Shown: in pieces, positions 1 through 64,000 of the stretch
Layout of the letters: the number at the start of each line of letters is the position of its first letter
Position numbering within the stretch: position 1 is the stretch's first letter
Program-made: the position numbers and the translations under genes
Origin: Anaerolineae bacterium
Lineage (GTDB): Bacteria > Chloroflexota > Anaerolineae > Anaerolineales > UBA4823
Direction of reading: 5' to 3'
Length of the DNA stretch: 64,000 nucleotides
Assembly: GCA_041301185.1 (NCBI GenBank)
Contig: JBFYSV010000202.1
Coordinates: 8,620-72,619 of the forward strand
The notes under the pieces: model-generated
What the model was told of the DNA's origin: nothing
Database searches by the model: none
The model's input: only the letters and a program-made list of their open reading frames with translations

Positions 1-108
1 TCTCGCGGCAACCTATACTCTCCAAACATACCTGGATGCCCAGTCAACTGGATGATATACCCAGCCACACCAGGCTTAACTCGAGAACCTTAGTTCACCT
101 TACCCACG

Positions 109-1248
109 ATGAATAAACAAAAATCATTGATTGGCAGTTGCGTGATCCTGATTCTCGTCGGAGTGTGCGTATTCATAGCTCTTGCCGGCAGCATTCTATT
201 GAGTGTCCAAAATCGCGCCACTCAGGCATTTGGGGAGCCAGTTAGCGGCCTTAACCGGCAACAGCGGATTTATTTATCTATGCAATTAATGCTTCAAGAG
301 AAAGACCTGATTTTTCCGGCGCAACCCTTGACCGATCCCCAGCCATTTAGGATTGAACTTGGTGAAGCAACCGCCTCCATCTTGCAACGCCTTGAGATAG
401 AAGGTTTTATCCCAAGCGCAGCAGCCCTGCGTACATACATGGTGTATAAAGGCATAGACACCACCTTACAGGCAGGAGATTACCAAATCAGTCCAAGCAT
501 GACACCCATTGAGATTGCATACGCTCTACAAGATGCTGTTCCATCTAGTGTAAATTTTTCGATATTGGCAGGCTGGCGTTTAGAGGAGATTGCACAGTCA
601 CTACCGACCTCAGGTTTGAACATCACTCCCAACGAGTTTTTGATCGCCGCCCGCTCTGGAACATATCCAACCTCACCTTCGTACTTTGTTCCTGCCAGCG
701 CTTCCCTGGAAGGGTTTTTATATCCAGACACCTACCAGTTTCGTCGTGATGTTCCTGTAAATGAATTTATCAACACCATCCTGGGAAATTTTAATCAGAA
801 ACTGACTGCCGATATCCAGCAAGGATATAACCGCCAGGGGCTGACCCCCTATGAAGGAGTAATATTAGCATCGATTGTTGAGCGAGAGGCTGTCGTACCC
901 GAGGAGATGCCCCTGATCGCCTCAGTATTCCTCAATCGCCTGGCTATCGATATGAAACTAGACAGCGATCCAACTGTCCAATATGCCATCGGATTCAATC
1001 AAGCTCAGAAAACGTGGTGGACCAATCCCCTCAGCCTGGACGACCTGCGAGTCGATTCCCAGTATAATACATACCGATACCCGGGCTTTCCTCCAGGACC
1101 GATCGCCAACCCGAGCCTGGATGCACTGAAGGCTGTTGCCTTTCCGGCACAAACTCCCTATTATTACTTCCGTGCAGCATGCGATAACTCTGGAAGGCAC
1201 CTCTTTGCTGAGACCTTTCGAGAACACGTGGAGAATGAGTGTCCATAA
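109..1248 (+). CDS. mltG: Endolytic murein transglycosylase MltG (YceG-like)
   Basis: 379-aa ORF with an N-terminal TM helix followed by a YceG-like domain. It carries 'LDSDPTVQYA' and 'YNTYRYPGFPPGPIANPS' motifs typical of MltG. Confidence 0.85.
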   Translation: MNKQKSLIGSCVILILVGVCVFIALAGSILLSVQNRATQAFGEPVSGLNRQQRIYLSMQLMLQEKDLIFPAQPLTDPQPFRIELGEATASILQRLEIEGFIPSAAALRTYMVYKGIDTTLQAGDYQISPSMTPIEIAYALQDAVPSSVNFSILAGWRLEEIAQSLPTSGLNITPNEFLIAARSGTYPTSPSYFVPASASLEGFLYPDTYQFRRDVPVNEFINTILGNFNQKLTADIQQGYNRQGLTPYEGVILASIVEREAVVPEEMPLIASVFLNRLAIDMKLDSDPTVQYAIGFNQAQKTWWTNPLSLDDLRVDSQYNTYRYPGFPPGPIANPSLDALKAVAFPAQTPYYYFRAACDNSGRHLFAETFREHVENECP

Positions 1249-1297
1249 CTTAATCCACTGAATCTCTTTATCCGTATTGAATAGAAATAAATAGATT

Positions 1298-2587
1298 GTG
1301 AGGAAATTTATGACCCGCAAAAATATACCCATACCAATATGGCTTATAGTACTGATAGGAGCAGCCTTATTGGTAATAATTTCCACCAGAAATGCAATAG
1401 CTAAACCAGAGATTGCGATCCCAGCGATAGATTTCCAGGAAGCCGTCAGCGAGCTAGATTACCCCGTCCACCTGACCCATGCAGGTGACGGCAGTGGGCG
1501 GCTCTTTATCGTGGAGCAACCCGGACGGATTCTAATCGACCTTAATGGCCTGGTTGGTATCCCATTTTTAGATATTCGAGACCGTGTCCGCTCCCCGCGA
1601 ACAGGCGATGGAACTGAGGAGGGACTGCTAAGCGTGGCGTTTCCGCCCGGCTTTGGCTCTACCAAGGACCACTTTTATGTGTATTACACTAACAATGCGG
1701 GCGATAATCAGGTGTCTCGCTTCAGTTTGAGCACAATCCCAGAACAAGCCGACCCGGCGAGTGAAGAGTTGATCCTGTACCTGGATCATCCTGACCAATC
1801 CAATCACAACGGTGGACAGCTTGCGTTCGGACCAGATGGATACCTGTACATCGGTACTGGAGATGGCGGCGGGGGTGGTGACCCGGATGATAATGCCCAA
1901 GATCCGGCTTCCTTACTTGGCAAGCTCTTGCGGATCGATGTGGAGATGGAGACACAACCTAGTTTCGCTGCTACACACTTTATATATCTTCCTCTCGCCT
2001 CCCAAGGAATTGCCACTTCTCCATTGGCTTACCGGATACCACCTACCAATCCTTTTGTCGGATTGGCGGGTTACCGACCAGAAATTTGGGCACTTGGTTT
2101 GCGGAATCCCTGGCGTTTCTCCTTCGATATATCTACAGGTGACCTGTTCATTGGAGATGTCGGGCAAAGTCAGCTGGAAGAGATCGACTTCCAGGATGCA
2201 GACAGCCCAGGCGGTGAAAATTACGGTTGGAATCTTATGGAGGGAAGCGAGTGTTATCTAAACCTTCCCTGTGATCCAACCCAGTACGTGCTCCCTGTGT
2301 ATGATTATTCGCACACCAGCGATAATTGTTCGGTATCTGCGGGTCAGGTCTACCGTGGAACCGATTATCCCGCTTTGCAAGGTATATTCTTCTTCGCAGA
2401 TTTTTGCTCTGGTCGTATCTGGGGCATGCAGAACAACGGCACTGGCTGGGATGTTCAGGAGCTCGCCAGTGGCGAGTTTATTTATGGAATCTCCAGTTTT
2501 GGGTTGGATGAAAATGGAGAGCTTTACCTGGTGTACCGCCGGGCAGATCAAGGAGCGATATACAGAATCCTGCAGTCTAACCCATAG
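1298..2587 (+). CDS. Soluble glucose/sorbosone dehydrogenase-family (PQQ-dependent sugar dehydrogenase) beta-propeller protein
   Basis: 429-aa ORF with an N-terminal hydrophobic anchor. 'HNGGQLAFGPDGYLYIGTGDGGGGGDP' and 'GLRNPWRFSFD' motifs are characteristic of the GSDH family. Confidence 0.8.
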   Translation: MRKFMTRKNIPIPIWLIVLIGAALLVIISTRNAIAKPEIAIPAIDFQEAVSELDYPVHLTHAGDGSGRLFIVEQPGRILIDLNGLVGIPFLDIRDRVRSPRTGDGTEEGLLSVAFPPGFGSTKDHFYVYYTNNAGDNQVSRFSLSTIPEQADPASEELILYLDHPDQSNHNGGQLAFGPDGYLYIGTGDGGGGGDPDDNAQDPASLLGKLLRIDVEMETQPSFAATHFIYLPLASQGIATSPLAYRIPPTNPFVGLAGYRPEIWALGLRNPWRFSFDISTGDLFIGDVGQSQLEEIDFQDADSPGGENYGWNLMEGSECYLNLPCDPTQYVLPVYDYSHTSDNCSVSAGQVYRGTDYPALQGIFFFADFCSGRIWGMQNNGTGWDVQELASGEFIYGISSFGLDENGELYLVYRRADQGAIYRILQSNP

Positions 2588-2623
2588 CTACAACACCGAT
2601 AATGGGATTCACCAAATAGAAAT

Positions 2624-5197
2624 CTAAGCACCCGGTTGGAGTGGAATATGGTTATCCGCGACGGGGAGAGCAGAGGAGTTCTTATTCTGGTTTTCCAGCT
2701 GGTCTCCAGTCACCTGCTCTTCTTCTACTTTGGGCTTCCGCCGCGCCCGCACCGCTTTGGGTCTGGAGGGTACAGCCACAAGAGCAATCTCCAGCACCTG
2801 ATCCATATGCTCTACGGGCACAATCTTGATTTCACTCCGTGCTCGTTTTGGGATATCGACCAGGTCTTTCATATTTCGTTTTGGAAGTATAACGATCTTC
2901 AATCCCGCCCGGTGGGCTGCTAGCACCTTCTCGCGGACACCACCCACAGGCAGCACCCTGCCCCGCAGGGTGATCTCGCCCGTCATGCCGACATCCCTCT
3001 GCACTGCTCGACCGGTAAATGCCGACGCCAGAGCTGTCGCGATGGTAATGCCTGCACTGGGCCCATCTTTCGGAATTGCACCCTCCGGAATATGGATATG
3101 AATATCCACCTGGTCGAAAATTTCCGGGTCTAGCCTGAATTCACGCGAGCGAGATTTCAGATATGATAGCGCTGCATGTGCTGATTCTTGCATCACATTC
3201 CCAATTTGACCGGTGATTTGAAGGTTACCTTTACCCTCCAGCAGCAAGATCTCAACGGGCATGATCTCGCCGCCATTTTCAGTCCATGCTACGGCCGTAG
3301 CCACTCCGATTTCGTTCTGACGTTCCGCCTCCAGGTTAAAGAATTGGGGTGGTCCAAGAAACCGCTCAATAGCTGATGCACCAACCAAATCCGGATATCT
3401 TTTTTCCTCTGCCTTCAATCTGGCAATTTTGCGGCACACCCGACCAATTTCGCGTTCCAGATTTCTTACCCCTGCTTCATACGTGTATTCCCGGATTATC
3501 CGCTGTAACGCCTGGAGCGATAAGCGGACCTCGTTCTCGCCTAATCCGTTCTCTTCCAGCTGGCGAGGGATTAAAAATCGCTCGGCAATAGCCAGTTTCT
3601 CCTCTTCGATGTATCCGGGAAATTCGATCACTTCCATCCTGTCCAACAGGGCTAGCGGGATGGTCATCATCGTATTGGCGGTGGTAATAAACATTACCCG
3701 GGAGAGATCATAAGGCAACTCAAGATAATGGTCCGAAAACGAATAGTTTTGTTCCGGATCCAATACTTCTAACAGGGCTGCGGCGGGATCACCCCGAAAG
3801 TCAAGACCCAGCTTATCGACCTCATCCAGCATAAATAACGGGTTTACTGTATTTGCCCGGCGCATGGTCTGCAAAATACGCCCTGGCAGCGCTCCAATAT
3901 ATGTGCGGCGATGACCGCGTATCTCGGCCTCATCACGAACACCACCCAATGAAAGACGCACAAATTTACGACCCAAAGCCTCCGCAATCGAGCGTCCCAG
4001 AGATGTTTTCCCCGTCCCTGGCGGGCCTATAAAACACAAAATTGGCTGGCGTAATTTCTTTGGCTTAAGACTCCGTACAGCAATATATTCTAGTATCCGC
4101 TCTTTTGCACGCGGCAAACCGTAATGATCTCGCTCAAGGACCTTCCCGGCATGTTTCACATCCAGATTGTCTTCCGTCGTGTCTGCCCAGGGTAGCTCCA
4201 GGATCCACTCCACGTACGAGCGGATAATCCCAACTTCAGGCGACATCGGCGGCATCTGAGAGAGACGGTCTATCTCTTTCAGGGCGCGTACCTGAACTTC
4301 TTCCGGCAAGATGGCACTTTCCACCCGCGTGCGCAATTCCTGAATTTCTCGCGTCCAGATATCCCCTTCCCCGAGCTCCGTCTGGATCGCCTTCATTTGC
4401 TCCCGAAGGTAGAACTCGCGCTGCGACCGGTCAACTTCACTCTGGGCGCGGGTGTGGATTTCGTCTTCTAATTCCAGGACATCTACTTCACTGGCAAGCA
4501 GCTTGATGACCCGCTGCAACCTTTCCAGCGGATCAATAGTCTCCAGCAGGATTTGCCTTTCTTCCAAAGTCGGCGCTACCGCGGTGACAATCATGTCAGA
4601 TAGCCAGGCAGGATCATCGATATTGAGCGCATACAGATACGCTTCTTCCGGCAGGCTTCTGTCGAGCTGAACACATTTCTGAAATAGCTCCAATGCGGTG
4701 CGCATGGTCGCATCTACCTGCCGGTCAACCTCAACCACCTCGTAGATCGGTCTGGCCCGCACGCGCTGGTAAGGCTCCAGCTGGGTGAACTCAACAATCT
4801 GAACCCGGCGCCTGCCCTGCACAAGCGCAGAGCTAGAGCCATCCGGCATGCTAAGCAAACGTCCTACCGCCAATTCCACCCCGATAGTTATAAAATCTCC
4901 CGGTTCAGGGTCATCTACATCGGGATCGCGTTGGGTCAAAGCGATCACAGTAGTGTCATTCACCTGCGCTTCTTCAATCGCGAGCAAGGATGTTTCGCGA
5001 CCGACAAAAATGGGTGATACCATGTGTGGAAATACCACCAGGTCTCGCAGGGGTAAAACAGGACATTCGATCAGCCCGTCCTCATCTAATTCTGCGTCTG
5101 GAACACTATAAAGCTCTTCGGTCCGGCGATGAAGAGCCTCTCCGAAGTTATCATCATCGTCGCCTAAATACCAATCATTATCGCGCATTTCTCTCAT
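2624..5197 (-). CDS. lon: ATP-dependent Lon protease
   Basis: 857-aa ORF with a LON substrate-binding N-domain, AAA+ Walker A 'GPPGTGKTS' and the C-terminal protease motif 'KDGPSAGIT'. Confidence 0.95.
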   Translation of the reverse strand: MREMRDNDWYLGDDDDNFGEALHRRTEELYSVPDAELDEDGLIECPVLPLRDLVVFPHMVSPIFVGRETSLLAIEEAQVNDTTVIALTQRDPDVDDPEPGDFITIGVELAVGRLLSMPDGSSSALVQGRRRVQIVEFTQLEPYQRVRARPIYEVVEVDRQVDATMRTALELFQKCVQLDRSLPEEAYLYALNIDDPAWLSDMIVTAVAPTLEERQILLETIDPLERLQRVIKLLASEVDVLELEDEIHTRAQSEVDRSQREFYLREQMKAIQTELGEGDIWTREIQELRTRVESAILPEEVQVRALKEIDRLSQMPPMSPEVGIIRSYVEWILELPWADTTEDNLDVKHAGKVLERDHYGLPRAKERILEYIAVRSLKPKKLRQPILCFIGPPGTGKTSLGRSIAEALGRKFVRLSLGGVRDEAEIRGHRRTYIGALPGRILQTMRRANTVNPLFMLDEVDKLGLDFRGDPAAALLEVLDPEQNYSFSDHYLELPYDLSRVMFITTANTMMTIPLALLDRMEVIEFPGYIEEEKLAIAERFLIPRQLEENGLGENEVRLSLQALQRIIREYTYEAGVRNLEREIGRVCRKIARLKAEEKRYPDLVGASAIERFLGPPQFFNLEAERQNEIGVATAVAWTENGGEIMPVEILLLEGKGNLQITGQIGNVMQESAHAALSYLKSRSREFRLDPEIFDQVDIHIHIPEGAIPKDGPSAGITIATALASAFTGRAVQRDVGMTGEITLRGRVLPVGGVREKVLAAHRAGLKIVILPKRNMKDLVDIPKRARSEIKIVPVEHMDQVLEIALVAVPSRPKAVRARRKPKVEEEQVTGDQLENQNKNSSALPVADNHIPLQPGA

Positions 5198-5222
5198 CGG
5201 TTACTCCAAATCTAGCACAGGA

Positions 5223-6602
5223 TTATTCGGATTGCGAGCCTGTAGTCCGTGCCAGCCACGCTTCGCGTGCCCCAGCAGCGATAAAAATACTGCCTGTTGC
5301 CAATACCGGTTTCTCACCTGCAGCGATACTCAAGGCTTCGTTCAGGGCATCTGCCACGTCGGGTACGATCCTTGCGGGACGCCCAAACTGGTGGGCAATC
5401 TCGACCAGCTTTTCTGGCTCGATCGCCCGGGGATGATAGGAGCGGGTCGCTATCACTTCGCAGATGCGCGGCATTAGCTCAACAAACATTCCATGGATAT
5501 CCTTATCTTCCGAAGCACCAAACATCAGGATCACCGGCTGACCGGGAAAGTAATCATCCAGAGCCAATCTTAGCTTGCGGGCTGAGTCACGATTATGAGC
5601 GCAATCAATCACTACGGGTGGAACCTGGCGCAGTACTTCGAATCTTCCAGGCCAGATTGTGTTGGCGAAACCCCGATGGATGGCAGCATCACTGATCGGC
5701 AAAGCTTTTTCAGCAAATACTTGTAACGCGGCATAAGCCGTAGCTGCATTCGTGATCTGGTGGTAACCAAGCAGGGGGATAGTCAGATGGTTAGGTTCCC
5801 ATTCCAGCATTTCACCAGATTGGATATACTCATCCACTTGAGGTTGTTCACCAGGTGTCCATACTTGCATAGTCTGTCCCGATAATGATCGCGAGATATC
5901 TCTGTAAAGATACTCCCTGCCAACGAGAGTGATTGGCGCGCCTCGTTGCTCGGCAATCTTTTCAATCACCAGCAGCGCTTCATCTTGCTGGGGTGATACA
6001 ACCACAGGTACGCCCGGCTTAATAATCCCGCATTTTTCTCCAGCAATTTCTGCCAGGGTATTGCCAAGCAGAAACATATGATCGTAGGAGAGTGAGGTAA
6101 TCACCGATACAACCGGAATCACCACGTTGGTCGCATCCAGCCGGCCACCCAATCCCACTTCAATCACCGCCACATCCACTTTTTGGCGTGAGAAGTACAG
6201 AAAAGCCAGGGCAGTTGTGATCTCAAAAGTGGTTATTTGGGGAATCGTCTCCAGGACTGGTTTGATTTCCTCGACCAACGCAACCAATTCCTCATGGGGT
6301 ATCGAATGACCATCGATCTGGATCCGCTCGGCATAGTCATGAAGATGAGGCGATGTATAAAGTCCCGTCCGGTATCCTTCTGAGGTGAGCACACTTTGGC
6401 ACATTGCAGCAACAGAGCCCTTACCCTTCGTCCCGGCAACATGGATGATGGCGGAAGTGCGCTCAGGGTGTTGCAGCTGCTCAACAAGCGCCTGCATACG
6501 CGCCAGGTCAAACTGCTCGGCAGAATATCTGGTGGCCTTTGTCAGGCTGAAATCGACAAAACTATACAAATAATCCAGGGTTTCCTGGTAGCTGTCACCC
6601 AT
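5223..6602 (-). CDS. folC: Folylpolyglutamate synthase / dihydrofolate synthase
   Basis: 459-aa ORF with Mur-ligase family P-loop 'HVAGTKGKGS'. The N-terminus 'ETLDYLYSF' is typical of FolC. Confidence 0.85.
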   Translation of the reverse strand: MGDSYQETLDYLYSFVDFSLTKATRYSAEQFDLARMQALVEQLQHPERTSAIIHVAGTKGKGSVAAMCQSVLTSEGYRTGLYTSPHLHDYAERIQIDGHSIPHEELVALVEEIKPVLETIPQITTFEITTALAFLYFSRQKVDVAVIEVGLGGRLDATNVVIPVVSVITSLSYDHMFLLGNTLAEIAGEKCGIIKPGVPVVVSPQQDEALLVIEKIAEQRGAPITLVGREYLYRDISRSLSGQTMQVWTPGEQPQVDEYIQSGEMLEWEPNHLTIPLLGYHQITNAATAYAALQVFAEKALPISDAAIHRGFANTIWPGRFEVLRQVPPVVIDCAHNRDSARKLRLALDDYFPGQPVILMFGASEDKDIHGMFVELMPRICEVIATRSYHPRAIEPEKLVEIAHQFGRPARIVPDVADALNEALSIAAGEKPVLATGSIFIAAGAREAWLARTTGSQSE

Positions 6603-6768
6603 AGCGGAGGCATTGTAACCTTTTGCCGGAGTCTATGCAAGAGGCAAGCCAATCGTAAAATGGGTCTTGAAGTATACCAGTAGCTCTGGATAGCAGGTAT
6701 TAAACCAGCATGAGAGGAATGCCAGTCTTTTCCTCCTTGAAAAACCTGCGTGGTAAAATGTCAAGACA

Positions 6769-7431
6769 GTGCTACCAAAATTGATAAAGATGCTTACTGG
6801 CATATTGCTTCTACTTTTTACCCTGGTTTTGGCCACCTTTTTAGCTCCGCGCCTGGTGACATTTATTTATTCATATCCACGCATCGTACAGCCGGAGGAG
6901 GCGCCCGACAAACGCGTGGCAATCGTATTTGGTGCCGGGTTATTACGAGACGGCAGCCCTACCGCGGTGCTCGGAGACCGGGTGAGGACTGCCGCAAAGC
7001 TCTATCAGGAGGGAAGAGTAGAAAAGCTCCTGATGAGCGGCGACAACTCCTCGATTTATTATAATGAACCTGAATCAATGCGCCAGTACGCCTTGAGTCT
7101 GGGGATACCGGATGAGGCGATTGTCTTAGATTACGCCGGTCGGCGTACCTATGACACCTGCTATCGTGCCCAGAAGGTCTTCGGTCTGGAGGAAGTAATC
7201 TTGGTCACCCAGAAATTTCATCTACCGCGAGCCATCTATACCTGTAATCAACTCGGGTTACCTGCAATTGGTGTGCCTGCAGACCAGCGCGAGTACAGGC
7301 AACGCTCGCTGATGTTTTGGAATCTGCGTGAAACTGCTGCTACATTGGTAGCACTTTGGGAAATACACTACTCCAAACCTGAACCTATCCTTGGAGACCC
7401 TGAACCGATCTTCCCCCTGGAGGCACAATGA
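6769..7431 (+). CDS. DUF218 / SanA(YdcF)-family membrane-anchored protein
   Basis: 220-aa ORF with an N-terminal TM helix. 'VFGAGL..DGSP', 'LLMSGDNS..YNEPESMRQYALSLGIP' and 'LVTQKFHLPRA' fit the DUF218/SanA pattern. Confidence 0.7.
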   Translation: MLPKLIKMLTGILLLLFTLVLATFLAPRLVTFIYSYPRIVQPEEAPDKRVAIVFGAGLLRDGSPTAVLGDRVRTAAKLYQEGRVEKLLMSGDNSSIYYNEPESMRQYALSLGIPDEAIVLDYAGRRTYDTCYRAQKVFGLEEVILVTQKFHLPRAIYTCNQLGLPAIGVPADQREYRQRSLMFWNLRETAATLVALWEIHYSKPEPILGDPEPIFPLEAQ

Positions 7432-7991
7432 ACCGGAATATGGCGATGGATATTGTGCAGGAATTTGTTAAGAATGATAACCTTGTCCGGCATATGCTGT
7501 CCGTTGAAGCTGCTATGCGTTATTATGCCGAAAAGTATGGTCAAGATGTAGAAATCTGGGGAATGACAGGCCTTTTGCACGATTTCGACTGGGAGATCCA
7601 TCCCACCCTGGAAAACCATCCACAAGCTGGCGCACCCATCCTGCGCTCACGGGATGTGCCAGAGGAGATCGTCAGGGCAATTTTATCCCATGCTGATCAT
7701 ACCGGGGTGCCTCGCCAGAGCCAAATGGAGAAAGCTCTGTACGCCTGCGACGAGATCACCGGGCTGGTTACGGCGGTCGCTTTGGTCCGCCCGTCACGCT
7801 CATTATACGATTTAGAGGCAAAGTCAGTAAAGAAGAAGTGGAAAGACAGGGCCTTTGCAGCAGGAGCCAACCGGGAAGAAATCGAGCGATCCGCTGCTGA
7901 GTTTGGTATCGAACTGTGGGAGCATGTCACCAACGTTATCGTGGCTATGCAGCGCATCGCCCCCCGGCTTGGACTAGATGGAAATCTCTGA
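7428..7991 (+). CDS. HD-domain metal-dependent phosphohydrolase
   Basis: 187-aa ORF with an 'HMLSVEA...GLLHDFDWE' H..HD motif. It overlaps the preceding stop by 4 nt (ATGA). Confidence 0.7.
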   Translation: MNRNMAMDIVQEFVKNDNLVRHMLSVEAAMRYYAEKYGQDVEIWGMTGLLHDFDWEIHPTLENHPQAGAPILRSRDVPEEIVRAILSHADHTGVPRQSQMEKALYACDEITGLVTAVALVRPSRSLYDLEAKSVKKKWKDRAFAAGANREEIERSAAEFGIELWEHVTNVIVAMQRIAPRLGLDGNL

Positions 7992-8000
7992 TGAACAAAA

Positions 8001-8027
8001 GCAGCCCACTTCGTGCAAGTGGGCTGC
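8001..8027. terminator. Stem-loop between convergent genes (candidate bidirectional terminator)
   Basis: GCAGCCCACTT (8001-8011), loop cgtgc, AAGTGGGCTGC (8017-8027): a perfect 11-bp stem. It sits between the HD-protein stop (7991) and the lipoprotein stop (8053). Confidence 0.5.
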
Positions 8028-8052
8028 TGAATAATTAACCCTTTGTGGAAAG

Positions 8053-8514
8053 TTAATTCTCTGACAGGCGGCGAATATCATTGCACTGTTCACCGCATTG
8101 GTCAAGCAGCTTGAATATCTCATCCTTCGCTGGTGATTCGACCAGAATAATCCGCCCATCTTTCATGGTGATCACAATCGGTAACGAAAACCGTTGAAAC
8201 ACTTCAGCTACCTGACCGCTTATCAGCAGGGCTTGTACCTTAGACCATTCGACCTGTTCACCCTCGATGGGTGCAGGATAAGGGTCGTAAGCCACATACT
8301 GGATGGCTGGAGCAGGATAGGCAGCAGGTGCCGATACAGCCGGCGCGGTTGGCTCGGCAGGATCAAGCACAGGCGCACTTTCGACAGTCGGGGATGTTTG
8401 GGCAGCAGGCGTAGGTTCCTGGGTAGGTGTTGCAGTTTGTGCTGAACTACAGCCAGCCAGGACAATCATCAAGATAAGGATGATCCCTGCTGCAAGAATT
8501 GTTCTATTTCGCAT
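8053..8514 (-). CDS. Putative lipoprotein with Pro/Ala/Thr-rich linker, unknown function
   Basis: 153-aa ORF with a signal peptide ending in lipobox 'LAGC'. A low-complexity PA-rich segment and a small C-terminal domain follow. Confidence 0.6.
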   Translation of the reverse strand: MRNRTILAAGIILILMIVLAGCSSAQTATPTQEPTPAAQTSPTVESAPVLDPAEPTAPAVSAPAAYPAPAIQYVAYDPYPAPIEGEQVEWSKVQALLISGQVAEVFQRFSLPIVITMKDGRIILVESPAKDEIFKLLDQCGEQCNDIRRLSEN

Positions 8515-8706
8515 TATGCCTCCTTCATCATAAGCATCAGCGATACACTCGCCTGATTAGCATTGCGCAGAAATTATACTTGACCTTGCAGCACAAAACA
8601 TGAGTATTAATTAATCCCGCGAAATGATTGACTTTCCTGTCAAGTTAAGCTAAACTGAGAGCATACCGGCTATACGAAACAAACGACACCCAATTCAGGA
8701 GGGATA

Positions 8707-9603
8707 ATGTCCCCAGATGCAGCTCCCGTCCATATTACCGAGAAATCGACCCTTACCCCCACCATTAAAGCCTGGCGCATCTACCTCGAAGACCAGGGGA
8801 ACTCAACCCACACGGTCAAGGCTTTCACCGCTGATCTTCGATTGCTCGCATCTTACCTGCAACCAGATCGTGCCCTGGGGAGCATTACCACCACCGACTT
8901 GAATAGTTTTCTGGAGTGGATGCAGGCTGGTCGGGGCGTACCATGTAGTCCAAAGACTCTCTCCCGCCGGATCACTTCCATAAAGGCTTTTTTTCGCTGG
9001 TTACACAAAAATGGGGCTATCCTGGCAGACCCGGCGGAAAAAGTTGTTCAGAAAACCGTGATCAGCCCTCTTCCCGAAGTGCTCACCGAAGAGGAAATCC
9101 GCCTGGTAGTTGATGCAGCCGAAACTCATCGCCACGCCGCCAAGCCGGATACCCGCTACTATACATTGTTAACTCTTCTCCTGAGCACAGGCATCAAAAA
9201 AGGTGAATGCCTGGGACTGAGTCCGGCCCACATCGATCTGGATAATCCGTCCGTTGCGCTTCTTTTCATCCGCTATGCGAACCCGCAAAACCGGTACAAG
9301 GAACGAAAAATCCCCCTGACTGAGGAATGGGTCAAGTCTTATCATGAATATGACTCGCAATACCAGCTTGGCGAGCGGCTGTTCCCCTGGTCGCCTCGCC
9401 GCCTGGAATACTTGCTGGAAGATCTCAGCCAGGAAGCTGGCTTAGAGAAACACCTATCCTTTGACATGTGCCGCTGGACCTGTGCATTGGCGGATTGGAA
9501 ATCTGGGATGGAGCGCGACAAAATCCGCCAGAAATTAGGTGTCTCAAAAGTTCAATGGCGCGAAGTCAGTATGAAATTGGAAAGCCTCGCAAATAAATAT
9601 TGA
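8707..9603 (+). CDS. XerC/XerD-like tyrosine-recombinase-family protein with degenerate catalytic residues
   Basis: 298-aa ORF with an N-terminal SAM-like core-binding domain ('HTVKAFTADLRLLASYL', 'TLSRRITSIKAFFRWL') and a C-terminal integrase fold. By hand alignment, box I Arg appears as Lys (TGIKKGE) and box II reads 'FDMCRWTCA' instead of 'HxLRHxxA'. The Tyr position is Ser ('LGVSKVQWREVS'). Confidence 0.7.
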   Translation: MSPDAAPVHITEKSTLTPTIKAWRIYLEDQGNSTHTVKAFTADLRLLASYLQPDRALGSITTTDLNSFLEWMQAGRGVPCSPKTLSRRITSIKAFFRWLHKNGAILADPAEKVVQKTVISPLPEVLTEEEIRLVVDAAETHRHAAKPDTRYYTLLTLLLSTGIKKGECLGLSPAHIDLDNPSVALLFIRYANPQNRYKERKIPLTEEWVKSYHEYDSQYQLGERLFPWSPRRLEYLLEDLSQEAGLEKHLSFDMCRWTCALADWKSGMERDKIRQKLGVSKVQWREVSMKLESLANKY

Positions 9604-9626
9604 TACTTTTCTAAGCTGACACCAAC

Positions 9627-10607
9627 CTACCCACCGATTTCACTCATCGTCCGGTTGAGTGGGATCAGGCCTTCAGCCAAACCATTCCCCCACGGCTTGT
9701 TCCAAATCGCTTCCAGGATCAGCTGTCTTAGCTCAGCGAATGATGCCCCGCTTCGCAGAGGCGTCAGCACATCAACTTCTCGTTCGTGCAGCAAGCATAA
9801 CCTTAACCGCCCATCGGCGGTTAATCTTGCTCGGGTACAGGATGAGCAAAAAGGCTGGCTCACTGTAGAGATAAACCCTACCGTACCGATCGCCCCTGGG
9901 ATACGGTACATCCTCGACTCACCGTCCAGTTGCCCGCCGTTCATACATTCCAGTGGCCCAAATACTGCTTCGATGCGCTCTTGAACCTCGGACGAGGTAA
10001 CGACATTGGCTCGCTGGAATTCGGTCGCGCCACCAAAAGGCATCATCTCAATGTAACGAACTTGCCAGGCTTTTTGGAGGGTGAGCCGTGCCAAATCCAC
10101 CACATCTTTTTCGCTATAATCGCGCACCACAACCGCGTTAATTTTGATCGGCGTCAGCCCGGCTTCTTCGGCAGCTGCGATCCCATCCCATACATCTAGT
10201 AATGAACCCCAACGGGTCAGGCGGTGGAATTTTTCGTTATCCAGGGTATCCAGGCTGAAATTAACCCTGCGTAAGCCAGCCTCTGCCAGCGGTTTTGCTA
10301 ACCGGGAAAACAACACACCGTTGGAGGTCATCGTTAATGACCGGACACCAGGTATTTCTTTTATCCGGCGAACTAATTCGACAATCCCTGCCCGCACGGT
10401 AGGCTCGCCACCTGTCAGGCGGTACTTATCGAATCCCAGGCTGGCAAAAATCTTTATCAGGCTCAAGACCTCATCGTCTTGCATCAGCTCTGCATTCGGT
10501 CGGAAGGTCATCCCCTCTGGCATGCAATAGATGCAGCGCAAGTTACAATGATCGGTAAGACTGATGCGCAAATAATGGATTTGCCGACCAAAACGATCAA
10601 TCGCCAT
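9627..10607 (-). CDS. moaA: GTP 3',8-cyclase MoaA (radical SAM)
   Basis: 326-aa ORF with 'CNLRCIYC' radical-SAM cluster motif, a C-terminal second cluster 'CSSCTRARLTADGRLRLCL' and a terminal GG. Confidence 0.9.
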   Translation of the reverse strand: MAIDRFGRQIHYLRISLTDHCNLRCIYCMPEGMTFRPNAELMQDDEVLSLIKIFASLGFDKYRLTGGEPTVRAGIVELVRRIKEIPGVRSLTMTSNGVLFSRLAKPLAEAGLRRVNFSLDTLDNEKFHRLTRWGSLLDVWDGIAAAEEAGLTPIKINAVVVRDYSEKDVVDLARLTLQKAWQVRYIEMMPFGGATEFQRANVVTSSEVQERIEAVFGPLECMNGGQLDGESRMYRIPGAIGTVGFISTVSQPFCSSCTRARLTADGRLRLCLLHEREVDVLTPLRSGASFAELRQLILEAIWNKPWGNGLAEGLIPLNRTMSEIGG

Positions 10608-10850
10608 TTAACCTATAAGACCTTTCATCTGCATTGCTGAGAGACATTGGGCAATAGGCCAGCTAGGATAGGCAAAGGCCCAATAATTCTCCCGAGTTAG
10701 CAAGCACACCTGGAAACAAAATCATTATAACAAGCAGCAGCGCGAAGGGATATATTAAGTATTTCCTTAATATTGCCTGGATCTCCACAAAATGCTACTA
10801 TATTTATGCACCCAACGGATTAGGTTCAAACTGATCGGCAGGTATTCTGC

Positions 10851-11729
10851 ATGGAAGACAACCTCCAACTTACAGATTTGTCTCCAGATCCCGTGGAAGA
10901 ATGGCAGCGAATGCTGAAATTCTGCAATTTAGCCGCGGCTGAGCAACAGGCAATGGCACGCTCGGTGGAACCATTGATGAAGCGCAGCACAGAATTGGTG
11001 GTGAATACCTATGATTATCTGCGTGCAGTTCCAGAAACAGCCGCAATCCTGGGCTGGGAAGACACGGTTGATGAAGACCATCTAGAAGAACGGCGGCGTT
11101 TTTTCACCATTTGGCTGGCGCGCACGCTAGGATTGGATACATCAGATGAGTTTGCATTTTATCTGTTCCGTGCCGGTCAATACCACGCTGGGCAAGGTCC
11201 CCGAACGATACACACCCCGCCGGCGTATGTAACCATATCGATTGGTATGGTCCTGGCAAGTTTTGCCAATTACATGATAGATGCACAACTGCCTGCTGAG
11301 GTGATAGCCCTTGCCATGGCTGGTTGGAGCAAATATCTAAGCGTACAATTAAATCAGATGTCGATGGGCTACTCTATCGCCCGGGATTTTTCAAACGGTG
11401 ATTTCGCTACTCGGGTGACGTTGTTTGGGCGAATGCGACCGCTGATAGGGAAAACGGAGCTGCCTGTCCCCCTCCTTAGCGGTGCAAAAATCCATGATCT
11501 ATTGAAGAAATTCTTCGATTACTATCCTCAGTCACGGGCGGTCGTACTGGACCGCGTTTGGCAATCACACGACAAGGCTGATTCGTTATGGATTGAAGTC
11601 ATGCCGGTCTATGTCCCTCGGAAAGGCTGGCGAATTTTACACAACGGTCGCGCTCTCGGCTTTGAGAAGGGTTTCAACGAATTAGTTCGGGAGAATGATG
11701 AAGTCGCAATTTTCCCACCGGGTCGTTGA
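10851..11729 (+). CDS. Fusion protein: protoglobin-like domain plus MoaD/ThiS-like beta-grasp domain (C-terminus ...FPPGR)
   Basis: 292-aa ORF. By eye, aa ~15-175 align to the protoglobin/globin-sensor fold ('VVNTYDYLRAVPE', 'RRRFFTIWLARTL', 'AGQYHAG' with a candidate proximal His112). Residues ~186-292 resemble MoaD ('RVTLFGRMRPLIG...LVRENDEVAIFPPGR'). A candidate promoter TTGCCT-17-TACTAT lies at 10764-10792. Confidence 0.55.
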   Translation: MEDNLQLTDLSPDPVEEWQRMLKFCNLAAAEQQAMARSVEPLMKRSTELVVNTYDYLRAVPETAAILGWEDTVDEDHLEERRRFFTIWLARTLGLDTSDEFAFYLFRAGQYHAGQGPRTIHTPPAYVTISIGMVLASFANYMIDAQLPAEVIALAMAGWSKYLSVQLNQMSMGYSIARDFSNGDFATRVTLFGRMRPLIGKTELPVPLLSGAKIHDLLKKFFDYYPQSRAVVLDRVWQSHDKADSLWIEVMPVYVPRKGWRILHNGRALGFEKGFNELVRENDEVAIFPPGR

Positions 11730-11829
11730 GGTGGACCATCCACAAGAAAGGAGGTAAATAGCCCCTGTCTCGATCAACCATTGGCGGCTCAATAGATCCG
11801 AAAAACGATTAATGAATTAGGAGGCAAAT

Positions 11830-13656
11830 ATGACGCTCGGAGGTTATGCAGATCGAATAGCTCATGTAGACCTTACCGCAGGCAAGGTCGAATATAAGGC
11901 AGCACCAGAGGATTGGAAGCTCAAGTATATTGGTGCTCGGGGTTTGGGCGTGCGTTACGTACTGGAAAATGGCCCCCAGGTAGATCCCCTATCCCCGGAT
12001 AATATCCTATGCTTCATGAATGGCCCCCTGACCGGCACTGAAGCTAATATGAGCGGCCGGATGGCCATTGTCACCAAATCCCCCCTCACCGGAACTGTGA
12101 CCGATAGCCACCACGGCGGCTGGTCGGCTGCCCGCTTGCGTTGGGCTGGCTTTGATGGCTTGATCTTCAAAGGCAAAGCTGCAAAACCGGTTTACGCCTA
12201 TATCGAAGAGAACACTCTTGAATTACGAGATGCTTCAGATGTATGGGGCAAGGGCGTTCACGATACCATCAAACACTTCAAAGAGCTCTACGGAGAGAAA
12301 GACCTGACCGTGATTTCCATCGGTCCAGCAGGCGAGAAGCTCTCCCGCTTTGCTTGTTGGGTGAACGAGCACGATCGGGCAAGCGGACGAGGCGGAACGG
12401 GCTGTGTTGGCGGCAGCAAGAACCTTAAGGCGATCGTGATCAAAGCCAAGAAGAATATGCCCAAAGCAAAGGATCGTGAAGCCTGGAAGCCTGCTCATGC
12501 CCGGGCCCTTTCCGTGATCATGGATGAAGCTAATATCACCAGCCCCCGCAAAGGCGCTCTTTCGGTCTACGGCACGAATGTGTTGATGAATATCACCAGC
12601 AATATGGGAGCATTACCGGCCAATAACAGCCAGTTTGCCTCATTTGGCGATAAAGCTGAGGCCATCAGCGGCGAGCATGTAAAGGAAACTATCCTGGTCA
12701 ACGACCCCACTTGCCACGCTTGCCCGGTTGCCTGCAAGAAAGAGGTCAGAGTTACTGAAGGGCCCTTTGCAGGTTTGCAGATGGAGAGCGTTGAGTACGA
12801 ACCCGCCTGGTCGGTCGGCGCCAACTGTGGTAACGATAATATCGCCAGTGTGGCTAAGATTATTGACCTGTGCAACGATTATGGGCTGGACGCCATCGAA
12901 ATCGGTAACGTCCTCTCGGTCTATATGGAAGCCACCCAAAGAGGTTACACCAACGGTGCAGGAGGGCTCCAGTGGGGTGACTACATGAACATGGTCGAAA
13001 CTACCCACAAGATTGGCAAGCGGGAAGGGATTGGTGATGCCCTCGCAGAAGGAGCCGCCCGGGCAGCTCAACATTTCGGACATCCCGAGATCTCGATGAC
13101 TGTAAAGGGCCAGTCCATACCCGCTTACGATCCGCGCGGTTTGAAAGGCATGGGTATTGCCTATGCCACCAGTAACCGCGGTGCCTGCCACTTGCGCGCC
13201 TATACCCCGGCAGCCGAGTTGAACCTGATGCCCTTTAAATCCCTTCGGGTAGATCCCCTCGAGTGGAAAGGCAAGGGTGAGCTGGTGATGATCTTTCAGG
13301 ATATCCACGCTTTTTCAGACAGCCTGGATCTGTGCAAGTTCAGCGCATTTGCTGAGGGTACGGATGAATACGCTCAGCAATACTCTGCTGTGGTCGGTAT
13401 TCCGTTCACATCCGATGACGTGCTGAAGACCGGGCAGCGGATATATAACCTGGAACGCTACTATAATAACCTGGCGGGTCTCAGGGAGGGAAGCGATTAC
13501 CTGCCTGAGCGCTTCTTGAAAGAACCATCCACAATGCCTGGCTCTGAAGGGCATGTTTGCGAGCTGGACTTGATGCTAGAGGAATACTACAAAGCTCGCG
13601 GCTGGGTGAACGGGGTTGTTCCGGAGTCTAAGCTCAAAGAGTTAGAGATTATCTAA
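11830..13656 (+). CDS. aor: Aldehyde:ferredoxin oxidoreductase (tungsten-pterin AOR family)
   Basis: 608-aa ORF with AOR N-domain ('KYIGARGLG', 'NGPLTGT', 'KSPLTG') and a 4Fe-4S ligand region ('DPTCHACPVACKK'). C-terminal AOR domains are present, and an AGGAGG RBS sits upstream. Confidence 0.9.
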   Translation: MTLGGYADRIAHVDLTAGKVEYKAAPEDWKLKYIGARGLGVRYVLENGPQVDPLSPDNILCFMNGPLTGTEANMSGRMAIVTKSPLTGTVTDSHHGGWSAARLRWAGFDGLIFKGKAAKPVYAYIEENTLELRDASDVWGKGVHDTIKHFKELYGEKDLTVISIGPAGEKLSRFACWVNEHDRASGRGGTGCVGGSKNLKAIVIKAKKNMPKAKDREAWKPAHARALSVIMDEANITSPRKGALSVYGTNVLMNITSNMGALPANNSQFASFGDKAEAISGEHVKETILVNDPTCHACPVACKKEVRVTEGPFAGLQMESVEYEPAWSVGANCGNDNIASVAKIIDLCNDYGLDAIEIGNVLSVYMEATQRGYTNGAGGLQWGDYMNMVETTHKIGKREGIGDALAEGAARAAQHFGHPEISMTVKGQSIPAYDPRGLKGMGIAYATSNRGACHLRAYTPAAELNLMPFKSLRVDPLEWKGKGELVMIFQDIHAFSDSLDLCKFSAFAEGTDEYAQQYSAVVGIPFTSDDVLKTGQRIYNLERYYNNLAGLREGSDYLPERFLKEPSTMPGSEGHVCELDLMLEEYYKARGWVNGVVPESKLKELEII

Positions 13657-13679
13657 CCATCCGATCAACTATCAGAAAG

Positions 13680-13715
13680 AGCCCGGCGAGTCTTCCTGCC
13701 GGGTTCTTTCATTTC
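13680..13715. terminator. Stem-loop with T-rich flanks between convergent aor and the small GGG-ending gene
   Basis: AGCCCGGC (13680-13687), 10-nt loop, GCCGGGTT (13698-13705), then ctttcatttc. The reverse complement is also followed by a T-rich tract. Confidence 0.5.
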
Positions 13716-13735
13716 TGGAAAAAATAAAACATACT

Positions 13736-13993
13736 TCAACCACCGCCCCGCATTAGCTTAATCTCTAGTTTCGGCATCAGCTCTTGAAGTTTTGATTCCT
13801 CAACGCTTAGTTCCAAACGAACCCGCCCAATTACAATCGAACCGATCTTATAATCTTCTATCCTGTAAAAATCTGCCTTCCACCCAACACCTTCTACATG
13901 CTGTTTGCCTCGGAGCTCCCCACCTACCTCTATCAGGTAATCCTCTAATAGCCACAGCGGGACACCATGCACATCCCGGGTAATCTCGACCAT
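13736..13993 (-). CDS. Small conserved-looking protein of unknown function ending in ...MRGGG
   Basis: 85-aa ORF located 5 nt downstream of the MoaD-like gene on the same strand. No motif recognised except the C-terminal GGG. Confidence 0.5.
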   Translation of the reverse strand: MVEITRDVHGVPLWLLEDYLIEVGGELRGKQHVEGVGWKADFYRIEDYKIGSIVIGRVRLELSVEESKLQELMPKLEIKLMRGGG

Positions 13994-13998
13994 AGAAC

Positions 13999-14277
13999 TC
14001 AGCCCCCACCTACCGCGGGGAAGACATTAATGGTGTCTCTCGCGGTGATCTCCGTTTGCATGGCGTCTTGCAAGTAAGGTACATCTCTCCCATTTATGAG
14101 GACATGAACCCTTTCAAGAAGCTCACCATCTTCGTCCAACAATTCTTCTTTCAAACCAGGATATTCCTGGATCAACCCGTCGATCAACGAACGCACGGTG
14201 ATGGTCCCTTCCACTGGATACTCTATACTTTTCTGTCCCACGATCTGGCGCAATGTAGCATAAAAATTGATCTTCAT
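13999..14277 (-). CDS. MoaD/ThiS-family ubiquitin-like sulfur-carrier-type protein ending in ...FPAVGGG
   Basis: 92-aa ORF with the pattern 'MKINFYATLRQIVG...TVRSLIDGL...VLINGRDV...DTINVFPAVGGG', typical of the MoaD beta-grasp family. Confidence 0.75.
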   Translation of the reverse strand: MKINFYATLRQIVGQKSIEYPVEGTITVRSLIDGLIQEYPGLKEELLDEDGELLERVHVLINGRDVPYLQDAMQTEITARDTINVFPAVGGG

Positions 14278-14313
14278 CTGCCCTAAACTCCATCAATCCG
14301 GGTATCTGTGGTG

Positions 14314-15753
14314 CTACTTCGCCCCATCTGTTCGCAGCAACCGCAGGAAGGCAACACGCCGGGTGGTTGAGCTCAGGCGAGCGGTCTCCCCTATCCGAAA
14401 CCCTGCTACCCAAATAATGTCTTCACCGGATACGAGGATAGGCCAGCCATCTCTTGCTTTGGATGGAATTTTAAGATTGGTCATAAAATCAGACAATTTG
14501 ATTGAGTGCCCATCCAATCCAAATGGCTTCAAACGGTCACCGGCTTGCCTGCTGCGCACGAGTACCGGGAAAATAATCTTATCTGCGTCCAGCCAGGCTC
14601 GGGTTGGATCGGTATTCATCTCAACTTGAGCGATTAGTTCAGCGCTTGCCAATAATTGCTCTGCCCTAATCATCCAGCCGCCACCCAATTCACATACTCC
14701 CGGAAGATCAAGATAATAAGTTTTGCCGCTGATTACCTGCGGCCAATCTCCGATCGGTAAGACTGCATCCCGGGCAGCCAACCAAAACAGGCCAGACTCA
14801 ACAAAGACGTATAATCCGGCTATCAGCTCAGTTTTCCCATGAGCGGGTTGTTTTATTTGTTCGACCCCTCTTTCGATAACCTTGAATTCAATGTCCCTAA
14901 GCTCCGGAACCAGCGTTGTCATACCCTTCCTCAATAACTGGCGTTGCATTCCCACTGGCAGGCGTGACACTCCATCAACAGCTAATCCAACATATCCTGT
15001 GCCCTGCTCGACACAGCACTCGGCCCAAACCTGATCCACGTTTTTCTGCATGATGGCATGATCCCCTCGCAAAACCTCTGCCATGTTAAATAACCTATTT
15101 TTGATCTGGGGATTATATTGTTCCAATTCTGGAATCAGATCGTGGCGTAATCGATTGCGGAAATACCGCCGATCCCGGTTCGATTCATCGATTTCAGGCT
15201 GGATACCCCGCTCTAGCAAATACTGCGTGATATCATCCCGCCAGCTCCCGAGCAACGGCCGCACGAGAGGAATCTCATTATCCCAACTGTTCGGTAAAGA
15301 AAAATATCCCATACCACTCAAACCAGCCAGCCCAGAGCCGCGCAGAAAATGCATCAATACTGTTTCTACCTGATCATCTGCTGTATGACCGACGGCAACC
15401 GCTTGAGCACGATTTTCTCTTGCCTGATCAAACAAAAATCGATATCGAACCACACGCGCTGCTTCTTCGACGGATAGGTGATTTTCCCGGGCGTAGCTGT
15501 AAATATCCACTTTCTTTTGAACAAAAGGTAATTTCCTGGATGAGGCTTGTTGGTGAACTTGATGGGCTTCATCATCAGCTCTTGATCGTAATCCATGATT
15601 CAGGTGAGCCACAATTATCTGGTAACCCAGGCGCCATAGAATGTCTAACAAGCACAGGCTGTCCGGACCGCCTGAGACACCTGTCACAACAGCTTTGTTA
15701 ATTCCAATCCGGCAGTTGTGTTGTAAAATATACTGAAGATCGTTCACATTCAC
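14314..15753 (-). CDS. tilS: tRNA(Ile)-lysidine synthase
   Basis: 479-aa ORF with PP-loop 'GVSGGPDSLCL', 'AHLNHGLR' and 'GHTADDQVETVLM' motifs, plus a TilS C-terminal domain. Confidence 0.85.
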   Translation of the reverse strand: MNVNDLQYILQHNCRIGINKAVVTGVSGGPDSLCLLDILWRLGYQIIVAHLNHGLRSRADDEAHQVHQQASSRKLPFVQKKVDIYSYARENHLSVEEAARVVRYRFLFDQARENRAQAVAVGHTADDQVETVLMHFLRGSGLAGLSGMGYFSLPNSWDNEIPLVRPLLGSWRDDITQYLLERGIQPEIDESNRDRRYFRNRLRHDLIPELEQYNPQIKNRLFNMAEVLRGDHAIMQKNVDQVWAECCVEQGTGYVGLAVDGVSRLPVGMQRQLLRKGMTTLVPELRDIEFKVIERGVEQIKQPAHGKTELIAGLYVFVESGLFWLAARDAVLPIGDWPQVISGKTYYLDLPGVCELGGGWMIRAEQLLASAELIAQVEMNTDPTRAWLDADKIIFPVLVRSRQAGDRLKPFGLDGHSIKLSDFMTNLKIPSKARDGWPILVSGEDIIWVAGFRIGETARLSSTTRRVAFLRLLRTDGAK

Positions 15754-15888
15754 AAAATTATTATAGCGTAAAAGAAGCGCATTATTTTAGCCCTTGATCG
15801 TTTATGATCACTGGCACCATCACCGAAATGCACTACTGGGGTCATTTATTTTAGATGACTAATCCAAAGCTGATCATGGGGAGTTGCC

Positions 15889-17049
15889 ATGCCCGAGAAA
15901 ATATTAATTGTCGATGATGACATTGATACATTGAAGCTGGTAGGCTTGATCTTACAACGACAAGGCTATGATGTTCGGGTGGCGAGCAGTGGTTTACAGG
16001 CTTTGTCGATGATTCAAATTGATCTCCCCGATTTGCTGCTGTTGGATATCATGATGCCCGAGGTGGATGGGTACGAGGTTGCCCGCCAACTGCGAGCCGA
16101 CCCACAAACAGCCGAGATTCCCATCATCATGTTCACCGCCAAAACGCAACTGGATGATAAAGTTGCCGGATTTGAAGCTGGCGCAGACGATTACCTGACC
16201 AAACCCACCCAGCCACGCGAGTTGCTTGCGCATATCAAAGCGGTCATGGCTAGAACCAGTAAAAGCCGCCAACCGGCAACCGTAGCTCAACCCCCTTCCG
16301 CTGAGCGAGGCTATATGGCGGGGGTGATCGCGACCAAAGGCGGTTTGGGGGTATCTATAATATCCTTAAATCTCGGGGTTGCTATCCGGGAAGAATACAA
16401 GAAGGATGTCATTGTAGCCGATTTCCGCCCTGGTCAAGGAAGCATCGGTCTAGAGCTAGGCTATCAAAAAGCAGAAGGCTTAAATCACCTCTTAGAGCGA
16501 AAACCCAACGATATCACCCTGAAGGACATCGAATCTCAACTCGTATTGCACTCATCAGGTATCCGGCTATTGTTGTCCTCTCACCGTCCAAGTGACTCGA
16601 AGTATAACGGGGCGATTGCCCATTTTGAAGTGATCTCCCGTAATTTACCCTTCCTTGCAAAGCATGTGATCCTTGATTTGGGGCCGACCTTCTCTCCGCT
16701 GGTAGAAAAAGTTGTTCCTCATTGCAATGAGATCATTGTCCTTGTTGAGCCGGTGCCCTATTCTGTCCACCAGACGCGCCTTCTGATCGATGAGCTAACC
16801 ACCAATGGAGTCGGTGAGGGTAAAATCACAGCAGTGTTGGTGAACCGCTTCCGTTCAGGTGTACAATTAGCCTGGAGCCAGGTACAGGAACAACTCAAGC
16901 ATAATATCTCCGTCATATTCACCCCCGCACCCGAGTTGACCTACCAGGCATCTGTCAATGGAGTCCCGGTATTTTTACAACAGCCGGAAAGTCTTACGGC
17001 CCAGCAATTTCAGAAACTGGCTGAGAAGGTCATCCAGCGAAGCACATAA
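15889..17049 (+). CDS. Response-regulator receiver fused to a CpaE/TadZ-type ParA/MinD-like domain (atypical Walker A)
   Basis: 386-aa ORF. REC domain has 'ILIVDDD', acceptor Asp in 'LLLLDIMMP' and 'KP'. A ParA-like domain follows with 'ATKGGLGVSIISLNLG' (KGGxGxS, no GK[ST]) and 'VILDLGP'. Confidence 0.8.
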   Translation: MPEKILIVDDDIDTLKLVGLILQRQGYDVRVASSGLQALSMIQIDLPDLLLLDIMMPEVDGYEVARQLRADPQTAEIPIIMFTAKTQLDDKVAGFEAGADDYLTKPTQPRELLAHIKAVMARTSKSRQPATVAQPPSAERGYMAGVIATKGGLGVSIISLNLGVAIREEYKKDVIVADFRPGQGSIGLELGYQKAEGLNHLLERKPNDITLKDIESQLVLHSSGIRLLLSSHRPSDSKYNGAIAHFEVISRNLPFLAKHVILDLGPTFSPLVEKVVPHCNEIIVLVEPVPYSVHQTRLLIDELTTNGVGEGKITAVLVNRFRSGVQLAWSQVQEQLKHNISVIFTPAPELTYQASVNGVPVFLQQPESLTAQQFQKLAEKVIQRST

Positions 17050-17828
17050 TGTCCGTCCCAGAACAATTCAAGCGCGGAATACAGTGTGCTGCCGATATTA
17101 TTCGCGGCAGCCGAAATACGGTTGCGCTGACCGGCGCTGGAATCTCCACACCTTCGGGCATTCCTGATTTCAGAACCCCGACCAGCGGTCTTTGGGAAAA
17201 ATATGATGCCTTTGAAGTGGCGTCTTTGAACGCTTTCAGGTATAACCCGGAAAATTTTTTCAACTGGATGCGTCCATTAGCCCGGGATATTCATACCGCC
17301 TCCCCCAACCCAGCGCACCGCGGTTTGGCTCAGTTAGAAGAAGCAGGCTACCTCCAAACAATTATCACCCAAAACATTGATGGTCTTCACCAACAGGCCG
17401 GATCCAGGATGGTTCTGGAAGTGCACGGTAGCCTGCAATCCCTAACTTGTGTGCGTTGCTATCAGCAGCACAATGCATCTAATTTTATCGACGCGTATGT
17501 TGAGCAAGGAGTTATTCCTCGATGCTCTAAATGTAGTAACTACCTGAAACCGGATGTGGTTCTGTATGGAGAACAGCTTCCAGCTCGTACCTGGCTAAAA
17601 GCCCAGGAAAGCTGCAAGCGTTGTGACTTAATGATTGTTGCAGGCTCTTCTCTCGAGGTACTTCCGGTCGCCGGGCTTCCCATGCGGGCAATCGACCGCG
17701 GTGCTCACCTGATCATTATCAATCAATCCCATACCTATATTGATGTCCGAGCCGATCTTGTTCTGAATGCTGATGTAGCGCTGGCTATCCCGTGGATTGT
17801 TCAGGAGGTGCTGAGTGGCCGACCTTAA
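17049..17828 (+). CDS. cobB: NAD-dependent protein deacylase, Sir2/CobB family
   Basis: 259-aa ORF with 'GAGISTPSGIPDFR', 'TQNIDGLH', 'EVHGS' and Zn ribbon CxxC...CxxC ('CVRC','CSKC'). Its start overlaps the upstream stop (TAATG). Confidence 0.85.
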   Translation: MSVPEQFKRGIQCAADIIRGSRNTVALTGAGISTPSGIPDFRTPTSGLWEKYDAFEVASLNAFRYNPENFFNWMRPLARDIHTASPNPAHRGLAQLEEAGYLQTIITQNIDGLHQQAGSRMVLEVHGSLQSLTCVRCYQQHNASNFIDAYVEQGVIPRCSKCSNYLKPDVVLYGEQLPARTWLKAQESCKRCDLMIVAGSSLEVLPVAGLPMRAIDRGAHLIIINQSHTYIDVRADLVLNADVALAIPWIVQEVLSGRP

Positions 17829-19005
17829 ACCCTCAACCCTACCCGAGAGATACCAGCGCCTTCTTGAGCTGTCGCATGATCTGGCGTCCACCCTCGATTT
17901 GGACAGCCTGCTCAGCAGGATTGTCAAGGCGGCCGCCGAACTTTGCCACGCCGAAGCCGCCTCGATCTTGCTGTATGACCAGCTCAAAGAGCAGCTTTAC
18001 TTCAGGGCAGCTTCCAATATGGATACCCCGCTGATGAGCGAGCTGATCGTCCCGGTAACTGGCAGTATTGCCGGTTGGATTATTACCAACCGCCAGCCAG
18101 TCATCTTAAATGACGCCCAGAAAGATCCGCGCCATTTTAGCAATGTGGGCAGGATCACACAGGTCTCAACAAAGAGCTTGCTTGGCGTTCCTCTCCTGCG
18201 GAAGGAGAAGGTGATCGGGGTGCTGGAAGCGATCAACAAGCAGCGGGGAAAATTCGATGATGAAGACCAAGACTTATTGCTGGCGCTTGGGGCTCAGGCT
18301 GCCATTGCAATCGAGAATGCCCGCCTGTTCCAACAATCTGACCTGATTTCGGAATTTGTCCACGAGATCCGAACCCCGCTTGCATCCCTTACTGCGGCCG
18401 CGTATATTCTGATGCGCCCAGAGATTCCCGAAGAACGGCGTGCGAATATTATCCAAACAATGCAGCAGGAGGTAACCAGGCTATCTGATATGGCCTCAGC
18501 TTTTCTGGATCTCGCCCGGTTGGAATCTGGACGTGTACGCTTTCAATTCACATCCGTCGATTTGGGCGACTTAATGGAAGAATGCTCAATTGTCATCCGG
18601 AGCAAGATAGAGGAAAAAGGGCAGGACCTACAATTACAGCCTTCACCCGATCCAATTCAAATCAGCGCGGATCGAGATAAACTAAAACAGGTAATCCTGA
18701 ATCTGCTCAGCAATGCTCATAAGTACACGCCCGGCGGCGGCAAAATTGTGCTTTCTTTTTACGCTACCTCCGATGAGATCATCATTCAGGTCAGTGACAG
18801 TGGGTACGGTATTCCTGCTGAATACATGCCCCACATGTTTGAAAAATTTTATCGCGTCCCCACAACTGAATATGTTGAACAGGGCTCAGGATTGGGCTTA
18901 TTTATCTGTAAGCATATTATCGATGCACATGGCGGTAGGATCTCGATTGATAGCAAAGCTGGTAAAGGAACCACCGTCAGTGTGCGTCTGCCATTTATCG
19001 CGTAG
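17815..19005 (+). CDS. GAF-domain sensor histidine kinase
   Basis: 396-aa ORF with no TM segment. It has a GAF domain, an H-box 'FVHEIRTPL', and N/G boxes ('LLSNAHKYTP','DSGYGIP','GSGLGL'). The GTG start has an AGGAGG 6 nt upstream and overlaps the sirtuin gene by 14 nt. Confidence 0.85.
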   Translation: MADLKPSTLPERYQRLLELSHDLASTLDLDSLLSRIVKAAAELCHAEAASILLYDQLKEQLYFRAASNMDTPLMSELIVPVTGSIAGWIITNRQPVILNDAQKDPRHFSNVGRITQVSTKSLLGVPLLRKEKVIGVLEAINKQRGKFDDEDQDLLLALGAQAAIAIENARLFQQSDLISEFVHEIRTPLASLTAAAYILMRPEIPEERRANIIQTMQQEVTRLSDMASAFLDLARLESGRVRFQFTSVDLGDLMEECSIVIRSKIEEKGQDLQLQPSPDPIQISADRDKLKQVILNLLSNAHKYTPGGGKIVLSFYATSDEIIIQVSDSGYGIPAEYMPHMFEKFYRVPTTEYVEQGSGLGLFICKHIIDAHGGRISIDSKAGKGTTVSVRLPFIA

Positions 19006-19013
19006 CCCCCGAA

Positions 19014-20783
19014 TTATCGAGCCCCACGGCGTCCAAACTGTCGTTCCAGGAGGTCCACCGAGAGATGGATCATTGTAGGACGCCCATGCGGGCAGGTGCG
19101 GGGTGACTTACAATTTTCCAGATCGGCAAGCAGGGCGCGCTGTTCCTGGGGAGAAAGGGTTTGACCGGCTTTGACTGCTGCCCGTTTACAGATCCGGGCA
19201 ACCAGCATTGCTTCGATCTCTTTCTGCAACGGCGTCTCGTCCTCCTCAAAGTCTTCAACCAGGCTATGTAAAGCAGAAGCTGGATCGATACCGGCTAATA
19301 AAAGCGGTATCGCCCGCACTATAAAGGTATTCCTACCAAATTCTTCCACTCGAAAACCAATCTTCGCCAGGTGGTTAAGCTGTTCGGAAAGTAGGCTAGC
19401 CTGGGCTGACGTCAAATTCACCGTTTGGGGTTCTAATAAGGTCTGGGCAGTAACCCCTTCATAACCCGTATCTGGTTGCCCTACTGCCAGCATCATCTTC
19501 TCGAACAACACTCGTTCGTGAGCTGCATGTTGGTCAATCAGATACAGACCATCAGGTCCTTCTGCAACCAGGAAAGCAGACGCCACCTGACCGACCAGGC
19601 GCAGAAGCGGGATTCGGTTTTGGGTGGGCGGCAACTCGCTTTGTGATCCTTGGCGGTTTCCGATCCATGTGGGTGCTTGCTCTGGAGTCGTTGGTGTGGT
19701 CTCCCCGGGTCCAACCCAGAGTTCGTTCTCAAATTTGGGTTGGCTTTGCCAGTCACCTGTTTTCCAGTAGGGTGACGTGCCAAGCGCTGGGACCGGTGTG
19801 TGGGCAAGTAATGCCCGTCGAACAGCACTCTGGACAACCCGAAACACGACATTCGGTTCGCGAAACTTTACCTCGGCTTTCGTTGGATGTACATTCACAT
19901 CCATCTCTTCAGCAGGCATCTCCAGGAATAATACAGCCAATGGATACCTGCCAACCATTAACAGGGTATGGTATGCCTGCAATAATGCCGTTGACAAGGA
20001 AACGTCTTGCACAGGTCGCCGATTGACAAAAAACGTCAATTCGCGCCGGTTTGACCTTGTAATCGAAGTGGGGCTGATAAAACCCGAAATTTGGATAGCC
20101 CCATCGACTGCCAGGACTTCGAGCATCTGTTTGGCAATCTCGATCCCATAGAATGACGCCAGCACTTCCCGGCGGTTGCCATTCCCGCTGGTCATCAAGG
20201 ATGGGCGATAATCTTGGTGCATCTGGAAGCGTACCTGCGGGTAGGCTAATGCATAGCGCGTGACCAGATTATCTATGTATCGCTTTTCAGTAGCTTCGCT
20301 TTTTAAGAACTTCAAACGAGCGGGGACGTTATAGAATAGGTTTTCAACCCGGACGATGGTTCCAACCGGTGACCCGACTGTCTCGAGAGTGCCCGCATGG
20401 CCTCCCTCAATATATAATCGTGCTCCTTCATCATCCTCCCGAAAACGAGAGATAATGGTCATTCGGGACACCGATCCAACCGCAGCCAGCGCTTCTCCTC
20501 GGAATCCGAGCGTGCTGATATGGAACAAGTCATCCGCCTGGGATAATTTGCTCGTGGCATGCCGCAGAACTGCCAATGGTAACTCACTCGCTGGAATACC
20601 AAAGCCGTTATCAGACACTTCGATTAGTTTTCTCCCCGCCAATTCAATCGCAAGGTTAACCTTGGTCGCCTGCGCATCCAGCGCGTTCTCAACCAACTCC
20701 TTGACCACAGAAGCCGGCCGTTCTACGACCTCACCCGCTGCGATCTGCGAAGCTACCTCATCATCAAGCAAATGGATTGGCAT
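19014..20783 (-). CDS. mutL: DNA mismatch repair protein MutL
   Basis: The ORF runs to 20834, but the conserved N-terminus 'MPIHLLDDEVASQIAAGEVVERP' starts at 20783. A GHKL ATPase and a C-terminal dimerisation domain ('HGRPT') are present. Confidence 0.9.
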   Translation of the reverse strand: MPIHLLDDEVASQIAAGEVVERPASVVKELVENALDAQATKVNLAIELAGRKLIEVSDNGFGIPASELPLAVLRHATSKLSQADDLFHISTLGFRGEALAAVGSVSRMTIISRFREDDEGARLYIEGGHAGTLETVGSPVGTIVRVENLFYNVPARLKFLKSEATEKRYIDNLVTRYALAYPQVRFQMHQDYRPSLMTSGNGNRREVLASFYGIEIAKQMLEVLAVDGAIQISGFISPTSITRSNRRELTFFVNRRPVQDVSLSTALLQAYHTLLMVGRYPLAVLFLEMPAEEMDVNVHPTKAEVKFREPNVVFRVVQSAVRRALLAHTPVPALGTSPYWKTGDWQSQPKFENELWVGPGETTPTTPEQAPTWIGNRQGSQSELPPTQNRIPLLRLVGQVASAFLVAEGPDGLYLIDQHAAHERVLFEKMMLAVGQPDTGYEGVTAQTLLEPQTVNLTSAQASLLSEQLNHLAKIGFRVEEFGRNTFIVRAIPLLLAGIDPASALHSLVEDFEEDETPLQKEIEAMLVARICKRAAVKAGQTLSPQEQRALLADLENCKSPRTCPHGRPTMIHLSVDLLERQFGRRGAR

Positions 20784-20865
20784 AATCGAATTATAAGATG
20801 AACAAGGTAAATATGCCATATCGGGAGAAAGCAAACGACTTCTGATAACTGGAGCCTGTAGTGGT

Positions 20866-21540
20866 ATGCGTTTCTTTTATAATAGAAGCATGACACGTTT
20901 CCGAACCCTATTTTTTGACCTGGACGATACCCTGTATGATAACAGCAATGGATTATGGGAAGCTATCCGCAACCGTATGGGGGAATACATTCAAAATCTG
21001 CTTGGATTGACACCAGATGAAACCGCAACCCTACGCCGGAACTATTTCACGACCTACGGCACCACGTTACGCGGACTGCAAATCCACCATCAGGTGAACA
21101 GTGACGATTATCTTGCGCATGTCCATGATCTGCCATTAGACCAATTTCTACAGGCAGACCATGATCTTCGAGGTATGCTTAGCAGCCTGCCACATCGAAA
21201 ATTTATCTTTACCAACGCAGACGATGCTCATGCCATCCGAGTCCTGGACATACTGGGTGTTCGTGATTGCTTCAATGGGATTATCGATGTACATGCCCTT
21301 GGCTATCATTGCAAACCAGAACCAGAAGCGTATCAGATCGCCATGCAGCTGGCTGGCGAGGAAGACGTTTCCAGGTGTCTTTTCATTGATGACTCGCCCC
21401 GTAATCTAGCCACCGCTCGCCAGCTTGGATTTACAACCATCCTGGTCGGCAACCACAACATTGACCAGACAGCGCATTACTCAATAGCCAATTTGAAAGA
21501 TTTGCCAGAACTGCTGCCTGAATTATGGGTAAAGGAATAG
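20866..21540 (+). CDS. HAD-superfamily hydrolase (pyrimidine 5'-nucleotidase-like)
   Basis: 224-aa ORF with HAD motif I 'FFDLDDTLY' and motif IV 'FIDDSPRN'. An alternative start is at 20890. Confidence 0.75.
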   Translation: MRFFYNRSMTRFRTLFFDLDDTLYDNSNGLWEAIRNRMGEYIQNLLGLTPDETATLRRNYFTTYGTTLRGLQIHHQVNSDDYLAHVHDLPLDQFLQADHDLRGMLSSLPHRKFIFTNADDAHAIRVLDILGVRDCFNGIIDVHALGYHCKPEPEAYQIAMQLAGEEDVSRCLFIDDSPRNLATARQLGFTTILVGNHNIDQTAHYSIANLKDLPELLPELWVKE

Positions 21541-21544
21541 GCGA

Positions 21545-22336
21545 ATGACCCAATTGCTGACGATCGATGAAGCCGCGGCTCAGGTGCGCTCTTCCACAAC
21601 ACTGGCGTTAGGTGGATTAACCCTCTACCGTAGACCGGTTGCATTTGTAAAAGCCCTCTTGAAACGCTTCCACGCCGAGGGACAACCAACCGGGTTATCT
21701 TTAATTGCCTTCACTGCTGGGATGGAAAGCGACCTCTTGGTAGGGGCAGGGATGGTTGCCAATATCCGCTCCTGCTATTTTGGCCTGGAAATCTTTGGCC
21801 TAGCACCTATGTTCACCTATTACGCCAACCACGGCATGATCCATATCATCGAAGAAACAGAGGGTAGCCTGGCTTTCGGGTTACGCGCCGAGATGGCAGG
21901 GATCGGTTTTATGCCTGGACGCGGATGGATCGGTACCGATTTGCCGAAGCTGCGTCCCGATGTGAAAACAATCCGTGATCCTTATACGGGTGAAGAACTG
22001 ATGGCTTTTCCCGCCATTTCTACGGACATTGCCGTGGTGCATGCTCTGCGTGCCGATAATGATGGAAATGCACAAATTGGCGATAACAAGGGAATCGATC
22101 TGGAGCTGGCATTAACGGCAAAAACGCTGATCGTTACTGCTGAAGAAATCGTCCCCTACCTGGATAAAGCCGACATCGTTGCTCCTTTTGTGGATGGGCT
22201 GGTCCTGGCTCCATCCGGCGCCCTACCCACTTCCTGCCACCCCCTTTACCCCATGGATGGAATCAAGATCATGGCCTATTCGGAACAAGTCAGTGATCCA
22301 GAGTCTTTCCGCAATTTTCTGGCTGGCTGGTTATAA
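21545..22336 (+). CDS. CoA-transferase family I, subunit-A-like protein
   Basis: 263-aa ORF with general resemblance to glutaconate/3-oxoacid CoA-transferase alpha subunits ('GGLTLYRRPVA','EETEGSLAFGLRA'). No subunit-B gene is adjacent. Confidence 0.55.
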   Translation: MTQLLTIDEAAAQVRSSTTLALGGLTLYRRPVAFVKALLKRFHAEGQPTGLSLIAFTAGMESDLLVGAGMVANIRSCYFGLEIFGLAPMFTYYANHGMIHIIEETEGSLAFGLRAEMAGIGFMPGRGWIGTDLPKLRPDVKTIRDPYTGEELMAFPAISTDIAVVHALRADNDGNAQIGDNKGIDLELALTAKTLIVTAEEIVPYLDKADIVAPFVDGLVLAPSGALPTSCHPLYPMDGIKIMAYSEQVSDPESFRNFLAGWL

Positions 22337-22501
22337 ATTCCCCGGCGAATTCCGGTTATTACATATTTCTTGTATAGCTTTTATCTATTTCTAATCATGA
22401 TATGGTAATCTATAATGATAAGAGTCCACAAAGCTGTGGAACGAATAGATACTCTACACTGAAGTGATATTCAGGCGAAATTACCAACGAGGACGGATTG
22501 C

Positions 22502-23785
22502 ATGGAAACACGGGAGCCGGTTATGAAATCAAGGGTGTTTGTCACCATAATTGCTATATTTATCGGTTTAATCATTATTGCTGGGGCTTGTTCGGCTGGT
22601 TTTGCCGCGGGCAGGTTTATCGCTCCGCAGGCTTCATTGACTTCATTTTTGTTTGCACAAAACGATAGCGAGCAATCCGCGCAGCCCACCGGCGGCGAGG
22701 CGGACGGCAATACACCTGCTGACCTCGAGACGATTTTTGAGCCTTTCTGGCAAGCCTGGGATTTGATCCATGATCAATTTGTTGATCAACCCGTGGATGA
22801 TGCCGCCCTCATGCGTGGCGCAATCAGAGGAATGATGGACTCTTTAGGTGATCCGCATACCTCCTATTTGGATCCTGAGGAATACAAGGAGCTGACGACC
22901 CAATTACAAGGGGAAGAGGAGTATGAAGGCATTGGCGCTTGGGTTGATACCAGCAGCGATTACTTAACCATCATCAGCCCGATGCCGAAATCCCCGGCAG
23001 ATAAGGCAGGCTTGAGGACCGGAGATAAAATTATTGCCATCGATGGCGAGGACATGACTGGTGTCGATGGCGAGGTTGTCCGAAAACAAGTGCTCGGCCC
23101 TGCTGGCTCTTCCGTTACCTTAACCATTCTAAGAGAGGGTGAAGAGCCTTTCGATGTTCTCATCACACGCGCCAGTATAAATGTCCCCAGCCTGGAAAGC
23201 AGGATGCTGGAAGGCGATGTTGGATATGTCCACCTTTACGTGTTTGGGGATAAAACCAGGGATGAGCTGCGCACAGCATTAAAAGAATTGCTAGCTCAAA
23301 ATCCAACCGGGCTAATTTTGGACTTGCGATATAACGGTGGTGGTTTTCTTACCACTGCGATCGAGGTTGCATCGGAATTCATCGACGATGGCGTGATCAT
23401 GTACGAGGAATTTGGAGACGGTAATCGCAAGACCTATGAAGCGAAAAAAGGTGGTATCGCAACGGAGATTCCGCTGGTGGTCTTGGTGAATGAGGGGAGT
23501 GCATCAGCTTCCGAAATTGTTGCTGGTGCTATCCAGGATCGAGAGCGAGGCACCCTGGTAGGAGCGACCACCTTCGGCAAGGGTTCAGTGCAAATACCCA
23601 CCCAGCTCATAGACCAACAAGGAGCTGTGCGCATCACTATCGCTCGCTGGCTGACACCCAGTGGGCGAACGATCCACGAAGTTGGTCTACAACCTGATGT
23701 TGAAGTACCGATTACGGATGAAGATACCGCCAACGACCGCGATCCTCAATTGGATAAAGCTATTGAAATCCTGACTCAACCCTAA
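22502..23785 (+). CDS. ctpA: Carboxy-terminal processing (S41, tail-specific) protease with PDZ domain
   Basis: 427-aa ORF with an N-terminal TM helix, a PDZ domain ('PADKAGLRTGDKIIAIDG') and an S41 core ('LDLRYNGGG','VNEGSASASEI','TFGKGSVQ'). Confidence 0.85.
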   Translation: METREPVMKSRVFVTIIAIFIGLIIIAGACSAGFAAGRFIAPQASLTSFLFAQNDSEQSAQPTGGEADGNTPADLETIFEPFWQAWDLIHDQFVDQPVDDAALMRGAIRGMMDSLGDPHTSYLDPEEYKELTTQLQGEEEYEGIGAWVDTSSDYLTIISPMPKSPADKAGLRTGDKIIAIDGEDMTGVDGEVVRKQVLGPAGSSVTLTILREGEEPFDVLITRASINVPSLESRMLEGDVGYVHLYVFGDKTRDELRTALKELLAQNPTGLILDLRYNGGGFLTTAIEVASEFIDDGVIMYEEFGDGNRKTYEAKKGGIATEIPLVVLVNEGSASASEIVAGAIQDRERGTLVGATTFGKGSVQIPTQLIDQQGAVRITIARWLTPSGRTIHEVGLQPDVEVPITDEDTANDRDPQLDKAIEILTQP

Positions 23786-23853
23786 AGGAATAATCAAAAC
23801 GGGGCTGCTGGGTAAATTACAAAAAACGTAGGAGTTACGCACTTGATTGGGAA

Positions 23854-23900
23854 AGTGGAGGTTTTTTGGTTGGGGTAGCCCCCCCCAAACACCCTCCACT
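23854..23900. other. Long imperfect G/C-rich hairpin in the ctpA / Zn-peptidase intergenic region
   Basis: AGTGGAGGTTTTTTGGTTGGGG, loop tag, CCCCCCCAAACACCCTCCACT. The outer 8 bp are perfect and the inner GGGG/CCCC pairs. No clean U-tract follows on either strand. Confidence 0.4.
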
Positions 23901-23957
23901 CCCCCTGAACTGAGTAAGTCCTAAAACAATAACAAATTTATTGGAGGAATAACGAGA

Positions 23958-24650
23958 ATGTTCTTTTATGATCCAAGATATATCCTTTTTATGGCTCCTG
24001 CCTTCATTCTGATGGTGGTTGTTCAATGGTATGTTCAATCAGCTTACAAGCGCTGGAGCAAAGTCCCCACCCTTTCCCGTCTCACTGGGGCTCAGGCAGT
24101 TCAGCGTCTAATCCAGCAAAGGGGATTGTTTGAGGTCCGAGTTGAAGGTGTAGCCGGTAACTTAACCGACCATTATGATCCCAGGAGTAAAGTTTTACGC
24201 CTATCTCAGGGCGTGTACCAAGGCAGTTCAGTTGCTGCCCTGGCTATTGCTGCCCATGAATTGGGACATGCAATGCAAGACAAAGAGGATTACTTCCCGC
24301 TGCGTTTTAGAGCAGCGCTCGTACCGGCAGTAAATATCGGTTCCTATCTGGGTTGGATCTTAATTCTTATTGGCTTACTGTTAGGCTTCACCCAGCTTGC
24401 CTGGCTAGGCATTGCTATCTTTGCTTTGGGAGCTTTGTTTGCCCTGGCGACCTTGCCTGTAGAGCTCAATGCTTCAGCTCGCGCCAAACAAATGCTTTCC
24501 GAGTCTGGGTTAATCGTCGGGCAAGAAGAAATGCGCGGCGTGAACAACGTTCTCAATGCCGCCGCAATGACCTACGTGGCAGCTCTGGTCACTGCAGTCT
24601 TGCAATTACTGTATTACGTTACCCTCATCTTCGGCCGAAACCGGGACTAA
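23958..24650 (+). CDS. Membrane zinc metallopeptidase (YugP-like, Zn_peptidase_2 family)
   Basis: 230-aa ORF with 'NLTDHYDPRSKVLRLS', 'AAHELGHAMQD' (HExxH) and flanking TM helices. Confidence 0.75.
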   Translation: MFFYDPRYILFMAPAFILMVVVQWYVQSAYKRWSKVPTLSRLTGAQAVQRLIQQRGLFEVRVEGVAGNLTDHYDPRSKVLRLSQGVYQGSSVAALAIAAHELGHAMQDKEDYFPLRFRAALVPAVNIGSYLGWILILIGLLLGFTQLAWLGIAIFALGALFALATLPVELNASARAKQMLSESGLIVGQEEMRGVNNVLNAAAMTYVAALVTAVLQLLYYVTLIFGRNRD

Positions 24651-24670
24651 CCCCCACCCGATCAACCAAC

Positions 24671-24724
24671 ACCTTCCGAAGCCCATCGTGGTTAGTAATT
24701 TCCATGGAAACGGCTTCGGAAGGT
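24671..24724. other. 13-bp perfect inverted repeat enclosing a 12-nt palindrome
   Basis: ACCTTCCGAAGCC (24671-24683) pairs with GGCTTCGGAAGGT (24712-24724). The loop contains the palindrome TTTCCATGGAAA (24699-24710). The element lies between the Zn-peptidase stop and the next gene start. Confidence 0.45.
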
Positions 24725-24774
24725 CAATTTGTGTCGTGGAATCTTTTCTCCTCTAATCCAGTATAATCTGGTCT

Positions 24775-25788
24775 ATGCGGAACATAATTCTAGCAATTGT
24801 TCTCCTCTTGGGCGGAGTATTCGTTGTGTTAAGGCTTGGAGAAGTGCAGCAAGTCGCTGATACACTGAGAAGGGGCGACTGGCGGTTTATTGGTTTGGGA
24901 TTTATTCTCGAAGTATTATGGATGGTCACCATCGCCGCTTCTTACAAAGTAATTTACCATGCGATGGGGTTGCGAGAGCGCTTTGAGAGGCTACTGCTGA
25001 TTTCATTATCGGCGACATTTGTAAACATTGTTGCACCATCGATTGGCATGGGCGGGATGGCGGTTTTTATCAACGAAGCCCGGCGAAAAGGATACTCAAC
25101 CGGCCGGGTTACCGCAGCTGGGGTGTTATTTGTATTGCTCGATTATTTCGGGTTCCTGGGATTGCTTGTTTTGGGTTTATTGGTATTGTTTCGCCGGGGT
25201 CAATTATCCTCTACGGAGATCATTGCTTCCGGTCTACTTCTCGCAGTAGCGTTATTTTTAGCTTACCTGGTCTATATTGGATTACGCTCATCTGAAGCGC
25301 TCGGGAGAATTCTTGCCAGACTGGCCAGCCTGGTGAACCGAGTATTTGCCTTATTTAAACGTCCACAATACCTTTCAGAACAGCGCGCATACCATTTTGC
25401 CCACGAAACATCCATAGCTCTGAATGAGTTAATTAAGAGACCCTATCACCTCTCGGCAGCGGTCGGTCTCGCGCTTACAACAAAAATCATTCTCCTCTGC
25501 ATTCTGCTTATGATGTTTCTGGCATTTGGGACCGAAATTTCTATAGGCACGCTCGTCGCCGGATTCAGCATAGGCTATTTGTTCCTCATCGTATCCCCGA
25601 CTCCAGCAGGAGTTGGTTTTGTTGAAGGTGGTCTTACACTGGCTCTCACCAGCCTGTCTGTACCGCTTGGGGCAGCTGCTGTGATCACCTTGGCATATCG
25701 CGGAATTACTTTTTGGCTACCGCTTCTTCTAGGCATGCTTGCCTTCCGTATCCTACCTCATACTGGTGAAGTTCGCACTCTAGCATGA
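24775..25788 (+). CDS. UPF0104 / lysylphosphatidylglycerol-synthase-TM-region-like (flippase-like) membrane protein
   Basis: 337-aa polytopic membrane ORF. Its overall pattern matches the family (N-terminal helix, then 'L.....W', multiple helices, 'GGLGV/GVGFVEG'-type segment 'PAGVGFVEGG'). Confidence 0.6.
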   Translation: MRNIILAIVLLLGGVFVVLRLGEVQQVADTLRRGDWRFIGLGFILEVLWMVTIAASYKVIYHAMGLRERFERLLLISLSATFVNIVAPSIGMGGMAVFINEARRKGYSTGRVTAAGVLFVLLDYFGFLGLLVLGLLVLFRRGQLSSTEIIASGLLLAVALFLAYLVYIGLRSSEALGRILARLASLVNRVFALFKRPQYLSEQRAYHFAHETSIALNELIKRPYHLSAAVGLALTTKIILLCILLMMFLAFGTEISIGTLVAGFSIGYLFLIVSPTPAGVGFVEGGLTLALTSLSVPLGAAAVITLAYRGITFWLPLLLGMLAFRILPHTGEVRTLA

Positions 25789-25797
25789 TCCAATCTA

Positions 25798-25826
25798 TTG
25801 ACGCGCACTCTCATTCACGCTAGAAT
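25798..25826 (+). promoter_or_regulatory. Candidate sigma70-type promoter for the trkA pair
   Basis: TTGACG (25798-25803), 17-nt spacer, TAGAAT (25821-25826). It lies 33 nt upstream of the ATG at 25859, with an AAGGAAGG RBS between. Confidence 0.45.
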
Positions 25827-25858
25827 CATGGCGCTTATCTCAAGGAAGGTGAAAGAAC

Positions 25859-26503
25859 ATGAAATACATCATTGTTGGATGTGGCCGGGTAGGTTCTGAA
25901 CTTGCCTATACACTTTTCACCAAGGGACATACGGTAGCCATAATCGACCACCTTGCATCGGCATTCAACAATCTTCACCCTGAATTCAGGGGAAGAATGA
26001 TCGAGGGCGAAGCACTGAATAAAGATGTGCTTCTAAGAGCTGGTATCGAAACGGCGGATGGGTTAGCCACGGTTACCAATTCAGATACCCTAAATTCTGT
26101 GGTCGCCCACATTGGACGGACTGCATATCACATTCCGCGGGTTGTTGTACGCAATTACGATCCGGATTGGCGACCATTACATGAAATTTTCGAACATCAA
26201 ATCGTGAGTTCATCAAGCTGGGGAGCCCAAAGGATCGAGGAGATGCTGGCTCACCCGGATATGCACACCATCTACTCTGCGGGCAATGGAGAGGTGGAGA
26301 TTTACCAGTTCATCGTATCTCACAAATTCGATGGTAAAAAACTGGGTGATATCATCCCCAACTCCAATTGCTCACCTGTATCGCTTACCCGAGCGGGGAA
26401 AGCCATCCTGCCAGACTGCAATACGATTGTGCATGAAAACGACATTGTACTGGTCAGTGCTATCCTGGAAGGCATCCAGGCCCTGCGCCAGCAGCTGATT
26501 TGA
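25859..26503 (+). CDS. trkA: TrkA-family K+ transport regulatory protein (RCK N + C domains)
   Basis: 214-aa ORF with Rossmann motif 'IIVGCGRVG' and a TrkA-C domain. Confidence 0.8.
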   Translation: MKYIIVGCGRVGSELAYTLFTKGHTVAIIDHLASAFNNLHPEFRGRMIEGEALNKDVLLRAGIETADGLATVTNSDTLNSVVAHIGRTAYHIPRVVVRNYDPDWRPLHEIFEHQIVSSSSWGAQRIEEMLAHPDMHTIYSAGNGEVEIYQFIVSHKFDGKKLGDIIPNSNCSPVSLTRAGKAILPDCNTIVHENDIVLVSAILEGIQALRQQLI

Positions 26504-26521
26504 TCTACGGAAGGATATTCT

Positions 26522-27196
26522 ATGTTTGTAGTCATCGTTGGTGGCGGTCGCACTGGTACCCAGCTTGCATCGATCTTGATTCTCCAAAAACATCAGGTTC
26601 ACATCATCGAACGCCGTCCAGATGTTTTGGCGCGGATTCACCGAGAGTTGCCCACAGAGATCATTTATGAAGGTAATTATTCCGATCCCTTAGTCCTCGA
26701 GCAAGCTGGGGTGAAAAATGCTGATGTTGTGGCAGCCTGTACGGTGAATGATGCCGATAATCTGGCCGTTTGCTTCCTGGCTCGAAGGCGCTACAACACT
26801 CCTCGCACGATCGCGCGAGTCAACAATCCCCGCAATGCCTGGCTTTTTGATGAGAAGTTCCACGTAGATGTTGCCCTGAACAACGCTGAGATCATGGCAC
26901 GGATGATCGAAGAGGAAATGTCGATGGGCGACATGATTACACTCCTCAAGCTACGCAGGGGAGATTATTCGTTGGTCGAAGAGAAAGTTCCGCCCAAGGC
27001 AAAGCTGATTGGGATGGCGATCAAGGACCTGGCATTACCGGAGGAGTGCGTCATCGCAGCGATTATCCGACACGGCAAGGTCGTTGTTCCCAGAGGCATC
27101 ACAGTTTTCGAGGAAGGTGATGAAGTACTGGCGATCACCTCCCACGATGGAGCCATCCAACTCATGGATTTGTTTTCACCGCCAAATCCCGTTTGA
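26522..27196 (+). CDS. trkA: TrkA-family K+ transport regulatory protein (second copy)
   Basis: 224-aa ORF with 'VVIVGGGRTG' and a TrkA-C domain ('LIGMAIKDLALPEECVIAAIIRHGKVVVPRG'). Confidence 0.8.
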   Translation: MFVVIVGGGRTGTQLASILILQKHQVHIIERRPDVLARIHRELPTEIIYEGNYSDPLVLEQAGVKNADVVAACTVNDADNLAVCFLARRRYNTPRTIARVNNPRNAWLFDEKFHVDVALNNAEIMARMIEEEMSMGDMITLLKLRRGDYSLVEEKVPPKAKLIGMAIKDLALPEECVIAAIIRHGKVVVPRGITVFEEGDEVLAITSHDGAIQLMDLFSPPNPV

Positions 27197-27221
27197 CCAA
27201 ATTCAGTGGTTTGAGTATAAT
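27193..27221 (+). promoter_or_regulatory. Near-consensus sigma70-type promoter for rpmH
   Basis: TTGACC (27193-27198), exactly 17 nt of spacer, TATAAT (27216-27221). It lies 47 nt upstream of the rpmH ATG, and the -35 overlaps the trkA stop codon. Confidence 0.5.
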
Positions 27222-27268
27222 AAAATTTCGTGTACGAAGAACTTATTGAAGAGAGATAGGGAATTTAA

Positions 27269-27445
27269 ATGCCAAAGAGAACATATCAACCTAAGATTCG
27301 CCGCAGAGTGCGCGTCCATGGATTCCGAAATAAAATGGCGAACGCAGGAGGCCGTAAGGTTCTTAAGAGCCGCCGACTAAAAGGTCGTTACCGCTTGACG
27401 GTCTCCAAAAACAATCACGTGAAGAAAATCAATTGGAATAGCTAA
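27269..27445 (+). CDS. rpmH: 50S ribosomal protein L34 (C-terminally extended)
   Basis: Not in the ORF track (58 codons). Hand translation gives [58 protein letters not shown]. The first ~45 aa match the L34 consensus (KRTYQP...HGFR...GR.VL..RR.KGR..LTV). Confidence 0.9.
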
Positions 27446-27507
27446 AGAGCGATGCACCTGGCAGGCGTTCCTTCTAATCCAGATCATGATTCGCATTAGA
27501 CCCATAG

Positions 27508-27861
27508 GTGAAGCGCAGGTTTCGACTGACCCAATCAGCCGATTTCAAGCGGGTGAGGCGCCTCGGCAAGTCTTATCCTCACCCGCTCATTGTGCTGGTT
27601 GCTATGCCTAATGATATCGATCATAGCCGGTTCGCAGTTGTCGCCGGACGAGTGGCAGGTAATGCCGTGCATCGAAACCGGGCGAAAAGGATTATTCGAG
27701 CCGTGCTGAATGATCTCCTCCCAGAAGTTACCCACGGATGGGATCTTGTATTCATTGCACGCCGTCCTATGCAGACTGCCAGTTATTGGCAAGCTCATGC
27801 ATCGATCAAGCAATTATTGGGGCGCGCCCAGTTATTGGTTTCTGATAAGAGTTATGAATAA
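27508..27861 (+). CDS. rnpA: Ribonuclease P protein component
   Basis: 117-aa ORF with a GTG start, sitting in the conserved position after rpmH. Motifs '[11 protein letters not shown]' and '[12 protein letters not shown]' (RNR motif) are present. Confidence 0.85.
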
Positions 27862-28141
27862 CTCCTTCGATCAAGAATATCAATCTGAGCCATCTCTGCG
27901 CGATTTGCCTCTGACAATTCTCAACGTGCCGCGACTTCTGCTGCTCGCGCTTATTCGCCTCTACCAGATGACACTCTCGCGCGGATTGCCTCCGAACACC
28001 TGCCGCTTCTACCCATCTTGCTCCCACTATGGCTACCAGGCCATTTATAAACATGGAGTAATCAAAGGCGGTATCATGGCTGCCTGGCGGGTTATCCGCT
28101 GCAATCCATTCAACCCGGGAGGCTATGATCCCGTCCAATAG
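27854..28141 (+). CDS. yidD: Membrane protein insertion efficiency factor YidD
   Basis: The ATG at 27854 overlaps the rnpA stop. '[38 protein letters not shown]...[16 protein letters not shown]' is the YidD signature. The track ORF from 27710 is an upstream extension. Confidence 0.85.
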
Positions 28142-28223
28142 CAACCCTGGTCTATGAGCTAAAACAAAACTGGTGACATGGCTGGCGTTCATCATGCCTG
28201 GGTAAATAGAATTAGACAAAAAC

Positions 28224-29300
28224 ATGAAATTAAAAACAGCTTCCATATTGCTCTTCTTTACGATCGCATCCATAACCCTTGCGGGTTGTACTGGAGCAAC
28301 CAACGCCGCGTCGAGCTGGCCCGGGTTGAACGCAGACCAGGAACATGCATACGTTGCATTCAATCAGTTCGTTTATGCAATCAATCTCAGCAATGGTCTT
28401 GAAAAATGGCGTTTTCCGATCGAAGCGGATAACAAAGTCTCGTTTTACGCAACCCCTGAACTGAGCCAGGATGGCCAGTTACTGGTGGGTGATTACAGCA
28501 ATAAGCTGCACAGCCTGAATCCTGCCACTGGAACTGAGAACTGGCTCTTCGATGACGCGACAGACCGGTATATCAGTGGAGCGCTGGCCTTTAATGACCG
28601 CATCTATGCTGCCAATAATGGGCATCAACTTTACGCGCTTGATCCATCCGGAAATCTCTTGTGGGAGTTTGAAACGGAAGGTCCATTGTGGGCCAAACCG
28701 ACCACCGATGAACGCTGCGATTGCATCTATTTGCCATCGATGGATCACCACATGTATGCGGTGGTCGCTGAAACCGGCGAGTTAAAATGGCAGTCTGAGT
28801 CACTTGGCGGGTCTATTGTCGGGAACCCCACAATGAATGAAGCAGGGAGGATATTCTTCGGCACGTTTGGTAGTGAAATATTGGCTTTAGACTCCCAAAC
28901 GGGCGCTTCTGTCTGGCGGACGCCAACTTCAGAGTGGGTATGGGGCGGACCGCAGCTCTACCAGGATCAATTATTCGTAGGCGATCTGGGGGGAACATTT
29001 TATGCCCTGGATTCTAATACCGGCACGATTGAGTGGCAAAAACAATTGGACGGGAGCATTACAGCCTCCCCCTTGGTCACGGATGACGCCATTTATATCC
29101 CTACAGAAAATGGCATTTTATACGCTCTTGATCTCAATGGCAACAATCTGTGGAACAAGCAATTTGAAACCAAACTGCATACAACCCCTGTCATCTCCGG
29201 TGATCTAATCCTGGTTGCCGCCAACGGAGGCGATGAGCTACTCTACGCATTGGAGACAAATGGAAATCAAAAATGGGTATTTATCCCAGAGAAGAAATAG
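28224..29300 (+). CDS. PQQ-like (BamB-type) beta-propeller repeat lipoprotein
   Basis: 358-aa ORF with a signal peptide and lipobox 'LAGC'. It has repeated 'G.L.ALD..TG...W' blades (e.g. 'LHSLNPATGTENW','MYAVVAETGELKW','ILALDSQTGASVW','FYALDSNTGTIEW'). Confidence 0.75.
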   Translation: MKLKTASILLFFTIASITLAGCTGATNAASSWPGLNADQEHAYVAFNQFVYAINLSNGLEKWRFPIEADNKVSFYATPELSQDGQLLVGDYSNKLHSLNPATGTENWLFDDATDRYISGALAFNDRIYAANNGHQLYALDPSGNLLWEFETEGPLWAKPTTDERCDCIYLPSMDHHMYAVVAETGELKWQSESLGGSIVGNPTMNEAGRIFFGTFGSEILALDSQTGASVWRTPTSEWVWGGPQLYQDQLFVGDLGGTFYALDSNTGTIEWQKQLDGSITASPLVTDDAIYIPTENGILYALDLNGNNLWNKQFETKLHTTPVISGDLILVAANGGDELLYALETNGNQKWVFIPEKK

Positions 29301-29313
29301 GCGGACCTAACCT

Positions 29314-30096
29314 ATGTGGGATTTACTGATTATCAATCCAATGGTTAATACCCTGTTGGGGATCTACGCGGTCCTTAGCCGGGTGTTTGGACCAGAGAAT
29401 ATGTTCGGTCTGGCTATCATTTTCTTTACAATCCTCATCCGCCTGATCACTTATCCGCTTACCATACAGCAGATGAAGGGCGCTCAGGGTATGCAGGAGA
29501 TGCAAAAATCAAAGAAATGGCAGGAAATCCAGAAGAAGTACAAGGACAATCGGGAAAAGCTGGCTCAAGAGCAGATGGCGCTTTACAAAGAAATGGGGAT
29601 TAGCCCATTTAGCTCCTGCCTACCAACCTTAATCCAATTCCCGATTATCATCGGACTTTACCAGGCTATCATCCGATGTCTAGCAGTAACACCTGTCCAG
29701 CTGCTCGATCTATCCAAGCATATCTATCCGTTCATCGATGGCGCTGCTCTGATCCCCTTGAACAATCAATTCCTGTGGATGAATCTAAGCCAACCTGAGC
29801 GCTTGTACATATTCGGCATCGGCATTCCAGTGCTGGCAATCATCGTGGTGATTACCACCTACATGCAATCCAAGCTGATGACCCCGCCTGCTCAACCCGG
29901 CGAACAGGGAGCCCAGATTTCTCAGGCGATGAACCTGTATATGCCTTTCTTAATGGGCTGGCTGGCATATTCATTCTCTTCTGGTCTCTCCCTATATTTT
30001 GTGACCAGCAACGTCGTAGGCATCTTACAATACGCCGCCATGGGAAAAGTAAATTGGCGCAACCTGATCCCTTCGCTGCCGAAAAGAACTCGCTAA
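29314..30096 (+). CDS. yidC: Membrane protein insertase YidC (short, monoderm type)
   Basis: 260-aa ORF with 'GLAIIFFTILIRLITYPLT..Q', 'MQEMQ', 'LYKE.GISP..SCLPTLIQFPI' and 'MPFLMGW' motifs. It lacks a large periplasmic P1 domain. Confidence 0.85.
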   Translation: MWDLLIINPMVNTLLGIYAVLSRVFGPENMFGLAIIFFTILIRLITYPLTIQQMKGAQGMQEMQKSKKWQEIQKKYKDNREKLAQEQMALYKEMGISPFSSCLPTLIQFPIIIGLYQAIIRCLAVTPVQLLDLSKHIYPFIDGAALIPLNNQFLWMNLSQPERLYIFGIGIPVLAIIVVITTYMQSKLMTPPAQPGEQGAQISQAMNLYMPFLMGWLAYSFSSGLSLYFVTSNVVGILQYAAMGKVNWRNLIPSLPKRTR

Positions 30097-30131
30097 TGGG
30101 TATGTGAATCCGCAATTATTACGAGGCAGAT

Positions 30132-30920
30132 ATGGAAAATCGAGCTACATTAGAGGTAATTGCTCCTACAATTGAAGAAGCTATCGCGAAAGGCATCGAT
30201 GAGCTAGGTGTACCGGAGGAAGCAGTTGATATCGAAATTCTTGACCCGGGTAGCAAGGGTTTATTCGGGATCGGCTCCCGTCAAGCCAGGGTACGGCTGG
30301 TCGTAAAATCCGATTCTCAACCCGGAGGGGTGACTGATAAGGCACCTGTAACTTGGATAAGCCAACAACCAAGCGTCTCTGCAGAAGCAATGCCTGCAAC
30401 CTTAGAGGAGAGTGCTACCAGCGACTATTCCGGGCAGACAGCAGACAAAGAAGATATCACCCTGTACGTTGCCAGAGAAACCGTGGTCGAGCTTCTGGAG
30501 AAAATGAAAGTCCGGGCAACAGTAAAAGCATACTATGGTGAACCAGACGAAGCCCAGAGCCGCGCCCCGGTATGTGTTGATATCAATGGCAAGGATCTCA
30601 GTATCCTGATCGGCAGACAATCCGAGACGCTTAATGCCCTGCAATATATATCCAGCCTGATTGCAAGTAAAGAACTTGGTCACTCAATACCCCTGGTAGT
30701 TGACGTCGAAGGGTATCGCAAAAGACGACAGCAGCAAATCCGCTATCTGGCTCGGCGAATGGCAGAGCAAGCCGTGAAGACCGGTCGGCGGCAGATTTTA
30801 GAACCTATGCCCGCAAACGAGCGGCGGATCGTGCATATTGAGCTGCGTGATAATCAGTCTGTAACCACCGAAAGTGTTGGTGAAGAGCCTCGGCGTAAAG
30901 TGACCGTAATACCAAAATAA
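30132..30920 (+). CDS. jag: Jag/KhpB RNA-binding protein (Jag_N + KH + R3H)
   Basis: 262-aa ORF in the conserved position after yidC. It has an N-terminal 'TIEEAIAKGIDELGV' and the C-terminal R3H motif 'LEPMPANERRIVHIEL'. Confidence 0.85.
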   Translation: MENRATLEVIAPTIEEAIAKGIDELGVPEEAVDIEILDPGSKGLFGIGSRQARVRLVVKSDSQPGGVTDKAPVTWISQQPSVSAEAMPATLEESATSDYSGQTADKEDITLYVARETVVELLEKMKVRATVKAYYGEPDEAQSRAPVCVDINGKDLSILIGRQSETLNALQYISSLIASKELGHSIPLVVDVEGYRKRRQQQIRYLARRMAEQAVKTGRRQILEPMPANERRIVHIELRDNQSVTTESVGEEPRRKVTVIPK

Positions 30921-30958
30921 GTCATTCTTCGGCTTCGATTTTTCTAAAGTGTAATCAA

Positions 30959-30988
30959 CCCCGTCAATTGCTTACTGACGGGGTTTTC
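30959..30988 (+). terminator. Rho-independent terminator after jag
   Basis: CCCCGTCA (30959-30966), 9-nt loop, TGACGGGG (30976-30983), then TTTT. Confidence 0.65.
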
Positions 30989-31032
30989 CTATGCTTCGTC
31001 ATCCGGGTGGACTCTTCGTGTATAATTCAAGT

Positions 31033-31881
31033 ATGCGCCAGATCACTCCACTTGAGCCAGTTGATTATTTAGTCCTCGGGCACATCACCATCGATCAAAC
31101 GCCACAAGGACCGCGCCTCGGCGGTGGGGTTACATATTCCGCCCTTACAGCCCGAGCGTTAGGTCTGCGAGTTGGCATTGTAACTTCCTGGGGGCAAGAA
31201 ATTCCTCTTGGACTCCTGAGCGATATACCTATCATTAACTATCCTAGCGAAACCAGCACCACTTTCGAGAATATCTCCAAAGGCAATACTCGAGAGCAAT
31301 ATATCCACTCCACCGCATCCAGCCTTTACCTGAACACGATCCCTGACCCGTGGCGTAGCGCCCCAATCGTTCATCTGGCTCCTGTCGCTCAGGAAGTAGA
31401 TCCTTCATTAGTGCGTAATTTTCCCACGGCGTTGATTGCCGTTACCCCCCAGGGCTGGTTGCGCACCTGGGATAGAGCAAAGGTAGTTCAATCAACCGAA
31501 TGGCCTGAGGCATCCTTCGTGTTGCAAAGAGCAGGCGCAGCGGTTATCAGCATCAATGATGTTGATAACGACGAGACCCGAATTGAAGAAATGGCAACTG
31601 CCTGCCGCGTTTTAGCTGTAACCGAGGGTGCCAGGGGAACCCGCCTCTATTGGAATGGAGATATCCGCCGCTTTCGCCCGCCAGAGGTCAATGAGATCGA
31701 TAGCGTTGGCGCAGGTGATATTTTTGCGGCGGCATTTTTCGTTCGCCTATACACAACCCGCGATCCCTGGGAATCCGCCAGGTTTGCTACTCTTTTATCT
31801 GCATATTCCGTTACACGATCCGGCCTGGAGAGCATCCCCACCAGTGAGGAGATCCAGGAGTCCTTGGTTGAGGTATTTTAA
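31033..31881 (+). CDS. PfkB-family carbohydrate kinase
   Basis: The ORF is open from 30991, but that ATG abuts the terminator. The ATG at 31033 (MRQITPLEP) is more plausible. 'GGGVTYSA' and the C-terminal 'DSVGAGDIFAAAF' motif match the PfkB family. Confidence 0.7.
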   Translation: MRQITPLEPVDYLVLGHITIDQTPQGPRLGGGVTYSALTARALGLRVGIVTSWGQEIPLGLLSDIPIINYPSETSTTFENISKGNTREQYIHSTASSLYLNTIPDPWRSAPIVHLAPVAQEVDPSLVRNFPTALIAVTPQGWLRTWDRAKVVQSTEWPEASFVLQRAGAAVISINDVDNDETRIEEMATACRVLAVTEGARGTRLYWNGDIRRFRPPEVNEIDSVGAGDIFAAAFFVRLYTTRDPWESARFATLLSAYSVTRSGLESIPTSEEIQESLVEVF

Positions 31882-31884
31882 CGA

Positions 31885-32676
31885 ATGGGGTATGTCTATA
31901 CGCTAGTCAACCAAAAAGGCGGGGTGGGGAAGACCACCACCGCCATCAACCTGGGTGCGTACCTGGCGTATTATGGACAGCGGGTTCTGATCGTTGACCT
32001 CGATCCTCAGGCAAACGCCACCTCCAGCTTGAAAATCGACAAAAATACGGTTCGTGGCGGCACATACGAGGCGCTCATTCGATCCTCTACTCTCAGCCAT
32101 CATATTCTGCATAACCCGCGCTTGAAGCTATCCCTGCTCCCCTCCTCCCCTGCCCTGGCAGGTGCTGAAGTTGAATTGGTGAATGAACTTGCCAGGGAGA
32201 CCCGCTTGAAGAAAGCTCTCGATCCAATCCTGGATCGCTATGATTATATTCTTATCGATTGCCCGCCATCACTTGGCTTATTGACTCTGAATGGGATTGT
32301 TGCTGCCCTGGATGGCGTCATTATCCCGGTTCAGTGTGAATACCTGGCGCTCGAGGGATTGAGCCAGCTCACCCAAACCTTAAATCGCGTCCGGTCTGCA
32401 ATCTTTCCAGCTCTGAAGGTCTTTGGGGTGGTTTTAACCATGTATGACGGGAGGACAAATTTGGCGAATGATGTGGTTAGCGAGGTCCGGCGCTATTTCT
32501 CCGACCGGGTATTCCAAAGTCTGATTCCCCGCAGTGTTCGCCTGGCTGAAGCACCCTCCTATGGACAACCGATCACTGTATACGCGCCACAATCGAGCGG
32601 TGCAGAAGCCTATGCTGCCCTTGCCAGGGAAGTTCTGGAATTAAACGGTGTCCGTATCCCCACACTACAGGCTTAA
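31885..32676 (+). CDS. parA: Chromosome partitioning ATPase ParA/Soj
   Basis: 263-aa ORF with deviant Walker A 'NQKGGVGKTTT', 'DLDPQANAT' and 'ILIDCPPSLG'. Confidence 0.9.
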   Translation: MGYVYTLVNQKGGVGKTTTAINLGAYLAYYGQRVLIVDLDPQANATSSLKIDKNTVRGGTYEALIRSSTLSHHILHNPRLKLSLLPSSPALAGAEVELVNELARETRLKKALDPILDRYDYILIDCPPSLGLLTLNGIVAALDGVIIPVQCEYLALEGLSQLTQTLNRVRSAIFPALKVFGVVLTMYDGRTNLANDVVSEVRRYFSDRVFQSLIPRSVRLAEAPSYGQPITVYAPQSSGAEAYAALAREVLELNGVRIPTLQA

Positions 32677-32682
32677 CTTACT

Positions 32683-33540
32683 ATGACCCGAAAAACTGGA
32701 CTTGGGCGAGGCTTAGATGCTCTGATCCCCGGGGGCGAACCACCCTCCACGGGTGTTATTGAAATACCAGTAAATCTGATCACTCCAAACCCGAGACAGC
32801 CACGCAGTCGCTTCGACGCCGAGGAATTATCTGAGCTGGCTGACTCCATAAAAGAGCACGGTGTCCTTCAACCGATCATCGTATCTTTTGATGAACATGA
32901 CTCCCAATATGTGCTGATTGCCGGTGAAAGGCGCTGGATGGCAGCTCGACAAGCCGGTCTGGAATCGATTCCATCCATAGTGCGCGAAGTCAACGATCAG
33001 CAGCGCGTCGAGCTGGCTTTGATCGAGAACGTCCAACGTTCCGATCTCAGCCCCCTGGAAGCGGCCGAAGCATATCACCAGTTAAGTGAAGAGTTTGCAC
33101 TGTCTCATGATCAAATTTCTACAAGAGTAGGGAAAAGCCGCACCACGATTACCAACACTCTCCGGCTCTTAAAACTCCCAATAGATGTAAAAACCGCCCT
33201 GGCCGAAGACCGGATTAGCGAAGGGCATGCCAGGGCGTTGCTGTCCTTGAACAATCCACAGGCCCAGACCGCAGCCTTGCAGACCATCCTGGCAAAAGAC
33301 CTGACAGTGCGCCAGACGGAACAACTGGTACGAAAGCTGAGTGGAGAGAAGCCGGCACCGGTTCCCAAACCGACGGCTGCGCCAGAAATTTTATCCCTGG
33401 AAGAACAATTGCGCTCGCGGTTGGGTACAAAAGTGAAAGTCAACCCCCGCAAAAAGGGCGGCTCAATTGTTATTCATTATTTTTCAACCGAAGAGCTCAA
33501 TTCATTGCTGGACCTCCTCCTCGGAAATTCACAAGACTGA
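32683..33540 (+). CDS. parB: Chromosome partitioning protein ParB/Spo0J
   Basis: 285-aa ORF with 'GLGRGLDALI', 'NPRQPR', 'GVLQPIIV', 'LIAGERRWMAA' and HTH 'SHDQISTRVGKSRTTITNTLRLLKLP'. Confidence 0.9.
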   Translation: MTRKTGLGRGLDALIPGGEPPSTGVIEIPVNLITPNPRQPRSRFDAEELSELADSIKEHGVLQPIIVSFDEHDSQYVLIAGERRWMAARQAGLESIPSIVREVNDQQRVELALIENVQRSDLSPLEAAEAYHQLSEEFALSHDQISTRVGKSRTTITNTLRLLKLPIDVKTALAEDRISEGHARALLSLNNPQAQTAALQTILAKDLTVRQTEQLVRKLSGEKPAPVPKPTAAPEILSLEEQLRSRLGTKVKVNPRKKGGSIVIHYFSTEELNSLLDLLLGNSQD

Positions 33541-33557
33541 CCAACGCAGGACATTCT

Positions 33558-35141
33558 ATGCTGGCTATCACTAACGCTAACATCTATACTTTTGACGCGG
33601 CTCAACCCTGTGTCGAGGCTCTACTGATTGACCGGGGTAATGTAATCTTAGCAGGGAGCAATGACTTAATCACATCCGAGATAAAAGCAGGAGATACCAG
33701 ACAAGACCTGGATGGTCTCACAATAATCCCCGGGCTGACAGATGCCCATATCCATCTCGAACTGTACGCATTTTCTCTGCAAAAGGTGGATTGTGAAACG
33801 GATACGAAAGAAGAGTGCCTGCGGCGTGTGAAGGATCGCTCTCTGCGTGCTTCCCAGGGAGAATGGATCCTGGGGCATGGTTGGAACCAGAATAACTGGC
33901 ATGCGGGTTTTGGCACAAATGCAGACCTGGATGCCATCACCACCACCAACCCGATTTATCTCACCGCAAAATCACTACATGCCGGATGGGCAAACTCCCA
34001 GGCGTTACGACTGGCAAATATTACTCCCAACACACCAAACCCCCCAGGCGGTCAGATTGGCCGAGATGCTAAAGGTAATCCGAATGGTATCGTCTTTGAG
34101 AGTGCCATGGAGCTTGTCGCCCGGGTAATTCCGGAACCGAGCATAGAACAAACCGTTCAAGCAATCCAGGCTGCCCAGGTCATTTTGTGGCAAGCCGGTA
34201 TTACAGCAGTGCATGATTTTGATCGCCGGCGTTGTTTCCAGGCGTTACAAATCCTGCACAATCGCGGCGAGCTTGGAATCCGGGTTTTGAAGAGTATCCC
34301 GCTAGAAGACCTGCCCCACGTTATTGCGCTTGGCATCCGCAGCGGATTTGGCGATGACTTTCTTCGCATTGGCAGTCTGAAGGCATTTGCAGATGGCGCC
34401 CTTGGTCCCCACACCGCGGCGATGCTTCAACCTTATGCAGACGATCCCAGAAACCGGGGTATGTTGCTCCTTGACCGGGAAGAGTTAGCCGAACAAGGTC
34501 GCCAGGCGGTCGAGAATGGGATCAGCCTGGCAGTCCATGCAATTGGCGACCTTGCAAATCATGAAGTTCTGGATGCTTTCGAACAGATTCGTTTGTTCGA
34601 GCGCCAGCAAGGCCTTCCTGAATTACGCCATCGCATTGAGCATGTCCAGCTCATCCACCCACAGGATGTTAACCGCCTTGCGAGACTCAAGATTATTGCC
34701 TCCATGCAACCCATCCATGCAACCTCAGATATGCTAATGGCTGACCGCTTCTGGGGTGGACGTTCCAGGCTGGCCTACGCCTGGCGCAGCCAGCTCGATC
34801 ATGGAGCAATACTTGCTTTTGGATCCGATGCGCCGGTCGAATCTCCCAACCCGTTTTGGGGACTTCATGCAGCAGTCACCCGCCAGAGACCGGATGGGAC
34901 ACCATCTGCAGATGGATGGTATCCTGCCCAAAGACTGAGCCTGACCGAGGCAATCCAGGCGTATACCCGCGGCGCAGCCCATACCGCCGGTATGGAATCT
35001 CGCCTGGGCAGGCTGGCGCCCGGATACCTGGCAGACTTGATTGTCTTGCCATCCGATCCATTCAAGGTAGCACCCAATCAAATACGGGACTTGCGTCCCG
35101 TATCAACCATGGTATCTGGTAATTGGGTATTCCAAAGCTAA
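33558..35141 (+). CDS. Amidohydrolase-family (Amidohydro_3, YtcJ-like) metal-dependent hydrolase
   Basis: 527-aa ORF with 'PGLTDAHIHL', 'KAFADGALG', 'AVHAIGD', 'RIEHVQL' and 'GSDAPVE' metal-ligand motifs. Confidence 0.8.
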   Translation: MLAITNANIYTFDAAQPCVEALLIDRGNVILAGSNDLITSEIKAGDTRQDLDGLTIIPGLTDAHIHLELYAFSLQKVDCETDTKEECLRRVKDRSLRASQGEWILGHGWNQNNWHAGFGTNADLDAITTTNPIYLTAKSLHAGWANSQALRLANITPNTPNPPGGQIGRDAKGNPNGIVFESAMELVARVIPEPSIEQTVQAIQAAQVILWQAGITAVHDFDRRRCFQALQILHNRGELGIRVLKSIPLEDLPHVIALGIRSGFGDDFLRIGSLKAFADGALGPHTAAMLQPYADDPRNRGMLLLDREELAEQGRQAVENGISLAVHAIGDLANHEVLDAFEQIRLFERQQGLPELRHRIEHVQLIHPQDVNRLARLKIIASMQPIHATSDMLMADRFWGGRSRLAYAWRSQLDHGAILAFGSDAPVESPNPFWGLHAAVTRQRPDGTPSADGWYPAQRLSLTEAIQAYTRGAAHTAGMESRLGRLAPGYLADLIVLPSDPFKVAPNQIRDLRPVSTMVSGNWVFQS

Positions 35142-35162
35142 AGTGAATCCCAGGCGAGCTTA

Positions 35163-35852
35163 CTAATCCCCAAATCGATATCCAGTCCCCCACACTGTCT
35201 GGATATATCGCGGCTGGGATGGATCTAGCTCGACTTTTTTCCTCAGCCGGCGGACTGTTGCCTCGATCATATTCATATCCGCCCCGGTAGACATATAACC
35301 CCAAACATTATGCAACAGATCCTCTTTACTCAGTACGATCCCGGCATTTTGCATCAGGTATTTTAGTAATTGAAATTCCAACGGGGAGACAGGGATGCTT
35401 TTTTCTCGGAAGATCACCCGTTGAGCATCCAGGTCCAGGGTCAGGCTATCGAAAGCCAGTTTCCGTCGTGAGAATTGCTTGTATCCATTCGATCGGCGCA
35501 GCAAAGCCTGGACGCGGGCAATCATCTCCCGTGGGCGGATGGGTTTGACAACATAATCGTCAGCACCAGCCTCGATGCCTGCAACAACATCCTCTTCTCT
35601 GCCTCTACCAGTAACCAACAAGATCGGGAGCGAAGAGTTATCCCGCATGATTTTACACACCTGCAATCCATTCATCCTGGGCATTATTACATCCAGGATT
35701 GCAAGATCGATCGGAGTTGTCCGCAGCACTTCAAGCGCCTGCACACCGTTATCAGCAAAAACTACCTCAAACCCCGCGGCTTCAAGTGTTAATCCTACAC
35801 TCTGTTGGATATCGAGATCGTCATCAGCAAACAGGATAGTCGTTTTTATCAC
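35163..35852 (-). CDS. OmpR/PhoB-family response regulator (orphan, no adjacent kinase)
   Basis: 229-aa ORF with a GTG start and GGAG upstream. It has a REC domain ('ILFADDD','LAILDVIMP','KP') and a winged helix ('LSPLEFQLLKYLM','IQTVWGTGYRF'). Confidence 0.9.
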   Translation of the reverse strand: MIKTTILFADDDLDIQQSVGLTLEAAGFEVVFADNGVQALEVLRTTPIDLAILDVIMPRMNGLQVCKIMRDNSSLPILLVTGRGREEDVVAGIEAGADDYVVKPIRPREMIARVQALLRRSNGYKQFSRRKLAFDSLTLDLDAQRVIFREKSIPVSPLEFQLLKYLMQNAGIVLSKEDLLHNVWGYMSTGADMNMIEATVRRLRKKVELDPSQPRYIQTVWGTGYRFGD

Positions 35853-35942
35853 CCCACAAACTCCTGAAAATGTCTCCGTTGCTATTCAGCCCAAGCAATT
35901 TGCTGTGATGCCAAATTAAAGAACGCAATGGCTCTTGACTTG

Positions 35943-35969
35943 TTACACTTATTTACAATTTCCTGACAA
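35943..35969 (-). promoter_or_regulatory. Three direct hexamer repeats at helical spacing upstream of the OmpR-family regulator gene
   Basis: On the minus strand: TTGTCA (35969-35964), 11 nt on TTGTAA (35958-35953), 10 nt on GTGTAA (35948-35943). They lie about 90-117 nt upstream of the regulator start. Confidence 0.35.
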
Positions 35970-36089
35970 TCACCTTGCAATTTTGTTAGGTTCTACCATC
36001 CCCCAAACCGGCATGTGAAATATGATTAACCAAACTGCATGCCTGTTTTTTTTGTTGTTTCCTGCTCTCTTGCTATGATAATCAATAAC

Positions 36090-39044
36090 CTAATTCCCCC
36101 TGGTTTGCTGCTGGACCAGTTTTACGCCAACCAGATCGGCTTTTACAATCAAACGCTTTGTATAGAAACCGGTGTACATATCCCATTCCGAGCAAGTGAT
36201 CAAAGTGAGCTGCGGTTCCGAACTGGCGCCAATTACCGCCAGGTCGGTTGCCTCAACATCTACTTGCTCGCTTATCATATACTCATAGATATTTTTCTCG
36301 GTATAGATGAATACTGCATCTCCATATCTTAAATCAGCCAGGTAACGGAAAGGTCCATTGCTTCCATCGCGCAAAGTAACATGACCAGCCAATGCAGTAT
36401 TCCCACCCAGACCAGGCCAGGAGGTATCACCCATCCAGGCAATCTCCTGGTTCAGGCCGGCAATCAACCAGGTCAAACCATCGTAAGGAACATATTTCAC
36501 AACCGTGTCGAGGGCAAGAGCGGGGATGATAATCCGGTTCACCGGGCTAAGATCTGCCCCGGCTTCCTCAGTTGGGGCAAGCATGGTAGGTGTTGGAATC
36601 GGGAAATCCGGTAGTTTATTCAACTCAGAACCGGGTATCTGAGGAGTCATCCCAGGCCAGATTATTGTTTCAGGCTCGCTTTGAGACAGAAAACGCACTT
36701 TTTCTAACGGTGCCCTGACAGAGGACTTTTGAGCGAGGGGGTTGGTATCTTTAACAGTATATCTGTTCAAGATCCAACCAGAAGTACCAAATAGTACCGC
36801 AGCCACAGTCAATAAGCCGCCCATCTTAACCGCCCAACTCGTCCATTCGGATTGCTGGCCACGTAGTTGGTACGCATAGGCGAAAGCCACAATCGCCAGG
36901 ATCAGCAGCAGGCCAGCACTGACGAAGGCGACCAGGGATGGTTTAATTTGCGGCTTTGCCGCACCAATTTCGACCCCGCCGGTACCCGGCAGGGTTGATA
37001 CTGCCAGGATTTGGAAACTAACGGTATTTGAATTTCGCGTAAAAGTACTTCCACCAAATTTATATGTCAGCTTGGCTGTATTGGTTACTGTTGAATTTAC
37101 CGTTGCGCTGGTATTCACCCTGCCTACCACGGTAATCGTTACTTCTTCGTTACGGTTAAGAACGCCAAAGGTAACCGTCACCTTTCGAGTGGAGTTATTG
37201 ACCGTAGCTGTTCCCTTGGAGGTTTTCGCGCTGGATATATCCAGGAAAGTCGAGAAGGTATCTTCTACGATAATATCTGTCATGGGTGCCGTACCCGTGT
37301 TCGTTAACTTAATTGTGTACGTGGCGTTCTGATTGGTTCGCACCTGGTTAGGCGAGACAGATAACGTGATCCCAGGGGTAGGTGAGCCGGTGGAAGTTGT
37401 CGTATCGCTGGCGATATTATTACTGGTGTTTGCCTCTGGGGCGGTTGTGGTAACCCTGGCCTGATTGGTCAGGGCAGTCGCAGGACTTGGCAATGCATCC
37501 GCCACCCGCACTCGCAACTTAAATCGCAATGCTGCGTTCGGAGCGATACTGGATTCCAGTTTCCATACATAAGTCAGAGCAGCAGGGGTAGTAGGGGATA
37601 CATCTAATGTATGGGTGATAAAACTCAAAAAAGTGGGGAGCACATCGGTGATGACAACCCCGGTTGCCGGGATGGTACCGAAATTGCTGATCGTCATTGT
37701 ATATGTGATGGTCTGCCCCGGAGTAACGGTTGTCAGCCCATCAGTCTTTGTAAAGCGCAAATCGACCGTATCCAGCTCAAAATCCTGCCGGGTGGTCTGA
37801 CCCGGAATAAGGAACGGTGTCGCGGTTTTGGACGAATACCCGCTTCGGGATACACTGATCGACGCTGCTCCAGCAGAGATCGGATTGGTAATCGTACCCG
37901 TAAAGGTGTACCAGCCACTGGCTACTGTATTCATTACATAGGTGCGGTTGGCGCTATCGCGTAGCTCAACCCTTGCCCCGGAAAGAACATTATCTGTTAT
38001 CGCATCCGTCACCCTGCCGGTCACCTGTGTGCTTTGAACCGTAAAACTCACACTGGCAATATTATTTGTCGGATCATAATCCGGTATGGCAGACACCAGG
38101 CCTTCTGTGGTATTAACAATCGTCGTCCCCAGCGAGCCAGAGTTTACCCTCGCGACCAGGAGTAACGTTGCGTTTGCTCCATTAGCAAGATTACCTAATG
38201 TCCATCTTCCATCGGTATTCGTGTATGATCCCAGGCTCGCTTGCGCTTCCGTAAAGGTTAACTGAGTTGGCAGCACATCGGTCAGAATTACGCCTGTTGC
38301 GTCGCTGGGTCCTCGATTGACCACGGTTAATGTGTAAGTGACCACGCCTCCCTCGGATGGAGAGGCGGGAGCGACGGCTTTTGTAACCTGGAGATCGGCG
38401 CCAACCAGCGTTGTAGGGCTGTCAGACGAGTTATTACCTGGATCGCCATCGTTAACATTAGCTACAACGGCTGTATTGAAAATTTGCGTCGTAGTCGTTG
38501 GAGTAGGTACAACGCTTAAGCTAATCTCCGGCAGCATAGCACCCGGAGCTACACCTGCCGTGTTCGAGTACACACAGGTAAGGGTCTGAGCGAGCGTACA
38601 ATCCCAACCAGTTGTATCAACACTCAGGGGCGAGAGCACATCCGTCAGGATATCTGTTACCGTAATACTACCAGACACAACCCCAGTGCCAATATTCTTG
38701 ACATTGATGAAGTACTCGCCTGGCTCCAGAATAACGAAGTCAGCCGAATGTGTTTTGGTAATGATTAAGTCTGCAACAGCCTGAAGCGTTTCACCAGGCT
38801 GGCTAAGCATGTTTTGGGCGTTGCTTTTCTTCACCGAGGGAGCAAGGAGAGGTGTATCCAGGCGTGTCTCATCGGGGTTGGATGATGCCCAGCTCGTGGT
38901 GAGCGGTATAAATAACCCTCCAGCGATCACCGCAACCAGAATAAATACCAGGACGATCCAAGCTGACCGGGCATTTGAATTCTCTTCTTGGTTGTCGGCG
39001 GCAATCAAATCGCGATCCATACTTTCTCCGGAGGTGAGTATCAC
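36090..39044 (-). CDS. Fusion: signal-anchor + DUF11-repeat/CarboxypepD_reg surface region + LPGTG sorting signal + 2 TM helices + sortase catalytic domain
   Basis: Uninterrupted 984-codon ORF. The ATG at 39020 has a GGAG RBS and may be the true start. DUF11-type repeats begin at aa 91, 216, 427 and 559. LPGTG occupies aa 685-689 (nt 36978-36992), with hydrophobic helices at aa 703-725 and 737-759. The sortase motifs are 'LAGH' (His888), 'TLITC' (Cys951) and 'KRLIV' (Arg964). Confidence 0.8.
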   Translation of the reverse strand: MILTSGESMDRDLIAADNQEENSNARSAWIVLVFILVAVIAGGLFIPLTTSWASSNPDETRLDTPLLAPSVKKSNAQNMLSQPGETLQAVADLIITKTHSADFVILEPGEYFINVKNIGTGVVSGSITVTDILTDVLSPLSVDTTGWDCTLAQTLTCVYSNTAGVAPGAMLPEISLSVVPTPTTTTQIFNTAVVANVNDGDPGNNSSDSPTTLVGADLQVTKAVAPASPSEGGVVTYTLTVVNRGPSDATGVILTDVLPTQLTFTEAQASLGSYTNTDGRWTLGNLANGANATLLLVARVNSGSLGTTIVNTTEGLVSAIPDYDPTNNIASVSFTVQSTQVTGRVTDAITDNVLSGARVELRDSANRTYVMNTVASGWYTFTGTITNPISAGAASISVSRSGYSSKTATPFLIPGQTTRQDFELDTVDLRFTKTDGLTTVTPGQTITYTMTISNFGTIPATGVVITDVLPTFLSFITHTLDVSPTTPAALTYVWKLESSIAPNAALRFKLRVRVADALPSPATALTNQARVTTTAPEANTSNNIASDTTTSTGSPTPGITLSVSPNQVRTNQNATYTIKLTNTGTAPMTDIIVEDTFSTFLDISSAKTSKGTATVNNSTRKVTVTFGVLNRNEEVTITVVGRVNTSATVNSTVTNTAKLTYKFGGSTFTRNSNTVSFQILAVSTLPGTGGVEIGAAKPQIKPSLVAFVSAGLLLILAIVAFAYAYQLRGQQSEWTSWAVKMGGLLTVAAVLFGTSGWILNRYTVKDTNPLAQKSSVRAPLEKVRFLSQSEPETIIWPGMTPQIPGSELNKLPDFPIPTPTMLAPTEEAGADLSPVNRIIIPALALDTVVKYVPYDGLTWLIAGLNQEIAWMGDTSWPGLGGNTALAGHVTLRDGSNGPFRYLADLRYGDAVFIYTEKNIYEYMISEQVDVEATDLAVIGASSEPQLTLITCSEWDMYTGFYTKRLIVKADLVGVKLVQQQTRGN

Positions 39045-39105
39045 GCCTTCCTGGAATATTTCTCAATCCATCCTGCTGGTATTATTATATCAGCCAAAAT
39101 GCTTA

Positions 39106-41007
39106 CTATCTCAATCGGCGGTTATCCCCTTCCCGAATTGTAATGCCACGTGAATCCAGGTATTCCAAGAATGCCAGCACATAACGCCGGCTGGTATTGT
39201 AGTAATCTCGTAGCTGGGCGGCGGTAATTGTGCCAGTTTCCTGAATAATCCGCATTACATCCACCAGCATCTTTTCATAGCCATCTCTACTAAAAACCAC
39301 CTCAGCAGAAACCTGTACCAGCTTGCCACTCTCAACCAATGCCTGGTACACATCCCCTCCTACTGCTGCCTGGCATTCTTTGACTGTTGGTGGTCCATAA
39401 GGATTCTCATTAAACTTGGTAAACAAATCGTCAGTCAAGCGCTGCTGCTGGTTGTTTAATCGAATCTCAAATCCTGTTTCACAGACAAGGGGGCCGACTT
39501 CCTGAATTGAACCGCTGGATGCCAGCTTACCCATCATCCCATTGAAAACGCGCGTTGAAACCTTCAACCGGCTTTTTAGCTCCTCGCGCGGCATGCCCTG
39601 ACGCAATGGATAAAGCTTGTGATATTGCTGAATTTCCCGAATTGCTTTTGTGGAGAGCTGGTTCCAGTACAGCTGGCTTGTCACCAGAGCATCCATTGCG
39701 GGTCTAGTGTTTTCTAACGTCTTCCCTTCAATTGAAACCAACAACCCATTTTCATATAACTCACCTATCAGCAGCTGAGCGTTAGTAGCTTCAAGATTTG
39801 ATCGTGAGACAACCTCTCTGAGCGGCGCGACGCCGAGTGCAGCCAAGGCTTGAAGAAATACGTCTGCTGGAGTGCCTTTTTCTAATGCTTCCAATCGCTC
39901 GACAGTCTGACGGGAAAATCGCTTATGCCTGCCTTTCGGATGGGGATCAAGTACTTCCCCTCCGCCGAGTGTTTCGCCAGGGGATGGTCGGCGAATAATG
40001 AACCGGTCACCGCGCATGGCGACAACCGGGTGGCTTACCTCCATCTGCACCCATCCATTCTCTCCGGGTTTCAACTCCTCTTTTCCAAGCAGGCGCAAGC
40101 GAGCCACCACCTCCGCAGATCCAATAAACAACTTAATGCTGGTATTGTGCCTGAGGACGGAGCTTGCACCCGTCAGAAGGCGCAATCGGGCGTCCAGCCT
40201 CCCGGTAGGCTGGTAATCCTTTGGATGGGCGATCACATCGCCGCGCATGATCTCATCAACATTGACACCGGAGATGTTGACCGCAGTCCGAGAACCAGGC
40301 ACAGCTATCTCTTCTTTTCGTTTGTGGGTTTGCAGGCCGCGGACCCTTCCCCGGATTGTCTGAGGTAACACAACAAGCTCGTCGCCTGCGTGCAAAGCTC
40401 CATCGCTTAGCGTACCCGTCACAACCGTCCCAAATCCCGGGATGGTAAAAACACGATCCACCGGCAGACGCGGGCGTCCGTAATCCACTCTTGGGGGGCG
40501 TTCTGCCAGGCACTTAACGATTTCGCTTAATAAATCGTCAATCCCTATCCGCTTACGGCCAGAGACACGCACAATTGGGGCATTTTCCATAACGGTGCCG
40601 ATTAATTGCTGGCGCACATCTTCCTCGATCAGATCCAGCCACTCGGCATCCTGAACCATGTCAATTTTGGTCAGCGCAACGACACCTCCCTGAATCTGGA
40701 GCAGGTCCAAGATCGCCAGGTGTTCACGGGTTTGAGGCATCACCCCTTCGTCTGCCGCAATAACGAACAGTGCTGCATCAATGCCTCCAATACCTGAGAG
40801 CATGTTTTCGATAAAGTCACGGTGCCCCGGCACATCGATAATACCGATTTCCTCCCCGTCTGGAAGGGTCATCCACGCAAAGCCCAGGTCGATTGTCATT
40901 TCCCGCTCGCGTTCTTCTTTTAAGCGATCGGGGTGATAGCCGGTAAGCGCCTCAACCAGGGTTGATTTACCGTGGTCGACGTGCCCGGCAGTCCCAATTA
41001 CCCGCAT
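39106..41007 (-). CDS. selB: Selenocysteine-specific translation elongation factor SelB
   Basis: The ATG at 41007 has a GGAGGA RBS; the track ORF begins 15 nt upstream at a TTG. N-terminus 'MRVIGTAGHVDHGKSTL', plus 'DVPGH' and 'TKID' GTPase motifs. The ~630-aa length and C-terminal winged-helix-like extension are typical of bacterial SelB. Confidence 0.85.
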   Translation of the reverse strand: MRVIGTAGHVDHGKSTLVEALTGYHPDRLKEEREREMTIDLGFAWMTLPDGEEIGIIDVPGHRDFIENMLSGIGGIDAALFVIAADEGVMPQTREHLAILDLLQIQGGVVALTKIDMVQDAEWLDLIEEDVRQQLIGTVMENAPIVRVSGRKRIGIDDLLSEIVKCLAERPPRVDYGRPRLPVDRVFTIPGFGTVVTGTLSDGALHAGDELVVLPQTIRGRVRGLQTHKRKEEIAVPGSRTAVNISGVNVDEIMRGDVIAHPKDYQPTGRLDARLRLLTGASSVLRHNTSIKLFIGSAEVVARLRLLGKEELKPGENGWVQMEVSHPVVAMRGDRFIIRRPSPGETLGGGEVLDPHPKGRHKRFSRQTVERLEALEKGTPADVFLQALAALGVAPLREVVSRSNLEATNAQLLIGELYENGLLVSIEGKTLENTRPAMDALVTSQLYWNQLSTKAIREIQQYHKLYPLRQGMPREELKSRLKVSTRVFNGMMGKLASSGSIQEVGPLVCETGFEIRLNNQQQRLTDDLFTKFNENPYGPPTVKECQAAVGGDVYQALVESGKLVQVSAEVVFSRDGYEKMLVDVMRIIQETGTITAAQLRDYYNTSRRYVLAFLEYLDSRGITIREGDNRRLR

Positions 41008-41066
41008 CCAATTCCTCCACAAAAGCTACCTATACTATGCTTATGTTGTTGAGGGTACTCCACATC

Positions 41067-42245
41067 TCACCGCGAAGTGCCTGAAGAGCGCTCGTAGTTC
41101 GAAACCCACTCGTGCACAACTGTCAGCATCGATTGCAACCGCTTGCCGGTTAGCTCGTTTATTTGGTGCAGCGTGTCTTGAATTTCCTGCATGGCGTCCT
41201 CCAGATGGGTTACCCTTTCAGCCAACTTATCATATTGCCGGGATGACTCGCCCCGCTGCTCTTCATGGGTAAGCGTGTAGTTCGTCCAACGTTTTTGGTC
41301 GTCAGCTTTGAATGTAACCCATTCCTGACGGAAACGTTCCTCTGCCAGGCGTTGGATCTCAGCCATTTCATTAATACGACGGTCCACCTTTTGGGTCAAC
41401 TCATCCAGTGCCTGTTGAGAGCGTTTGACAGCCCGGTGGGTGGTATCCAGGGTCTGTAAATTCAGCTCGATGTCCGCAGTTTGGGTATCAATTGTTTCGA
41501 ATCTCGCCTGCCATTCCTTCCAGACTCGATCGCGCTCTACTTGCAAAAGTGCCTGCTCTTCCAGGAATTTAACCTGGGCTTCGCGCCGCTCAACCTCCAC
41601 CATCGATAGCTCATTCAATCGGGTTTCGATTTTTCTCAGGCTTGTCGATGTAAGCTCCATCCTACCGCGCTGATCGTCGACATGCTTACGCAAGGCTGAA
41701 ATCTCTCCCTGTATATCTGTCAATCGCTTTGCATCTTGCCTTCGCCCATCATCCAGTAATTTCATCGTCCGGGTATATTCTTCATCACTCCGTCGGATCG
41801 TATCTATCCGTACGCGAATCTCGTCAATTGACCGGGACAGACGGATATCTTCATCGACCCGCGACTGTATCGTGCGCTTTAGCTCTGGAATTGGTGCCAG
41901 GTCTTTACGAAGCTCAACGATGTTTGCTTCCAGCGCTCGCTGCTCAACGCGCCGGATTTTTTCCTGCTCCTGCTCGCGTTGCTTGATCTCTTTGTCCATC
42001 TGTTCAAGATGGTGTTTTGTTTCCACGCGAAATTGAAGCAGATTCTCATCAAAATGATCCATCCGGGCTAATAAGGCGCTCACCCGGGTGATTTCGCTAT
42101 CCAAGTTCTTAATCTGCTTGCTGATGCCTGGCAGGTTCCCCTCCAGAGATATCATGCGTTCCTCTATGGCTGCCAGAAGATTTTTGTCCTTGCGGTGCTC
42201 GTCATCCAGCCAATCTACCCGCTTTAGGATTTGTTCTATCTCCAT
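41067..42245 (-). CDS. Coiled-coil protein of unknown function
   Basis: About 392 aa from the ATG at 42245 (CAGGAG RBS); the ORF is open to 42263. The sequence is E/R/K/L/Q-rich and heptad-like throughout. No TM segment and no enzymatic motif recognised. Confidence 0.5.
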   Translation of the reverse strand: MEIEQILKRVDWLDDEHRKDKNLLAAIEERMISLEGNLPGISKQIKNLDSEITRVSALLARMDHFDENLLQFRVETKHHLEQMDKEIKQREQEQEKIRRVEQRALEANIVELRKDLAPIPELKRTIQSRVDEDIRLSRSIDEIRVRIDTIRRSDEEYTRTMKLLDDGRRQDAKRLTDIQGEISALRKHVDDQRGRMELTSTSLRKIETRLNELSMVEVERREAQVKFLEEQALLQVERDRVWKEWQARFETIDTQTADIELNLQTLDTTHRAVKRSQQALDELTQKVDRRINEMAEIQRLAEERFRQEWVTFKADDQKRWTNYTLTHEEQRGESSRQYDKLAERVTHLEDAMQEIQDTLHQINELTGKRLQSMLTVVHEWVSNYERSSGTSR

Positions 42246-42301
42246 ATTTGCGCTCCTGAGCATTCGCGTTTCACGAATGTAATATTATTTGATAAACTTC
42301 G

Positions 42302-42319
42302 CAGTTATTGAAATAACTG
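42302..42319. promoter_or_regulatory. Perfect 8-2-8 inverted repeat upstream of the coiled-coil gene (candidate operator)
   Basis: CAGTTATT GA AATAACTG lies about 57 nt upstream of the ATG at 42245. A second hairpin, CATTCG-n7-CGAATG (42261-42279), lies just upstream of the RBS. Confidence 0.35.
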
Positions 42320-42415
42320 GAGTGTCAGAACAGCTGTAACCAATCCCTCCACGCAAATCATCTCTCAAACCGGCTCACCAAAGGATTATAGCATGCTGTA
42401 TACCTGCCCTTACTT

Positions 42416-43867
42416 TCAAGGAATTGATTGGATAAATGATTCCGACATCCGAGCCAGTGCAGGTGTGAACCATTGTGGAAACATACCAATCGCTATAATG
42501 GCTATGCTTCCTGCTAATAAAAACAATATCTCGCTGCGGGTTTCACGGATTTCCCACGGACTTTCATTTTCCCCCATCACCAGCACAGCCATTGTTCTCA
42601 GACCACCCATGATCAAACCGGCATAACCCAATAAAACCAGCCCGCCCGAGATCACTGAATTTTGGGCAACTTCTTGCCAGATGGCTAACCGAACGGGAAA
42701 GCCAATCAGGATTGGGAATCCGGCAAGAGAGAATTGCGCCAGCAACAAACCAATCGAGGCGATTGGTGCCTGCCGTGCCAGACCTTTTACATCACGAAAC
42801 AGCAACCCCTGCGAGGTCACGGCATCTTGAGTTTCATTCGTACGATTGAGGATTCTTATCATCACAACCAGGGATAGTGCCCATACGCCCAGGCTCAATG
42901 CGCGTGGAAGGAGGATTGCGTAGAACGCGCCGAAGAGCTCCCCACTTCCAGCTGGATACAAGCCGGCCCAGACTGCTAATAGTGATAATCCTATCTCTAC
43001 CATTACGGCATAACCGAGCATACGCCCCAAATGACGTTGAAAAGCAGCGATTACCCCGCCCAGTACAATCATAATGACACCGGCGATTTCAAGGATCGAA
43101 AACAAACCTGTTGCGTCACGCATCCAGGCATAACGCTCCAGGAATCCCAGACCAAACAATGATATTGCAACAGGCAACTCATACAGGAGGTATGCCACAG
43201 AGTATGGATGACTCTCTTCAGATATCATTGGTATCCAGGTATGAAAGGGGAAAACCCCCAATAATAACCAAAAACCCAATCCCAATAACACAAACGAGAA
43301 AAAGATAAGGCTCATATCGGCAGTATTGGTATCCACACCGGTGAGCAGCCAGCCTGTGAATAACACAAATGGAAAACCCAGAGTCTGAAAGGTCAGATAC
43401 CTGACCACGCCCCGCCCGCGTTGAAACCCCGGAGATGATAAAAGTGGAATACTGACCAGCACAACAATCTCAATGATCAGGGCTGCATATAAGAAAGGTT
43501 CGACAGCCAGCGCAGCAGTCAATAATCCCGCAATTGCCAATCCCAGCGGTACGAACAGCAAGCTGGTACGCGCCACCCAGGCTCCGGTAAACCAGAATGC
43601 CAGACCAAGGTAAATGAGCAATAAGGCAGACCGGTCATTATTATCGAGGACAAGTCGCCTGCCTAATATGGATAGGCTATCCTGGATCGAAAAGGATATG
43701 CTCGCGAAGTTGATGCTTTCACCGATCGGGATTCGCCAGGCCAATATCGCCAACAATATCGCCACAAACGTGCCAATGATGAATACAATGTTCTTGCGCT
43801 TATAAAAGATCAACAAAACGCCGGAGACAATTCCCGGGAAGATAATCCAGAGAATAGCTGTGCTCAT
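42416..43867 (-). CDS. Divergent NuoN/MrpD-like (proton-antiporter-like) polytopic membrane protein
   Basis: About 483 aa from the ATG at 43867, which overlaps the upstream stop (ATGA). The track ORF to 44122 is an out-of-context extension. Many TM helices. 'FPFHTWIPMISEESHPYSVAYL' resembles the family motif PFHxWxPDxxxGxPTPVSA. Confidence 0.5.
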   Translation of the reverse strand: MSTAILWIIFPGIVSGVLLIFYKRKNIVFIIGTFVAILLAILAWRIPIGESINFASISFSIQDSLSILGRRLVLDNNDRSALLLIYLGLAFWFTGAWVARTSLLFVPLGLAIAGLLTAALAVEPFLYAALIIEIVVLVSIPLLSSPGFQRGRGVVRYLTFQTLGFPFVLFTGWLLTGVDTNTADMSLIFFSFVLLGLGFWLLLGVFPFHTWIPMISEESHPYSVAYLLYELPVAISLFGLGFLERYAWMRDATGLFSILEIAGVIMIVLGGVIAAFQRHLGRMLGYAVMVEIGLSLLAVWAGLYPAGSGELFGAFYAILLPRALSLGVWALSLVVMIRILNRTNETQDAVTSQGLLFRDVKGLARQAPIASIGLLLAQFSLAGFPILIGFPVRLAIWQEVAQNSVISGGLVLLGYAGLIMGGLRTMAVLVMGENESPWEIRETRSEILFLLAGSIAIIAIGMFPQWFTPALARMSESFIQSIP

Positions 43868-44484
43868 TCTATTCTTTCCATGGTTGGCGCAAGTACCAGG
43901 TACGCCCCAACCAGCCCTAATCCCAGGGTAACAACTGCCAGAAGACCCTGAACCAGGGCAGATACTTCGATCCCTGCATAAGCAATCTCGAATCCAGCGA
44001 TGACTGTGAGCAAGCCAACCACCACCCGAAACGGCTCCGAGGTTAACCCCAGGTGGAGCAGTCCCAATCCAATCAATATCGTCGAGCCTAAGATTTGTTC
44101 GCTTGATAGACCTGGCAACCATTGAACAATAACGCGGGATCCAGACACAATCACCAGTCCGACTAAACTGGCGGCAAACAACCGGAACAATCTCCCGGAT
44201 AGCTCTGTCTGCGAGTTTAATAGCGGTGGATGTCTGGTCTGATCCTGATCCTTTGCCTCAAGGCTAGATAGGGCAATGAATAAAATAACACCAGCCATCA
44301 AACCTGCAATCAATTTTGTCAGCGCCATCTGGAACGGCCATGAAATGCCTACCAGGATAAATATGCCAGCATACTGGATCATCAATAAAGAGATAATCCA
44401 CCGCCAGGCGTGGGAGATTAATATCCCAGCAGCAGTGACTGCTACCAGCACAACAGATGGAAGAGCTAACATATCAAGACCCAA
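43864..44484 (-). CDS. Small polytopic membrane protein (possibly NuoK/J- or MrpC-like), unknown function
   Basis: 206-aa ORF with ~6 predicted hydrophobic helices and a central polar loop. An intramembrane Glu sits in 'IAGFEIAYAG'. Assignment rests on context and hydrophobicity only. Confidence 0.4.
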   Translation of the reverse strand: MGLDMLALPSVVLVAVTAAGILISHAWRWIISLLMIQYAGIFILVGISWPFQMALTKLIAGLMAGVILFIALSSLEAKDQDQTRHPPLLNSQTELSGRLFRLFAASLVGLVIVSGSRVIVQWLPGLSSEQILGSTILIGLGLLHLGLTSEPFRVVVGLLTVIAGFEIAYAGIEVSALVQGLLAVVTLGLGLVGAYLVLAPTMERIE

Positions 44485-44490
44485 TATTGA

Positions 44491-46074
44491 TTATCCCCCA
44501 AGCCTTACTTGAGCAAGTATTGCGACGAACAAAACTACAAATAAGAGTGCCCATAAGATACCCCCATCTCCTTCTAAGATATTGATTGCAAGATGGATCA
44601 CTCTACCCATGGCAAAATAGACTCCCCATAGAAAACGATATACCCATTCCAACGAGAAGAAACGGACCACAAAAATCCCGGCAGAATGGATAGTCCGGGC
44701 TATAGTCTCTCGCTTACGCAGCTGTAGCGCAAGCAGCACCCATATCCCGCAAAGTACAGCAATAACCAGGCCTGGCAACCCAGATGCCAGGCTCAAGGGC
44801 ATATCCCGCTCAAACCAGCCAACTAAGATCAATACACCAGGTAATAAAACCAATCCCCAGGGATAGATGATCCAAACAAATCTGTCCATAGCAATCTGTT
44901 TAGGAAGGGGTTTAAAGGCCTGGTACACATACCCAACCAGGAACACGGATTGAGCAATAAGAAATAAAACCAACGCTGGATGGAACCCCGGCACATACAG
45001 ATACACGCCATTCCAGATAGGCAAATACGGGAGGCTGGATAATCCCAACACCCCAATAGCCGGGAGAATGAGCAAATATTTTTGCCGCAATGACATAAGA
45101 AATACTACGCTGCCGGACAAGATTGTGACGATTCCCCATGCAAGGCCTGCGGATGGTTGGGCTCGAATGGTTGAGGCAACAACGAAGGATGCCAATCCCA
45201 GGATCCAATACGGTCGCCCTTCTACTTCATCTGGAGCATTTACCCACGCAATGGATGAATAGATTGCCGCAAACCCACTCAGCAAGAGCAAGATCAGGGT
45301 CATGTTCTGTGGGACTCCGACCTCAGCAGTACGAACCAGCAAGATCATGCTGGCGCCAGCTGCCACCAGTCGGGAAATCGTGCCCAAATTTCGCCGGGTT
45401 GCATATTCTCTGCGTAAGGGCTGGTGCATCGGCAGCACGCCTAAACGTAGACCGGCTGCAAGCAACAGGAAAATACTCACCTGGATTGGAATATTGGAAA
45501 AATCCAGATTTTGACCTAAACTACGGGTATAGATCATCGACCACACTAACAACATCGTTCCAGCGAGCCGCGTTGAAAATGAAATAATCACCCGTTCTCG
45601 ATCTTTGCTGCCCGGAAGTTGACCCAACAAAATTACCATTTCAGCCAGATCAATCGCCATCCACAGGAGAAGTAGCGTCATCGGATTGCCAGCTTGTACT
45701 GCCAGAACGCCAAGCGCTCCCAACACAAGGGCGCCGAACCAAATTGACCAATTGGCTTCGTTTGCCCTGATCACATCGGTCAATATTGCCGATAAAACCA
45801 AAGTAGCCAGTGCCAAAGCAAACGGCCAAGAATATTCGTCCACCAGCAAGGTGGGTGAGTATTCCGAAATCCACCCAGGGCGCCAGTTAAACATCATAAT
45901 CGATTGCGGGATATTACTGCGCGAAATAAGGACAAAAGGCCATGCAATCAAGGCTCCTAAAGCAGCAACAACCCAGGTGTAAGCGAATCCTGGTCTTATC
46001 ACTCGGATAAGCACGAGAATGATGGCAAATACAAGAAGAACTACAACAGAAATAATTGGAAAATAGGCAACCAT
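44491..46074 (-). CDS. Highly divergent NuoL/MrpA-like polytopic membrane protein
   Basis: 527-aa ORF. 'PTLLVDEYSWPFALALATLV' resembles the N-terminal 'DxLS' region of antiporter-like subunits. 'AAGLRLGVLPMHQPL' occupies the position of 'GKSAQxPxHxWLP', so Lys and Trp are not conserved. Confidence 0.45.
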   Translation of the reverse strand: MVAYFPIISVVVLLVFAIILVLIRVIRPGFAYTWVVAALGALIAWPFVLISRSNIPQSIMMFNWRPGWISEYSPTLLVDEYSWPFALALATLVLSAILTDVIRANEANWSIWFGALVLGALGVLAVQAGNPMTLLLLWMAIDLAEMVILLGQLPGSKDRERVIISFSTRLAGTMLLVWSMIYTRSLGQNLDFSNIPIQVSIFLLLAAGLRLGVLPMHQPLRREYATRRNLGTISRLVAAGASMILLVRTAEVGVPQNMTLILLLLSGFAAIYSSIAWVNAPDEVEGRPYWILGLASFVVASTIRAQPSAGLAWGIVTILSGSVVFLMSLRQKYLLILPAIGVLGLSSLPYLPIWNGVYLYVPGFHPALVLFLIAQSVFLVGYVYQAFKPLPKQIAMDRFVWIIYPWGLVLLPGVLILVGWFERDMPLSLASGLPGLVIAVLCGIWVLLALQLRKRETIARTIHSAGIFVVRFFSLEWVYRFLWGVYFAMGRVIHLAINILEGDGGILWALLFVVLFVAILAQVRLGG

Positions 46075-46140
46075 TGATAGGTGCGGAGCTGCTGCTGCCT
46101 GGTCATTTTCTACTGGATGAGTTGATTGTACCCTAATTAC

Positions 46141-47562
46141 TCATACCAAAACAGCACCAGTCGAGCGTTGCAGATACTGACCCATGCCCGCTTTACCCAG
46201 CCATCTCCCCTGATCAACAATCAGGTTGCCTCTTAAAAACACCTTCTCTGGGTAGCCCACCAGTTCCCAGCCTTCGAACAGATTGTAATCCGTACGATGT
46301 TGGGCATACGCGATTCCATATTTCAGGCTTTTGTCAGGGTCCCAAATGACAATATCAGCATCAGATCCAGGTATGATAGAGCCTTTTCGCGGATAGATTC
46401 CAAATATCTTCGCCGGGTTTGTGCTGGTGAGGGCGACAAACTGATTGGGGGAGATGCGCCCCGCTCGGACACCATAGGTCCATAGAATCGGTAGGCGGTC
46501 GCCGACACCAGGCAGCCCGTTGGGAATTTTCGAAAAATCATCGGCGCCTAACTCCTTGCCTGGGATTGCCACAGCTTCTCCCTCATAGATGATTGCCTGA
46601 TTACCCTGGTAAAAGAAGGGGCAATGATCTGTGCCAATCGCCTGTATCGTACCATCTGCAAGGCCTTGCCATAGCCTCTGGTTGTCCTCAACTGTCCTCA
46701 TTGGAGGCGAGCATATCCACTTCGCCCCATCCGGACGCTTGAGGTGATCAACTGTAAAGAATAGGTAAGGGGGGCAGGTCTCGCCCATAATGGGCAAGCC
46801 TTTTTGGCGCATGTATTTAAGCTGGTCCACCTCACCCGCGACATTCATGTGCACGATATACAAAGGAGACTGCGCTTGGGCTGCCAGAGCTGCTGCTCGT
46901 AGAGAAGCTTCCACTGCCCCCCAGGCTGGCCTGGTGTGGGCGTGCCATTCTGGGGTTGAATGTCCAGCCTCCAGCGCCTCGGTAACCAGCACATCGATGA
47001 CATCACCATTTTCAGCATGGAGCATCGTGAGCAACCCCGATTCATTGGCTATGCGAAGAACACGAAATATTTCCCCATCCCCCAATCTCAAGCGATTATT
47101 ATATGCGGTAAAAACCTTCACTGAGGATATACCCATTCCTAACAGACCGGGGATTTCGGCAGCAACTTGCTGGTCATAACGGCTGATATTCATGTGAAAC
47201 CCGTAATCGATAGCCGCTTTGCGATCTGCCTTAGCATGCCAGGCTTCAACACTCTTAGCGAGACTCTCCCGATCTTGGGGAATAAAATCCATTACAGTTG
47301 TCGTCCCTCCAAAGGCTGCCGCCTTATGACCGCTATAATGATCATCTGAAGAGACCGTTCCAAACATCGGCAAATCGAAATGGGTATGCGGATCGATACC
47401 ACCAGGCATAATGATTTTCCCTCTGGCATCGATAATTTGTGAAGCGTCTATGGGTAGATTCACTCCAATTCGGGATATTTTTTCACCTTCGATATAGATA
47501 TCCGCAAAATAAGTTTCACTTGCGGTAATAATCTGACCACCTTTGATAAGCAATCCAGGCAT
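46141..47562 (-). CDS. Dihydropyrimidinase / D-hydantoinase
   Basis: The conserved N-terminus 'MPGLLIKGGQIIT' starts at 47562; the ORF is open to 47628. Motifs 'GGIDPHTHFDLP', 'SVKVFTAY' (carbamylated-Lys position), 'HAENG' and 'GTDHCPF' are present. Confidence 0.85.
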   Translation of the reverse strand: MPGLLIKGGQIITASETYFADIYIEGEKISRIGVNLPIDASQIIDARGKIIMPGGIDPHTHFDLPMFGTVSSDDHYSGHKAAAFGGTTTVMDFIPQDRESLAKSVEAWHAKADRKAAIDYGFHMNISRYDQQVAAEIPGLLGMGISSVKVFTAYNNRLRLGDGEIFRVLRIANESGLLTMLHAENGDVIDVLVTEALEAGHSTPEWHAHTRPAWGAVEASLRAAALAAQAQSPLYIVHMNVAGEVDQLKYMRQKGLPIMGETCPPYLFFTVDHLKRPDGAKWICSPPMRTVEDNQRLWQGLADGTIQAIGTDHCPFFYQGNQAIIYEGEAVAIPGKELGADDFSKIPNGLPGVGDRLPILWTYGVRAGRISPNQFVALTSTNPAKIFGIYPRKGSIIPGSDADIVIWDPDKSLKYGIAYAQHRTDYNLFEGWELVGYPEKVFLRGNLIVDQGRWLGKAGMGQYLQRSTGAVLV

Positions 47563-47640
47563 TTTATTACCTCGCGAGAAGAGATTGGTCACTGCTCGAT
47601 CACAAATGTAGTATAAAAACCCGTGCAATTACAAGTGCGG

Positions 47641-50127
47641 TTAGCGATAGACAACCGGCATAAATAAATAGTACCCGGCAGTATTTTCAACAACCGAGGT
47701 AGGGGTTGGGATGACTGGCTCGATATCCGAACCAGACTCCGCGGTTGCTGTCGGCATGGATGCAGGTAGAGTCATCGTTTCGACAGGCCCTGGCCTGGCG
47801 GACATAATTTGTGTACCGATGGGCTGTGACTGAGCTGATTTACCTATATCATCTCCAAAGCCAATCGCATACAACATGCCAGTATCCGTGGAAACATAGA
47901 GTCGATTGGGTACTAATGCTCCACCCAGGATGTTGGCGCCATCTCCCAGCTCATATTCCCAGAGCGGAGTCTGCGAACCTATCTCATACGCTTTACAGTT
48001 CACCCCAACATTAAAATTATCCGAACACACATAAGATCGCGATTGGCGATCAATGGCGATCAACTTGCTTTGCCTGTCAGGAGGTCGAAGATTATCGATT
48101 ATCTTACTGGTATTATCCAGCCACACCAGGCGCGTGTCAAAGTATTCGCCTGAGTAGAATAACCAGATGGTATCCCCAGGTGTGGCACCTTGATCATAAG
48201 GTGGCACAATCGCTTGATTCTCATAATTCCAGGTAATAACGGGATCAACTTTGACACCATCTTCAGTCAATACCCAACCGTAGACTTCATGACTTGTTCG
48301 GAGATAAGATTTCAGATTTGCTCCGGTAAAAAACGCCGGCAGGGAGAATTGCATCTCTTCAAGCGGCAGACCCCGCAATGCCAACCTGGCCCCATTACTC
48401 GCCGCCAGGGCTGCTGCATCCAGAAAAATATAGGCTTCTCCTGCGCTTAACACCGGCGGTTTATCCAAGTAGCCATCATAGGCAAATGCTAACCACAAAG
48501 CTTCTCCTTCTGGTGACACTGCCTGGATTGAATCAAGCCGGGTGTAGTAGATCGTCCCGTTGGAAGCTACGATCGGTCCGGAGGTTGCCTCCCTGCCATT
48601 CTGTGGCGTAAAGCGCCATAAAAACTTCCCGAAAGAATCATAGGCGGATAGCCCACCCTTGGCATCAGCAACATAGATTTCACCACCAGGTCCAAGCGCC
48701 GGCCAGCCGACGGGGTGTTCTTGCAGATTAGCCTGCCAGACATCTTGACCCGAGGCGTCAAGCGCAATCAGTCGCTGATCAACAGTTGTCAGGTATAAAT
48801 TTCCTTCGGACGAAACGACCGGACCACCCACCAGCCCACCTTCAACAGAATAAATCCAGGCAATTGAGGCATCTTTGGGCCCATCGGCGGGTGTCCAGCG
48901 CGTGCCTTGTGCATCGTGATGCATCGTTGCCCATAAATGCCCACCAGGGACTGAGAGCCATTGTTGCTCGCTGGCTGGAGTAACCTGCGAGCGCCCATTC
49001 CACCACATCGTCCACCCGCCCAAAATCAGAATAAAAAGCGCAGCCATACCCAGTTCACGGGTGTGCGCTTCGAAGAAATCCGAAGCAGGCTGGGAGATGT
49101 TCTCCTCCAGCCATTCGCCAGCCTTCCCCCCGATCAATTGCCTGCCGCGATAACCTGATCTTAGCTTACGTACATGCTGAATGCGTAAGCCTTCTCCGAG
49201 TAAATTAAACCCAAGGATGGTTAGGAATATAAAAGTGCCGATAACAATCAATCCAAGCGGTTTGACTAAGGAGACCAAAGCGGTGGAAAGCATCTGCCCA
49301 AGCTCTGGCAGGCCAGTGGTATTCACTGAGACGAAATCAGAAACCTCGATCCATACCCCACCACCCATAAAATACCCAAGAAAACCGAGCTCGGAGATCA
49401 CGAATATGGTCGCGCTGACTTCAAATGCCAACAGCATCCACACCAGAGGAGATATCTGTGGAATCACATGCTTATATAACACTCGCCATCCAGATGCACC
49501 CAAAGCCTGGGCAGCTTCAATGAAGACCTGTCCCCTCAATCCACGTGTTTGTGTAGATATGATCCTGGCTGTTTCTGCCCACCCGGTAAGTGCCAGTCCG
49601 AATACGAACGCCCAAATACCCTTTTCGACACCGATGGCAGTGATACCCATCAGTGCTACGATCAGGATTGGGATCGATAATGCGATAAAAAGGATAGTGT
49701 CCAGGATTTTTCCTTTAACACCAGTTGACCAGCCAATCAAAAAACCTAGCAAAACCCCAAGAATCAGACGGGTAACTGCAACAATACCAACTATTATCAA
49801 CGTCGGGCGCACCCCCCACAGGATCCTGCTGAGCATGTCCCTTCCGAACTGGTCAGTTCCTAGGGGATAATCTGGTAGAGCTAGTGGCGCATACGGCGGG
49901 CTGACGATTCTCCCGTCGATAGTTAATGCGTAATTTTCCTGCATTGGGTCCTGCGGAGCCCATCTCGGACCCCAGATTGCGATCAGCAAGATAAACAAGC
50001 TGATGAATCCGCCCATAATTAACGGCCAATTCATCTGGCGGAAAGAATGTAAGAAACCACCACTATGGGGCAGGTTATCTACTACTGTCCCGGTATTTTG
50101 TGCGCTGATCCCTTGAATTCCGGCCAT
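47641..50127 (-). CDS. OppC/DppC-type ABC permease fused to an extra TM helix and a C-terminal PQQ-like beta-propeller domain
   Basis: 828-aa ORF. Residues 1-~325 form the permease ('PLGTDQFGRDMLSRILWG', EAA-like 'IEAAQALGASGWRVLYKHVIP'). An extra hydrophobic helix spans aa ~359-376. Residues ~390-770 carry repeated 'L.A.D..G...W' blades ('LIALDASGQDVW','LSAYDSFGKFLW','IQAVSPEGEALW'). Confidence 0.8.
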   Translation of the reverse strand: MAGIQGISAQNTGTVVDNLPHSGGFLHSFRQMNWPLIMGGFISLFILLIAIWGPRWAPQDPMQENYALTIDGRIVSPPYAPLALPDYPLGTDQFGRDMLSRILWGVRPTLIIVGIVAVTRLILGVLLGFLIGWSTGVKGKILDTILFIALSIPILIVALMGITAIGVEKGIWAFVFGLALTGWAETARIISTQTRGLRGQVFIEAAQALGASGWRVLYKHVIPQISPLVWMLLAFEVSATIFVISELGFLGYFMGGGVWIEVSDFVSVNTTGLPELGQMLSTALVSLVKPLGLIVIGTFIFLTILGFNLLGEGLRIQHVRKLRSGYRGRQLIGGKAGEWLEENISQPASDFFEAHTRELGMAALFILILGGWTMWWNGRSQVTPASEQQWLSVPGGHLWATMHHDAQGTRWTPADGPKDASIAWIYSVEGGLVGGPVVSSEGNLYLTTVDQRLIALDASGQDVWQANLQEHPVGWPALGPGGEIYVADAKGGLSAYDSFGKFLWRFTPQNGREATSGPIVASNGTIYYTRLDSIQAVSPEGEALWLAFAYDGYLDKPPVLSAGEAYIFLDAAALAASNGARLALRGLPLEEMQFSLPAFFTGANLKSYLRTSHEVYGWVLTEDGVKVDPVITWNYENQAIVPPYDQGATPGDTIWLFYSGEYFDTRLVWLDNTSKIIDNLRPPDRQSKLIAIDRQSRSYVCSDNFNVGVNCKAYEIGSQTPLWEYELGDGANILGGALVPNRLYVSTDTGMLYAIGFGDDIGKSAQSQPIGTQIMSARPGPVETMTLPASMPTATAESGSDIEPVIPTPTSVVENTAGYYLFMPVVYR

Positions 50128-51050
50128 TAACCTGACTGCCTTGGATCATAATACCTGACGAGAATCCCGGCAAAGAAGTCCGATAATAGAAAAACTGCTG
50201 CCAAAATCGTCAGTAAAGCTGCCAGTAGAGGCGGGAAAAGGAAGATGTCAGACCGGTTGGTTAACACCAAGGTAGAAGAAAACAGCCGACCGATACCAGG
50301 CCAATCGAACAGCCTTTCAACGATGATTAACTCGGCAATCATCAAGCGCAGAGAAGCCACGATTGTGATGATCACTGCCGCCAGGACATTGCGAAACGCA
50401 AGCCTCTTGCGGATGGCCTGCATGGTATGGCCAAAGCTGCGCGCAGCAACAACGTATTGTTTGTCCATTTCCCCCGCCAACATCGTAGATGTGATCTGAG
50501 CAATCTTAACCGTAGGCAATACCATTAATGCCAGGGTAGGTAGAACTAGATGAGCGTCGATACCATATCCTTGAAACGGGAAGAGCGGAGTCGCGTCTGG
50601 GCCCCAAATCACATATACAATCGAGAGGGCTATCAGCACGATTCCAATGTAATAACTGGGAGATGCCAGCCCGATGGTGATCATCCCGGTCAGCCAGGAA
50701 GACACTTTGGGAGGGGCGATCCGCACGGCGCTAAATCCGAGCACTAAACCCAGCCCAATACTCGCCAGTAAAGCCAGGGCCAGCAACCACAGGCTGGCAA
50801 TACCTGCCCGAACAATTATTTCCAGGATACTGCCCCCTTGCGGAAGAACGCCAAAATCGAATTGCAAGACACCTTTTAGGTACTCGAAATATTGGGGGAA
50901 AACGGGTGAGATAGAAAAATTACCAAATGTATACGGGTTACGAGCCAGCTGAATGGGGCTGATGTAGTATGCATAAGCATAACCAACAAAATTAGCAATC
51001 AGCAATGCTAGCGGAAATATGATTATTCGCTGCAGGATATATCTTAGCAT
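50127..51050 (-). CDS. OppB/DppB-type ABC transporter permease
   Basis: 307-aa ORF with N-terminus 'MLRYILQRIIIFPLALLIANFV' and an EAA loop region 'YVVAARSFGHTMQAIRKRLAFRN'. Its stop overlaps the oppC-like start (TAATG). Confidence 0.85.
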   Translation of the reverse strand: MLRYILQRIIIFPLALLIANFVGYAYAYYISPIQLARNPYTFGNFSISPVFPQYFEYLKGVLQFDFGVLPQGGSILEIIVRAGIASLWLLALALLASIGLGLVLGFSAVRIAPPKVSSWLTGMITIGLASPSYYIGIVLIALSIVYVIWGPDATPLFPFQGYGIDAHLVLPTLALMVLPTVKIAQITSTMLAGEMDKQYVVAARSFGHTMQAIRKRLAFRNVLAAVIITIVASLRLMIAELIIVERLFDWPGIGRLFSSTLVLTNRSDIFLFPPLLAALLTILAAVFLLSDFFAGILVRYYDPRQSG

Positions 51051-51223
51051 CGATAATACTCCAAGGAATCAATTCGTGGGAGTATTCCATGAGTATCAAA
51101 CCACCCGGACTGTTTCCATCCAGAAATCATGTGAATTCGTTTGGACTATATAGGAATACCAATTCACATCCGGATTAGTTCATCTTTGGGAGAATTTATA
51201 GTCTCCCACTATCTGCGTTAATA

Positions 51224-51808
51224 TCACGCCGATTCATCCGGCTGAATAATCTCTTGTAAACCCAACATTGCAGCCAGAAATGCGGGATCTAAGTCAGGCT
51301 CGGGCATATCCTGAGTATGATATGCCTGGCTCCGGTTAGCACGCTCGCGCAAAGCCTGCCAGAGCAATCGGCGTTCATCGGTATGAACAATCAAATCATT
51401 GACTGTTTTTGCCGCTAGCAAATATTCACCGGTCGTGTAGAAAAAAGTGATCCGCCGCCAGCTCTTCGCCAGGATAGGCTGAGGCAAGTTGGCTAGCGGA
51501 CCTAATTCGATTTTATAATATTCCAGATTAGCGTTTGGGTGGTCGGTCTCGTCGCGCAGCAACTCAGCCCGGGTGGTTAGCTCATGACCGCGGACTGGTG
51601 CAACATATTGGATACACCATTTTTCTGCATCAAATGCGCCTGTTTGGTAAAAAGCCAGGTAATCGACAGCAATTACCTTTGGAGCACTCCTTAGGGGAAT
51701 GCGATACCAACCCAGCAAGCGCGCAATCTCAAGATCGCGCGGATTGTTCATTACCGCAACTAAGATCAGCGCGGTAGCTGCAGGTAAACCTGGCGATTCC
51801 TGGCTCAT
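51224..51808 (-). CDS. Conserved-looking hypothetical protein
   Basis: 194-aa ORF with good coding appearance ('LGWYRIPLRSAPK','DYLAFYQTG','RRITFFYTTGE'). I cannot assign it to a family. Confidence 0.45.
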   Translation of the reverse strand: MSQESPGLPAATALILVAVMNNPRDLEIARLLGWYRIPLRSAPKVIAVDYLAFYQTGAFDAEKWCIQYVAPVRGHELTTRAELLRDETDHPNANLEYYKIELGPLANLPQPILAKSWRRITFFYTTGEYLLAAKTVNDLIVHTDERRLLWQALRERANRSQAYHTQDMPEPDLDPAFLAAMLGLQEIIQPDESA

Positions 51809-51825
51809 TTACCTCGGCAAATTAA

Positions 51826-53292
51826 TTATAAGAGACCGACGTCTCGGTTGAACGCCTCAATCAGCTCGTCAATCTCTTGAACCTGGTTCTGCACATCTAC
51901 CCAATAATCCTGCTCATACCACTGAGCAAGTATCTCTTCGTATGTTTTCCCTTGTTGTTCAACCCAGGTAAAATACTTCAAATTGTGGACACGCCGGCGG
52001 TCAACATAGCTTAATTCAAGCATATGATCGGTTGATATTCCCTTGAGGTATTCAGCATGGTGGCTGGCTGCATCCAGTGTTGTGTAATCGCCGAGTTCGG
52101 AGTGCATTTCGCGTAATCGGCTACTGTACAATTCCATCGAGTCGGTCAATACCGTTAGTACAATATCATTCTCGCCCAACTCGTAATATTTCGCCATCTT
52201 GACCGCTGAGAGAACATTCGAAATTCCGGAGAAACCCATCAAATCCAACCGAGACACAATTGCTTCGGGCACACCTTGCTTGACCAGGTACTCCTTGCCG
52301 GCAGGCTCATTAAACAGGCGGGCAAGATTCACCACTGCATTATCATCGATAGCTACGATTATGTCGGTGTTTTTGGAATTGTGAATCCAGGGAACATGCT
52401 TGTCTCCAATCCCCTCGATCCGGTGGGCACCAAAACCATTCTCCAACAAGGTTGGACACTGTAAGGCTTCGCTGGCTATGATTTTGCTAGCCGGGAATAG
52501 TTGTTTCATGTAATCGCCGCTGGCAATTGTCCCAGCCGACCCGGTCGCCGAGACTATGCCCCGGAATTGATCCCGCGGCCCCAATTCCCGGTTGAGCACT
52601 TCCTGCATGGCATGCCCGGTCACTTCATAATGCCACAGATAGTTACCAAGCTCATCGAACTGGTTGAAAATCATAAGGTCTTCCCCGGAGTTGCGTAATT
52701 CCCAGCATTTATCAAAGATTTCTTTGACATTGGATTCACTTCCGGGTGTTGCAATCACTTCGCCAGCAATCTTTGATAGCCACTCGAATCGCTCGCGGCT
52801 CATCCCCTCCGGCAAGATAGCGATGGACTCGCAAGCTAAGAGAGCCGAGTCATACGCTCCTCCCCGGCAGTAGTTACCAGTCGAGGGCCAAACAGCTTTC
52901 TGGACAGTAGGATCAAACTGACCGGTAACCAGGCGAGGAACCAGGCATCCAAAAGCCGCTCCTACTTTATGCGCTCCGGTGGGGAACCATTTACCTACCA
53001 GCACGATAATTCTGGCAGATGTCCCGGTCAAGCTGCTAGGAAGCTCTAAATAATTTACTCCCCCGTACCCGCCACCATGAGGTACTGGCTCGTTCTTCCA
53101 GGTTATCCGAAACAGATTGTACGGACTCACATCCCACAAGCCAATATTACTCAACCTGTCTTTAATGGATGCTGGAATCAATGCGGGATCCTTCATCTGC
53201 GCGAAAGTAGGGATGATGATATTCCTCTCCCGCGCTCTTTGTACTACGTTCTTCCGCCGCTCGTGATCAATTGATAAATCGATGGTAGTCAT
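51826..53292 (-). CDS. Fold-type II (tryptophan-synthase-beta-like) PLP-dependent enzyme, specificity unknown
   Basis: 488-aa ORF with a candidate PLP-Lys in 'PTGAHKVGAAFG' and a Gly-rich phosphate loop 'SATGSAGTIASG'. A long C-terminal helical extension follows. Confidence 0.65.
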   Translation of the reverse strand: MTTIDLSIDHERRKNVVQRARERNIIIPTFAQMKDPALIPASIKDRLSNIGLWDVSPYNLFRITWKNEPVPHGGGYGGVNYLELPSSLTGTSARIIVLVGKWFPTGAHKVGAAFGCLVPRLVTGQFDPTVQKAVWPSTGNYCRGGAYDSALLACESIAILPEGMSRERFEWLSKIAGEVIATPGSESNVKEIFDKCWELRNSGEDLMIFNQFDELGNYLWHYEVTGHAMQEVLNRELGPRDQFRGIVSATGSAGTIASGDYMKQLFPASKIIASEALQCPTLLENGFGAHRIEGIGDKHVPWIHNSKNTDIIVAIDDNAVVNLARLFNEPAGKEYLVKQGVPEAIVSRLDLMGFSGISNVLSAVKMAKYYELGENDIVLTVLTDSMELYSSRLREMHSELGDYTTLDAASHHAEYLKGISTDHMLELSYVDRRRVHNLKYFTWVEQQGKTYEEILAQWYEQDYWVDVQNQVQEIDELIEAFNRDVGLL

Positions 53293-53377
53293 TCTATGTA
53301 TAATCTCCTCATGCTAATTATGGATAAATTTCAGAGTTAAATTGCATGGCTCATGACATCTTTAAATACATTCAACA

Positions 53378-54319
53378 TCACACCTCTTCAGCAGGTGCTT
53401 CACAGACGATATATAACGGTCTTCCTCGCGCCTCATCATATAACCTTCCTATGTATTCCCCCAGGATACCCAATGATATAAGCTGGACCCCTCCAAGGAA
53501 TAGCACTGCAATCAGCGTTGTCGCCTGACCTGCAAACGCCTCCTGGGTACCGGTGATGCGCATCGCAGCTACGACGGGGATCGCCAAAATACTCAATCCC
53601 GCCGAGATAAACCCCAAATAGGTGGCTACCTGTAATGGTAGATACGAAAAACTGGTGATAGCATCCCAGGCGAACTTGAACATCTTCTTAAACGGGTACT
53701 TCGTCTCTCCAGCAAAACGAGCTGCCCGGCGATACTCCACCCCGGTCTGCTTGAATCCGACCCAGACTGACATACCGCGCAAGAATCGGTGCCGTTCCCG
53801 CATCTGCTTGAGCACGTCAACCACCTTTCGGTCAAGCAGACGGAAATCGCCAGTATCCAGCGGAATCTTCACATCGGTTATTCTGTATATGATCCGGTAA
53901 AAGACTGAGGCAGTAACCAGCTTAAACCAGCTTTCTCCTTCCCGCTCAGCGCGGACAGCGTAGACAACCTCGTACCCCTCCCGCCACTTAGCAATCAAAT
54001 CAAGGATCACTTCGGGTGGATCTTGGAGATCAGCATCAATAATTACGGTAGTCTTTCCGCGGGCATAGTCCAGACCAGCAGTTACCGCAAGCTGGTGGCC
54101 AAAATTGCGGGCAAAGATTACCGGGCGGATGCGATTATCTGCAACGGCAATTTGCCGGATAAGCTCGGTTGATCCGTCCGTTGAACCATCGTCAATCAAC
54201 AACAATTCCCAGCTATCACCGCTGGAGTCCATTGTCTCTTTAACCCGGCGATACAGTTCGGGCAAAGTTTGGTTTTCATTATAAATTGGAGCGATGATTG
54301 AGTGGATTGGCGTTCCCAT
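53378..54319 (-). CDS. Family-2 glycosyltransferase, polyprenyl-phosphate sugar transferase type (GtrB/ArnC/DPM1-like)
   Basis: 313-aa ORF with 'IIAPIYNE', 'LLIDDGSTD', 'DADLQDPPE' and two C-terminal TM helices. Confidence 0.85.
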   Translation of the reverse strand: MGTPIHSIIAPIYNENQTLPELYRRVKETMDSSGDSWELLLIDDGSTDGSTELIRQIAVADNRIRPVIFARNFGHQLAVTAGLDYARGKTTVIIDADLQDPPEVILDLIAKWREGYEVVYAVRAEREGESWFKLVTASVFYRIIYRITDVKIPLDTGDFRLLDRKVVDVLKQMRERHRFLRGMSVWVGFKQTGVEYRRAARFAGETKYPFKKMFKFAWDAITSFSYLPLQVATYLGFISAGLSILAIPVVAAMRITGTQEAFAGQATTLIAVLFLGGVQLISLGILGEYIGRLYDEARGRPLYIVCEAPAEEV

Positions 54320-54323
54320 ACAC

Positions 54324-55604
54324 CTATTTTATCATTCGCTTGACGGCTTCCAGAGTTGGTTCAATCACTGGCGCTTCAGCCACCGCCCGGATAGCCGATC
54401 GAACATCTTTCAAACCACTGCCTGTGTTAATTACCAGCACTTGATCATCCGGTCCAATCACTCCCTGGCGAATTGCTCTTACTAACCCGGCATAGGATGT
54501 CGAACCGGCAGGCTCGGCAAAGATGCCTGCTCGACCTAAATCTGCAATTGCAGTAAGTATCTCATCGTCACTGACAATGATATAGCTTCCCCCAGTCTCT
54601 CGGCAAGCACGTACTGCCCGGACTCCGTCACGCGGCAGATCAACCGAAATGCTGTCTGCCAGAGTATTCGCGGAGACCGGCGTTATCTGCTCGGAACCTG
54701 CGTTAAAGGCATTGGCTATAGCGGCAGATCCTTCAGCCTGAACACCAAAAATCCTCGGAGAGGTCTCCAGCCAGCCGATCTCCACCAAATCCTTAAACCC
54801 TTTATGGATACCTGAGATGATATTACCATCCCCTACCGACACGAACACGGCCAGCCGGGCAAATTTTTTCGCAATCTTTTGTGCTGATCCCTTCTTATCA
54901 CCACTCAGCTGCCTGTACATCCATTCCCAGATCTCAAATGCTGCGGTTTTCTTTCCCTCTGCGGTAAAGGGGTTAAAGCCTGTATTCCGGCAATACCATC
55001 CGAACTCCTGGGCTGCCAGGATTGTTAAATCAAAGGCATCATCATAAGTACCATCGACTAGCAATACCTTAGCGCCATAGACTAATAATTGCGCGATCTT
55101 CGCCGGTGGTGCGGTACGAGGCGCAAAGATCACCGCTTTCTGACCAATGGCTGCAGACATACCAGCCAGGGCAGCTCCGGCATTTCCAGTAGAGGCAGTG
55201 ACCACAATCTCAGCGCCTATCTCTCGCGTTCGAGCAACCACCACTGCACTGGCCCGATCTTTGAAAGACGCAGTTGGATTACGACTTTCATCCTTAACCC
55301 ACAAGTGGTTAAGACCAAGTTGCCTGGCTAATGTATCCGGGGCAAATACGGGTGTAGCGCCAGCAGCACGCAACGGCGTGCCATACCCTCCAGGATCGGA
55401 TACTGGGATCAGGGGTAGATACCGCCACAGGGAGGCTTCTTCTGTCTCAAATATATGCCTGACATTTACCTGTTGGCGGATGGTGCGATAATCCAGGATA
55501 ATATCTAAGTTTCCGCCGTCCTTTGGGCAAGTATAAGTCACCTCCCCTGCGGAATACTCTCCACTACAAATTGAACAGCGATAACCCAGAAATTTCCGAC
55601 TCAT
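54324..55604 (-). CDS. thrC: Threonine-synthase-family PLP enzyme with N-terminal zinc ribbon
   Basis: 426-aa ORF with 'YRCSICSGEYS....YTCPKDGG' (Cys4 ribbon), the PLP-Lys motif 'NPTASFKDRAS' and 'ASTGNAG'. Its start overlaps the ABC ATPase stop (ATGA). Confidence 0.75.
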   Translation of the reverse strand: MSRKFLGYRCSICSGEYSAGEVTYTCPKDGGNLDIILDYRTIRQQVNVRHIFETEEASLWRYLPLIPVSDPGGYGTPLRAAGATPVFAPDTLARQLGLNHLWVKDESRNPTASFKDRASAVVVARTREIGAEIVVTASTGNAGAALAGMSAAIGQKAVIFAPRTAPPAKIAQLLVYGAKVLLVDGTYDDAFDLTILAAQEFGWYCRNTGFNPFTAEGKKTAAFEIWEWMYRQLSGDKKGSAQKIAKKFARLAVFVSVGDGNIISGIHKGFKDLVEIGWLETSPRIFGVQAEGSAAIANAFNAGSEQITPVSANTLADSISVDLPRDGVRAVRACRETGGSYIIVSDDEILTAIADLGRAGIFAEPAGSTSYAGLVRAIRQGVIGPDDQVLVINTGSGLKDVRSAIRAVAEAPVIEPTLEAVKRMIK

Positions 55605-57184
55605 TCAACCTCCTTCGTACTATTCTCCCTTACCCCTGCCATGAGCAAGCCCAGTCCTTCCGGCGTTGCATCTTTCGTCACTACCTCACCCATGATCTCG
55701 CCTTCATAGATGACAATAATCCGATCAGAAATCGTTAAGATCTCATCCAGGTCTTCTGAGATCAACAGGATAGCTGTTCCCTCCGAGCGTTGCTCTAACA
55801 ATCGGTGGTGTACATACTCGGTCGCGCCAATATCCACCCCGCGAGTAGGTTGTGCAGCCACTAACACTTTCGGTTTCCGTGACAATTCCCTGGCAAGCAA
55901 TAGTTTTTGGATATTTCCTCCCGACAGATTCTTAACCGGGGTATCCTGGGAGGGAGTTTTTACATTAAAACGTTCGATCATTTCCAAAGATTGGCGTGAG
56001 ATTCTCTGAAAATCTAAAAATCCGAGGCGAGAATATGGCTTCTTTCCATGCTCTCGCAGGATCAAATTCTCTGCCACGGTGAACTCGCGAATCATCCCAT
56101 CTCGCATGCGTTCCTCAGGAATATAAGACAATCCTAGAGCAAGAATTTCCCCAGGTGATTTTTTAGCGATATCTTTTTGCCCTAAAAGCACTACTCCCTG
56201 AGTGGTAGGTCGTAGACCAGTAATAACTTGTGCCAACTCCCTCTGACCGTTGCCAGAGACACCCGCTACACCCAGGATCTCCCCGGAGCGGAGTTCCAGG
56301 TTCACACCTTTCAAAGCTGGGGTTCCCAGATCGCTGTTTGCCCAGACGCCCTTTAAGCTAAGACGTATCTCCCCCTCCGATTTATCTGCCCGTTCGGGCT
56401 TAAAACCAATGTCACGTCCAACCATCATCCTGGCAAGCTCTTCTTTTGTTGTATCTCCGATCGGGCGCGAGCCGATCGAGCGCCCATCCCGTAACACGGT
56501 TACTCGATCACTGATATCAACCACTTCTTGAAGTTTATGCGAGATAAAAATTAAGGCATGCCCATCTTTAACCATTTGGTGCAAAGTAACAAACAAATCC
56601 TGGACTTCTTGAGGGGTCAATACTGCTGTAGGTTCATCCAGGATTAACAAGGCCGCACCTCGATATAAAACTTTGATGATTTCAACCCGCTGCTGTTGTC
56701 CAACTGCCAATTGCCAGACATAGGCATTCGGATCTACCTGCAATCCATACATCTCAGCCAGTGTCTGAATTCGTTTTGAGACAACGTCCAGGTCTGTTAA
56801 GAGTCCACGAGATGAGGCTAATCCCAGAGCTACATTCTCGGCAACGGTCAGGGTTGGCACCAACATGAAATGCTGGTGGATCATGCCTATCCCGATACGG
56901 ATTGCATCGTGCGGCGATTCAATCTGTACAGGAGATCCATCAATGAGAATTTGTCCTTCATCAGGTCGGTATAATCCATACAATATCCTCATCAAGGTGC
57001 TCTTGCCAGCGCCATTCTCTCCGAGCAATGCATGCACCTCACCTGAATGAACACTAAAATCCACATGATCGTTAGCCAGAACGCCCGGAAACCGCTTAAC
57101 GATTCCAAGCATCTCCATTTTTGAGATGCGCTGCTTTTCAGGGAGAGAAGTATTTTCGTTTTGTCTCATCACACCCAACCACAT
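55601..57184 (-). CDS. ABC transporter ATP-binding protein, duplicated ATPase (BMP/nucleoside-sugar CUT2 type)
   Basis: 527-aa ORF with two NBDs ('GENGAGKST','LILDEPT'; 'GVSGNGQ','LSGGNIQK','LLISEDLDE'). The true start may be an internal Met (57169 or 57118). Confidence 0.9.
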   Translation of the reverse strand: MWLGVMRQNENTSLPEKQRISKMEMLGIVKRFPGVLANDHVDFSVHSGEVHALLGENGAGKSTLMRILYGLYRPDEGQILIDGSPVQIESPHDAIRIGIGMIHQHFMLVPTLTVAENVALGLASSRGLLTDLDVVSKRIQTLAEMYGLQVDPNAYVWQLAVGQQQRVEIIKVLYRGAALLILDEPTAVLTPQEVQDLFVTLHQMVKDGHALIFISHKLQEVVDISDRVTVLRDGRSIGSRPIGDTTKEELARMMVGRDIGFKPERADKSEGEIRLSLKGVWANSDLGTPALKGVNLELRSGEILGVAGVSGNGQRELAQVITGLRPTTQGVVLLGQKDIAKKSPGEILALGLSYIPEERMRDGMIREFTVAENLILREHGKKPYSRLGFLDFQRISRQSLEMIERFNVKTPSQDTPVKNLSGGNIQKLLLARELSRKPKVLVAAQPTRGVDIGATEYVHHRLLEQRSEGTAILLISEDLDEILTISDRIIVIYEGEIMGEVVTKDATPEGLGLLMAGVRENSTKEVE

Positions 57185-57194
57185 ATAGCAACAG

Positions 57195-57231
57195 GCAGGT
57201 TATGCAAAGGCTCCGCCTTTGCATAACCTGC
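57195..57231 (-). promoter_or_regulatory. Perfect 17-bp intercistronic stem-loop between the binding-protein and ATPase genes
   Basis: GCAGGTTATGCAAAGGC (57195-57211), loop tcc, GCCTTTGCATAACCTGC (57215-57231). No U-tract follows on the transcribed strand. Confidence 0.7.
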
Positions 57232-57262
57232 TCACCAAACTGTTCACACCCGTCGTTCTGGG

Positions 57263-59461
57263 TTAATTACTCGGACCCTCCATACCTTCCAGCAATTGCG
57301 GCAGGTACCAGATCTGCTCATCGGTGGCAACCTGTCCATCCGGGATGTATTCTGTACCATCCTGCAGGTTGATCGGTCCGGTCCATACATTGATCTCGCC
57401 AGAAGCCAGGCCAGCGATAAACTGGTCAAGTAACGCCTGAGCCTCGGCGGGCATTCCTGGTCCATTGACCCAACCGGCAGCAGTCTTGGTATTATCGGTC
57501 AAGTCCTCCCAATAGGGTGCATTCCAGTCCCAAGATTGCTCCCAGGTTCCAGCCTGGATGGCTTGAACAAGTTCTAGATACGACGGTCCCCAGTTGAAGA
57601 ATGGAACGCCCAGGCAGATATCCGGAGCCTGGTCACAAGCACCTACATAGTCGTAAGGTACCGCCCAAACTGCGGCACCCTGACCTGCACGCTGTCCGGC
57701 GACATCAATCCCTTCGGTTGTGTCGATGCCACTCATAACCACATCAACTCCGCGATCAAAGAAACCGTTGGTGACTTCCGTCGGATCTAATGTCACGCCA
57801 GGGATATTGAACCAGAAACCAATCCAGGTCACGACAAATTCCAAATCGGCAGGGTTCATGGCACGGTAGTTCTCATAGCAATACCTGGCTCCCAGGTAAG
57901 CCGATGCAGCCAAACGGCGCGTCTCAAAGTTGATCAATGGTCCAAGGTAACCTAAAGACCCTGTCTGAGTATTTAAGGCTGCTGCACACCCGGCGATGGC
58001 TTTCATGTCCTCCATGCGCCCCATTATATTGCCTTCGTTTGGTGGTGCTTCCCCGGTAAGAACGTCATCTCCAGATATGTTAATGAAGATGACATCCGGA
58101 TATTTTTCAGCCACACCCAGCGTATCCTCCTCAAATTCGTCTGAGGTGGTCAATACCAGTTTAGCGCCATCTGCCACCATATCATCGACGACACCTTCTA
58201 GGGTAGCTTCTGGTTTATCCGCGGGGTTGAGTGACTCGAAGATGATCGCACGCGCTCCAGGTACATTTGCTTCCACGTAAGCCGCGCCTTCAGCATGAGC
58301 CTGGCTCCAGCCACGATCATTCTTAGGACCAACTAATACTACGCCAAAGACAAACTCTTCGCTCACTGGTGGAGGTGGAGGAGCATCTCCAATTACGATT
58401 GAGCCATCGATGATCCCCTGGATAGTTTGATCCGCCAGGGCTTTAACATCGGCTGGTAACTCATACTCCGGGTTGAAATCCATCTTCAAACCACCATTTG
58501 CCAGGGTCAGCGCGAACGCTTCTCCACCCAGCGTTCCAGCCTTCACCTTACCAATGATATCATTCAGGACAATAGTCCAGTCATAGATCTGGTTGGCAAC
58601 CACAATGCTGGGTGCCAGGGTTGTCTGGCTGGATTGTGTTCCAAACCAAACCACATCATTTTCTTCTGCTACGCCTACCGCGCCAACCACCATTTGAGCA
58701 GAGCCTGTCAGGCCATCCGCACCTGCCTGGACATGGGTTTCTGCGGCTGCTGACGCCAGCGCTACGTCGCTAAAAGAGCCAATGTAGTTGACATTAACCT
58801 CGAGATCCGGTTTGGTAGCTTTAGCGCCAACCACAAAGCCATCTACGTACAGCTTGGCATCCCCTGTCTCGATTGGACCAACCACGCCTAGCACATTGCT
58901 TTCAGACAGGCTGGCAGCAATCACACCATTCACATAGCCACCCTGCTCCGAGCGAGCCTCGTAGGCGTATACGTTCGTCACACCTTGATCCACAAAGGTA
59001 TCAACTGTCGTACCCCAAGCAAAGCTGGTTTCCGGGAAATCAGGGGCGATCTCTAAAAGGGAACTGCCGTACTGCGAGCCGTGGGCAATGACAAGGTTAT
59101 ACCCCTGGCTGGCGTAATCACGTAGAGCTGCTGCCGCGTCATCCACAACAAACATATTTTCAGAGTAGACGAATTCAAAGCTCTCTGCGCCCATCTCGCT
59201 TTGAATCGCCATTAGCGCATCATAGATGCTCTGACTGAAAGCCAGATCATTGATTGCACTTGGCATCACAACCGCGACACGGAAGCTCTCCATTGCCGCT
59301 GGAGGTTCTGTCTCCTCAGGTTGTGGCTCTGGTTGTTGGGGTTCAGCCGCCGGGGGTTCTGTCGCCGGAGCTTGGGTTGCCGCACCTCCACAGGCGCTGA
59401 GCACCAGTGAGATTAACAGCATTAATATGAGCCATTTCGATGTTTTATTCATTTTCTCCAT
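57263..59461 (-). CDS. Lipoprotein with two tandem BMP-family (PnrA/Med-like) ABC substrate-binding domains
   Basis: 732-aa ORF with a signal peptide and lipobox 'LSAC', then a Pro/Glu-rich tether. BMP domain 1 spans aa ~59-358 ('FRVAVVMPSAINDLAFSQS'). A PPPPP linker occupies aa 361-365 (nt 58367-58381). BMP domain 2 spans aa ~369-732 ('FGVVLVGPKNDRGWSQAH'). Confidence 0.85.
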   Translation of the reverse strand: MEKMNKTSKWLILMLLISLVLSACGGAATQAPATEPPAAEPQQPEPQPEETEPPAAMESFRVAVVMPSAINDLAFSQSIYDALMAIQSEMGAESFEFVYSENMFVVDDAAAALRDYASQGYNLVIAHGSQYGSSLLEIAPDFPETSFAWGTTVDTFVDQGVTNVYAYEARSEQGGYVNGVIAASLSESNVLGVVGPIETGDAKLYVDGFVVGAKATKPDLEVNVNYIGSFSDVALASAAAETHVQAGADGLTGSAQMVVGAVGVAEENDVVWFGTQSSQTTLAPSIVVANQIYDWTIVLNDIIGKVKAGTLGGEAFALTLANGGLKMDFNPEYELPADVKALADQTIQGIIDGSIVIGDAPPPPPVSEEFVFGVVLVGPKNDRGWSQAHAEGAAYVEANVPGARAIIFESLNPADKPEATLEGVVDDMVADGAKLVLTTSDEFEEDTLGVAEKYPDVIFINISGDDVLTGEAPPNEGNIMGRMEDMKAIAGCAAALNTQTGSLGYLGPLINFETRRLAASAYLGARYCYENYRAMNPADLEFVVTWIGFWFNIPGVTLDPTEVTNGFFDRGVDVVMSGIDTTEGIDVAGQRAGQGAAVWAVPYDYVGACDQAPDICLGVPFFNWGPSYLELVQAIQAGTWEQSWDWNAPYWEDLTDNTKTAAGWVNGPGMPAEAQALLDQFIAGLASGEINVWTGPINLQDGTEYIPDGQVATDEQIWYLPQLLEGMEGPSN

Positions 59462-59575
59462 CCTTTTCTAAGCTAAGTCTATCGTACTAAGGTTACACAC
59501 TATGCAAGAACTATTGAGTCGAAGCCACCTCCTCGATATTATATTCCCTTCACGAATTGAAGCTAGAAAAGTGTC

Positions 59576-60508
59576 TTATCCTCCACGCTCAAATGGTTTA
59601 GCCAGAGCAGATGGTGGACGAACGCGCTGAACAGCAATCACCAGCGCCAAGATGGTTAGCACATACGGCATCATGATAGCAATATCAGACGGGATGGGCA
59701 ACGATTTTATCTGGACCCAGAGTTGCAAGGCATTCACCAGGCTAAAAATCAGCGAGCCTATCAATACCCCAAACGGACGCCACCCTCCAAAATACACCAG
59801 GGCTACAGCAATAAAACCCTGTCCGCTGGTCAAATTTTGTTGAAATACATTCAACAACGCAATCGACAGAGAAGCTCCTGCGACTCCAGAGAATACACCT
59901 CCTAAGATGCAAGTGAAGTACCGGATTCCTGTGACACTCACTCCCATCGTATCCGCCGCTTCAGGATTCTCGCCGACTGCACGGATCTTCAATCCTAATG
60001 TTGTCTTATTGAGCAAGAACCAAGAAACCGGGACCAAGAAATATGCAGTATAAACCAGCAGGTTATGGCGGAATAAAATAGCTCCTACGACCGGCAGGTC
60101 ACTTAAGATTGGTATATATATTGGGGAAAATCCGCTAACTGTTTCCACCGTTCCCATGGTTATTTGGAAAAGCAATTCACTGATACCTAATCCAAACAAA
60201 TAAAAACCGATCCCGCTGATTCCCTGTTCAGCCTTCAGGGTAACATTGACAAAAGCCACCATCAGGCCAAGCACTCCGCCTACGATAATCGCCGCCAAAA
60301 GCCCCAACCCCAGATTATTCGTTGTAAATGTAACATAGAAACTGGCAAATGCTCCCAGTAACATGATCCCTTCAACACCCAGGTTTAGCACCCCACTTTT
60401 CTGCCCGATCGTCTCGCCAATAGCCGCAAATAAATAAGGAGTAGCCAGGCGAATACCCGAAGCCAGGATACCTACAAAGACCGTCATGGTAAACAGATCC
60501 GAGATCAC
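59576..60508 (-). CDS. ABC transporter permease (BMP-type system, YufQ/NupC-like)
   Basis: 310-aa polytopic ORF with 'GVLNLGVEGIMLLGAF'. It overlaps the upstream gene by 4 nt. Confidence 0.85.
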   Translation of the reverse strand: MISDLFTMTVFVGILASGIRLATPYLFAAIGETIGQKSGVLNLGVEGIMLLGAFASFYVTFTTNNLGLGLLAAIIVGGVLGLMVAFVNVTLKAEQGISGIGFYLFGLGISELLFQITMGTVETVSGFSPIYIPILSDLPVVGAILFRHNLLVYTAYFLVPVSWFLLNKTTLGLKIRAVGENPEAADTMGVSVTGIRYFTCILGGVFSGVAGASLSIALLNVFQQNLTSGQGFIAVALVYFGGWRPFGVLIGSLIFSLVNALQLWVQIKSLPIPSDIAIMMPYVLTILALVIAVQRVRPPSALAKPFERGG

Positions 60509-61638
60509 GTCATCTCCTCCGCTTTACTAGCTATGGGTACCTTCTCAATTGTTTCTGTCTCCCGTCGCACGGCCCAGCGACGTTTAAAATACTCACTACT
60601 CACCACGAACACCACCACTAAACCATTCAAACCAATGATGAAGGCAGATGGCACCTGCATTACTCGTTGTAATTTATTCGCCCCCACTAACAAAGCCCCA
60701 AATAAGAAAGATGCCGGTATCGCCCCGAGTGGATGTAAGTTCCCAAATAGCGCCACAACAATGCCGTTAAACCCGGCACTACCTGTGAATCCAGTAGCCG
60801 AGCCATCCGTGAACATCCGGTGGTGAAGTCCGTACACCTGGACTGCACCAGCCAGGCCCGCAAATGCACCGCTTAGTAGGAGAGCCAGGACAATATAGCG
60901 CGGTACATTAATGCCCGCGTAACGCGAGGCGTGCGGATTTAATCCAACCGCTCGGATTCGGTAGCCAATTACCGTTCTCCATAAAAATATGTACACCAAT
61001 ATGGCGGCCAGAATAGCCAGACCGGTTCCCAAGTGCAACCGTGTAGGGATAAGGCGGGGCAAATCAAAAGCAATTGCCAAACGAGCCGTCTGCGGAATCC
61101 GCGAAGCCGATTCCAGTTGTACCGGGTCGATCATAGGCTCACGCAATAGATAGTTCATCCCTTGCACTGCTATGGCATTCATCATGATCGTACTCAGGAT
61201 TTCATTGACATTAAAATATGCTTTTAATAAGCCCGGTATTGCCCCCCACACCGCTCCAGCAAGAAATCCACATAGCAGAGCTAATGGGATTACAACCAAT
61301 CCGGCTGCATCCGGAAAAGTTAAACCAACAAGAGTTGACGCCAACGCGCCTACAACGAGTTGGCCTTCACCGCCAATATTCAATACTCCACCCCGAAAGG
61401 CAATACATATACCTACCGCAACCAATAATAGCGGTGTTGCCTTAACCAGGGTATCAGCCAGCGCATTCGTACTCCCAAGTGCTCCCTCCATCAAAGCGCT
61501 ATATGCTGCTAGCGGATTCTCTCCCAATAAGATGAGCATCACCGCACCGACTGCCAGCGCAGCCAGAGTTGCCAGGAAAGGGAGCGAGAGATTAAAAACT
61601 CGCCAAAGTCGGGGGTGCTTGTTGAATATGGCTTGCAT
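60505..61638 (-). CDS. ABC transporter permease (BMP-type system, YufP/NupB-like)
   Basis: 377-aa polytopic ORF with the 'FRGGVLNIGGEGQLVVGA' motif. Confidence 0.85.
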   Translation of the reverse strand: MQAIFNKHPRLWRVFNLSLPFLATLAALAVGAVMLILLGENPLAAYSALMEGALGSTNALADTLVKATPLLLVAVGICIAFRGGVLNIGGEGQLVVGALASTLVGLTFPDAAGLVVIPLALLCGFLAGAVWGAIPGLLKAYFNVNEILSTIMMNAIAVQGMNYLLREPMIDPVQLESASRIPQTARLAIAFDLPRLIPTRLHLGTGLAILAAILVYIFLWRTVIGYRIRAVGLNPHASRYAGINVPRYIVLALLLSGAFAGLAGAVQVYGLHHRMFTDGSATGFTGSAGFNGIVVALFGNLHPLGAIPASFLFGALLVGANKLQRVMQVPSAFIIGLNGLVVVFVVSSEYFKRRWAVRRETETIEKVPIASKAEEMT

Positions 61639-61650
61639 AGAGTTGTTGTC

Positions 61651-62625
61651 TCAATCCTCAACAAATGTCGAGCCAAGGGCTTTTGGCGGCGATATGCGTA
61701 GCAAGCGTTGTAATGGACGCTGCATACGCTCGGGTGCCATGGTAATGATCCGCTCAGTGAAATCACTTCCTACCAGTAATAGTACAGTAATCATCAATAC
61801 CCAGGGAACAGCGTTAAATGCAACCACCGACACTTCCGGAAATCTCCTCTGCAAAAAGGTTGCCAGGGCTTTGGTTGCCCCAAATAGCAATGCGCCAAAT
61901 GCACCCCGGATGGGAGACCAACCTCCGAAGATTACAATTGCCAGAGCAATCCAGCCAAACCCGCGAATGTGGCCATCCGACCAACCGATCTTAATATCAA
62001 GCGAGTATGCTGCTCCGGCTATCCCTACCAGTGCCCCACCAACAATTGTATATATATAGCGTTGGCGATTCACGCTAATCCCTCGCGCAAATGCTGCTTC
62101 GGGTCGTTCTCCCGCACTCCGCAACCGCAAACCCGGTTGTGTGCGAAAGAGGTAAAACCAGGTGACTCCAACCAGGATATAGGCAAAATATACAACTGGA
62201 CTCTGGTTGAAGAAGATCGGTCCGAGAACTGGAATATCTTCCAATAGCGGAATAGCAAAGTGTTTTACTACCGGTCCCGGAATGCGGGTGTAATTTTGCC
62301 CCAGGAAAGCCGCAAGATCATCCCCTAGTAAGGTCAACACAAATCCTATCGCAAATTGGCTCTGGCGTAATCGGATGCTGCCAAAGGCAATAATCGATGC
62401 AAAGAATCCCCCCACAATCATGGCTGCCAGGAATCCCACCCACACACTATCCGATTTCAAGGCAACCACGAATCCGGTCATGGCTGCCATCAACATACTC
62501 CCATCCAAAGAGAGATTGACGATACCCGCACGCTCGGTAAGGATCTCCCCGCACACCGCAATAATCAACGGCGTAGAGGCCAGAACTACCGAAGACAGGA
62601 TCAAAATTAAGGCTTGATCAATCAT
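61651..62625 (-). CDS. ABC transporter permease (second set, YufQ/NupC-like)
   Basis: The start at ATG 62625 (MIDQALILIL) overlaps the upstream stop by 8 nt; the track ORF is open to 62682. 'RAGIVNLSLDGSMLMAA' motif is present. Confidence 0.8.
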   Translation of the reverse strand: MIDQALILILSSVVLASTPLIIAVCGEILTERAGIVNLSLDGSMLMAAMTGFVVALKSDSVWVGFLAAMIVGGFFASIIAFGSIRLRQSQFAIGFVLTLLGDDLAAFLGQNYTRIPGPVVKHFAIPLLEDIPVLGPIFFNQSPVVYFAYILVGVTWFYLFRTQPGLRLRSAGERPEAAFARGISVNRQRYIYTIVGGALVGIAGAAYSLDIKIGWSDGHIRGFGWIALAIVIFGGWSPIRGAFGALLFGATKALATFLQRRFPEVSVVAFNAVPWVLMITVLLLVGSDFTERIITMAPERMQRPLQRLLRISPPKALGSTFVED

Positions 62626-63661
62626 GGTCTTTTTTCCTTTGCAGGAATTTAATTTTGGTCGCATCTCCGAACAAGACCACAAACAAGACCATCATTTCGG
62701 TTAGTATGCCTCCCAACGACGAGTGTAATTGGGTTCGAAGCTGGAGGGAGATCGCACCATTGAGGACTACAGAGAAAAAGAGAGAAATTGGCGGAATCCA
62801 AAAGGCGCGATAATTCGCAAGCATAACAATTAATAATGCCAGAAAGCCAATTCCCCCAGAAATGCTCTGACGCAAGCTATCAAACCAACTCAGAACTCGC
62901 ACCCCTCCACCCAGGCCAGCCAGCGCCCCGCAAAACATCATTGCCAGGATCATCTCTCGTTCACTGGATACACCCAATAGAAACGCTGAGCGCAGGTTTT
63001 TCCCCAGTGCTTTGAGTTGTAATCCCCATAATGTCCCGCGTAAAGTCACAACAACTGCGCCAAAGGCTACAATAGCAAGGATTAACGACAAGGGACTGAA
63101 ATGTGAGTTCCCAAATAGCGGGAACAAAGCATCCTCTTGAAATGGCGCTGTGCCTCTAAATGTGCCGCCTTCAGGGGGTTGCCAGGGACCTGAGATCAGG
63201 TAATTCGTTAAGATGATAGCGATATTATTTAATGCCAGACCACTGAAGATTTCATGCACCTTACCCCGAGTTTTCAGGACTGCTGAAAATCCTGCCCATA
63301 GTGCTCCTGCTGCCATCGCAGCCAGGATTTCGAGGGTAAGAAGGACAGGAGCTGGCGCTTCTACTCGTAAGGCAACCCAACTGGCTGCAATTGCGCCCAT
63401 CACAATCTGGCCTTCAACTCCGATATTCCATAAACCGGCAGTAAATGTAACCAATAATCCAGTTGCGGTCAGTAAAAGGGGTACCCAAAAAGCTAGTACA
63501 CTGAGTGTCTTGGATTGGTCTCCAAAGGCACCTTTTAGCATTGCCTGGAACGACTCGATTGGACTCGCTCCGAACAAATACAAAAGTAAGGAAGTGACCA
63601 GTAAGCTGGCAAAGATTGGCACCACCGGCCACACCCACCGCAGCCAAAGCCGGGATTTCAC
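62618..63661 (-). CDS. ABC transporter permease (second set, YufP/NupB-like)
   Basis: 347-aa polytopic ORF with 'TAGLWNIGVEGQIVMGA'. It overlaps the upstream ATPase gene by 4 nt. Confidence 0.85.
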   Translation of the reverse strand: MKSRLWLRWVWPVVPIFASLLVTSLLLYLFGASPIESFQAMLKGAFGDQSKTLSVLAFWVPLLLTATGLLVTFTAGLWNIGVEGQIVMGAIAASWVALRVEAPAPVLLTLEILAAMAAGALWAGFSAVLKTRGKVHEIFSGLALNNIAIILTNYLISGPWQPPEGGTFRGTAPFQEDALFPLFGNSHFSPLSLILAIVAFGAVVVTLRGTLWGLQLKALGKNLRSAFLLGVSSEREMILAMMFCGALAGLGGGVRVLSWFDSLRQSISGGIGFLALLIVMLANYRAFWIPPISLFFSVVLNGAISLQLRTQLHSSLGGILTEMMVLFVVLFGDATKIKFLQRKKDHD

Positions 63662-64000
63662 TCCTGTCCTCCGATCAAATGCCCCACCTCGTCTACATTT
63701 GTCTGCCTGGCATCTAAGATCCTGGACATCTTTCCCCCAGAAAAAACCGCTATTCGATCACTGCGATCTATGATCTCGTCCAGATCAGAGGACATAAAGA
63801 GAATTGCTGTTCCGGCCTGCCGGCGTTGGTATAGTTGATCCCATATCCAATCCGACGAGCGTACATCCAGGCCGCGTGTCGGATGTTCAAGCAGGATCAA
63901 TTTCAGCGATTCCCAAAGCAGCCCAAATAAAAGGCGCTGTTGGTTACCACCTGATAGCTCCTCAGCACCTGAATCTGGGCTACCAACAATTTGATATTGT
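63658..64000 (-). CDS. ABC transporter ATP-binding protein, C-terminal part (gene continues beyond the window)
   Basis: The reading frame stays open upstream of the track's TTG start. Hand translation of 63901-63960 gives '...LSGGNQQRLLFGLLWESLKLILLEHPTRGLD', i.e. ABC signature plus Walker B. Confidence 0.85.
   Translation of the reverse strand, partial: QYQIVGSPDSGAEELSGGNQQRLLFGLLWESLKLILLEHPTRGLDVRSSDWIWDQLYQRRQAGTAILFMSSDLDEIIDRSDRIAVFSGGKMSRILDARQTNVDEVGHLIGGQE

Follow-up and report, generated by a model that had tools for sequence, protein, structure and literature searches.

The DNA analysed here, called the window throughout, is a stretch of 64,000 nt from an Anaerolineae bacterium (GCA_041301185.1, contig JBFYSV010000202.1, positions 8,620-72,619 of the forward strand). 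It encodes a protein in which a protoglobin-type sensor globin is fused to a MoaD-like β-grasp domain. The fusion gene is followed on the same strand by aor, a gene of the aldehyde:ferredoxin oxidoreductase (AOR) family, and then by two genes in convergent orientation, one for a DUF1952 protein and one for a bona fide sulfur carrier with a Gly-Gly terminus (GG-MoaD). On the other side lies a divergent moaA (Table 1). The gap between moaA and the fusion gene measures 243 nt, and aor starts exactly 100 nt past the fusion stop codon; the divergent moaA and the 100-nt distance to aor are as given in the initial annotation of this DNA.

Table 1. Genes, domains, residues and sequence elements at the fusion locus (positions in the window)
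Feature	Position	Strand	Evidence or remarks
moaA (GTP 3',8-cyclase), divergent	9627..10607	-	TIGR02666, 355.8 bits vs cut-off 284
Perfect palindrome ATATTAAG-N6-CTTAATAT, candidate operator	10752..10773		78-99 nt upstream of fusion start codon
Protoglobin-MoaD-like fusion gene, 292 aa + stop	10851..11729	+	ATG start, TGA stop; ORF list, Pfam, homologues, AF2
Sensor-globin (protoglobin) N-terminal domain, aa 1-181, eight helices	10851..11393	+	PF11563, Foldseek, helix map
Tyr54 codon, distal Tyr B10, invariant	11010..11012	+	Alignments to MaPgb Tyr61 and FYDYL of GsGCS
E-helix core R81-R82-R83-F84-F85; Arg at E7, Phe at E11	11091..11105	+	Profile alignment to MaPgb
His112 codon, proximal heme ligand position F8	11184..11186	+	Alignment to four solved sensor globins/protoglobins
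MoaD/SAMP-type β-grasp C-terminal domain, aa 183-292	11397..11726	+	PF02597, PDB profile matches, hhalign, model strands
Pro-Pro-Gly-Arg C-terminal tail	11715..11726	+	Homologue alignment; replaces PP-V-S/G-G-G
Spacer between fusion gene and aor, 100 nt, with AGGAGG ribosome-binding site	11730..11829	+	Sequence, terminator scan, Rfam
aor, aldehyde:ferredoxin oxidoreductase family enzyme, 608 aa	11830..13656	+	AFOR_N and AFOR_C
DUF1952 / 'MoaD_arch' protein, 85 aa, ends RGGG, convergent	13736..13993	-	PF09189, E=1.3e-5
Bona fide MoaD/SAMP1-type sulfur carrier, 92 aa, ends VGGG	13999..14277	-	ThiS E=2.5e-13; NCBIfam SAMP1 87.5 bits (cut-off 60)

The terminator scan found no plus-strand terminator between the fusion gene and aor, and the two are probably co-transcribed. 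Promoter-like matches were no more frequent than expected by chance, and the flanking intergenic regions gave no Rfam match to a known RNA, including the Moco/Wco riboswitch, at gathering thresholds or at E<=1. The palindrome upstream of the fusion gene has a core, TTAAG-N6-CTTAA, that occurs once in the window against 0.07 expected. Across 1.19 Mb of related loci a single other exact copy exists, at -100 relative to the fusion gene of L012, which is the same contig as the metagenome locus L001.

The N-terminal domain belongs to the sensor-globin family. The Pfam Protoglobin model (PF11563) matches residues 16-174 (E=1.2e-9; 38.8 bits against a cut-off of 25) and also matches the Thermus orthologue, at 41 bits. 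The AF2 model of the 292-residue fusion (pLDDT 94.6, pTM 0.90) has eight helices in its globin part, forming a 3-on-3 α-helical globin fold with an N-terminal pre-A extension. Foldseek matched this domain to the T. elongatus protoglobin 8h17 (TM 0.85), M. acetivorans protoglobin MaPgb (2veb, 0.75), AfGcHK (5ohe, 0.85) and GsGCS (2w31, 0.83), as well as to the globin domains of HemAT, DosC and BpeGReg (overall TM 0.75-0.85); HemAT, AfGcHK, DosC, BpeGReg and GsGCS all sense by means of heme. His112, in the motif RAGQYHAG, aligns with the G-x-x-H histidine of GsGCS (2w31), Vibrio RsbR-globin (7o0i) and Tlr1989 (8h17), and in a profile alignment stands opposite His120(F8) of MaPgb. All 120 close homologues keep it, as does the Thermus clade; the exception at F8 is one divergent lineage, P0131, which has Tyr. 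Tyr54 stands opposite MaPgb Tyr61 (B10) and is invariant in both phyla, and the profile alignment pairs R81 with MaPgb V89(E7) and F85 with F93(E11). R81, R82, F84 and F85 are likewise invariant, Thermus included. On the strength of these residues the domain is predicted to bind heme. It carries Thr53 at B9 and the invariant Arg81 at E7 where Trp and an apolar residue are specific to protoglobins, and it is consequently best regarded as a divergent branch rather than as a typical protoglobin.

The C-terminal domain matches Pfam ThiS (PF02597) marginally, at residues 189-290 (E=1.1e-4; 23.1 bits against a cut-off of 22.5), and scores under the cut-offs of the NCBIfam models SAMP1 and moaD_arch. 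The marginal match is backed by a profile search against the PDB, which returned SAMP3/HVO_2177 (2m19, E=1e-9), SAMP1 (2l52, E=3e-9), 1v8c and 1vjk; by hhalign of the domain profile to the GG-MoaD of the same locus (97.3%, E=2e-11); and by a Foldseek search (TM 0.72-0.83 to SAMP1 and MoaD). Only ThiS/MoaD/SAMP models match the C-terminus, in which no transmitter domain of the MCP, GGDEF/EAL, HK or STAS type was recognised. The hhalign comparison with GG-MoaD places a Trp-rich hairpin insertion of 17 residues at about residues 236-258, modelled as strands E233-240 and E249-256. A recent duplication of the neighbouring GG-MoaD gene was considered and dismissed, the two domains being 17-20% identical and the fused one having the 17-residue insertion. 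The automatic JGI name of the family is 'molybdopterin converting factor small subunit'.

The protein ends in FPPGR and has no C-terminal Gly-Gly for adenylation or thiocarboxylation; hhalign pairs FPP-GR with FPA-VGGG, making the tail two residues shorter than that of MoaD. The PPGR tail is found in about 118-119 of the 120 homologues and in the Thermus, P0137, P0122, P0125 and P0126 lineages, and the last two residues are modelled with a pLDDT of 69. By its sequence, the MoaD-like domain is a non-carrier, predicted to be no longer adenylated or thiocarboxylated. Genes for MoaE, MoeB and MoeA are absent from the window and were not called in the related loci L001-L004. The initial annotation, made by eye, had assigned a protoglobin domain to residues 15-175 or so, a MoaD-like domain to residues 186-292, the position of the proximal ligand to the histidine of RAGQYHAG and a Gly-Arg ending in place of Gly-Gly, and all four assignments are borne out, with a significant globin-model match and with His112 and the tail conserved in homologues.

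Homologues fall into 836 clusters, the best 120 of them full-length. The fusion is present in 211 species genomes, nearly all of them Chloroflexota/Anaerolineae among the matches listed, and orthologues of approximately 34% identity are carried by Thermus megaplasmids (WP_014630619, WP_014511187; locus tags THTHE16_RS11160, TTJL18_RS11615), 15 complete Thermus plasmid records having the same architecture. Identity is 58-65% across the whole class, and 41 residues are invariant across both phyla, among them Tyr B10, Arg E7, Phe E11, His F8 and PPGR. The agreement of the clusters, species genomes and plasmid records disposes of an assembly or frameshift artefact, and the fusion is neither unique to this assembly nor split in relatives. 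We conclude that it is a real, widely conserved two-domain protein. No description of the protein, or of a protoglobin combined with MoaD, was found in the literature searched.

Linkage of the fusion to AOR, which the initial annotation had proposed to survey in relatives, does recur: 63 of 71 evaluable loci have an AOR gene at a distance of no more than ~4 kb. In 60 species loci it is the adjacent gene in the same orientation, and in three more it is at most 4.1 kb away. These loci show two gene orders, and their other neighbours vary. GG-MoaD is present in 45 and DUF1952 in 42 of the 52 evaluable AOR loci; the DUF1952 protein of the window matches the C-terminal domain of 1v8c. Among solved structures, the AOR of the window is closest to Haloferax volcanii WOR83, which is W-dependent (9q1t; 718 bits, with 1aor at 478). 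Genes of MoaD type linked to AOR are well known, and a role in W-cofactor synthesis has been proposed for them (Iyer et al. 2006, PMC1779556). The published definition of such a cluster, a MoaD-type gene strictly adjoining AOR, applies to the fusion gene and independently to GG-MoaD. An AOR gene is absent beside the fusion in 8 of 71 Chloroflexota loci, and in the single haloarchaeal locus examined with an AOR of this subfamily the fusion is missing, which suggests that the fusion protein is an accessory rather than a core AOR subunit. moaA adjoins the fusion gene in two of 80 species loci (L012 and L033) and is a lineage-specific neighbour, not a conserved partner.

In Thermus the fusion orthologue occurs without AOR, downstream of narGHJI-narK-drpAB. 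It lies on the strand of drpB, two genes further downstream, and the junctions overlap or measure 2 nt; the small His-x-His membrane protein encoded upstream of it has 144 residues. drpA-drpB are known from experiment to be regulatory (PMC6282519); Chahlafi et al. (2018) described DrpA and DrpB as DUF2249 regulators of nitrate respiration, treating drpAB as bicistronic, and the globin gene goes unmentioned. Other Thermus neighbours are a Mo-bisMGD enzyme and a DUF59 Fe-S assembly gene, and DrpB has TusA-like domains. No drp or DUF2249 gene is present in the window. The fusion also occurs without AOR in an intermediate lineage and in several Chloroflexota loci; among AOR-less contexts a small His-x-His membrane protein or a DUF2249 protein is found as a neighbour, and in four loci (L090, L013, L042 and L049) the neighbours are limited to a membrane protein, Usp or cupin, without any pterin enzyme. 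Across all eight AOR-less loci with full flanks there is no common alternative partner, the neighbours over different loci comprising a cupin, SDR, HflX, a YeeE-type sulfur transporter, a hydrogenase, the His-x-His membrane protein and DrpA. The idea of two anciently separate paralogues, one with and one without AOR, found no support, as the AOR-less Chloroflexota copies nest among the AOR-linked ones in a neighbour-joining tree without support values. Because the same family occurs without AOR in Thermus and several Chloroflexota loci, the fusion is not specific to AOR. The initial annotation had attached significance to moaA and had tied the protein to pterin-cofactor insertion or AOR activity; the importance of moaA is not upheld by this survey, and a maturation role specific to AOR or its cofactor is unsupported or at least weakened. 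Its suggestion of a gas- or redox-sensing accessory remains the best reading and is partly supported, by family precedent and gene context.

Starting from the fold, the conserved heme-pocket residues, the loss of Gly-Gly, the conserved tail and the two gene linkages, we propose, with a probability of roughly 0.4, that the fusion is a heme-based accessory protein responsive to O2, NO or redox state, whose degenerate MoaD domain serves as a docking module and not as a sulfur carrier. It would belong to the sensor (S) globin lineage as a soluble heme protein of two domains, with a MoaD/SAMP-type ubiquitin-like output that is neither an enzyme nor a DNA-binding domain. Heme would be held by His112 (F8), with Tyr54 (B10), Arg81 (E7) and Phe85 (E11) lining the distal pocket. 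Uptake of O2 or NO, or a shift in redox state, would then alter how the β-grasp domain and its exposed Pro-Pro-Gly-Arg tail dock onto a partner encoded next door, the change reaching the docking surface because the two domains pack rigidly. Here and in most Anaerolineae the partner may be the tungsten-type AOR or its GG-MoaD/DUF1952 maturation pair, so that an oxygen-sensitive enzyme would be tuned or protected according to O2, NO or redox status. The same module could serve other clients in Thermus and some Chloroflexota, where it would plug into the small His-x-His membrane protein and into DrpA and DrpB of the nitrate-respiration island.

Some observations sit uneasily with a sensor. Its C-terminal domain corresponds to no known signalling output, the P0131 lineage has Tyr in place of the histidine at F8, and identity across the class exceeds what sensors normally show and would fit an obligate enzyme subunit or a redox partner too. 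AOR and the His-x-His membrane protein, the two conserved partners, are themselves redox proteins, and electron exchange therefore fits as well as sensing. A somewhat unlikely alternative is that the heme takes electrons from the neighbouring redox protein and reduces or dioxygenates O2 or NO. The donors would be the [4Fe-4S] cluster of AOR here and the His-x-His protein in Thermus, and the β-grasp domain would dock on the donor, giving a split flavohemoglobin-like scavenger that shields oxygen- and NO-sensitive centres. The Thermus setting, a denitrification island where NO arises, beside the DUF59 Fe-S assembly gene, is consistent with such a role, as are the unusually high conservation and rigid two-domain packing, an invariant distal Arg E7 that could stabilise bound O2 or anions, and an AOR subfamily closest to the enzyme of the aerobe H. 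volcanii. Against it, the fusion contains neither a reductase nor a flavin domain, electron donation from AOR to a globin has no known precedent, the haloarchaeal locus lacks such a neighbour, and the need for a MoaD-type fold with a strictly conserved tail would go unexplained. A wider reading, which we regard as unlikely, would make the family a new class of heme protein, a protoglobin with a non-conjugatable MoaD ubiquitin-like (Ubl) domain acting as a portable O2/NO-responsive plug-in. Docking by the β-grasp domain and PPGR tail, it would gate or exchange electrons with different anaerobic redox machines, namely tungsten AOR in Anaerolineae and, in Thermus, a His-x-His membrane protein that has 4 TM segments and is heme-copper-oxidase-like, together with the Drp regulators.

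Closer to the initial annotation is a pterin-cofactor maturation factor, in which a MoaD mimic that cannot be activated, as decoy or chaperone, would bind MPT synthase, an E1-like enzyme or apo-AOR and make W/Mo-cofactor synthesis or insertion dependent on heme status. The proposal of Iyer et al. for AOR-linked MoaD genes, the presence of GG-MoaD, DUF1952 and, here, moaA, the Mo-bisMGD enzyme beside the Thermus orthologue and the TusA-like domains of DrpB could be read this way, but the rarity of moaA as a neighbour, the absence of MoaE, MoeB and MoeA from the window and the four AOR-less loci without a pterin enzyme make it quite improbable; the tail, being two residues too short, would also fail to reach into a MoaE- or MoeB-type pocket as a GG tail does. 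A globin-fold scaffold without heme, comparable to the RsbR N-terminal domain and serving purely as a structural subunit or binding another ligand, has precedent in non-heme sensor globins, with 7o0i_B, a Vibrio stressosome anti-anti-sigma factor, among the weak matches, and would accommodate the lineage without His F8. The invariance of His F8, Tyr B10 and Phe E11 across orthologues of ~34% identity is nonetheless the pattern expected of heme binders, and the closest structures are all heme proteins, so we consider a scaffold highly improbable. That the domain becomes a genuine sulfur carrier or conjugatable MoaD/SAMP after C-terminal processing, as the JGI name and the maturation of some Ubls by JAMM proteases might suggest, is scarcely credible: with the terminal Arg removed, Pro-Pro would be followed by one Gly rather than by Gly-Gly, the PPGR tail does not vary, and the locus encodes a true GG-MoaD as well but no JAMM or E1 gene.

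Sensor globins are known to act via kinases, cyclases, chemotaxis or STAS domains. If the heme-based accessory reading is correct, a rigidly fused Ubl domain of MoaD type, its chemistry lost and its tail kept, would be a new route from heme sensor to target. Under the plug-in reading no heme sensor before it would have had an output of Ubl type, and the protein would be a candidate for the O2/NO input to the nitrate-respiration switch of Thermus. Tungsten AORs are oxygen-sensitive and of biotechnological interest for acid-to-aldehyde reduction. The subfamily found here is common in activated-sludge and subsurface Anaerolineae exposed to oxic/anoxic swings, and a dedicated accessory that responds to O2/NO could account for continued AOR function in these bacteria. 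Orthologues behind DrpA/DrpB in a well-studied nitrate-respiration element of the genetically tractable Thermus thermophilus may fill a gap in the regulatory model.

Several known systems resemble parts of the fusion. The drp locus of NAR1, the strain of the published work, has a transposase separating drpAB from the globin gene, and a DrpA homologue precedes the fusion in one Chloroflexota locus. The AOR-linked MoaD proteins and archaeal SAMP1 and SAMP3 (2L52, 3PO0, 2M19) share with it the β-grasp fold, the AOR linkage and the motif NGR(D)...D-x-(I/V)-x-(I/F)-PP (Iyer et al. 2006; Makarova and Koonin 2010), whereas the fusion has no Gly-Gly, a tail shorter by two residues and ending in Arg, the 17-residue insertion and a globin in front. 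A MoaD-type domain permanently tethered in an AOR-related context has precedents in the 'MoaD related protein' of Thermus thermophilus (1V8C, MoaD + DUF1952) and in the AOR-MoaD fusion of Azoarcus, both with other partner domains and another domain order; 1V8C ends in GGG, and in the window MoaD and DUF1952 are separate genes downstream of aor.

The globin half invites comparison with protoglobins (MaPgb 2VEB, the Tlr1989 globin 8H17 and A. pernix ApPgb), with which it has in common the 3-on-3 fold, the N-terminal extension, His F8, Tyr B10 and Phe E11. Protoglobins have Trp B9 and Val E7 in place of Thr53 and Arg81, and the FG loop of the fusion is shorter, with an invariant Gly-Pro of its own. 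They are also single-domain proteins of ~195 residues, to which the fusion adds a rigidly joined C-terminal β-grasp domain. In architecture it is closer to the globin-coupled sensors (HemAT-Bs, AfGcHK, EcDosC, BpeGReg, GsGCS and Vibrio RsbR), the best structural matches after protoglobins (TM 0.75-0.85), which likewise place a sensor globin in front of a C-terminal domain and have the FYDYL...PETA and G-x-x-H motifs. No globin-coupled sensor with a MoaD/ThiS-type ubiquitin-like output was found in the literature searched; the outputs known for them comprise MCP, GGDEF, histidine-kinase, STAS and membrane domains, in contrast to the MoaD/ThiS-type domain that occupies this position in the fusion.

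The open reading frame joining a protoglobin-like to a MoaD-like domain (292 aa, ATG start, TGA stop) is a real gene. As the initial annotation proposed, both domains are matched by Pfam models over their cut-offs, Protoglobin clearly (PF11563, aa 16–174, E = 1.2e-9, 38.8 bits, cut-off 25) and ThiS marginally (PF02597, aa 189–290, E = 1.1e-4, 23.1 bits, barely over the cut-off of 22.5); NCBIfam SAMP1 and moaD_arch match with sub-cut-off scores. The neighbouring moaA and aldehyde:ferredoxin oxidoreductase (AOR) genes also lie where that annotation placed them, aor beginning exactly 100 nt after the fusion stop codon.

Coordinates of the fusion gene, its neighbours and features of related loci
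Sequence	Feature	Position	Strand	Remark
Window	XerC/D-like tyrosine recombinase (integrase)	8707–9603	+	adjoins moaA
Window	moaA	9627–10607	-	TIGR02666, 356 bits
Window	Palindrome	10752–10773		overlaps promoter-like -10 hexamer
Window	Protoglobin–MoaD-like fusion	10851–11729	+
Window	AOR-family gene (aor)	11830–13656	+
Window	DUF1952/'MoaD_arch' ORF, 85 aa	13736–13993	-	convergent to fusion/aor
Window	Genuine MoaD/SAMP1	13999–14277	-	ends VGGG; convergent to fusion/aor
Window	yidD-yidC-jag...parA-parB cluster	27710–33540
Window	selB (selenocysteine elongation factor)	39106–41022
L068	YeeE/YedE-type protein gene	3691–4926
L070	YeeE/YedE-type call	5857–6756
L086	Small membrane-protein gene	8546–8980
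L088 (T. thermophilus NAR1 plasmid 4)	Transposase	3725–4570
L090	Small membrane-protein gene	3728–4189
L091 (P0131)	Divergent member of the fusion family	1250–2176

Searching 5.8 billion clustered proteins returned 836 clusters matching the fusion at E ≤ 1e-3; the best 120 of these are all ~292 aa with full-length coverage and 58–93% identity, and the exact window protein is already present in public collections. Among the few homologues carrying a source name, the labels are 'protoglobin domain-containing protein', 'MoaD/ThiS family protein' and JGI's 'molybdopterin converting factor small subunit'. When 1.84 billion representatives at 50% identity were searched with a profile, just 280 matches emerged, about eight full-length; beneath these ranked ordinary single-domain protoglobin-like proteins (~185 aa) and GG-ended MoaD/SAMP proteins (~95 aa), which makes the family compact and well set apart from its single-domain relatives. 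The fusion recurs in 211 GTDB genomes (one per species), the 80 listed being almost all Chloroflexota of the class Anaerolineae (Anaerolineales, Ardenticatenales, Promineifilaceae, and Thermoflexales), and tblastn against plasmid records turned up 15 Thermus megaplasmids bearing full-length orthologues (~34% identity) under the name 'protoglobin domain-containing protein'.

An AlphaFold2 model from a 60-sequence alignment (pLDDT 94.6, pTM 0.90) comprises eight helices (aa 14–181) followed by a beta-grasp, in keeping with the proposed folds. Lower confidence is confined to the last two residues (pLDDT 69), and the high pTM implies that the domains are held in a fixed mutual arrangement. Foldseek matched the two domains to the PDB separately, with no solved chain spanning both: the N-terminal domain to the T. 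elongatus protoglobin domain 8h17 (TM-score 0.85), M. acetivorans protoglobin (MaPgb, 2veb; 0.75), and the globin domains of AfGcHK, GsGCS, BpeGReg, HemAT, and DosC (0.75–0.85), and the C-terminal domain to SAMP1, MoaD, 1v8c, and Urm1. In profile alignments the family's G-x-x-His112 falls on 'IGHAH', 'VGEIH', and 'IGLVH' of solved sensor globins, that is, proximal F8, and 'TYDYL..PETA' falls on their 'FYDYL..PETA'. Against an MaPgb sequence agreeing with eight residue numbers, six of them named in PDB mutant titles, the family has Thr53 for Trp60 at B9, Tyr54 for Tyr61 at B10, Arg81 for Val89 at E7, Phe85 for Phe93 at E11, and His112 for His120 at F8.

Across Anaerolineae, intermediate lineages, and Thermus, 41 positions are invariant: in the globin domain Tyr54, Arg81, Arg82, Phe84, Phe85, Trp88, His112, Gly116-Pro117, and the 'TA..LGWE' segment, and in the beta-grasp Trp247, Trp260, and the terminal Pro-Pro-Gly-Arg (PPGR). 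His77 and His121 are invariant inside Anaerolineae but variable across the whole family. The initial assignment of His112 to the proximal-ligand position therefore stands, with one exception, the divergent lineage P0131, which has Tyr at F8 ('GRKYAGDGP'), ends 'LAIY' without the PPGR tail, and may represent an offshoot that lacks heme or ligates it through Tyr.

The Gly-Arg ending noted initially in place of Gly-Gly is part of the PPGR tail found in 118/120 close homologues and in divergent full-length members, including Thermus. With hhalign, the C-domain profile aligned to the window MoaD with its Gly-Gly tail (GG-MoaD) at 97.3% probability, FPP-GR opposite FPA-VGGG, leaving the fusion tail two residues shorter; a 17-residue insertion forms a Trp-rich hairpin (strands 233–240 and 249–256). 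Identity between the two is merely 17–20%, ruling out recent duplication of GG-MoaD as the source of the fused domain. The tail is under strong selection and, strictly conserved yet chemically dead, most plausibly serves as a contact element. No MoaE, MoeB, MoeA, or JAMM genes were found in the 64-kb window, the rest of which is housekeeping genes. The DUF1952 ORF has its match in the C-terminal domain of 1v8c, the Thermus 'MoaD related protein', and shares its RGGG ending (RGGG, RAGG, or RAGA over related loci); the ORF and the GG-MoaD upstream of it amount to the fused 1v8c protein split in two, with the diglycine-like end on a non-Ubl domain.

Linkage to aor is widespread in the 80 species loci. 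The gene lies directly downstream of the fusion in 52, directly upstream on the same strand in eight, and 1.4–4.1 kb away in three; nine loci are cut by a contig end and eight have full flanks without AOR, giving 63/71 evaluable loci (89%). Three metagenomic contigs retain the fusion-then-AOR pair among otherwise different neighbours. Where AOR loci left room to check, convergent GG-MoaD was present in 45/52, DUF1952 in 42/52, and both in 41/52. The position between moaA and aor, true of the window, is kept far less often, moaA adjoining the fusion in just two of the 80 loci; locus L001 (70% identity) retains the integrase–moaA–fusion–aor order, which makes moaA linkage a trait of the window's sublineage alone. 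MoaD genes linked to AOR have been described before, with a proposed role in making molybdopterin for the tungsten cofactor; an Azoarcus AOR–MoaD fusion is mentioned and globins are absent from the account (PMC1779556, PMC2948915).

By bit score the window AOR lies nearest to tungsten-dependent WOR83 from the aerobic archaeon Haloferax volcanii (PDB 9q1t; 718 bits), with P. furiosus AOR well below (478 bits), and it is 53–56% identical to AORs of other haloarchaeal megaplasmids. Such similarity suggests a separate AOR subfamily spanning domains of life, in organisms meeting oxygen. The one haloarchaeal megaplasmid AOR locus examined lacks a fusion neighbour.

In T. thermophilus JL-18, SG0.5JP17-16, and HB5018 the orthologue sits inside a nitrate-respiration element ordered narGHJI, MFS transporter, drpA (DUF2249), drpB (DUF1858 + DUF2249 + TusA-like), 144-aa membrane protein, fusion, 383-aa protein with about nine hydrophobic, TM-like segments, and DUF59 Fe-S assembly protein; junctions from drpA through the fusion overlap or span 2 nt. 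DrpA and DrpB regulate nar expression, as shown by experiment in strain NAR1, and drpAB is termed bicistronic, the globin gene being nowhere mentioned (PMC6282519). A transposase inserted directly after drpB in NAR1 separates it from the membrane-protein and fusion genes, and the published operon may be a longer one cut short in this strain alone.

The 144-aa protein has a 61% identical counterpart in the deep-branching lineage P0137, overlapping the fusion gene start, and homologues in AOR-less Chloroflexota loci, immediately upstream of the fusion in L013, L042, and L049 and ~2 kb away in L054 and L081; it is a second fusion-gene partner conserved across phyla. These proteins (144–153 aa) carry a conserved 'SHVHAG...GVAYWMMPRPG' motif and match no Pfam family, the weak COX1 match being under cut-off. 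In a neighbour-joining tree without support values, AOR-less Chloroflexota copies are nested among AOR-linked ones, with Thermus and P0137 deepest. The nesting disfavours two old paralogues of AOR and non-AOR context; it looks like one family that switched genomic partner, and this speaks against a role restricted to AOR or pterin-cofactor synthesis. In the AOR-less, Chloroflexaceae-labelled L068 a YeeE/YedE-type 'sulphur transport' membrane protein directly precedes the fusion; in L070, similarly labelled and AOR-less, a DrpA homologue precedes it, and a YeeE/YedE-type call resting on a similar N-terminus alone lies ~1.9 kb upstream. Taken with DrpB's TusA-like domains, this neighbour weakly hints at a sulfur-relay connection.

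Upstream of the window fusion is a perfect palindrome, ATATTAAG-N6-CTTAATAT, a candidate operator of some regulator. Its core, TTAAG-N6-CTTAA, is expected 0.07 times in 64 kb and occurs once; across 1.19 Mb of related loci just one further exact copy exists, at the same position (-100) before the fusion (L001/L012), and one-mismatch versions lie at -60 (L009/L010) and -250 (L033). Elsewhere the window holds selB and a yidD-yidC-jag...parA-parB cluster, a type typical of origin-proximal regions; no tRNA or Rfam families were detected across the 64 kb.

The fusion is tightly linked to redox proteins that serve at low oxygen. As to heme binding, ligand, partner, and effect, we infer, at a probability of roughly 0.4, an O2/NO/redox-responsive accessory protein: the globin domain would respond to O2, NO, or redox state and the beta-grasp domain would dock directly onto a target, in the window genome AOR or its MoaD/DUF1952 pair. 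This reading is favoured because DrpA and DrpB are regulators and because the known sensor-lineage globins that carry a C-terminal domain sense gas or redox state through heme. Its main rival is a redox or scavenging partner passing electrons from AOR or the membrane protein through heme to O2 or NO; both genomic partners are redox proteins, sequence conservation is unusually high and the distal Arg does not vary, all of which speaks for this role, and we hold it to be possible though doubtful. A heme-gated 'decoy MoaD' controlling cofactor maturation, the core of the initial idea, is unlikely, since the pterin link is not universal. The N-terminus is a sensor-lineage globin whose heme-pocket signature is intact, and a non-heme scaffold seems improbable; the MoaD-like domain, by its tail, is incapable of activation and not a sulfur carrier, the converse being scarcely credible.

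We found no paper describing the protoglobin–MoaD architecture, which is already apparent in automatic annotation. Beside the known sensor globins, the fusion appears to be a chimeric member with an unprecedented Ubl-type C-terminal domain.

Follow-up and report, generated by a model that had tools for sequence, protein, structure and literature searches.

Three overlapping genes at positions 15889-19005 of the window (the whole 64-kb stretch of Anaerolineae DNA that was analysed) encode a response regulator with a ParA/MinD-fold output domain (protein 1), a sirtuin and a GAF-containing histidine kinase. The arrangement probably represents an ancestral, Anaerolineales-wide operon for a non-transcriptional two-component pathway, in which the sirtuin gene is wedged between the genes of the two partners. 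Protein 1 would be a scaffold or positioning hub that can be switched and that serves a putative cargo, being neither a motor nor the TadZ of a tad locus, and the sirtuin is probably a co-expressed general enzyme, separable from the pair, rather than its dedicated partner.

Architecture and conservation of the operon

The three open reading frames have exactly the coordinates given in the initial annotation, and the locus is organized as follows.

14314-15753, minus strand: tilS, divergent from the protein 1 gene
15754-15888: tilS/protein 1 intergenic region of 135 nt, presumed operon promoter region
15879-15884: GGGGAG, a Shine-Dalgarno-like motif in this intergenic region
15889-17049, plus strand: protein 1 gene, 386 aa; receiver and ParA/MinD-fold (TadZ-type) domain
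17047-17051, plus strand: TAATG, where the protein 1 stop overlaps the sirtuin start (sequence reading)
17049-17828, plus strand: sirtuin gene, Sir2-family NAD+-dependent protein deacylase, 259 aa
17803-17808, plus strand: AGGAGG, 6 nt ahead of the kinase GTG at 17815
17815-17828, plus strand: sirtuin/kinase overlap of 14 nt, the kinase GTG start lying within the sirtuin 3' end
17815-19005, plus strand: GAF histidine kinase gene, 396 aa, GTG start

The TAATG shared by the first two genes and the kinase start inside the sirtuin gene, with its own AGGAGG, were thus both read in the sequence as originally described. A consensus promoter scan of the tilS/protein 1 intergenic region returned nothing above shuffled expectation, so that a promoter between 15754 and 15888 is presumptive. 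The surroundings form a housekeeping, origin-proximal neighbourhood, with yidC, jag, parA and parB located 12-17 kb from protein 1.

The co-occurrence of the gene order, which the initial annotation had proposed to survey, was followed in 79 species-level Anaerolineales genomes anchored on protein 1, an anchor that makes the survey blind to sirtuin-kinase pairs lacking this protein. The regulator-sirtuin-kinase order was present in 53 genomes; the sirtuin was lost in 13, where regulator and kinase were kept, the kinase in four, and both in eight. The GAF kinase lies directly downstream in 66 of the 79. With start codons assigned heuristically in the surveyed loci, the sirtuin/kinase overlap measured 1-20 nt in 47 of 52 loci, and the regulator/sirtuin boundary was overlapping or separated by at most 20 nt in 51 of 56, in support of a tightly packed, conserved operon. 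The trio also recurs in independent gene calls on metagenome contigs, the independent caller placing the sirtuin/kinase overlap at 8 nt. The arrangement is far beyond chance and, because it is found on both sides of the deepest split in the protein 1 tree, it is regarded as ancestral.

The genes recurring around the locus in the 79 genomes (ADH, LytR-CpsA-Psr, radical SAM, Mur ligase, amylase and similar) are housekeeping or metabolic, and these conserved neighbours suggested no cargo. The neighbour scan comprised the ten recurrent families. As initially stated, no tad or cpa genes are close by: none of the ORFs of at least 150 aa in the window has a tad/cpa domain, and no tad gene occurred within 7 kb among the ten recurrent neighbour families.

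The regulator, the kinase and the sirtuin

The functional elements of the three proteins are located as follows, all on the plus strand.

15901-16239, plus strand: REC domain of protein 1, aa 5-117 (Pfam PF00072 Response_reg, 107.5 bits, E 5e-31)
16045-16047, plus strand: codon of the phospho-acceptor Asp53 in the protein 1 REC domain
16312-17046, plus strand: output domain of protein 1, aa 142-386, ParA/MinD fold (predicted); Walker B Asp263; NRxR at 319-322
16336-16356, plus strand: variant Walker A K150-GGLGV-S156, without the GK[ST] lysine (sequence reading)
17424-17426, plus strand: codon of the catalytic His126 in the sirtuin gene
17893-18315, plus strand: kinase GAF domain, aa 27-167 (Pfam)
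18334-18531, plus strand: kinase HisKA domain, aa 174-239 (Pfam)
18361-18363, plus strand: codon of the phospho-His183 in the kinase gene
18670-18996, plus strand: kinase HATPase_c domain, aa 286-394 (Pfam)

The receiver of protein 1, initially described as complete, carries residues D9, D10, D53, T83, Y102 and K105, none of which varies among the 77 family members; judged by its sequence it is fully canonical, with the phospho-acceptor pocket intact, and it is about 45-50% identical to OmpR/PhoB-type receivers. In the clade without the adjacent kinase the receiver helix alpha-1 reads LVGTTLEKQG, versus LVGLMLQRQGY elsewhere; this change and the kinase gene directly downstream in most genomes point indirectly to phosphotransfer between the two. 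In one clade a second kinase, a membrane protein of about 1100 aa with dCache, HAMP and PAS domains, is encoded divergently upstream of protein 1, which fits the idea that protein 1 is a genuine phosphoacceptor. At 50% identity and E<1e-30, homologues fall into about 209 clusters. Among the best 150 listed, the members are either about 380 aa long, the domain then spanning residues of about 135-385, or they are shorter fragments.

The remainder of the protein gave a weak Pfam match (AAA_31/CbiA, aa 146-337, E 9e-5, below cutoff), and all NCBIfam matches of protein 1 fell far under cutoff. An AF2 model of the output domain (pLDDT 91.7) retrieved 3ea0 with a TM score of 0.84-0.87 and archaeal MinD with 0.76-0.86 in Foldseek, and in a PDB profile search protein 1 matched 1hyq (E 4e-13) and 3ea0 (E 3e-11). 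The domain is accordingly modelled with a MinD/ParA fold (TM up to 0.87), as had been proposed, and the lysine-less KGGLGVS was read at aa 150-156. The P-loop lysine is missing in 77 of 77 sequences, where position 155 holds V, T, A, S or G among the residues tallied and K in none. At position 150, 56 sequences have K, 17 have R and three have H. The resulting family pattern is [K/R/H]GGxGx[S/T], and in some members the glycine-rich loop is degraded further (HGGMGGTT, KPGMGVSS, RSGWGVST). Arg180, R in 62 of 77, aligns with the second Asp of the MinD 'DAD' motif, a position that we take to be equivalent to the catalytic Asp40 of E. coli MinD. The switch-I catalytic Asp is therefore absent from protein 1, and the Walker B Asp263 is kept, invariant in the 77 sequences. 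Deviant Walker A motifs are defined as KGGxxK[S/T], with both lysines (PMC11407121), and the second one is found in 0 of 77 members, which places protein 1 outside this definition. The motif fits instead the consensus published for TadZ, K/RGGXGXS/T (bioRxiv 10.64898/2026.07.08.737194), so that calling the P-loop variant TadZ-typical was justified.

The GAF-HisKA-HATPase composition of the kinase was confirmed by Pfam, and across 64 orthologues its H, N, G1, F and G2 boxes show no or almost no variation. Over 19-residue windows, the Kyte-Doolittle mean stays at or below 1.61 throughout the three proteins and peaks in predicted core strands; this gives no indication of a membrane segment, in line with the kinase having been described as devoid of transmembrane segments.

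The sirtuin, rightly judged canonical at the outset, matches Pfam SIR2 (PF02146) over aa 29-206 with E 4e-53 (180.4 bits versus a cutoff of 24) and NCBIfam NF001753 with 270.9 bits (cutoff 243), and reaches 276 bits for the equivalog NF040867, under its cutoff of 320. It displays the NAD motifs GAGIS (29-33) and GIPDFR (37-42), His126 and a zinc ribbon formed by Cys134, Cys137, Cys159 and Cys162; none of the 58 orthologues departs from GAGxS, from the D-F-R core of GIPDFR, from His126 or from the four Cys. As judged by eye, the region 'NPENFFNWMRPL' presumably lacks a motif of the FYxxRR type (the Tyr-x-x-Arg of class III, SIRT5/CobB), and we take it to resemble that of the Thermotoga Sir2-type (class U) enzymes. 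The tight and old regulator-sirtuin-kinase packing, with the trio kept after relocation, speaks for more than passive co-expression and to that extent against the preferred reading of a separable general enzyme.

Proposed pathway and competing explanations

In the proposed pathway, the soluble kinase would sense a cytoplasmic ligand through its GAF domain, autophosphorylate on His183 and pass the phosphoryl group on to protein 1 at Asp53, a transfer that we infer because the genes adjoin and the catalytic residues are intact. Phosphorylation of the receiver would then alter self-association or partner binding of the ParA/MinD-fold domain. This domain would bind partners, and perhaps nucleotide, without cycling ATP, as suggested by its TadZ-type Walker A lacking the P-loop lysine and by the Arg in place of the catalytic Asp. 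The sirtuin, predicted to be catalytically active as an NAD+-dependent lysine deacylase, would be transcribed together with the pair and probably also coupled to it in translation. It would most likely be the general deacylase of the lineage, with regulator and kinase as possible but not exclusive clients.

That the genes are neighbours only by inherited tilS-...-mutL synteny, with no functional link, is highly improbable: the tilS / trio / mutL-HAD-CoA transferase-S41 block is indeed syntenic in many genomes, but the trio is kept where both flanks differ (L023, L043, L044, L047, L052, L055, L059 and L075), the coding overlaps are conserved, and the regulator-kinase pair persists in a clade with entirely different flanks (L057-L071). 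The same movement of the trio as a unit into unrelated contexts would also be expected of a dedicated convergent module, in which protein 1 or the kinase is the specific substrate of the sirtuin and both modifications gate the scaffold. This is unlikely, even if the sirtuin gene sits between those of regulator and kinase with overlapping junctions in most loci, and even if none of 74 more distant, outgroup sirtuins has a receiver or kinase match within 3.5 kb, which indicates that the association is clade-specific and not a general sirtuin property. CobB does deacetylate the response regulators CheY and RcsB, as noted in the initial annotation, and also PhoP (PMC8603916). Three lysines of protein 1 are moreover better conserved in loci with than in loci without the sirtuin (Lys125, 79% versus 19%; Lys117, 84% versus 57%; Lys376, 84% versus 52%), but these differences rest on few clades and are thus confounded by phylogeny. 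Against a dedicated role, each gene has been lost independently: protein 1 and kinase do without the sirtuin in the 13 genomes mentioned above, corresponding to at least four losses from the operon on the protein 1 tree, and in three of seven look-ups of orthologous sirtuins (a sample of seven proteins) the sirtuin stands alone between tilS and mutL, without regulator or kinase. Its survival alone at this site is what makes a co-expressed general enzyme the probable reading. In addition, Lys150, the one lysine that distinguishes the ParA-like domain, is replaced by Arg or His in 20 of 77 sequences whether or not the sirtuin is present (of the loci with sirtuin and kinase, 34 have K, 14 have R and two have H). 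The convergence of deacylation on protein 1 put forward initially is therefore possible but unsupported. We would give still less credit to a sirtuin that is integral to signalling and couples the protein-acylation state to phosphorylation of a TadZ-like positioning protein. In one version, acyl groups derived from acetyl-phosphate or acyl-CoA would be removed from regulator or kinase, so that NAD+/acyl status gates phosphotransfer; in another version, the kinase GAF domain would sense a metabolite linked to the sirtuin, for example NAD+, nicotinamide or O-acetyl-ADP-ribose.

The nature of protein 1 itself allows two further explanations. It could be a kinase-switched regulator of division-site or septum placement of the MinD/Ssd kind in these filamentous bacteria, as archaeal MinD gives its best profile matches, weak similarity to Ssd (TIGR03815) and BcsQ is detected, and the gene is single, highly conserved and near the yidC, jag, parA and parB genes. 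We consider this unlikely too, given that minC and minE are not among its neighbours, that no C-terminal amphipathic membrane-targeting helix extends beyond the last helix of the fold, that scores for curated families all lie far below cutoff, and that protein 1 and kinase are gone from the site where the sirtuin alone remains, although a copy elsewhere is possible. Less probable again is that protein 1 serves as TadZ/CpaE for a Tad pilus system encoded elsewhere, so that pilus assembly or placement would be phospho-regulated. The Walker A motif agrees with this, and so does ErTadZ (3fkq), which alone among solved structures shares this two-domain layout and which comes second in the full-length Foldseek search; many homologues also bear the JGI annotation 'pilus assembly protein CpaE'. 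However, 3fkq reaches only E 0.21 in the profile comparison and is missing from the top 50 of the domain-only fold search, the TadZ receiver is atypical whereas that of protein 1 is canonical, tad genes are absent from the window and from the recurrent neighbourhood, and the tad clusters of Anaerolineales already carry their own CpaE (PMC4877987). The initial label 'CpaE/TadZ-like' thus holds for the Walker A motif but not for the receiver or the genetic context, and the sequence and fold comparisons with TadZ and MinD point in both directions. The automated name 'pilus assembly protein CpaE' is corrected likewise, since these proteins are not the CpaE of tad loci.

Relation to known systems and significance

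ParA/MinD-type positioning proteins are normally governed by their own ATP cycle and by partner proteins, and TadZ-type members have only a dead receiver. The present family, conserved across an abundant and poorly cultured order, joins a predicted live, kinase-served receiver to a lysine-less ParA/MinD domain; no characterised protein combining a canonical receiver with a degenerate ParA/MinD output was found in the literature searched. If the proposed pathway is correct, it would link a cytoplasmic signal directly to spatial organisation, bypassing transcription. The embedded sirtuin provides a natural system for probing the wiring between deacylation and two-component signalling, its separability calling for caution; were it integral, phosphorylation, deacylation and spatial organisation would be linked in one three-way circuit, a kind not known to have been described in bacteria.

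The closest layout is that of TadZ/CpaE (Eubacterium rectale TadZ, 3FKQ), with an N-terminal receiver fold followed by a ParA/MinD fold, a K/RGGxGxS/T Walker A without the P-loop lysine, and a presumed role as localisation or recruitment hub rather than cycling ATPase. Xu et al. reportedly found in 2012 that ErTadZ binds ATP and has low ATPase activity. Its receiver is degenerate, whereas protein 1 has a canonical one with a candidate cognate kinase encoded next door, and the protein 1 gene lies outside any tad locus, without cpaF/tadA or tadB/C. The best structural match, 3EA0, is an uncharacterised ParA-family ATPase of Chlorobium tepidum that shares the lysine-less motif (KGGDGGS) but is a single domain of 245 aa with no receiver and a sequence identity of about 17%. 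Fold, Walker B Asp, NR motif and C-terminal helix are common to protein 1 and MinD (1HYQ/1G3Q/1ION and bacterial MinD) with the wider ParA/MinD family; protein 1 differs in lacking the P-loop lysine, the MinC/MinE partners and a membrane-targeting sequence, in having Arg180 for the switch-I Asp, and in its variable signature lysine.

The enterobacterial CobB-CheY/RcsB/PhoP case likewise brings an NAD+-dependent sirtuin and a phosphorylatable regulator into one regulatory setting (PMC8603916), but cobB is global and unlinked to two-component genes, while in the present locus the operon of regulator and kinase encloses the sirtuin gene. Finally, regulators that do not bind DNA and act through an enzymatic or protein-binding output, such as those of the PleD, CheB and FrzS type, also have a receiver controlling a non-transcriptional output domain, which in protein 1 is a degenerate ParA/MinD domain.

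The three-gene cluster and its surroundings

The regulator (protein 1), the sirtuin and the GAF histidine kinase are encoded by adjacent genes on the same strand, with the following features:

15889-17049, + strand, protein 1 (386 aa)
17047-17051, + strand, sequence TAATG at the protein 1/sirtuin junction
17049-17828, + strand, sirtuin (259 aa)
17803-17808, + strand, AGGAGG ahead of the kinase GTG, at a distance of six bases
17815-19005, + strand, GAF histidine kinase (396 aa, GTG start)

The window sequence and Pfam bore out what the initial annotation had read in this region, that is, three open reading frames, the TAATG and AGGAGG signals, a 14-nt overlap between the sirtuin and kinase genes, the domains attributed to each product and a P-loop devoid of its lysine. 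Tight junctions recur in related loci, where start codons were assigned heuristically: the sirtuin and kinase genes overlap by 1-20 nt in 47/52, and the regulator and sirtuin genes overlap or leave a gap of at most 20 nt in 51/56. The same junctions were found in metagenome contigs with independent gene calls. An SD-like motif is absent before the sirtuin gene in 50 of 57 loci; its absence was considered as a sign of translational coupling and rejected as not diagnostic, because stand-alone sirtuin genes equally lack the motif. Promoter and terminator scans over positions 15500-19400 were uninformative, with counts at or below shuffled expectation. The stop codons of the kinase gene (ending at 19005) and of the convergent mutL (19014-19016, minus strand) lie 8 nt apart (window 19003-19016), leaving no space for an intergenic terminator, and the terminator scan found no terminator-like site between them.

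Searching genomes with an alignment of the C-terminal domain of protein 1 retrieved 79 at species level, all from Anaerolineae or Chloroflexota, in which gene arrangements were counted by tblastn with the window's proteins. All relatives considered are metagenome-assembled genomes or metagenome contigs.

Table. Gene arrangements at the protein 1 locus (number of genomes)
Regulator-sirtuin-kinase: 53
Regulator-kinase without sirtuin: 13
Regulator-sirtuin without kinase: 4
Regulator followed directly by convergent mutL: 8
Truncated contig: 1

Conservation of the gene order in relatives, on which the initial annotation had staked its proposal, was thus found, the trio being present in 53 of 79 genomes. 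A wider block comprising tilS, the trio, mutL, HAD, CoA transferase and S41 protease genes is syntenic in many of them. Moreover, the trio is kept with both flanks unrelated in loci L023, L043, L044, L047, L052, L055, L059 and L075, which argues for selection acting on the cluster itself. In a neighbour-joining tree of protein 1 the trio occurs on either side of the deepest split, implying that it is ancestral, with at least four losses of the sirtuin and at least three of the kinase. The operon is real and ancient within Anaerolineales, with its genes intact.

Elsewhere in the window, an aldehyde:ferredoxin oxidoreductase gene (11830-13656, in a block extending over 11830-14277) precedes two small, oppositely oriented genes encoding a DUF1952/MoaD_arch protein of 85 aa and a ThiS/MoaD-like protein of 92 aa, while upstream of it are the genes for MoaA (9627-10607) and for a protein with a protoglobin domain (10851-11729); the oxidoreductase/MoaD/MoaA block was found again in several relatives (L003, L013, L015, L027). 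A 984-aa protein (36090-39044, minus strand) carries DUF11 repeats (216 bits), other repeat domains and a C-terminal sortase (aa 840-972), and looks like an unusual sortase fusion to an apparent surface-repeat protein. A gene for the selenocysteine-specific elongation factor SelB (39106-41022, minus strand) implies selenoprotein use by the source organism. In an 828-aa fusion protein (47641-50127, minus strand), a PQQ-like beta-propeller is joined to a permease domain of ABC transporters (BPD_transp_1); a second permease follows (50127-51050). A Bmp/PnrA-like substrate-binding protein (57263-59461, minus strand) has 732 aa, about twice the usual length, with a single Bmp match at aa 61-349, its gene adjoining those for an ABC ATPase and four BPD_transp_2 permeases (59576-63661).

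The regulator and its neighbouring kinases

The receiver of protein 1 (aa 5-117) is a strong Pfam match (E 5e-31), 45-50% identical to OmpR/PhoB-type receivers, and its residues D9, D10, D53, T83, Y102 and K105 are invariant in 77/77 sequences; judged by these positions, it is canonical. The closest homologues of the protein, the best being 97% identical, have about 380 aa and come from metagenome-assembled genomes of Anaerolineales (Chloroflexota). A profile of the C-terminal domain retrieved 209 clusters (50% identity) at E<1e-30 among 1.84 billion representatives, and the best 150 of the 209 are either about 380 aa long, with the domain at approximately 135-385, or shorter fragments. The family is therefore compact, with the two-domain layout in all listed full-length members.

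The output domain gives only a weak, sub-threshold Pfam match to AAA_31/CbiA (aa 146-337). Its structural model is confident (pLDDT 91.7) and superposes on 3EA0, a Chlorobium ParA-family ATPase (TM 0.84-0.87), and on archaeal MinD (TM 0.76-0.86). Sequence profiles pointed likewise to MinD 1HYQ (E 4e-13) and 3EA0 (E 3e-11), and only marginally to TadZ 3FKQ (E 0.21), the sole solved structure sharing the two-domain layout. The P-loop reads K150-GGLGV-S156 in the window protein and [K/R/H]GGxGx[S/T] in the family, the P-loop lysine being present in none of the 77 sequences; this Walker A fits the TadZ consensus K/RGGXGXS/T (2026 preprint) and is of the same type as KGGDGGS of 3EA0. Arg180, an arginine in 62/77 sequences, aligns where MinD has the second Asp of its switch-I motif "DAD", and Walker B Asp263 and an NRxR motif are conserved. 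The Walker A motif is further eroded in L053, L055, L056 (from an Anaerolinea thermophila metagenome-assembled genome), L020 and L048, with forms such as HGGMGGTT, HSGMGGTT, KPGMGVSS and RSGWGVST, and no motif of this kind was detected in the L052 protein. Such degeneration suggests that nucleotide binding is under relaxed constraint in some lineages.

Against the curated BcsQ, MinD, ParA and Ssd families the output domain reaches 25-43 bits, with cutoffs of at least 154, scores too far under the cutoffs for it to be placed in any of these families. The initial designation of protein 1 as CpaE/TadZ-like holds for the Walker A consensus and the two-domain layout; the canonical receiver and the marginal 3FKQ score qualify it. 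Its remark that tad/cpa genes are not nearby proved correct, since no tad/cpa domain was found in any ORF of at least 150 aa in the 64-kb window, and the scanned families of genes that recur beside protein 1 in the 79 genomes include no tad gene either. As tad clusters of Anaerolineales moreover include their own CpaE (PMC4877987), we conclude that protein 1 is something other than a tad-locus TadZ, and that it represents instead a distinct, catalytically crippled ParA/MinD branch with a TadZ-type P-loop and a live receiver attached. An ordinary ParA is also encoded in the genome: the window holds canonical parA/soj (31885-32676; AAA_31, E 1e-58) and parB (32683-33540), together with yidC (29314-30096), jag/KhpB (30132-30920) and a pfkB-family kinase gene (window 29314-33540), and therefore appears origin-proximal.

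The adjacent kinase has GAF, HisKA and HATPase_c domains (Pfam), with H, N, G1, F and G2 boxes conserved in 64 orthologues. No hydrophobic segment suggesting a membrane anchor was found in any of the three trio proteins. Members of the clade L057-L071 lack the sirtuin and have, divergently upstream of protein 1, the gene for a dCache-HAMP-PAS membrane kinase (about 1100 aa). Two such dCache-HAMP-(GAF)-PAS-HisKA-HATPase kinase genes, in place of tilS, are:

L060, 3197-6463, minus strand
L052, 2988-6446, minus strand

The dCache kinase occupies this position also in L057, L058, L063, L064, L066, L068, L069 and L071; the sirtuin is missing in 9/10 genomes with it, the full trio being kept in L052. 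Its occurrence is consistent with a genuine phospho-acceptor role for protein 1, which would be served by more than one sensor. The DHp region of the clade's dCache kinases is unlike that of the GAF kinases. The helix alpha-1 region of receivers usually determines kinase specificity, and in the clade without an adjacent kinase this helix reads LVGTTLEKQG instead of LVGLMLQRQGY; the change may fit the loss of the adjacent kinase, weakly so because it represents a single evolutionary event.

The sirtuin: linkage and possible targets

The sirtuin matches SIR2 in Pfam (E 4e-53) and exceeds the cutoff of the NCBIfam deacylase subfamily NF001753 (270.9 versus 243 bits), with NAD motifs, catalytic His and four zinc cysteines conserved in 58 orthologues. 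Like the kinase, it appears to be an active enzyme under purifying selection. In a small look-up of orthologous sirtuins from long contigs (seven proteins, 64-72% identical), 3/7 belonged to a full trio, 1/7 had the regulator but not the kinase, and 3/7 stood alone between tilS and mutL, without regulator or kinase (64-66% identical):

L081, 4001-4777
L084, 4001-4792
L089, 2601-3377

The assembly collection contains one stand-alone sirtuin, P0314, in 121 of its blocks. The sirtuin is therefore retained independently of the two-component genes, keeping its position and presumably also a function. A metagenome scan yielded mostly distant sirtuins because one of its patterns, QNIDGLHQ, is generic, and its 80 loci served as an outgroup control and not as an orthologue survey. 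Six of these sirtuins, with at least 49% identity, adjoin protein 1 and/or the GAF kinase, whereas receiver or kinase matches occur within 3.5 kb of 0/74 of the remainder (38-50% identity, diverse organisms). The linkage is therefore specific to this clade, yet not obligatory.

CobB-type sirtuins deacetylate CheY, RcsB and PhoP (PMC8603916), which supports the precedent invoked initially for CheY and RcsB. The further proposal that phosphorylation and lysine deacylation converge on protein 1 was not upheld: Lys150, considered as a target, is dispensable and shows no correspondence with the presence of the sirtuin (of the loci with sirtuin and kinase, 34 have K, 14 have R and 2 have H, while sirtuin-less loci mostly have K), and the sirtuin is evolutionarily separable. 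Columns K125, K117 and K376 are more conserved in sirtuin-containing loci, an enrichment that may serve as a lead only, being confounded by phylogeny because the sirtuin-less sequences form few clades.

Proposed pathway and relation to known systems

To these observations on gene order, domains, motifs and their conservation can be added a tentative mechanism, the best-supported reading being a putative non-transcriptional two-component pathway from GAF kinase to regulator. The kinase would phosphorylate Asp53 of protein 1, whose lysine-less ParA/MinD domain, possibly binding nucleotide without hydrolysis, could serve some cargo as a scaffold or positioning hub that is switched by phosphorylation. 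The sirtuin, although separable from the pair in evolution, would be co-expressed with it and perhaps translationally coupled to it; its most likely role is that of a general deacylase, with regulator and kinase maybe among its clients.

The literature searched yielded no report of a canonical receiver fused to a ParA/MinD domain, nor of a sirtuin gene within a two-component operon. Compared with known systems, protein 1 is TadZ-like in layout and motif and MinD-like in fold, whereas the canonical receiver and the embedded sirtuin set this cluster apart.

What the first reader, a model, noticed from the sequence alone, without database searches (positions are those of the whole stretch)
36090..39044. 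Sortase catalytic domain fused in one ORF to a DUF11-repeat surface protein carrying its own LPGTG sorting signal
Seen in sequence: one uninterrupted 2955-nt ORF. The order of elements (ORF numbering) is as follows. A hydrophobic signal-anchor spans aa ~28-47. Four DUF11-type 'conserved repeat' units follow (ADLIITKT.. aa 91, ADLQVTKA.. aa 216, VDLRFTKT.. aa 427, ITLSVSPN.. aa 559), plus a CarboxypepD_reg-like segment (aa ~341-424). LPGTG sits at aa 685-689 (nt 36978-36992). Next come a helix at aa 703-725, a short loop QLRGQQSEW, a second helix at aa 737-759, and a Pro-rich linker. The sortase fold spans aa ~835-975 with His888 (LAGH), Cys951 (TLITC) and Arg964. Established knowledge: sortases are Cys transpeptidases that cleave LPXTG in proteins carrying LPXTG plus a hydrophobic helix plus a basic tail. 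Enzyme and substrate are normally separate polypeptides. Inference: two helices after the motif would return the sortase domain to the outer face, beside its own sorting signal. The protein could then process or anchor itself in cis, or process neighbouring copies in trans, as a self-contained surface-display or polymerisation module. From memory I cannot say whether this architecture has been described.
Basis: partly seen in the sequence, partly recalled or inferred. Interest (0 to 1): 0.8.

Follow-up and report, generated by a model that had tools for sequence, protein, structure and literature searches.

The report
Sortase fused to its own substrate

Summary
ORF 36090-39044 (-), 984 aa, reads in order: export signal, four DUF11/CLIPPER domains, LPGTG (aa 685-689), TM helix, basic loop, TM helix, Pro-rich linker, sortase domain (His888/Cys951/Arg964).

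It is not an assembly artefact. 67 of 67 informative species-level genome loci and 63 of 63 further cluster representatives have the same LPxTG-TM-TM-sortase order. L, P, T and G are invariant, x and the flanks vary. The gene is single-copy and syntenic next to parAB.

Three relatives at the same locus are genuinely split. The upstream gene ends in a textbook sorting signal (LPGTG, helix, basic tail, stop). It overlaps (ATGA, read in two of the three) a normally anchored sortase gene. The split falls exactly in the cytoplasmic loop of the fused form. This identifies the two halves as substrate and cognate enzyme.

A confident AlphaFold hairpin and the charge pattern (loop +2.75, flanks about -0.3) put motif and active site on the same outer face.

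Self-processing, cis versus trans, and the acceptor are inferred, not shown. Nine literature searches found only engineered analogues. Verdict: new variant of a known kind; interest about 0.68.

The parts
36090..39044 (-). Whole fused gene, 984 aa plus stop: export signal, CLIPPER/DUF11 ectodomain, LPGTG, TM hairpin, linker, sortase
   Evidence: ORF list. Pfam DUF11 x4 and Sortase. AGGAAGG upstream of the GTG start.
38901..38963 (-). N-terminal export signal or anchor: hydrophobic core aa 28-48 (AWIVLVFILVAVIAGGLFIPL), preceded by Arg26 and followed by an SWA/SS AxA-like site
   Evidence: Hydropathy and coordinates. 53 of 54 complete orthologous ORFs have a basic n-region plus a hydrophobic h-region, often with an AxA-like site. 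Cleavage by signal peptidase is inferred.
36993..38900 (-). Ectodomain (cargo), aa 49-684. Four DUF11/CLIPPER Ig-like repeats begin at aa 91, 216, 427 and 559. A weak CarboxypepD_reg-like segment lies at aa 341-424.
   Evidence: Pfam DUF11, E=1.3e-64, 4 stretches. DUF7619, DUF7507 and DUF7927 are also above their cutoffs. CarbopepD_reg_2 is sub-threshold. TIGR01451 and TIGR04226 are above cutoff. Repeat starts verified.
36978..36992 (-). LPGTG sorting motif, aa 685-689; predicted scissile bond Thr688/Gly689
   Evidence: L, P, T and G are invariant in 42/42 aligned homologues. An LPxTG-type motif is present in 67/67 loci and 63/63 representatives. Cleavage is inferred.
36870..36935 (-). TM1, aa 704-725: stop-transfer helix of the sorting signal
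   Evidence: Hydropathy. AlphaFold helix at model residues 33-59 with pLDDT about 95. It corresponds to the terminal helix of the split orthologues' substrates.
36819..36869 (-). Short cytoplasmic loop, aa 726-742 (QLRGQQSEWTSWAVKMG). It is equivalent to the basic tail of a sorting signal joined to the basic N-terminus of a sortase.
   Evidence: Over 69 loci the mean net charge is +2.75, against -0.33 and -0.28 for the flanks. The split orthologues are interrupted exactly here.
36768..36818 (-). TM2, aa 743-759: membrane anchor of the sortase moiety
   Evidence: AlphaFold helix at model residues 65-97, pLDDT above 90, forming a hairpin with TM1. It corresponds to the N-terminal anchor of the split sortases.
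36540..36767 (-). Pro-rich flexible linker, aa 760-835
   Evidence: AlphaFold pLDDT below 50 for model residues 103-133. 12 Pro in aa 756-834.
36588..36614 (-). Conserved linker motif LPDFPIPTP, aa 811-819; function unknown
   Evidence: LP[DNSE][FY]x[IV]PxP is present in 77 of 80 loci, in both fused and split forms. L811, P812, P817 and P819 are invariant or nearly invariant.
36120..36539 (-). Sortase catalytic domain, aa 836-975 (beta1 = NRIIIPALALD)
   Evidence: Pfam PF04203 at aa 840-972. PDB sequence hits to SrtA and SrtD. AlphaFold beta-barrel. Foldseek E=8e-12, TM-score 0.80 to 5hu4.
36381..36383 (-). Catalytic His888 (LAGH)
   Evidence: Invariant in 42/42; aligned to the SrtA His.
36192..36194 (-). 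Catalytic Cys951 (TLITC)
   Evidence: Invariant in 42/42; aligned to the TLITC motif of B. anthracis SrtA.
36153..36155 (-). Catalytic Arg964
   Evidence: Invariant in 42/42.

Best explanation
This is a natural one-polypeptide sortase system. A Sec-exported DUF11/CLIPPER stalk protein carries a canonical tripartite sorting signal (LPGTG, hydrophobic helix, basic segment). That signal runs on, through a short basic cytoplasmic loop, into the membrane anchor, linker and catalytic domain of its own dedicated sortase.

Proposed sequence of events:
1. The N-terminal signal exports the ectodomain.
2. TM1 stops transfer and the basic loop stays in the cytoplasm.
3. TM2 re-exports the linker and the sortase domain, so LPGTG and Cys951 both face outwards.
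4. LPGTG sits about 14 residues above the membrane. The sortase sits on a flexible tether of about 75 residues.
5. Cys951 attacks the Thr688-Gly689 bond of its own chain or a neighbouring copy and forms a thioacyl intermediate.
6. An envelope amine, most likely a peptidoglycan precursor, resolves the intermediate. The stalk protein becomes covalently displayed.
7. A sortase stub of about 296 aa with two TM helices stays in the membrane and may process further copies in trans.

Shown here: the architecture, its conservation, the topology, and the enzyme-substrate relationship (from the split orthologues).

Inferred: the cleavage itself, cis versus trans, the acceptor, and the fate of the stub.
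For: - Domains and motifs are present.
- LPxTG and the His/Cys/Arg triad are invariant across 42 homologues at 37-59% identity, while x and the flanks vary.
- The same order is found in 67/67 informative loci from different species-level Chloroflexota genomes, with protein sizes of 525-1246 aa. It is also found in 63/63 further representatives.
- The gene is single-copy per genome and syntenic. 54/54 loci of at least 12 kb have ParB, the amidohydrolase or SelB within 6 kb.
- Rosetta-stone evidence comes from L086 (seen on 24+ independent contigs), L089 and L068. Their DUF11 gene ends ...LPGTG-helix-RRWSAAREP*, RRLVSR* or RRWSSSPQP*. In L086 and L089 it overlaps, at ATGA, a sortase gene that begins with a basic N-terminus plus a membrane anchor (the L068 junction DNA was not read).
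- Topology: a confident AlphaFold TM hairpin and positive-inside statistics.
- 53/54 orthologues have an N-terminal export signal.
- The sortase fold is confirmed.
- No other classical LPxTG substrate occurs in 1.03 Mb of window plus loci, apart from the three split substrates.
- Engineered SrtA-LPETG fusions self-cleave at the correct bond (PMC2901362).
Against: - No biochemical or proteomic evidence of cleavage exists.
- AlphaFold leaves the LPGTG segment at pLDDT below 50 and does not dock it in the active site.
- Whole genomes could not be scanned. Other sortases or other LPxTG substrates elsewhere in these genomes cannot be excluded.
- The acceptor is unknown. The Anaerolineae envelope is poorly characterised.
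- In the window protein the loop is only weakly basic (net about +1). The strong charge bias is a property of the family as a whole.
Confidence: 0.7

Rival explanations
1. Polymerising (pilus-like) module. The fused sortase joins Thr688 of one ectodomain to a Lys or to the N-terminus of another copy. This would build covalent fibres of CLIPPER domains rather than, or before, wall anchoring.
For: - The membrane-proximal domain hits TIGR04226, an isopeptide-forming fimbrial domain (37.2 bits against a cutoff of 30).
- DUF11/CLIPPER domains are stalk modules of fibrillar adhesins (PMC12617251).
- The conserved Asp-aromatic linker motif LPD[FY]P, upstream of beta1, loosely recalls the DP[FWY] lid of pilin-specific class C sortases. 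This rests on my own knowledge.
Against: - No conserved Lys (none at 50% or more) occurs in the conserved domain upstream of LPxTG.
- The class C model scores lowest among the classes A-F (24 bits against a cutoff of 160).
- There is a single substrate and a single sortase, with no accessory pilin genes in the conserved neighbourhood.
Confidence: 0.12
2. The fused sortase does not act on its own LPGTG. Either a separate housekeeping sortase cleaves the motif and the fused domain serves other substrates, or the fusion merely co-expresses two partners.
For: Whole genomes were not searched, so other sortases or substrates cannot be excluded. The split orthologues show that the pair works as separate polypeptides.
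Against: - In the split forms the two genes sit next to each other at the same locus and, in L086 and L089, overlap at ATGA. This is the pattern of dedicated enzyme-target pairs (PMC3237569).
- Motif and catalytic triad are both invariant together.
- No other classical LPxTG substrate was found in 1.03 Mb of neighbourhoods.
- The 80 loci listed each come from a different genome assembly, by accession prefix, consistent with one copy per genome.
Confidence: 0.08
3. The protein is never cleaved. It would be a permanent three-helix membrane protein in which LPGTG acts as a tethered pseudo-substrate or regulatory element of the sortase domain, or is simply a relic.
For: AlphaFold gives no docking information either way. 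The stoichiometric accumulation of sortase stubs looks wasteful.
Against: - A relic would not keep L, P, T and G invariant across more than 130 diverged sequences while x varies.
- The split orthologues end with a textbook sorting signal, which only makes sense if that signal is cleaved.
Confidence: 0.07
4. Assembly or frameshift artefact that joins two ordinary genes.
For: Some close relatives are annotated as separate genes, for example P0001 (340 aa) and P0033 (282 aa).
Against: - Those assemblies fragment nearly every neighbouring gene.
- tblastn and stop-to-stop frames show the module to be contiguous.
- The fusion recurs in 67 independent genome assemblies and 63 further cluster representatives, 130 in all.
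Confidence: 0.01

Closest known systems
Canonical sortase / LPXTG cell-wall sorting (SrtA-type housekeeping systems of monoderm bacteria)
   Same: - Sortase fold with the His-Cys-Arg triad and the TLxTC motif.
- A substrate with an N-terminal signal and LPxTG, followed by a hydrophobic helix and then basic residues.
- The enzyme is anchored by an N-terminal helix and its catalytic domain faces outwards.
   Different: - Enzyme and substrate are one polypeptide. The substrate's basic tail and the enzyme's basic N-terminus are merged into one cytoplasmic loop.
- The relationship appears to be one-to-one rather than one enzyme for many substrates.
- The organisms are Chloroflexota (mostly labelled Anaerolineae), not Bacillota or Actinomycetota.
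- None of the NCBIfam class A-F models reaches its cutoff.
Dedicated sorting-enzyme/single-target pairs (Haft's 'dedicated systems'), for example the class GN 'marine' sortase TIGR03784 with an adjacent LPXTG target, or rhombosortase with a single adjacent GlyGly-CTERM protein (PMC3237569)
   Same: One enzyme is paired with one target encoded next to it. The split orthologues here (L086, L089, L068) are exactly such cassettes.
   Different: - Here adjacency has gone all the way to translational fusion in most lineages.
- The TIGR03784 model scores only 22 bits against a cutoff of 158, so this is a different sortase lineage with a different cargo (DUF11/CLIPPER rather than vWFA-type).
Engineered self-cleaving sortase fusions (Mao 2004; BISOP, PMC2901362)
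   Same: A sortase and an LPXTG site lie in one chain. The chain cleaves itself at the Thr-Gly bond.
   Different: - Those constructs are artificial and soluble, and the enzyme is N-terminal to the motif.
- They are used for hydrolytic release of a tag-free protein.
- The natural protein has the motif first, then a membrane hairpin, then the enzyme. It presumably performs transpeptidation at the cell surface.
Class C (pilin-specific) sortases and sortase-assembled pili
   Same: - The cargo is built of Ig-like domains of the isopeptide type.
- Enzyme and cargo are encoded together.
- A conserved Asp-aromatic motif lies N-terminal to beta1.
   Different: - No pilin-motif Lys is conserved.
- There are no accessory pilins.
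- The class C model scores far below its cutoff.
- The motif is LPD[FY]P, not DP[FWY].

Membership tests
Sortase superfamily (Pfam PF04203; cysteine transpeptidases) | Sequence match to the family model above its curated threshold | tested here: met
   PF04203 scores 78.5 bits against a cutoff of 26.6, at aa 840-972. TIGR01076 scores 39.5 against 39.35, only just above.
Sortase superfamily (Pfam PF04203; cysteine transpeptidases) | Eight-stranded beta-barrel sortase fold | tested here: met
   The AlphaFold model has a confident beta-barrel. Foldseek against the PDB gives 5hu4 at E=8e-12 and TM-score 0.80, plus more than 100 sortase chains.
Sortase superfamily (Pfam PF04203; cysteine transpeptidases) | His-Cys-Arg catalytic triad with the TLxTC motif | tested here: met
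   His888, Cys951 (TLITC) and Arg964 are invariant in 42/42 homologues.
Sortase superfamily (Pfam PF04203; cysteine transpeptidases) | Transpeptidase activity on an LPXTG-type signal | not testable with these tools
   This needs an enzyme assay or mass spectrometry.
Named sortase classes A-F and GN (NCBIfam NF033745-8, NF058671, TIGR03784) | Score above the class-specific curated cutoff | tested here: not met
   The best is class D at 44.4 bits against a cutoff of 165. Class E scores 43.3/160, class F 36.9/166, class C 24.2/160 and class GN 22/158. Foldseek places classes A, D, E and C about equally close.
LPXTG cell-wall sorting signal (sortase substrate) | N-terminal secretion signal | tested here: met
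   Basic n-region plus a hydrophobic core at aa 28-48 and an SWA/SS site. 53/54 orthologues have the same. No dedicated signal-peptide predictor was available.
LPXTG cell-wall sorting signal (sortase substrate) | LPXTG motif followed by a hydrophobic helix and then basic residues | tested here: met
   LPGTG at aa 685-689, helix at aa 704-725, then a loop containing R and K. The family-wide loop net charge is +2.75.
LPXTG cell-wall sorting signal (sortase substrate) | The signal lies at the extreme C-terminus of the protein | tested here: not met
   In the window protein 242 residues follow the loop (aa 743-984). The feature is met in the split orthologues L086, L089 and L068.
DUF11 / CLIPPER (PF01345) surface-protein repeats | Match above the Pfam threshold; tandem Ig-like repeats in an exported protein | tested here: met
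   216 bits against a cutoff of 24.6, in 4 stretches. TIGR01451 scores 108 bits.
DUF11 / CLIPPER (PF01345) surface-protein repeats | Lys-Asp-Asn intramolecular isopeptide triad (PMC12617251) | tested here: inconclusive
   By eye, repeats 1-3 keep the xTK Lys, the TD Asp and an N(T/Q)A Asn. Repeat 4 (ITLSVSPN) lacks the Lys. No structural test was done.
Dedicated enzyme/single-target sorting system (PMC3237569) | Enzyme and target are encoded adjacently | tested here: met
   They are fused in 67/67 informative loci. In 3 loci they are separate neighbouring genes, with an ATGA overlap read in L086 and L089.
Dedicated enzyme/single-target sorting system (PMC3237569) | Only one target (and one such enzyme) in the genome | not testable with these tools
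   Only the 64-kb window and loci of about +/-6 kb could be scanned. No other substrate was found in 1.03 Mb. The 80 loci listed each come from a different assembly, by accession prefix.
Class C pilin-polymerising sortase system | Conserved pilin-motif Lys nucleophile in the substrate, and a DP[FWY] lid | tested here: not met
   No column upstream of LPxTG has 50% or more Lys. The linker motif is LPD[FY]P, not DP[FWY]. Whether it acts as a lid was not tested.

The most novel reading that the evidence does not exclude
The fused proteins would be obligate self-sorters. Each molecule would use its own tethered sortase once, in cis, to anchor its own ectodomain. Secretion and covalent display would then be stoichiometrically coupled at the site of export, with no free housekeeping sortase. 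The leftover two-helix stub and the conserved LPD[FY]PIPTP and cytoplasmic-loop motifs would serve a second role, such as gating or acceptor recruitment. This would be the first natural single-turnover, intramolecular sortase. It would also be a ready-made, genetically portable self-display module.
Probability: 0.3. Interest if true: 0.82.

Novelty: new variant of a known kind. Interest (0 to 1): 0.68.

Why it matters
Sortases are textbook trans-acting enzymes: one enzyme, many separate substrates. They are also major tools for protein engineering. A family in which enzyme and substrate are one chain matters for several reasons.
- It gives an unambiguous cognate enzyme-motif pair for a sortase lineage that none of the NCBIfam class A-F/GN models tested captures.
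- It gives a natural system for asking whether sortases can act intramolecularly, and how the sorting-signal helix and the sortase anchor sit relative to each other in the membrane.
- It shows that covalent surface display by sortases is a conserved, vertically inherited trait in Chloroflexota labelled mostly as Anaerolineae. Their envelope is poorly understood.
- It offers a compact natural template for self-anchoring or self-ligating display modules.
- It carries a practical warning. Surveys that look for LPXTG only in the last ~50 residues (as in PMC12617251) and gene callers working on noisy long-read assemblies both miss or mis-split this family.

Tried and rejected
(1) 'Sortase-only' homologues as evidence for two ordinary genes. 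These were P0001, P0033, P0064 and P0070. I rejected this reading. Their assemblies fragment most neighbouring genes. tblastn and stop-to-stop frames show a contiguous or collinear module.

(2) AlphaFold docking of LPGTG into the active site. This was uninformative. The motif has pLDDT below 50. The tool returns no coordinates, so no distance to Cys951 could be measured.

(3) The afdb50 fold search, intended to find UniProt or cultured-organism members, was not available.

(4) The exhaustive profile search to size the family. The profile included the membrane-proximal DUF11 domain, so giant multi-DUF11 proteins dominate. The counts (4380 at E<=1e-30) are therefore not a family size. Only the 73 full-module hits among the top 150 are usable.

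(5) Class assignment. No NCBIfam class model passes. PDB sequence and fold searches do not favour one class.

(6) Literature. Nine searches found no description of a natural fusion, only engineered ones. They combined sortase with Chloroflexi/Chloroflexota, Anaerolineae, DUF11, fusion, self-cleavage, autoprocessing and domain architecture. The library lacks most subscription journals, so absence there is not proof.

(7) The adjacent OmpR-type response regulator as part of the system. Rejected, because it is present in only 11 of 54 loci.

(8) Fusion-versus-fission polarity. The NJ tree, midpoint-rooted and without support values, places the split forms at two positions nested among fused forms. 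This suggests secondary fission but is not robust.


Full report
**1. Observation**

The ORF is real. It spans 36090..39044 on the minus strand, is 984 aa long and starts with GTG. An AGGAAGG ribosome-binding-like element lies just upstream.

Pfam finds four DUF11 stretches (E=1.3e-64) and a Sortase domain at aa 840-972 (E=4.7e-22, 78.5 bits against a cutoff of 26.6). NCBIfam adds the DUF11-type repeat TIGR01451, a pilin-like isopeptide domain TIGR04226 at aa 568-662, and the generic sortase model TIGR01076, which only just passes. The 'CarboxypepD_reg-like' segment is sub-threshold (E=0.014).

- hydrophobic N-terminal segment at aa 28-48
- LPGTG at aa 685-689 (nt 36978-36992)
- TM1 at aa 704-725
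- loop at aa 726-742
- TM2 at aa 743-759
- His888, Cys951 and Arg964

This LPGTG is the only LPxTG followed by a hydrophobic stretch in the whole 64-kb window.

**2. Not an artefact: a conserved family**

I searched with aa 670-984 and got 316 homologues. Many carry DUF11 and Sortase in one protein. Public sources name them only 'sortase' or 'LPXTG-site transpeptidase family protein'.

Nearly every hit long enough has LPxTG about 200 residues upstream of the catalytic His, followed by two hydrophobic helices.

An alignment of 42 of them (37-59% identity to the window protein) gives these results:
- L, P, T and G of the motif are invariant in 42/42.
- The x position is Gly in only 32/42, and flanking columns reach at most 32/42, most well below.
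- His888, Cys951 and Arg964 are invariant.

A scan of one genome per species (GTDB) found 94 relatives. All 80 listed are Chloroflexota MAGs, most labelled Anaerolineae or Anaerolineales, and one labelled Ca. Aquidulcis. In 67 of the 67 loci whose ORF is long enough, an LPxTG-type motif precedes two helices and the sortase. The motif counts are:
- LPGTG, 49
- LPPTG, 11
- LPSTG, 2
- LPATG, LPETG, LPNTG, LACTG and IPATG, 1 each

Protein sizes run from 525 to 1246 aa, because the N-terminal cargo varies.

An exhaustive profile search added 63 further 50%-identity representatives that carry this sortase signature. All 63 have LPxTG at the expected distance.

The 80 loci listed each come from a different genome assembly, judged by accession prefix, consistent with one copy per genome. 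The gene is also syntenic. All 54 loci of at least 12 kb have ParB, the amidohydrolase or SelB within 6 kb, and 50 of the 54 have ParB (gene tables).

**3. Apparent counter-examples**

The closest relative, P0001 (82% identity), and several others (P0033, P0064, P0070) are called as short 'sortase-only' genes. Their assemblies fragment almost every neighbouring gene, including SelB, ParA, ParB and the amidohydrolase. tblastn and stop-to-stop frames show the whole module to be contiguous or collinear across frame changes. These cases are sequencing or annotation noise.

**4. The decisive comparative result**

Three relatives at the same syntenic locus are genuinely split.

In L086, which is seen on 24 or more independent short-read contigs:
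- A 763-aa protein with four DUF11 stretches ends ...VLPGTGSSPPARRPPSQLVYLVLVAGLLLPMLLLGRRWSAAREP*.
- It overlaps, at ATGA, a 258-aa sortase gene that begins MRTSPHRSACLALACLILALLLAAC...

In L089:
- The upstream gene ends ...LPGTGGAPFEQPVKQPWAKIRLALSLCGLGILAVGSGFLLRRLVSR*.
- It overlaps, at ATGA, MSARYRILGLLAFLLGLFSGMAC...

L068 resembles L086, but its junction DNA was not read.

So the upstream gene is a textbook sortase substrate: motif, helix, basic tail, stop. The downstream gene is a textbook membrane-anchored sortase. The break lies exactly where the fused proteins have their cytoplasmic loop.

By Rosetta-stone logic, the fused protein is a cognate substrate-enzyme pair joined tail to head.

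In a quick neighbour-joining tree of catalytic domains, the split forms sit at two places nested among fused forms. This suggests secondary fission. The tree has no support values or outgroup, so the polarity is tentative.

In 1.03 Mb of window plus loci, these three are the only classical C-terminal LPxTG signals.

**5. Topology**

AlphaFold2, run on the 42-sequence alignment, gives the following:
- two long helices forming a confident hairpin (model residues 33-59 and 65-97, pLDDT about 95)
- a disordered linker
- a confident beta-barrel

Across 69 loci, the loop between the helices has on average 3.2 Lys/Arg and a net charge of +2.75. The 15 residues before TM1 average -0.33 and the 15 after TM2 average -0.28. 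An N-terminal export signal is present in 53 of 54 complete orthologues.

With an exported N-terminal ectodomain and an even number of following helices, LPGTG and the catalytic domain are both extracytoplasmic. LPGTG lies 14 residues before TM1. The catalytic domain hangs on a Pro-rich tether of about 75 residues after TM2. Reach is therefore not limiting; this last point is inference.

AlphaFold did not dock LPGTG into the active site (pLDDT below 50). That neither supports nor refutes cis processing.

**6. What kind of sortase**

The fold matches solved sortases: Foldseek gives 5hu4 at E=8e-12 and TM-score 0.80. Classes A, D, E and C are about equally close. PDB sequence matches are weak; the best is B. 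anthracis SrtA at E=7e-9. None of the NCBIfam class models comes near its cutoff; the best scores 44 bits against 165.

It is therefore a member of the sortase superfamily, but it cannot be filed in a named class.

A family-specific motif, LP[DNSE][FY]x[IV]PxP (LPDFPIPTP, aa 811-819), lies about 20 residues before beta1 in 77 of 80 loci, including the split forms. Its role is unknown.

**7. Mechanism proposed**

1. Sec-dependent export of the CLIPPER stalk.
2. Stop-transfer at TM1.
3. Re-export of the linker and sortase through TM2.
4. Attack of Cys951 on Thr688-Gly689, in cis or between neighbouring copies.
5. Transfer of the ectodomain to an envelope amine, most likely a peptidoglycan precursor.
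6. A 296-aa sortase stub with two TM helices remains in the membrane.

What is shown: architecture, conservation, topology and the enzyme-substrate relationship. What is inferred: catalysis, cis versus trans, the acceptor and the fate of the stub.

The split forms must work in trans, which shows that fusion is not mechanistically required. Engineered SrtA-LPETG fusions cleave themselves at the right bond, which shows that a fused arrangement is chemically workable (PMC2901362).

Rivals considered:
- Pilus-like polymerisation. In favour are the pilin-like TIGR04226 hit and the Ig-like stalk cargo. Against are the lack of any conserved Lys and the low class C score.
- Processing by another sortase. 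This cannot be excluded without whole genomes.
- An uncleaved pseudo-substrate. This is hard to square with the invariant motif and the split forms.
- An artefact. Refuted.

**8. Comparison with the known, and novelty**

The closest concepts are these:
- Canonical sortase/LPXTG sorting.
- Haft's 'dedicated' one-enzyme/one-target cassettes, in which enzyme and target are neighbours (PMC3237569).
- Engineered self-cleaving sortase tags.

The new element is a natural translational fusion of substrate and sortase through a membrane hairpin. It is conserved and vertically inherited across a large group of Chloroflexota, in a sortase lineage that none of the NCBIfam class A-F/GN models tested captures.

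Nine full-text searches found no description of such a protein. A recent survey of DUF11/CLIPPER proteins looked for sortase motifs only in the last 50 residues, so it would have missed these (PMC12617251). The held library lacks most subscription journals, so prior description cannot be excluded.

I rate it a new variant of a known kind, with interest about 0.68. A specialist would find a natural enzyme-substrate fusion of a sortase, together with natural split controls, notable and directly testable. Conceptually, though, it extends known sortase biology rather than overturning it.

Noticed in passing
window 36588-36614 (-), aa 811-819; also L086 and L089 sortase genes: The motif LP[DNSE][FY]x[IV]PxP (LPDFPIPTP here) lies about 20 residues upstream of sortase beta1. 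It is present in 77 of 80 loci, in both fused and split forms. AlphaFold pLDDT there is about 64-72. Its function is unknown; it could be lid-like, a pseudo-substrate or a docking element.
   Followed up: partly
window 36819-36869 (-), aa 726-742: The cytoplasmic loop between the two helices carries a conserved pattern in many homologues (R.RQPEW.GW..KMG). This is more conservation than a simple connector would need.
   Followed up: no
L086 7001-7075; L089 1327-1395: The split-form sortases begin with lipoprotein-like signals (…LLAAC, …SGMAC). In the split state the enzyme may therefore be lipid-anchored rather than helix-anchored.
   Followed up: no
L001, L003, L004, L005 and several MFD-derived loci (L009, L024, L034, L038, L041, L065, L078): These long-read metagenome assemblies carry many frameshift errors that split this gene and its neighbours (SelB, ParA, ParB, amidohydrolase). 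As a result, public protein sets contain many spurious 'sortase-only' fragments of this family.
   Followed up: yes
window 28224-35141 and 39106-44122; loci L002, L005, L086, L089: The gene sits in a conserved neighbourhood. On one side are amidohydrolase, ParB, ParA, PfkB, Jag, YidC, YidD and rpmH (origin-proximal genes). On the other are SelB, a coiled-coil protein and a proton-antiporter/NADH dehydrogenase subunit. The window's own genes beyond ParB, amidohydrolase, SelB and the coiled-coil ORF were not annotated; the list comes from the related loci.
   Followed up: partly
window 35163-35852 (-): An OmpR-type response regulator lies directly downstream of the fused gene. It occurs in only 11 of the 54 large loci, so it is probably not part of the system.
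   Followed up: yes
L001 5457-6110: In the closest relative, a DDE transposase gene is inserted between SelB and the fused gene.
   Followed up: no
L039 (LACTG) and L057 (IPATG): Two species have non-canonical motif variants at the conserved position. LAxTG is the class E-type signal (from my own knowledge).
   Followed up: no
window 37347-37370 (-), aa 559-566: The membrane-proximal fourth DUF11 repeat begins ITLSVSPN and lacks the Lys that starts repeats 1-3 (xDLxxTK). It probably has no intramolecular isopeptide bond. This domain is the part of the ectodomain that is conserved across the family.
   Followed up: partly
P0111 (270 aa) and P0173 (1178 aa): P0111 joins a MutS N-terminal segment to this sortase domain on a 1-kb contig, which is probably a chimeric assembly. 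P0173 has about 190 residues after the sortase domain.
   Followed up: no
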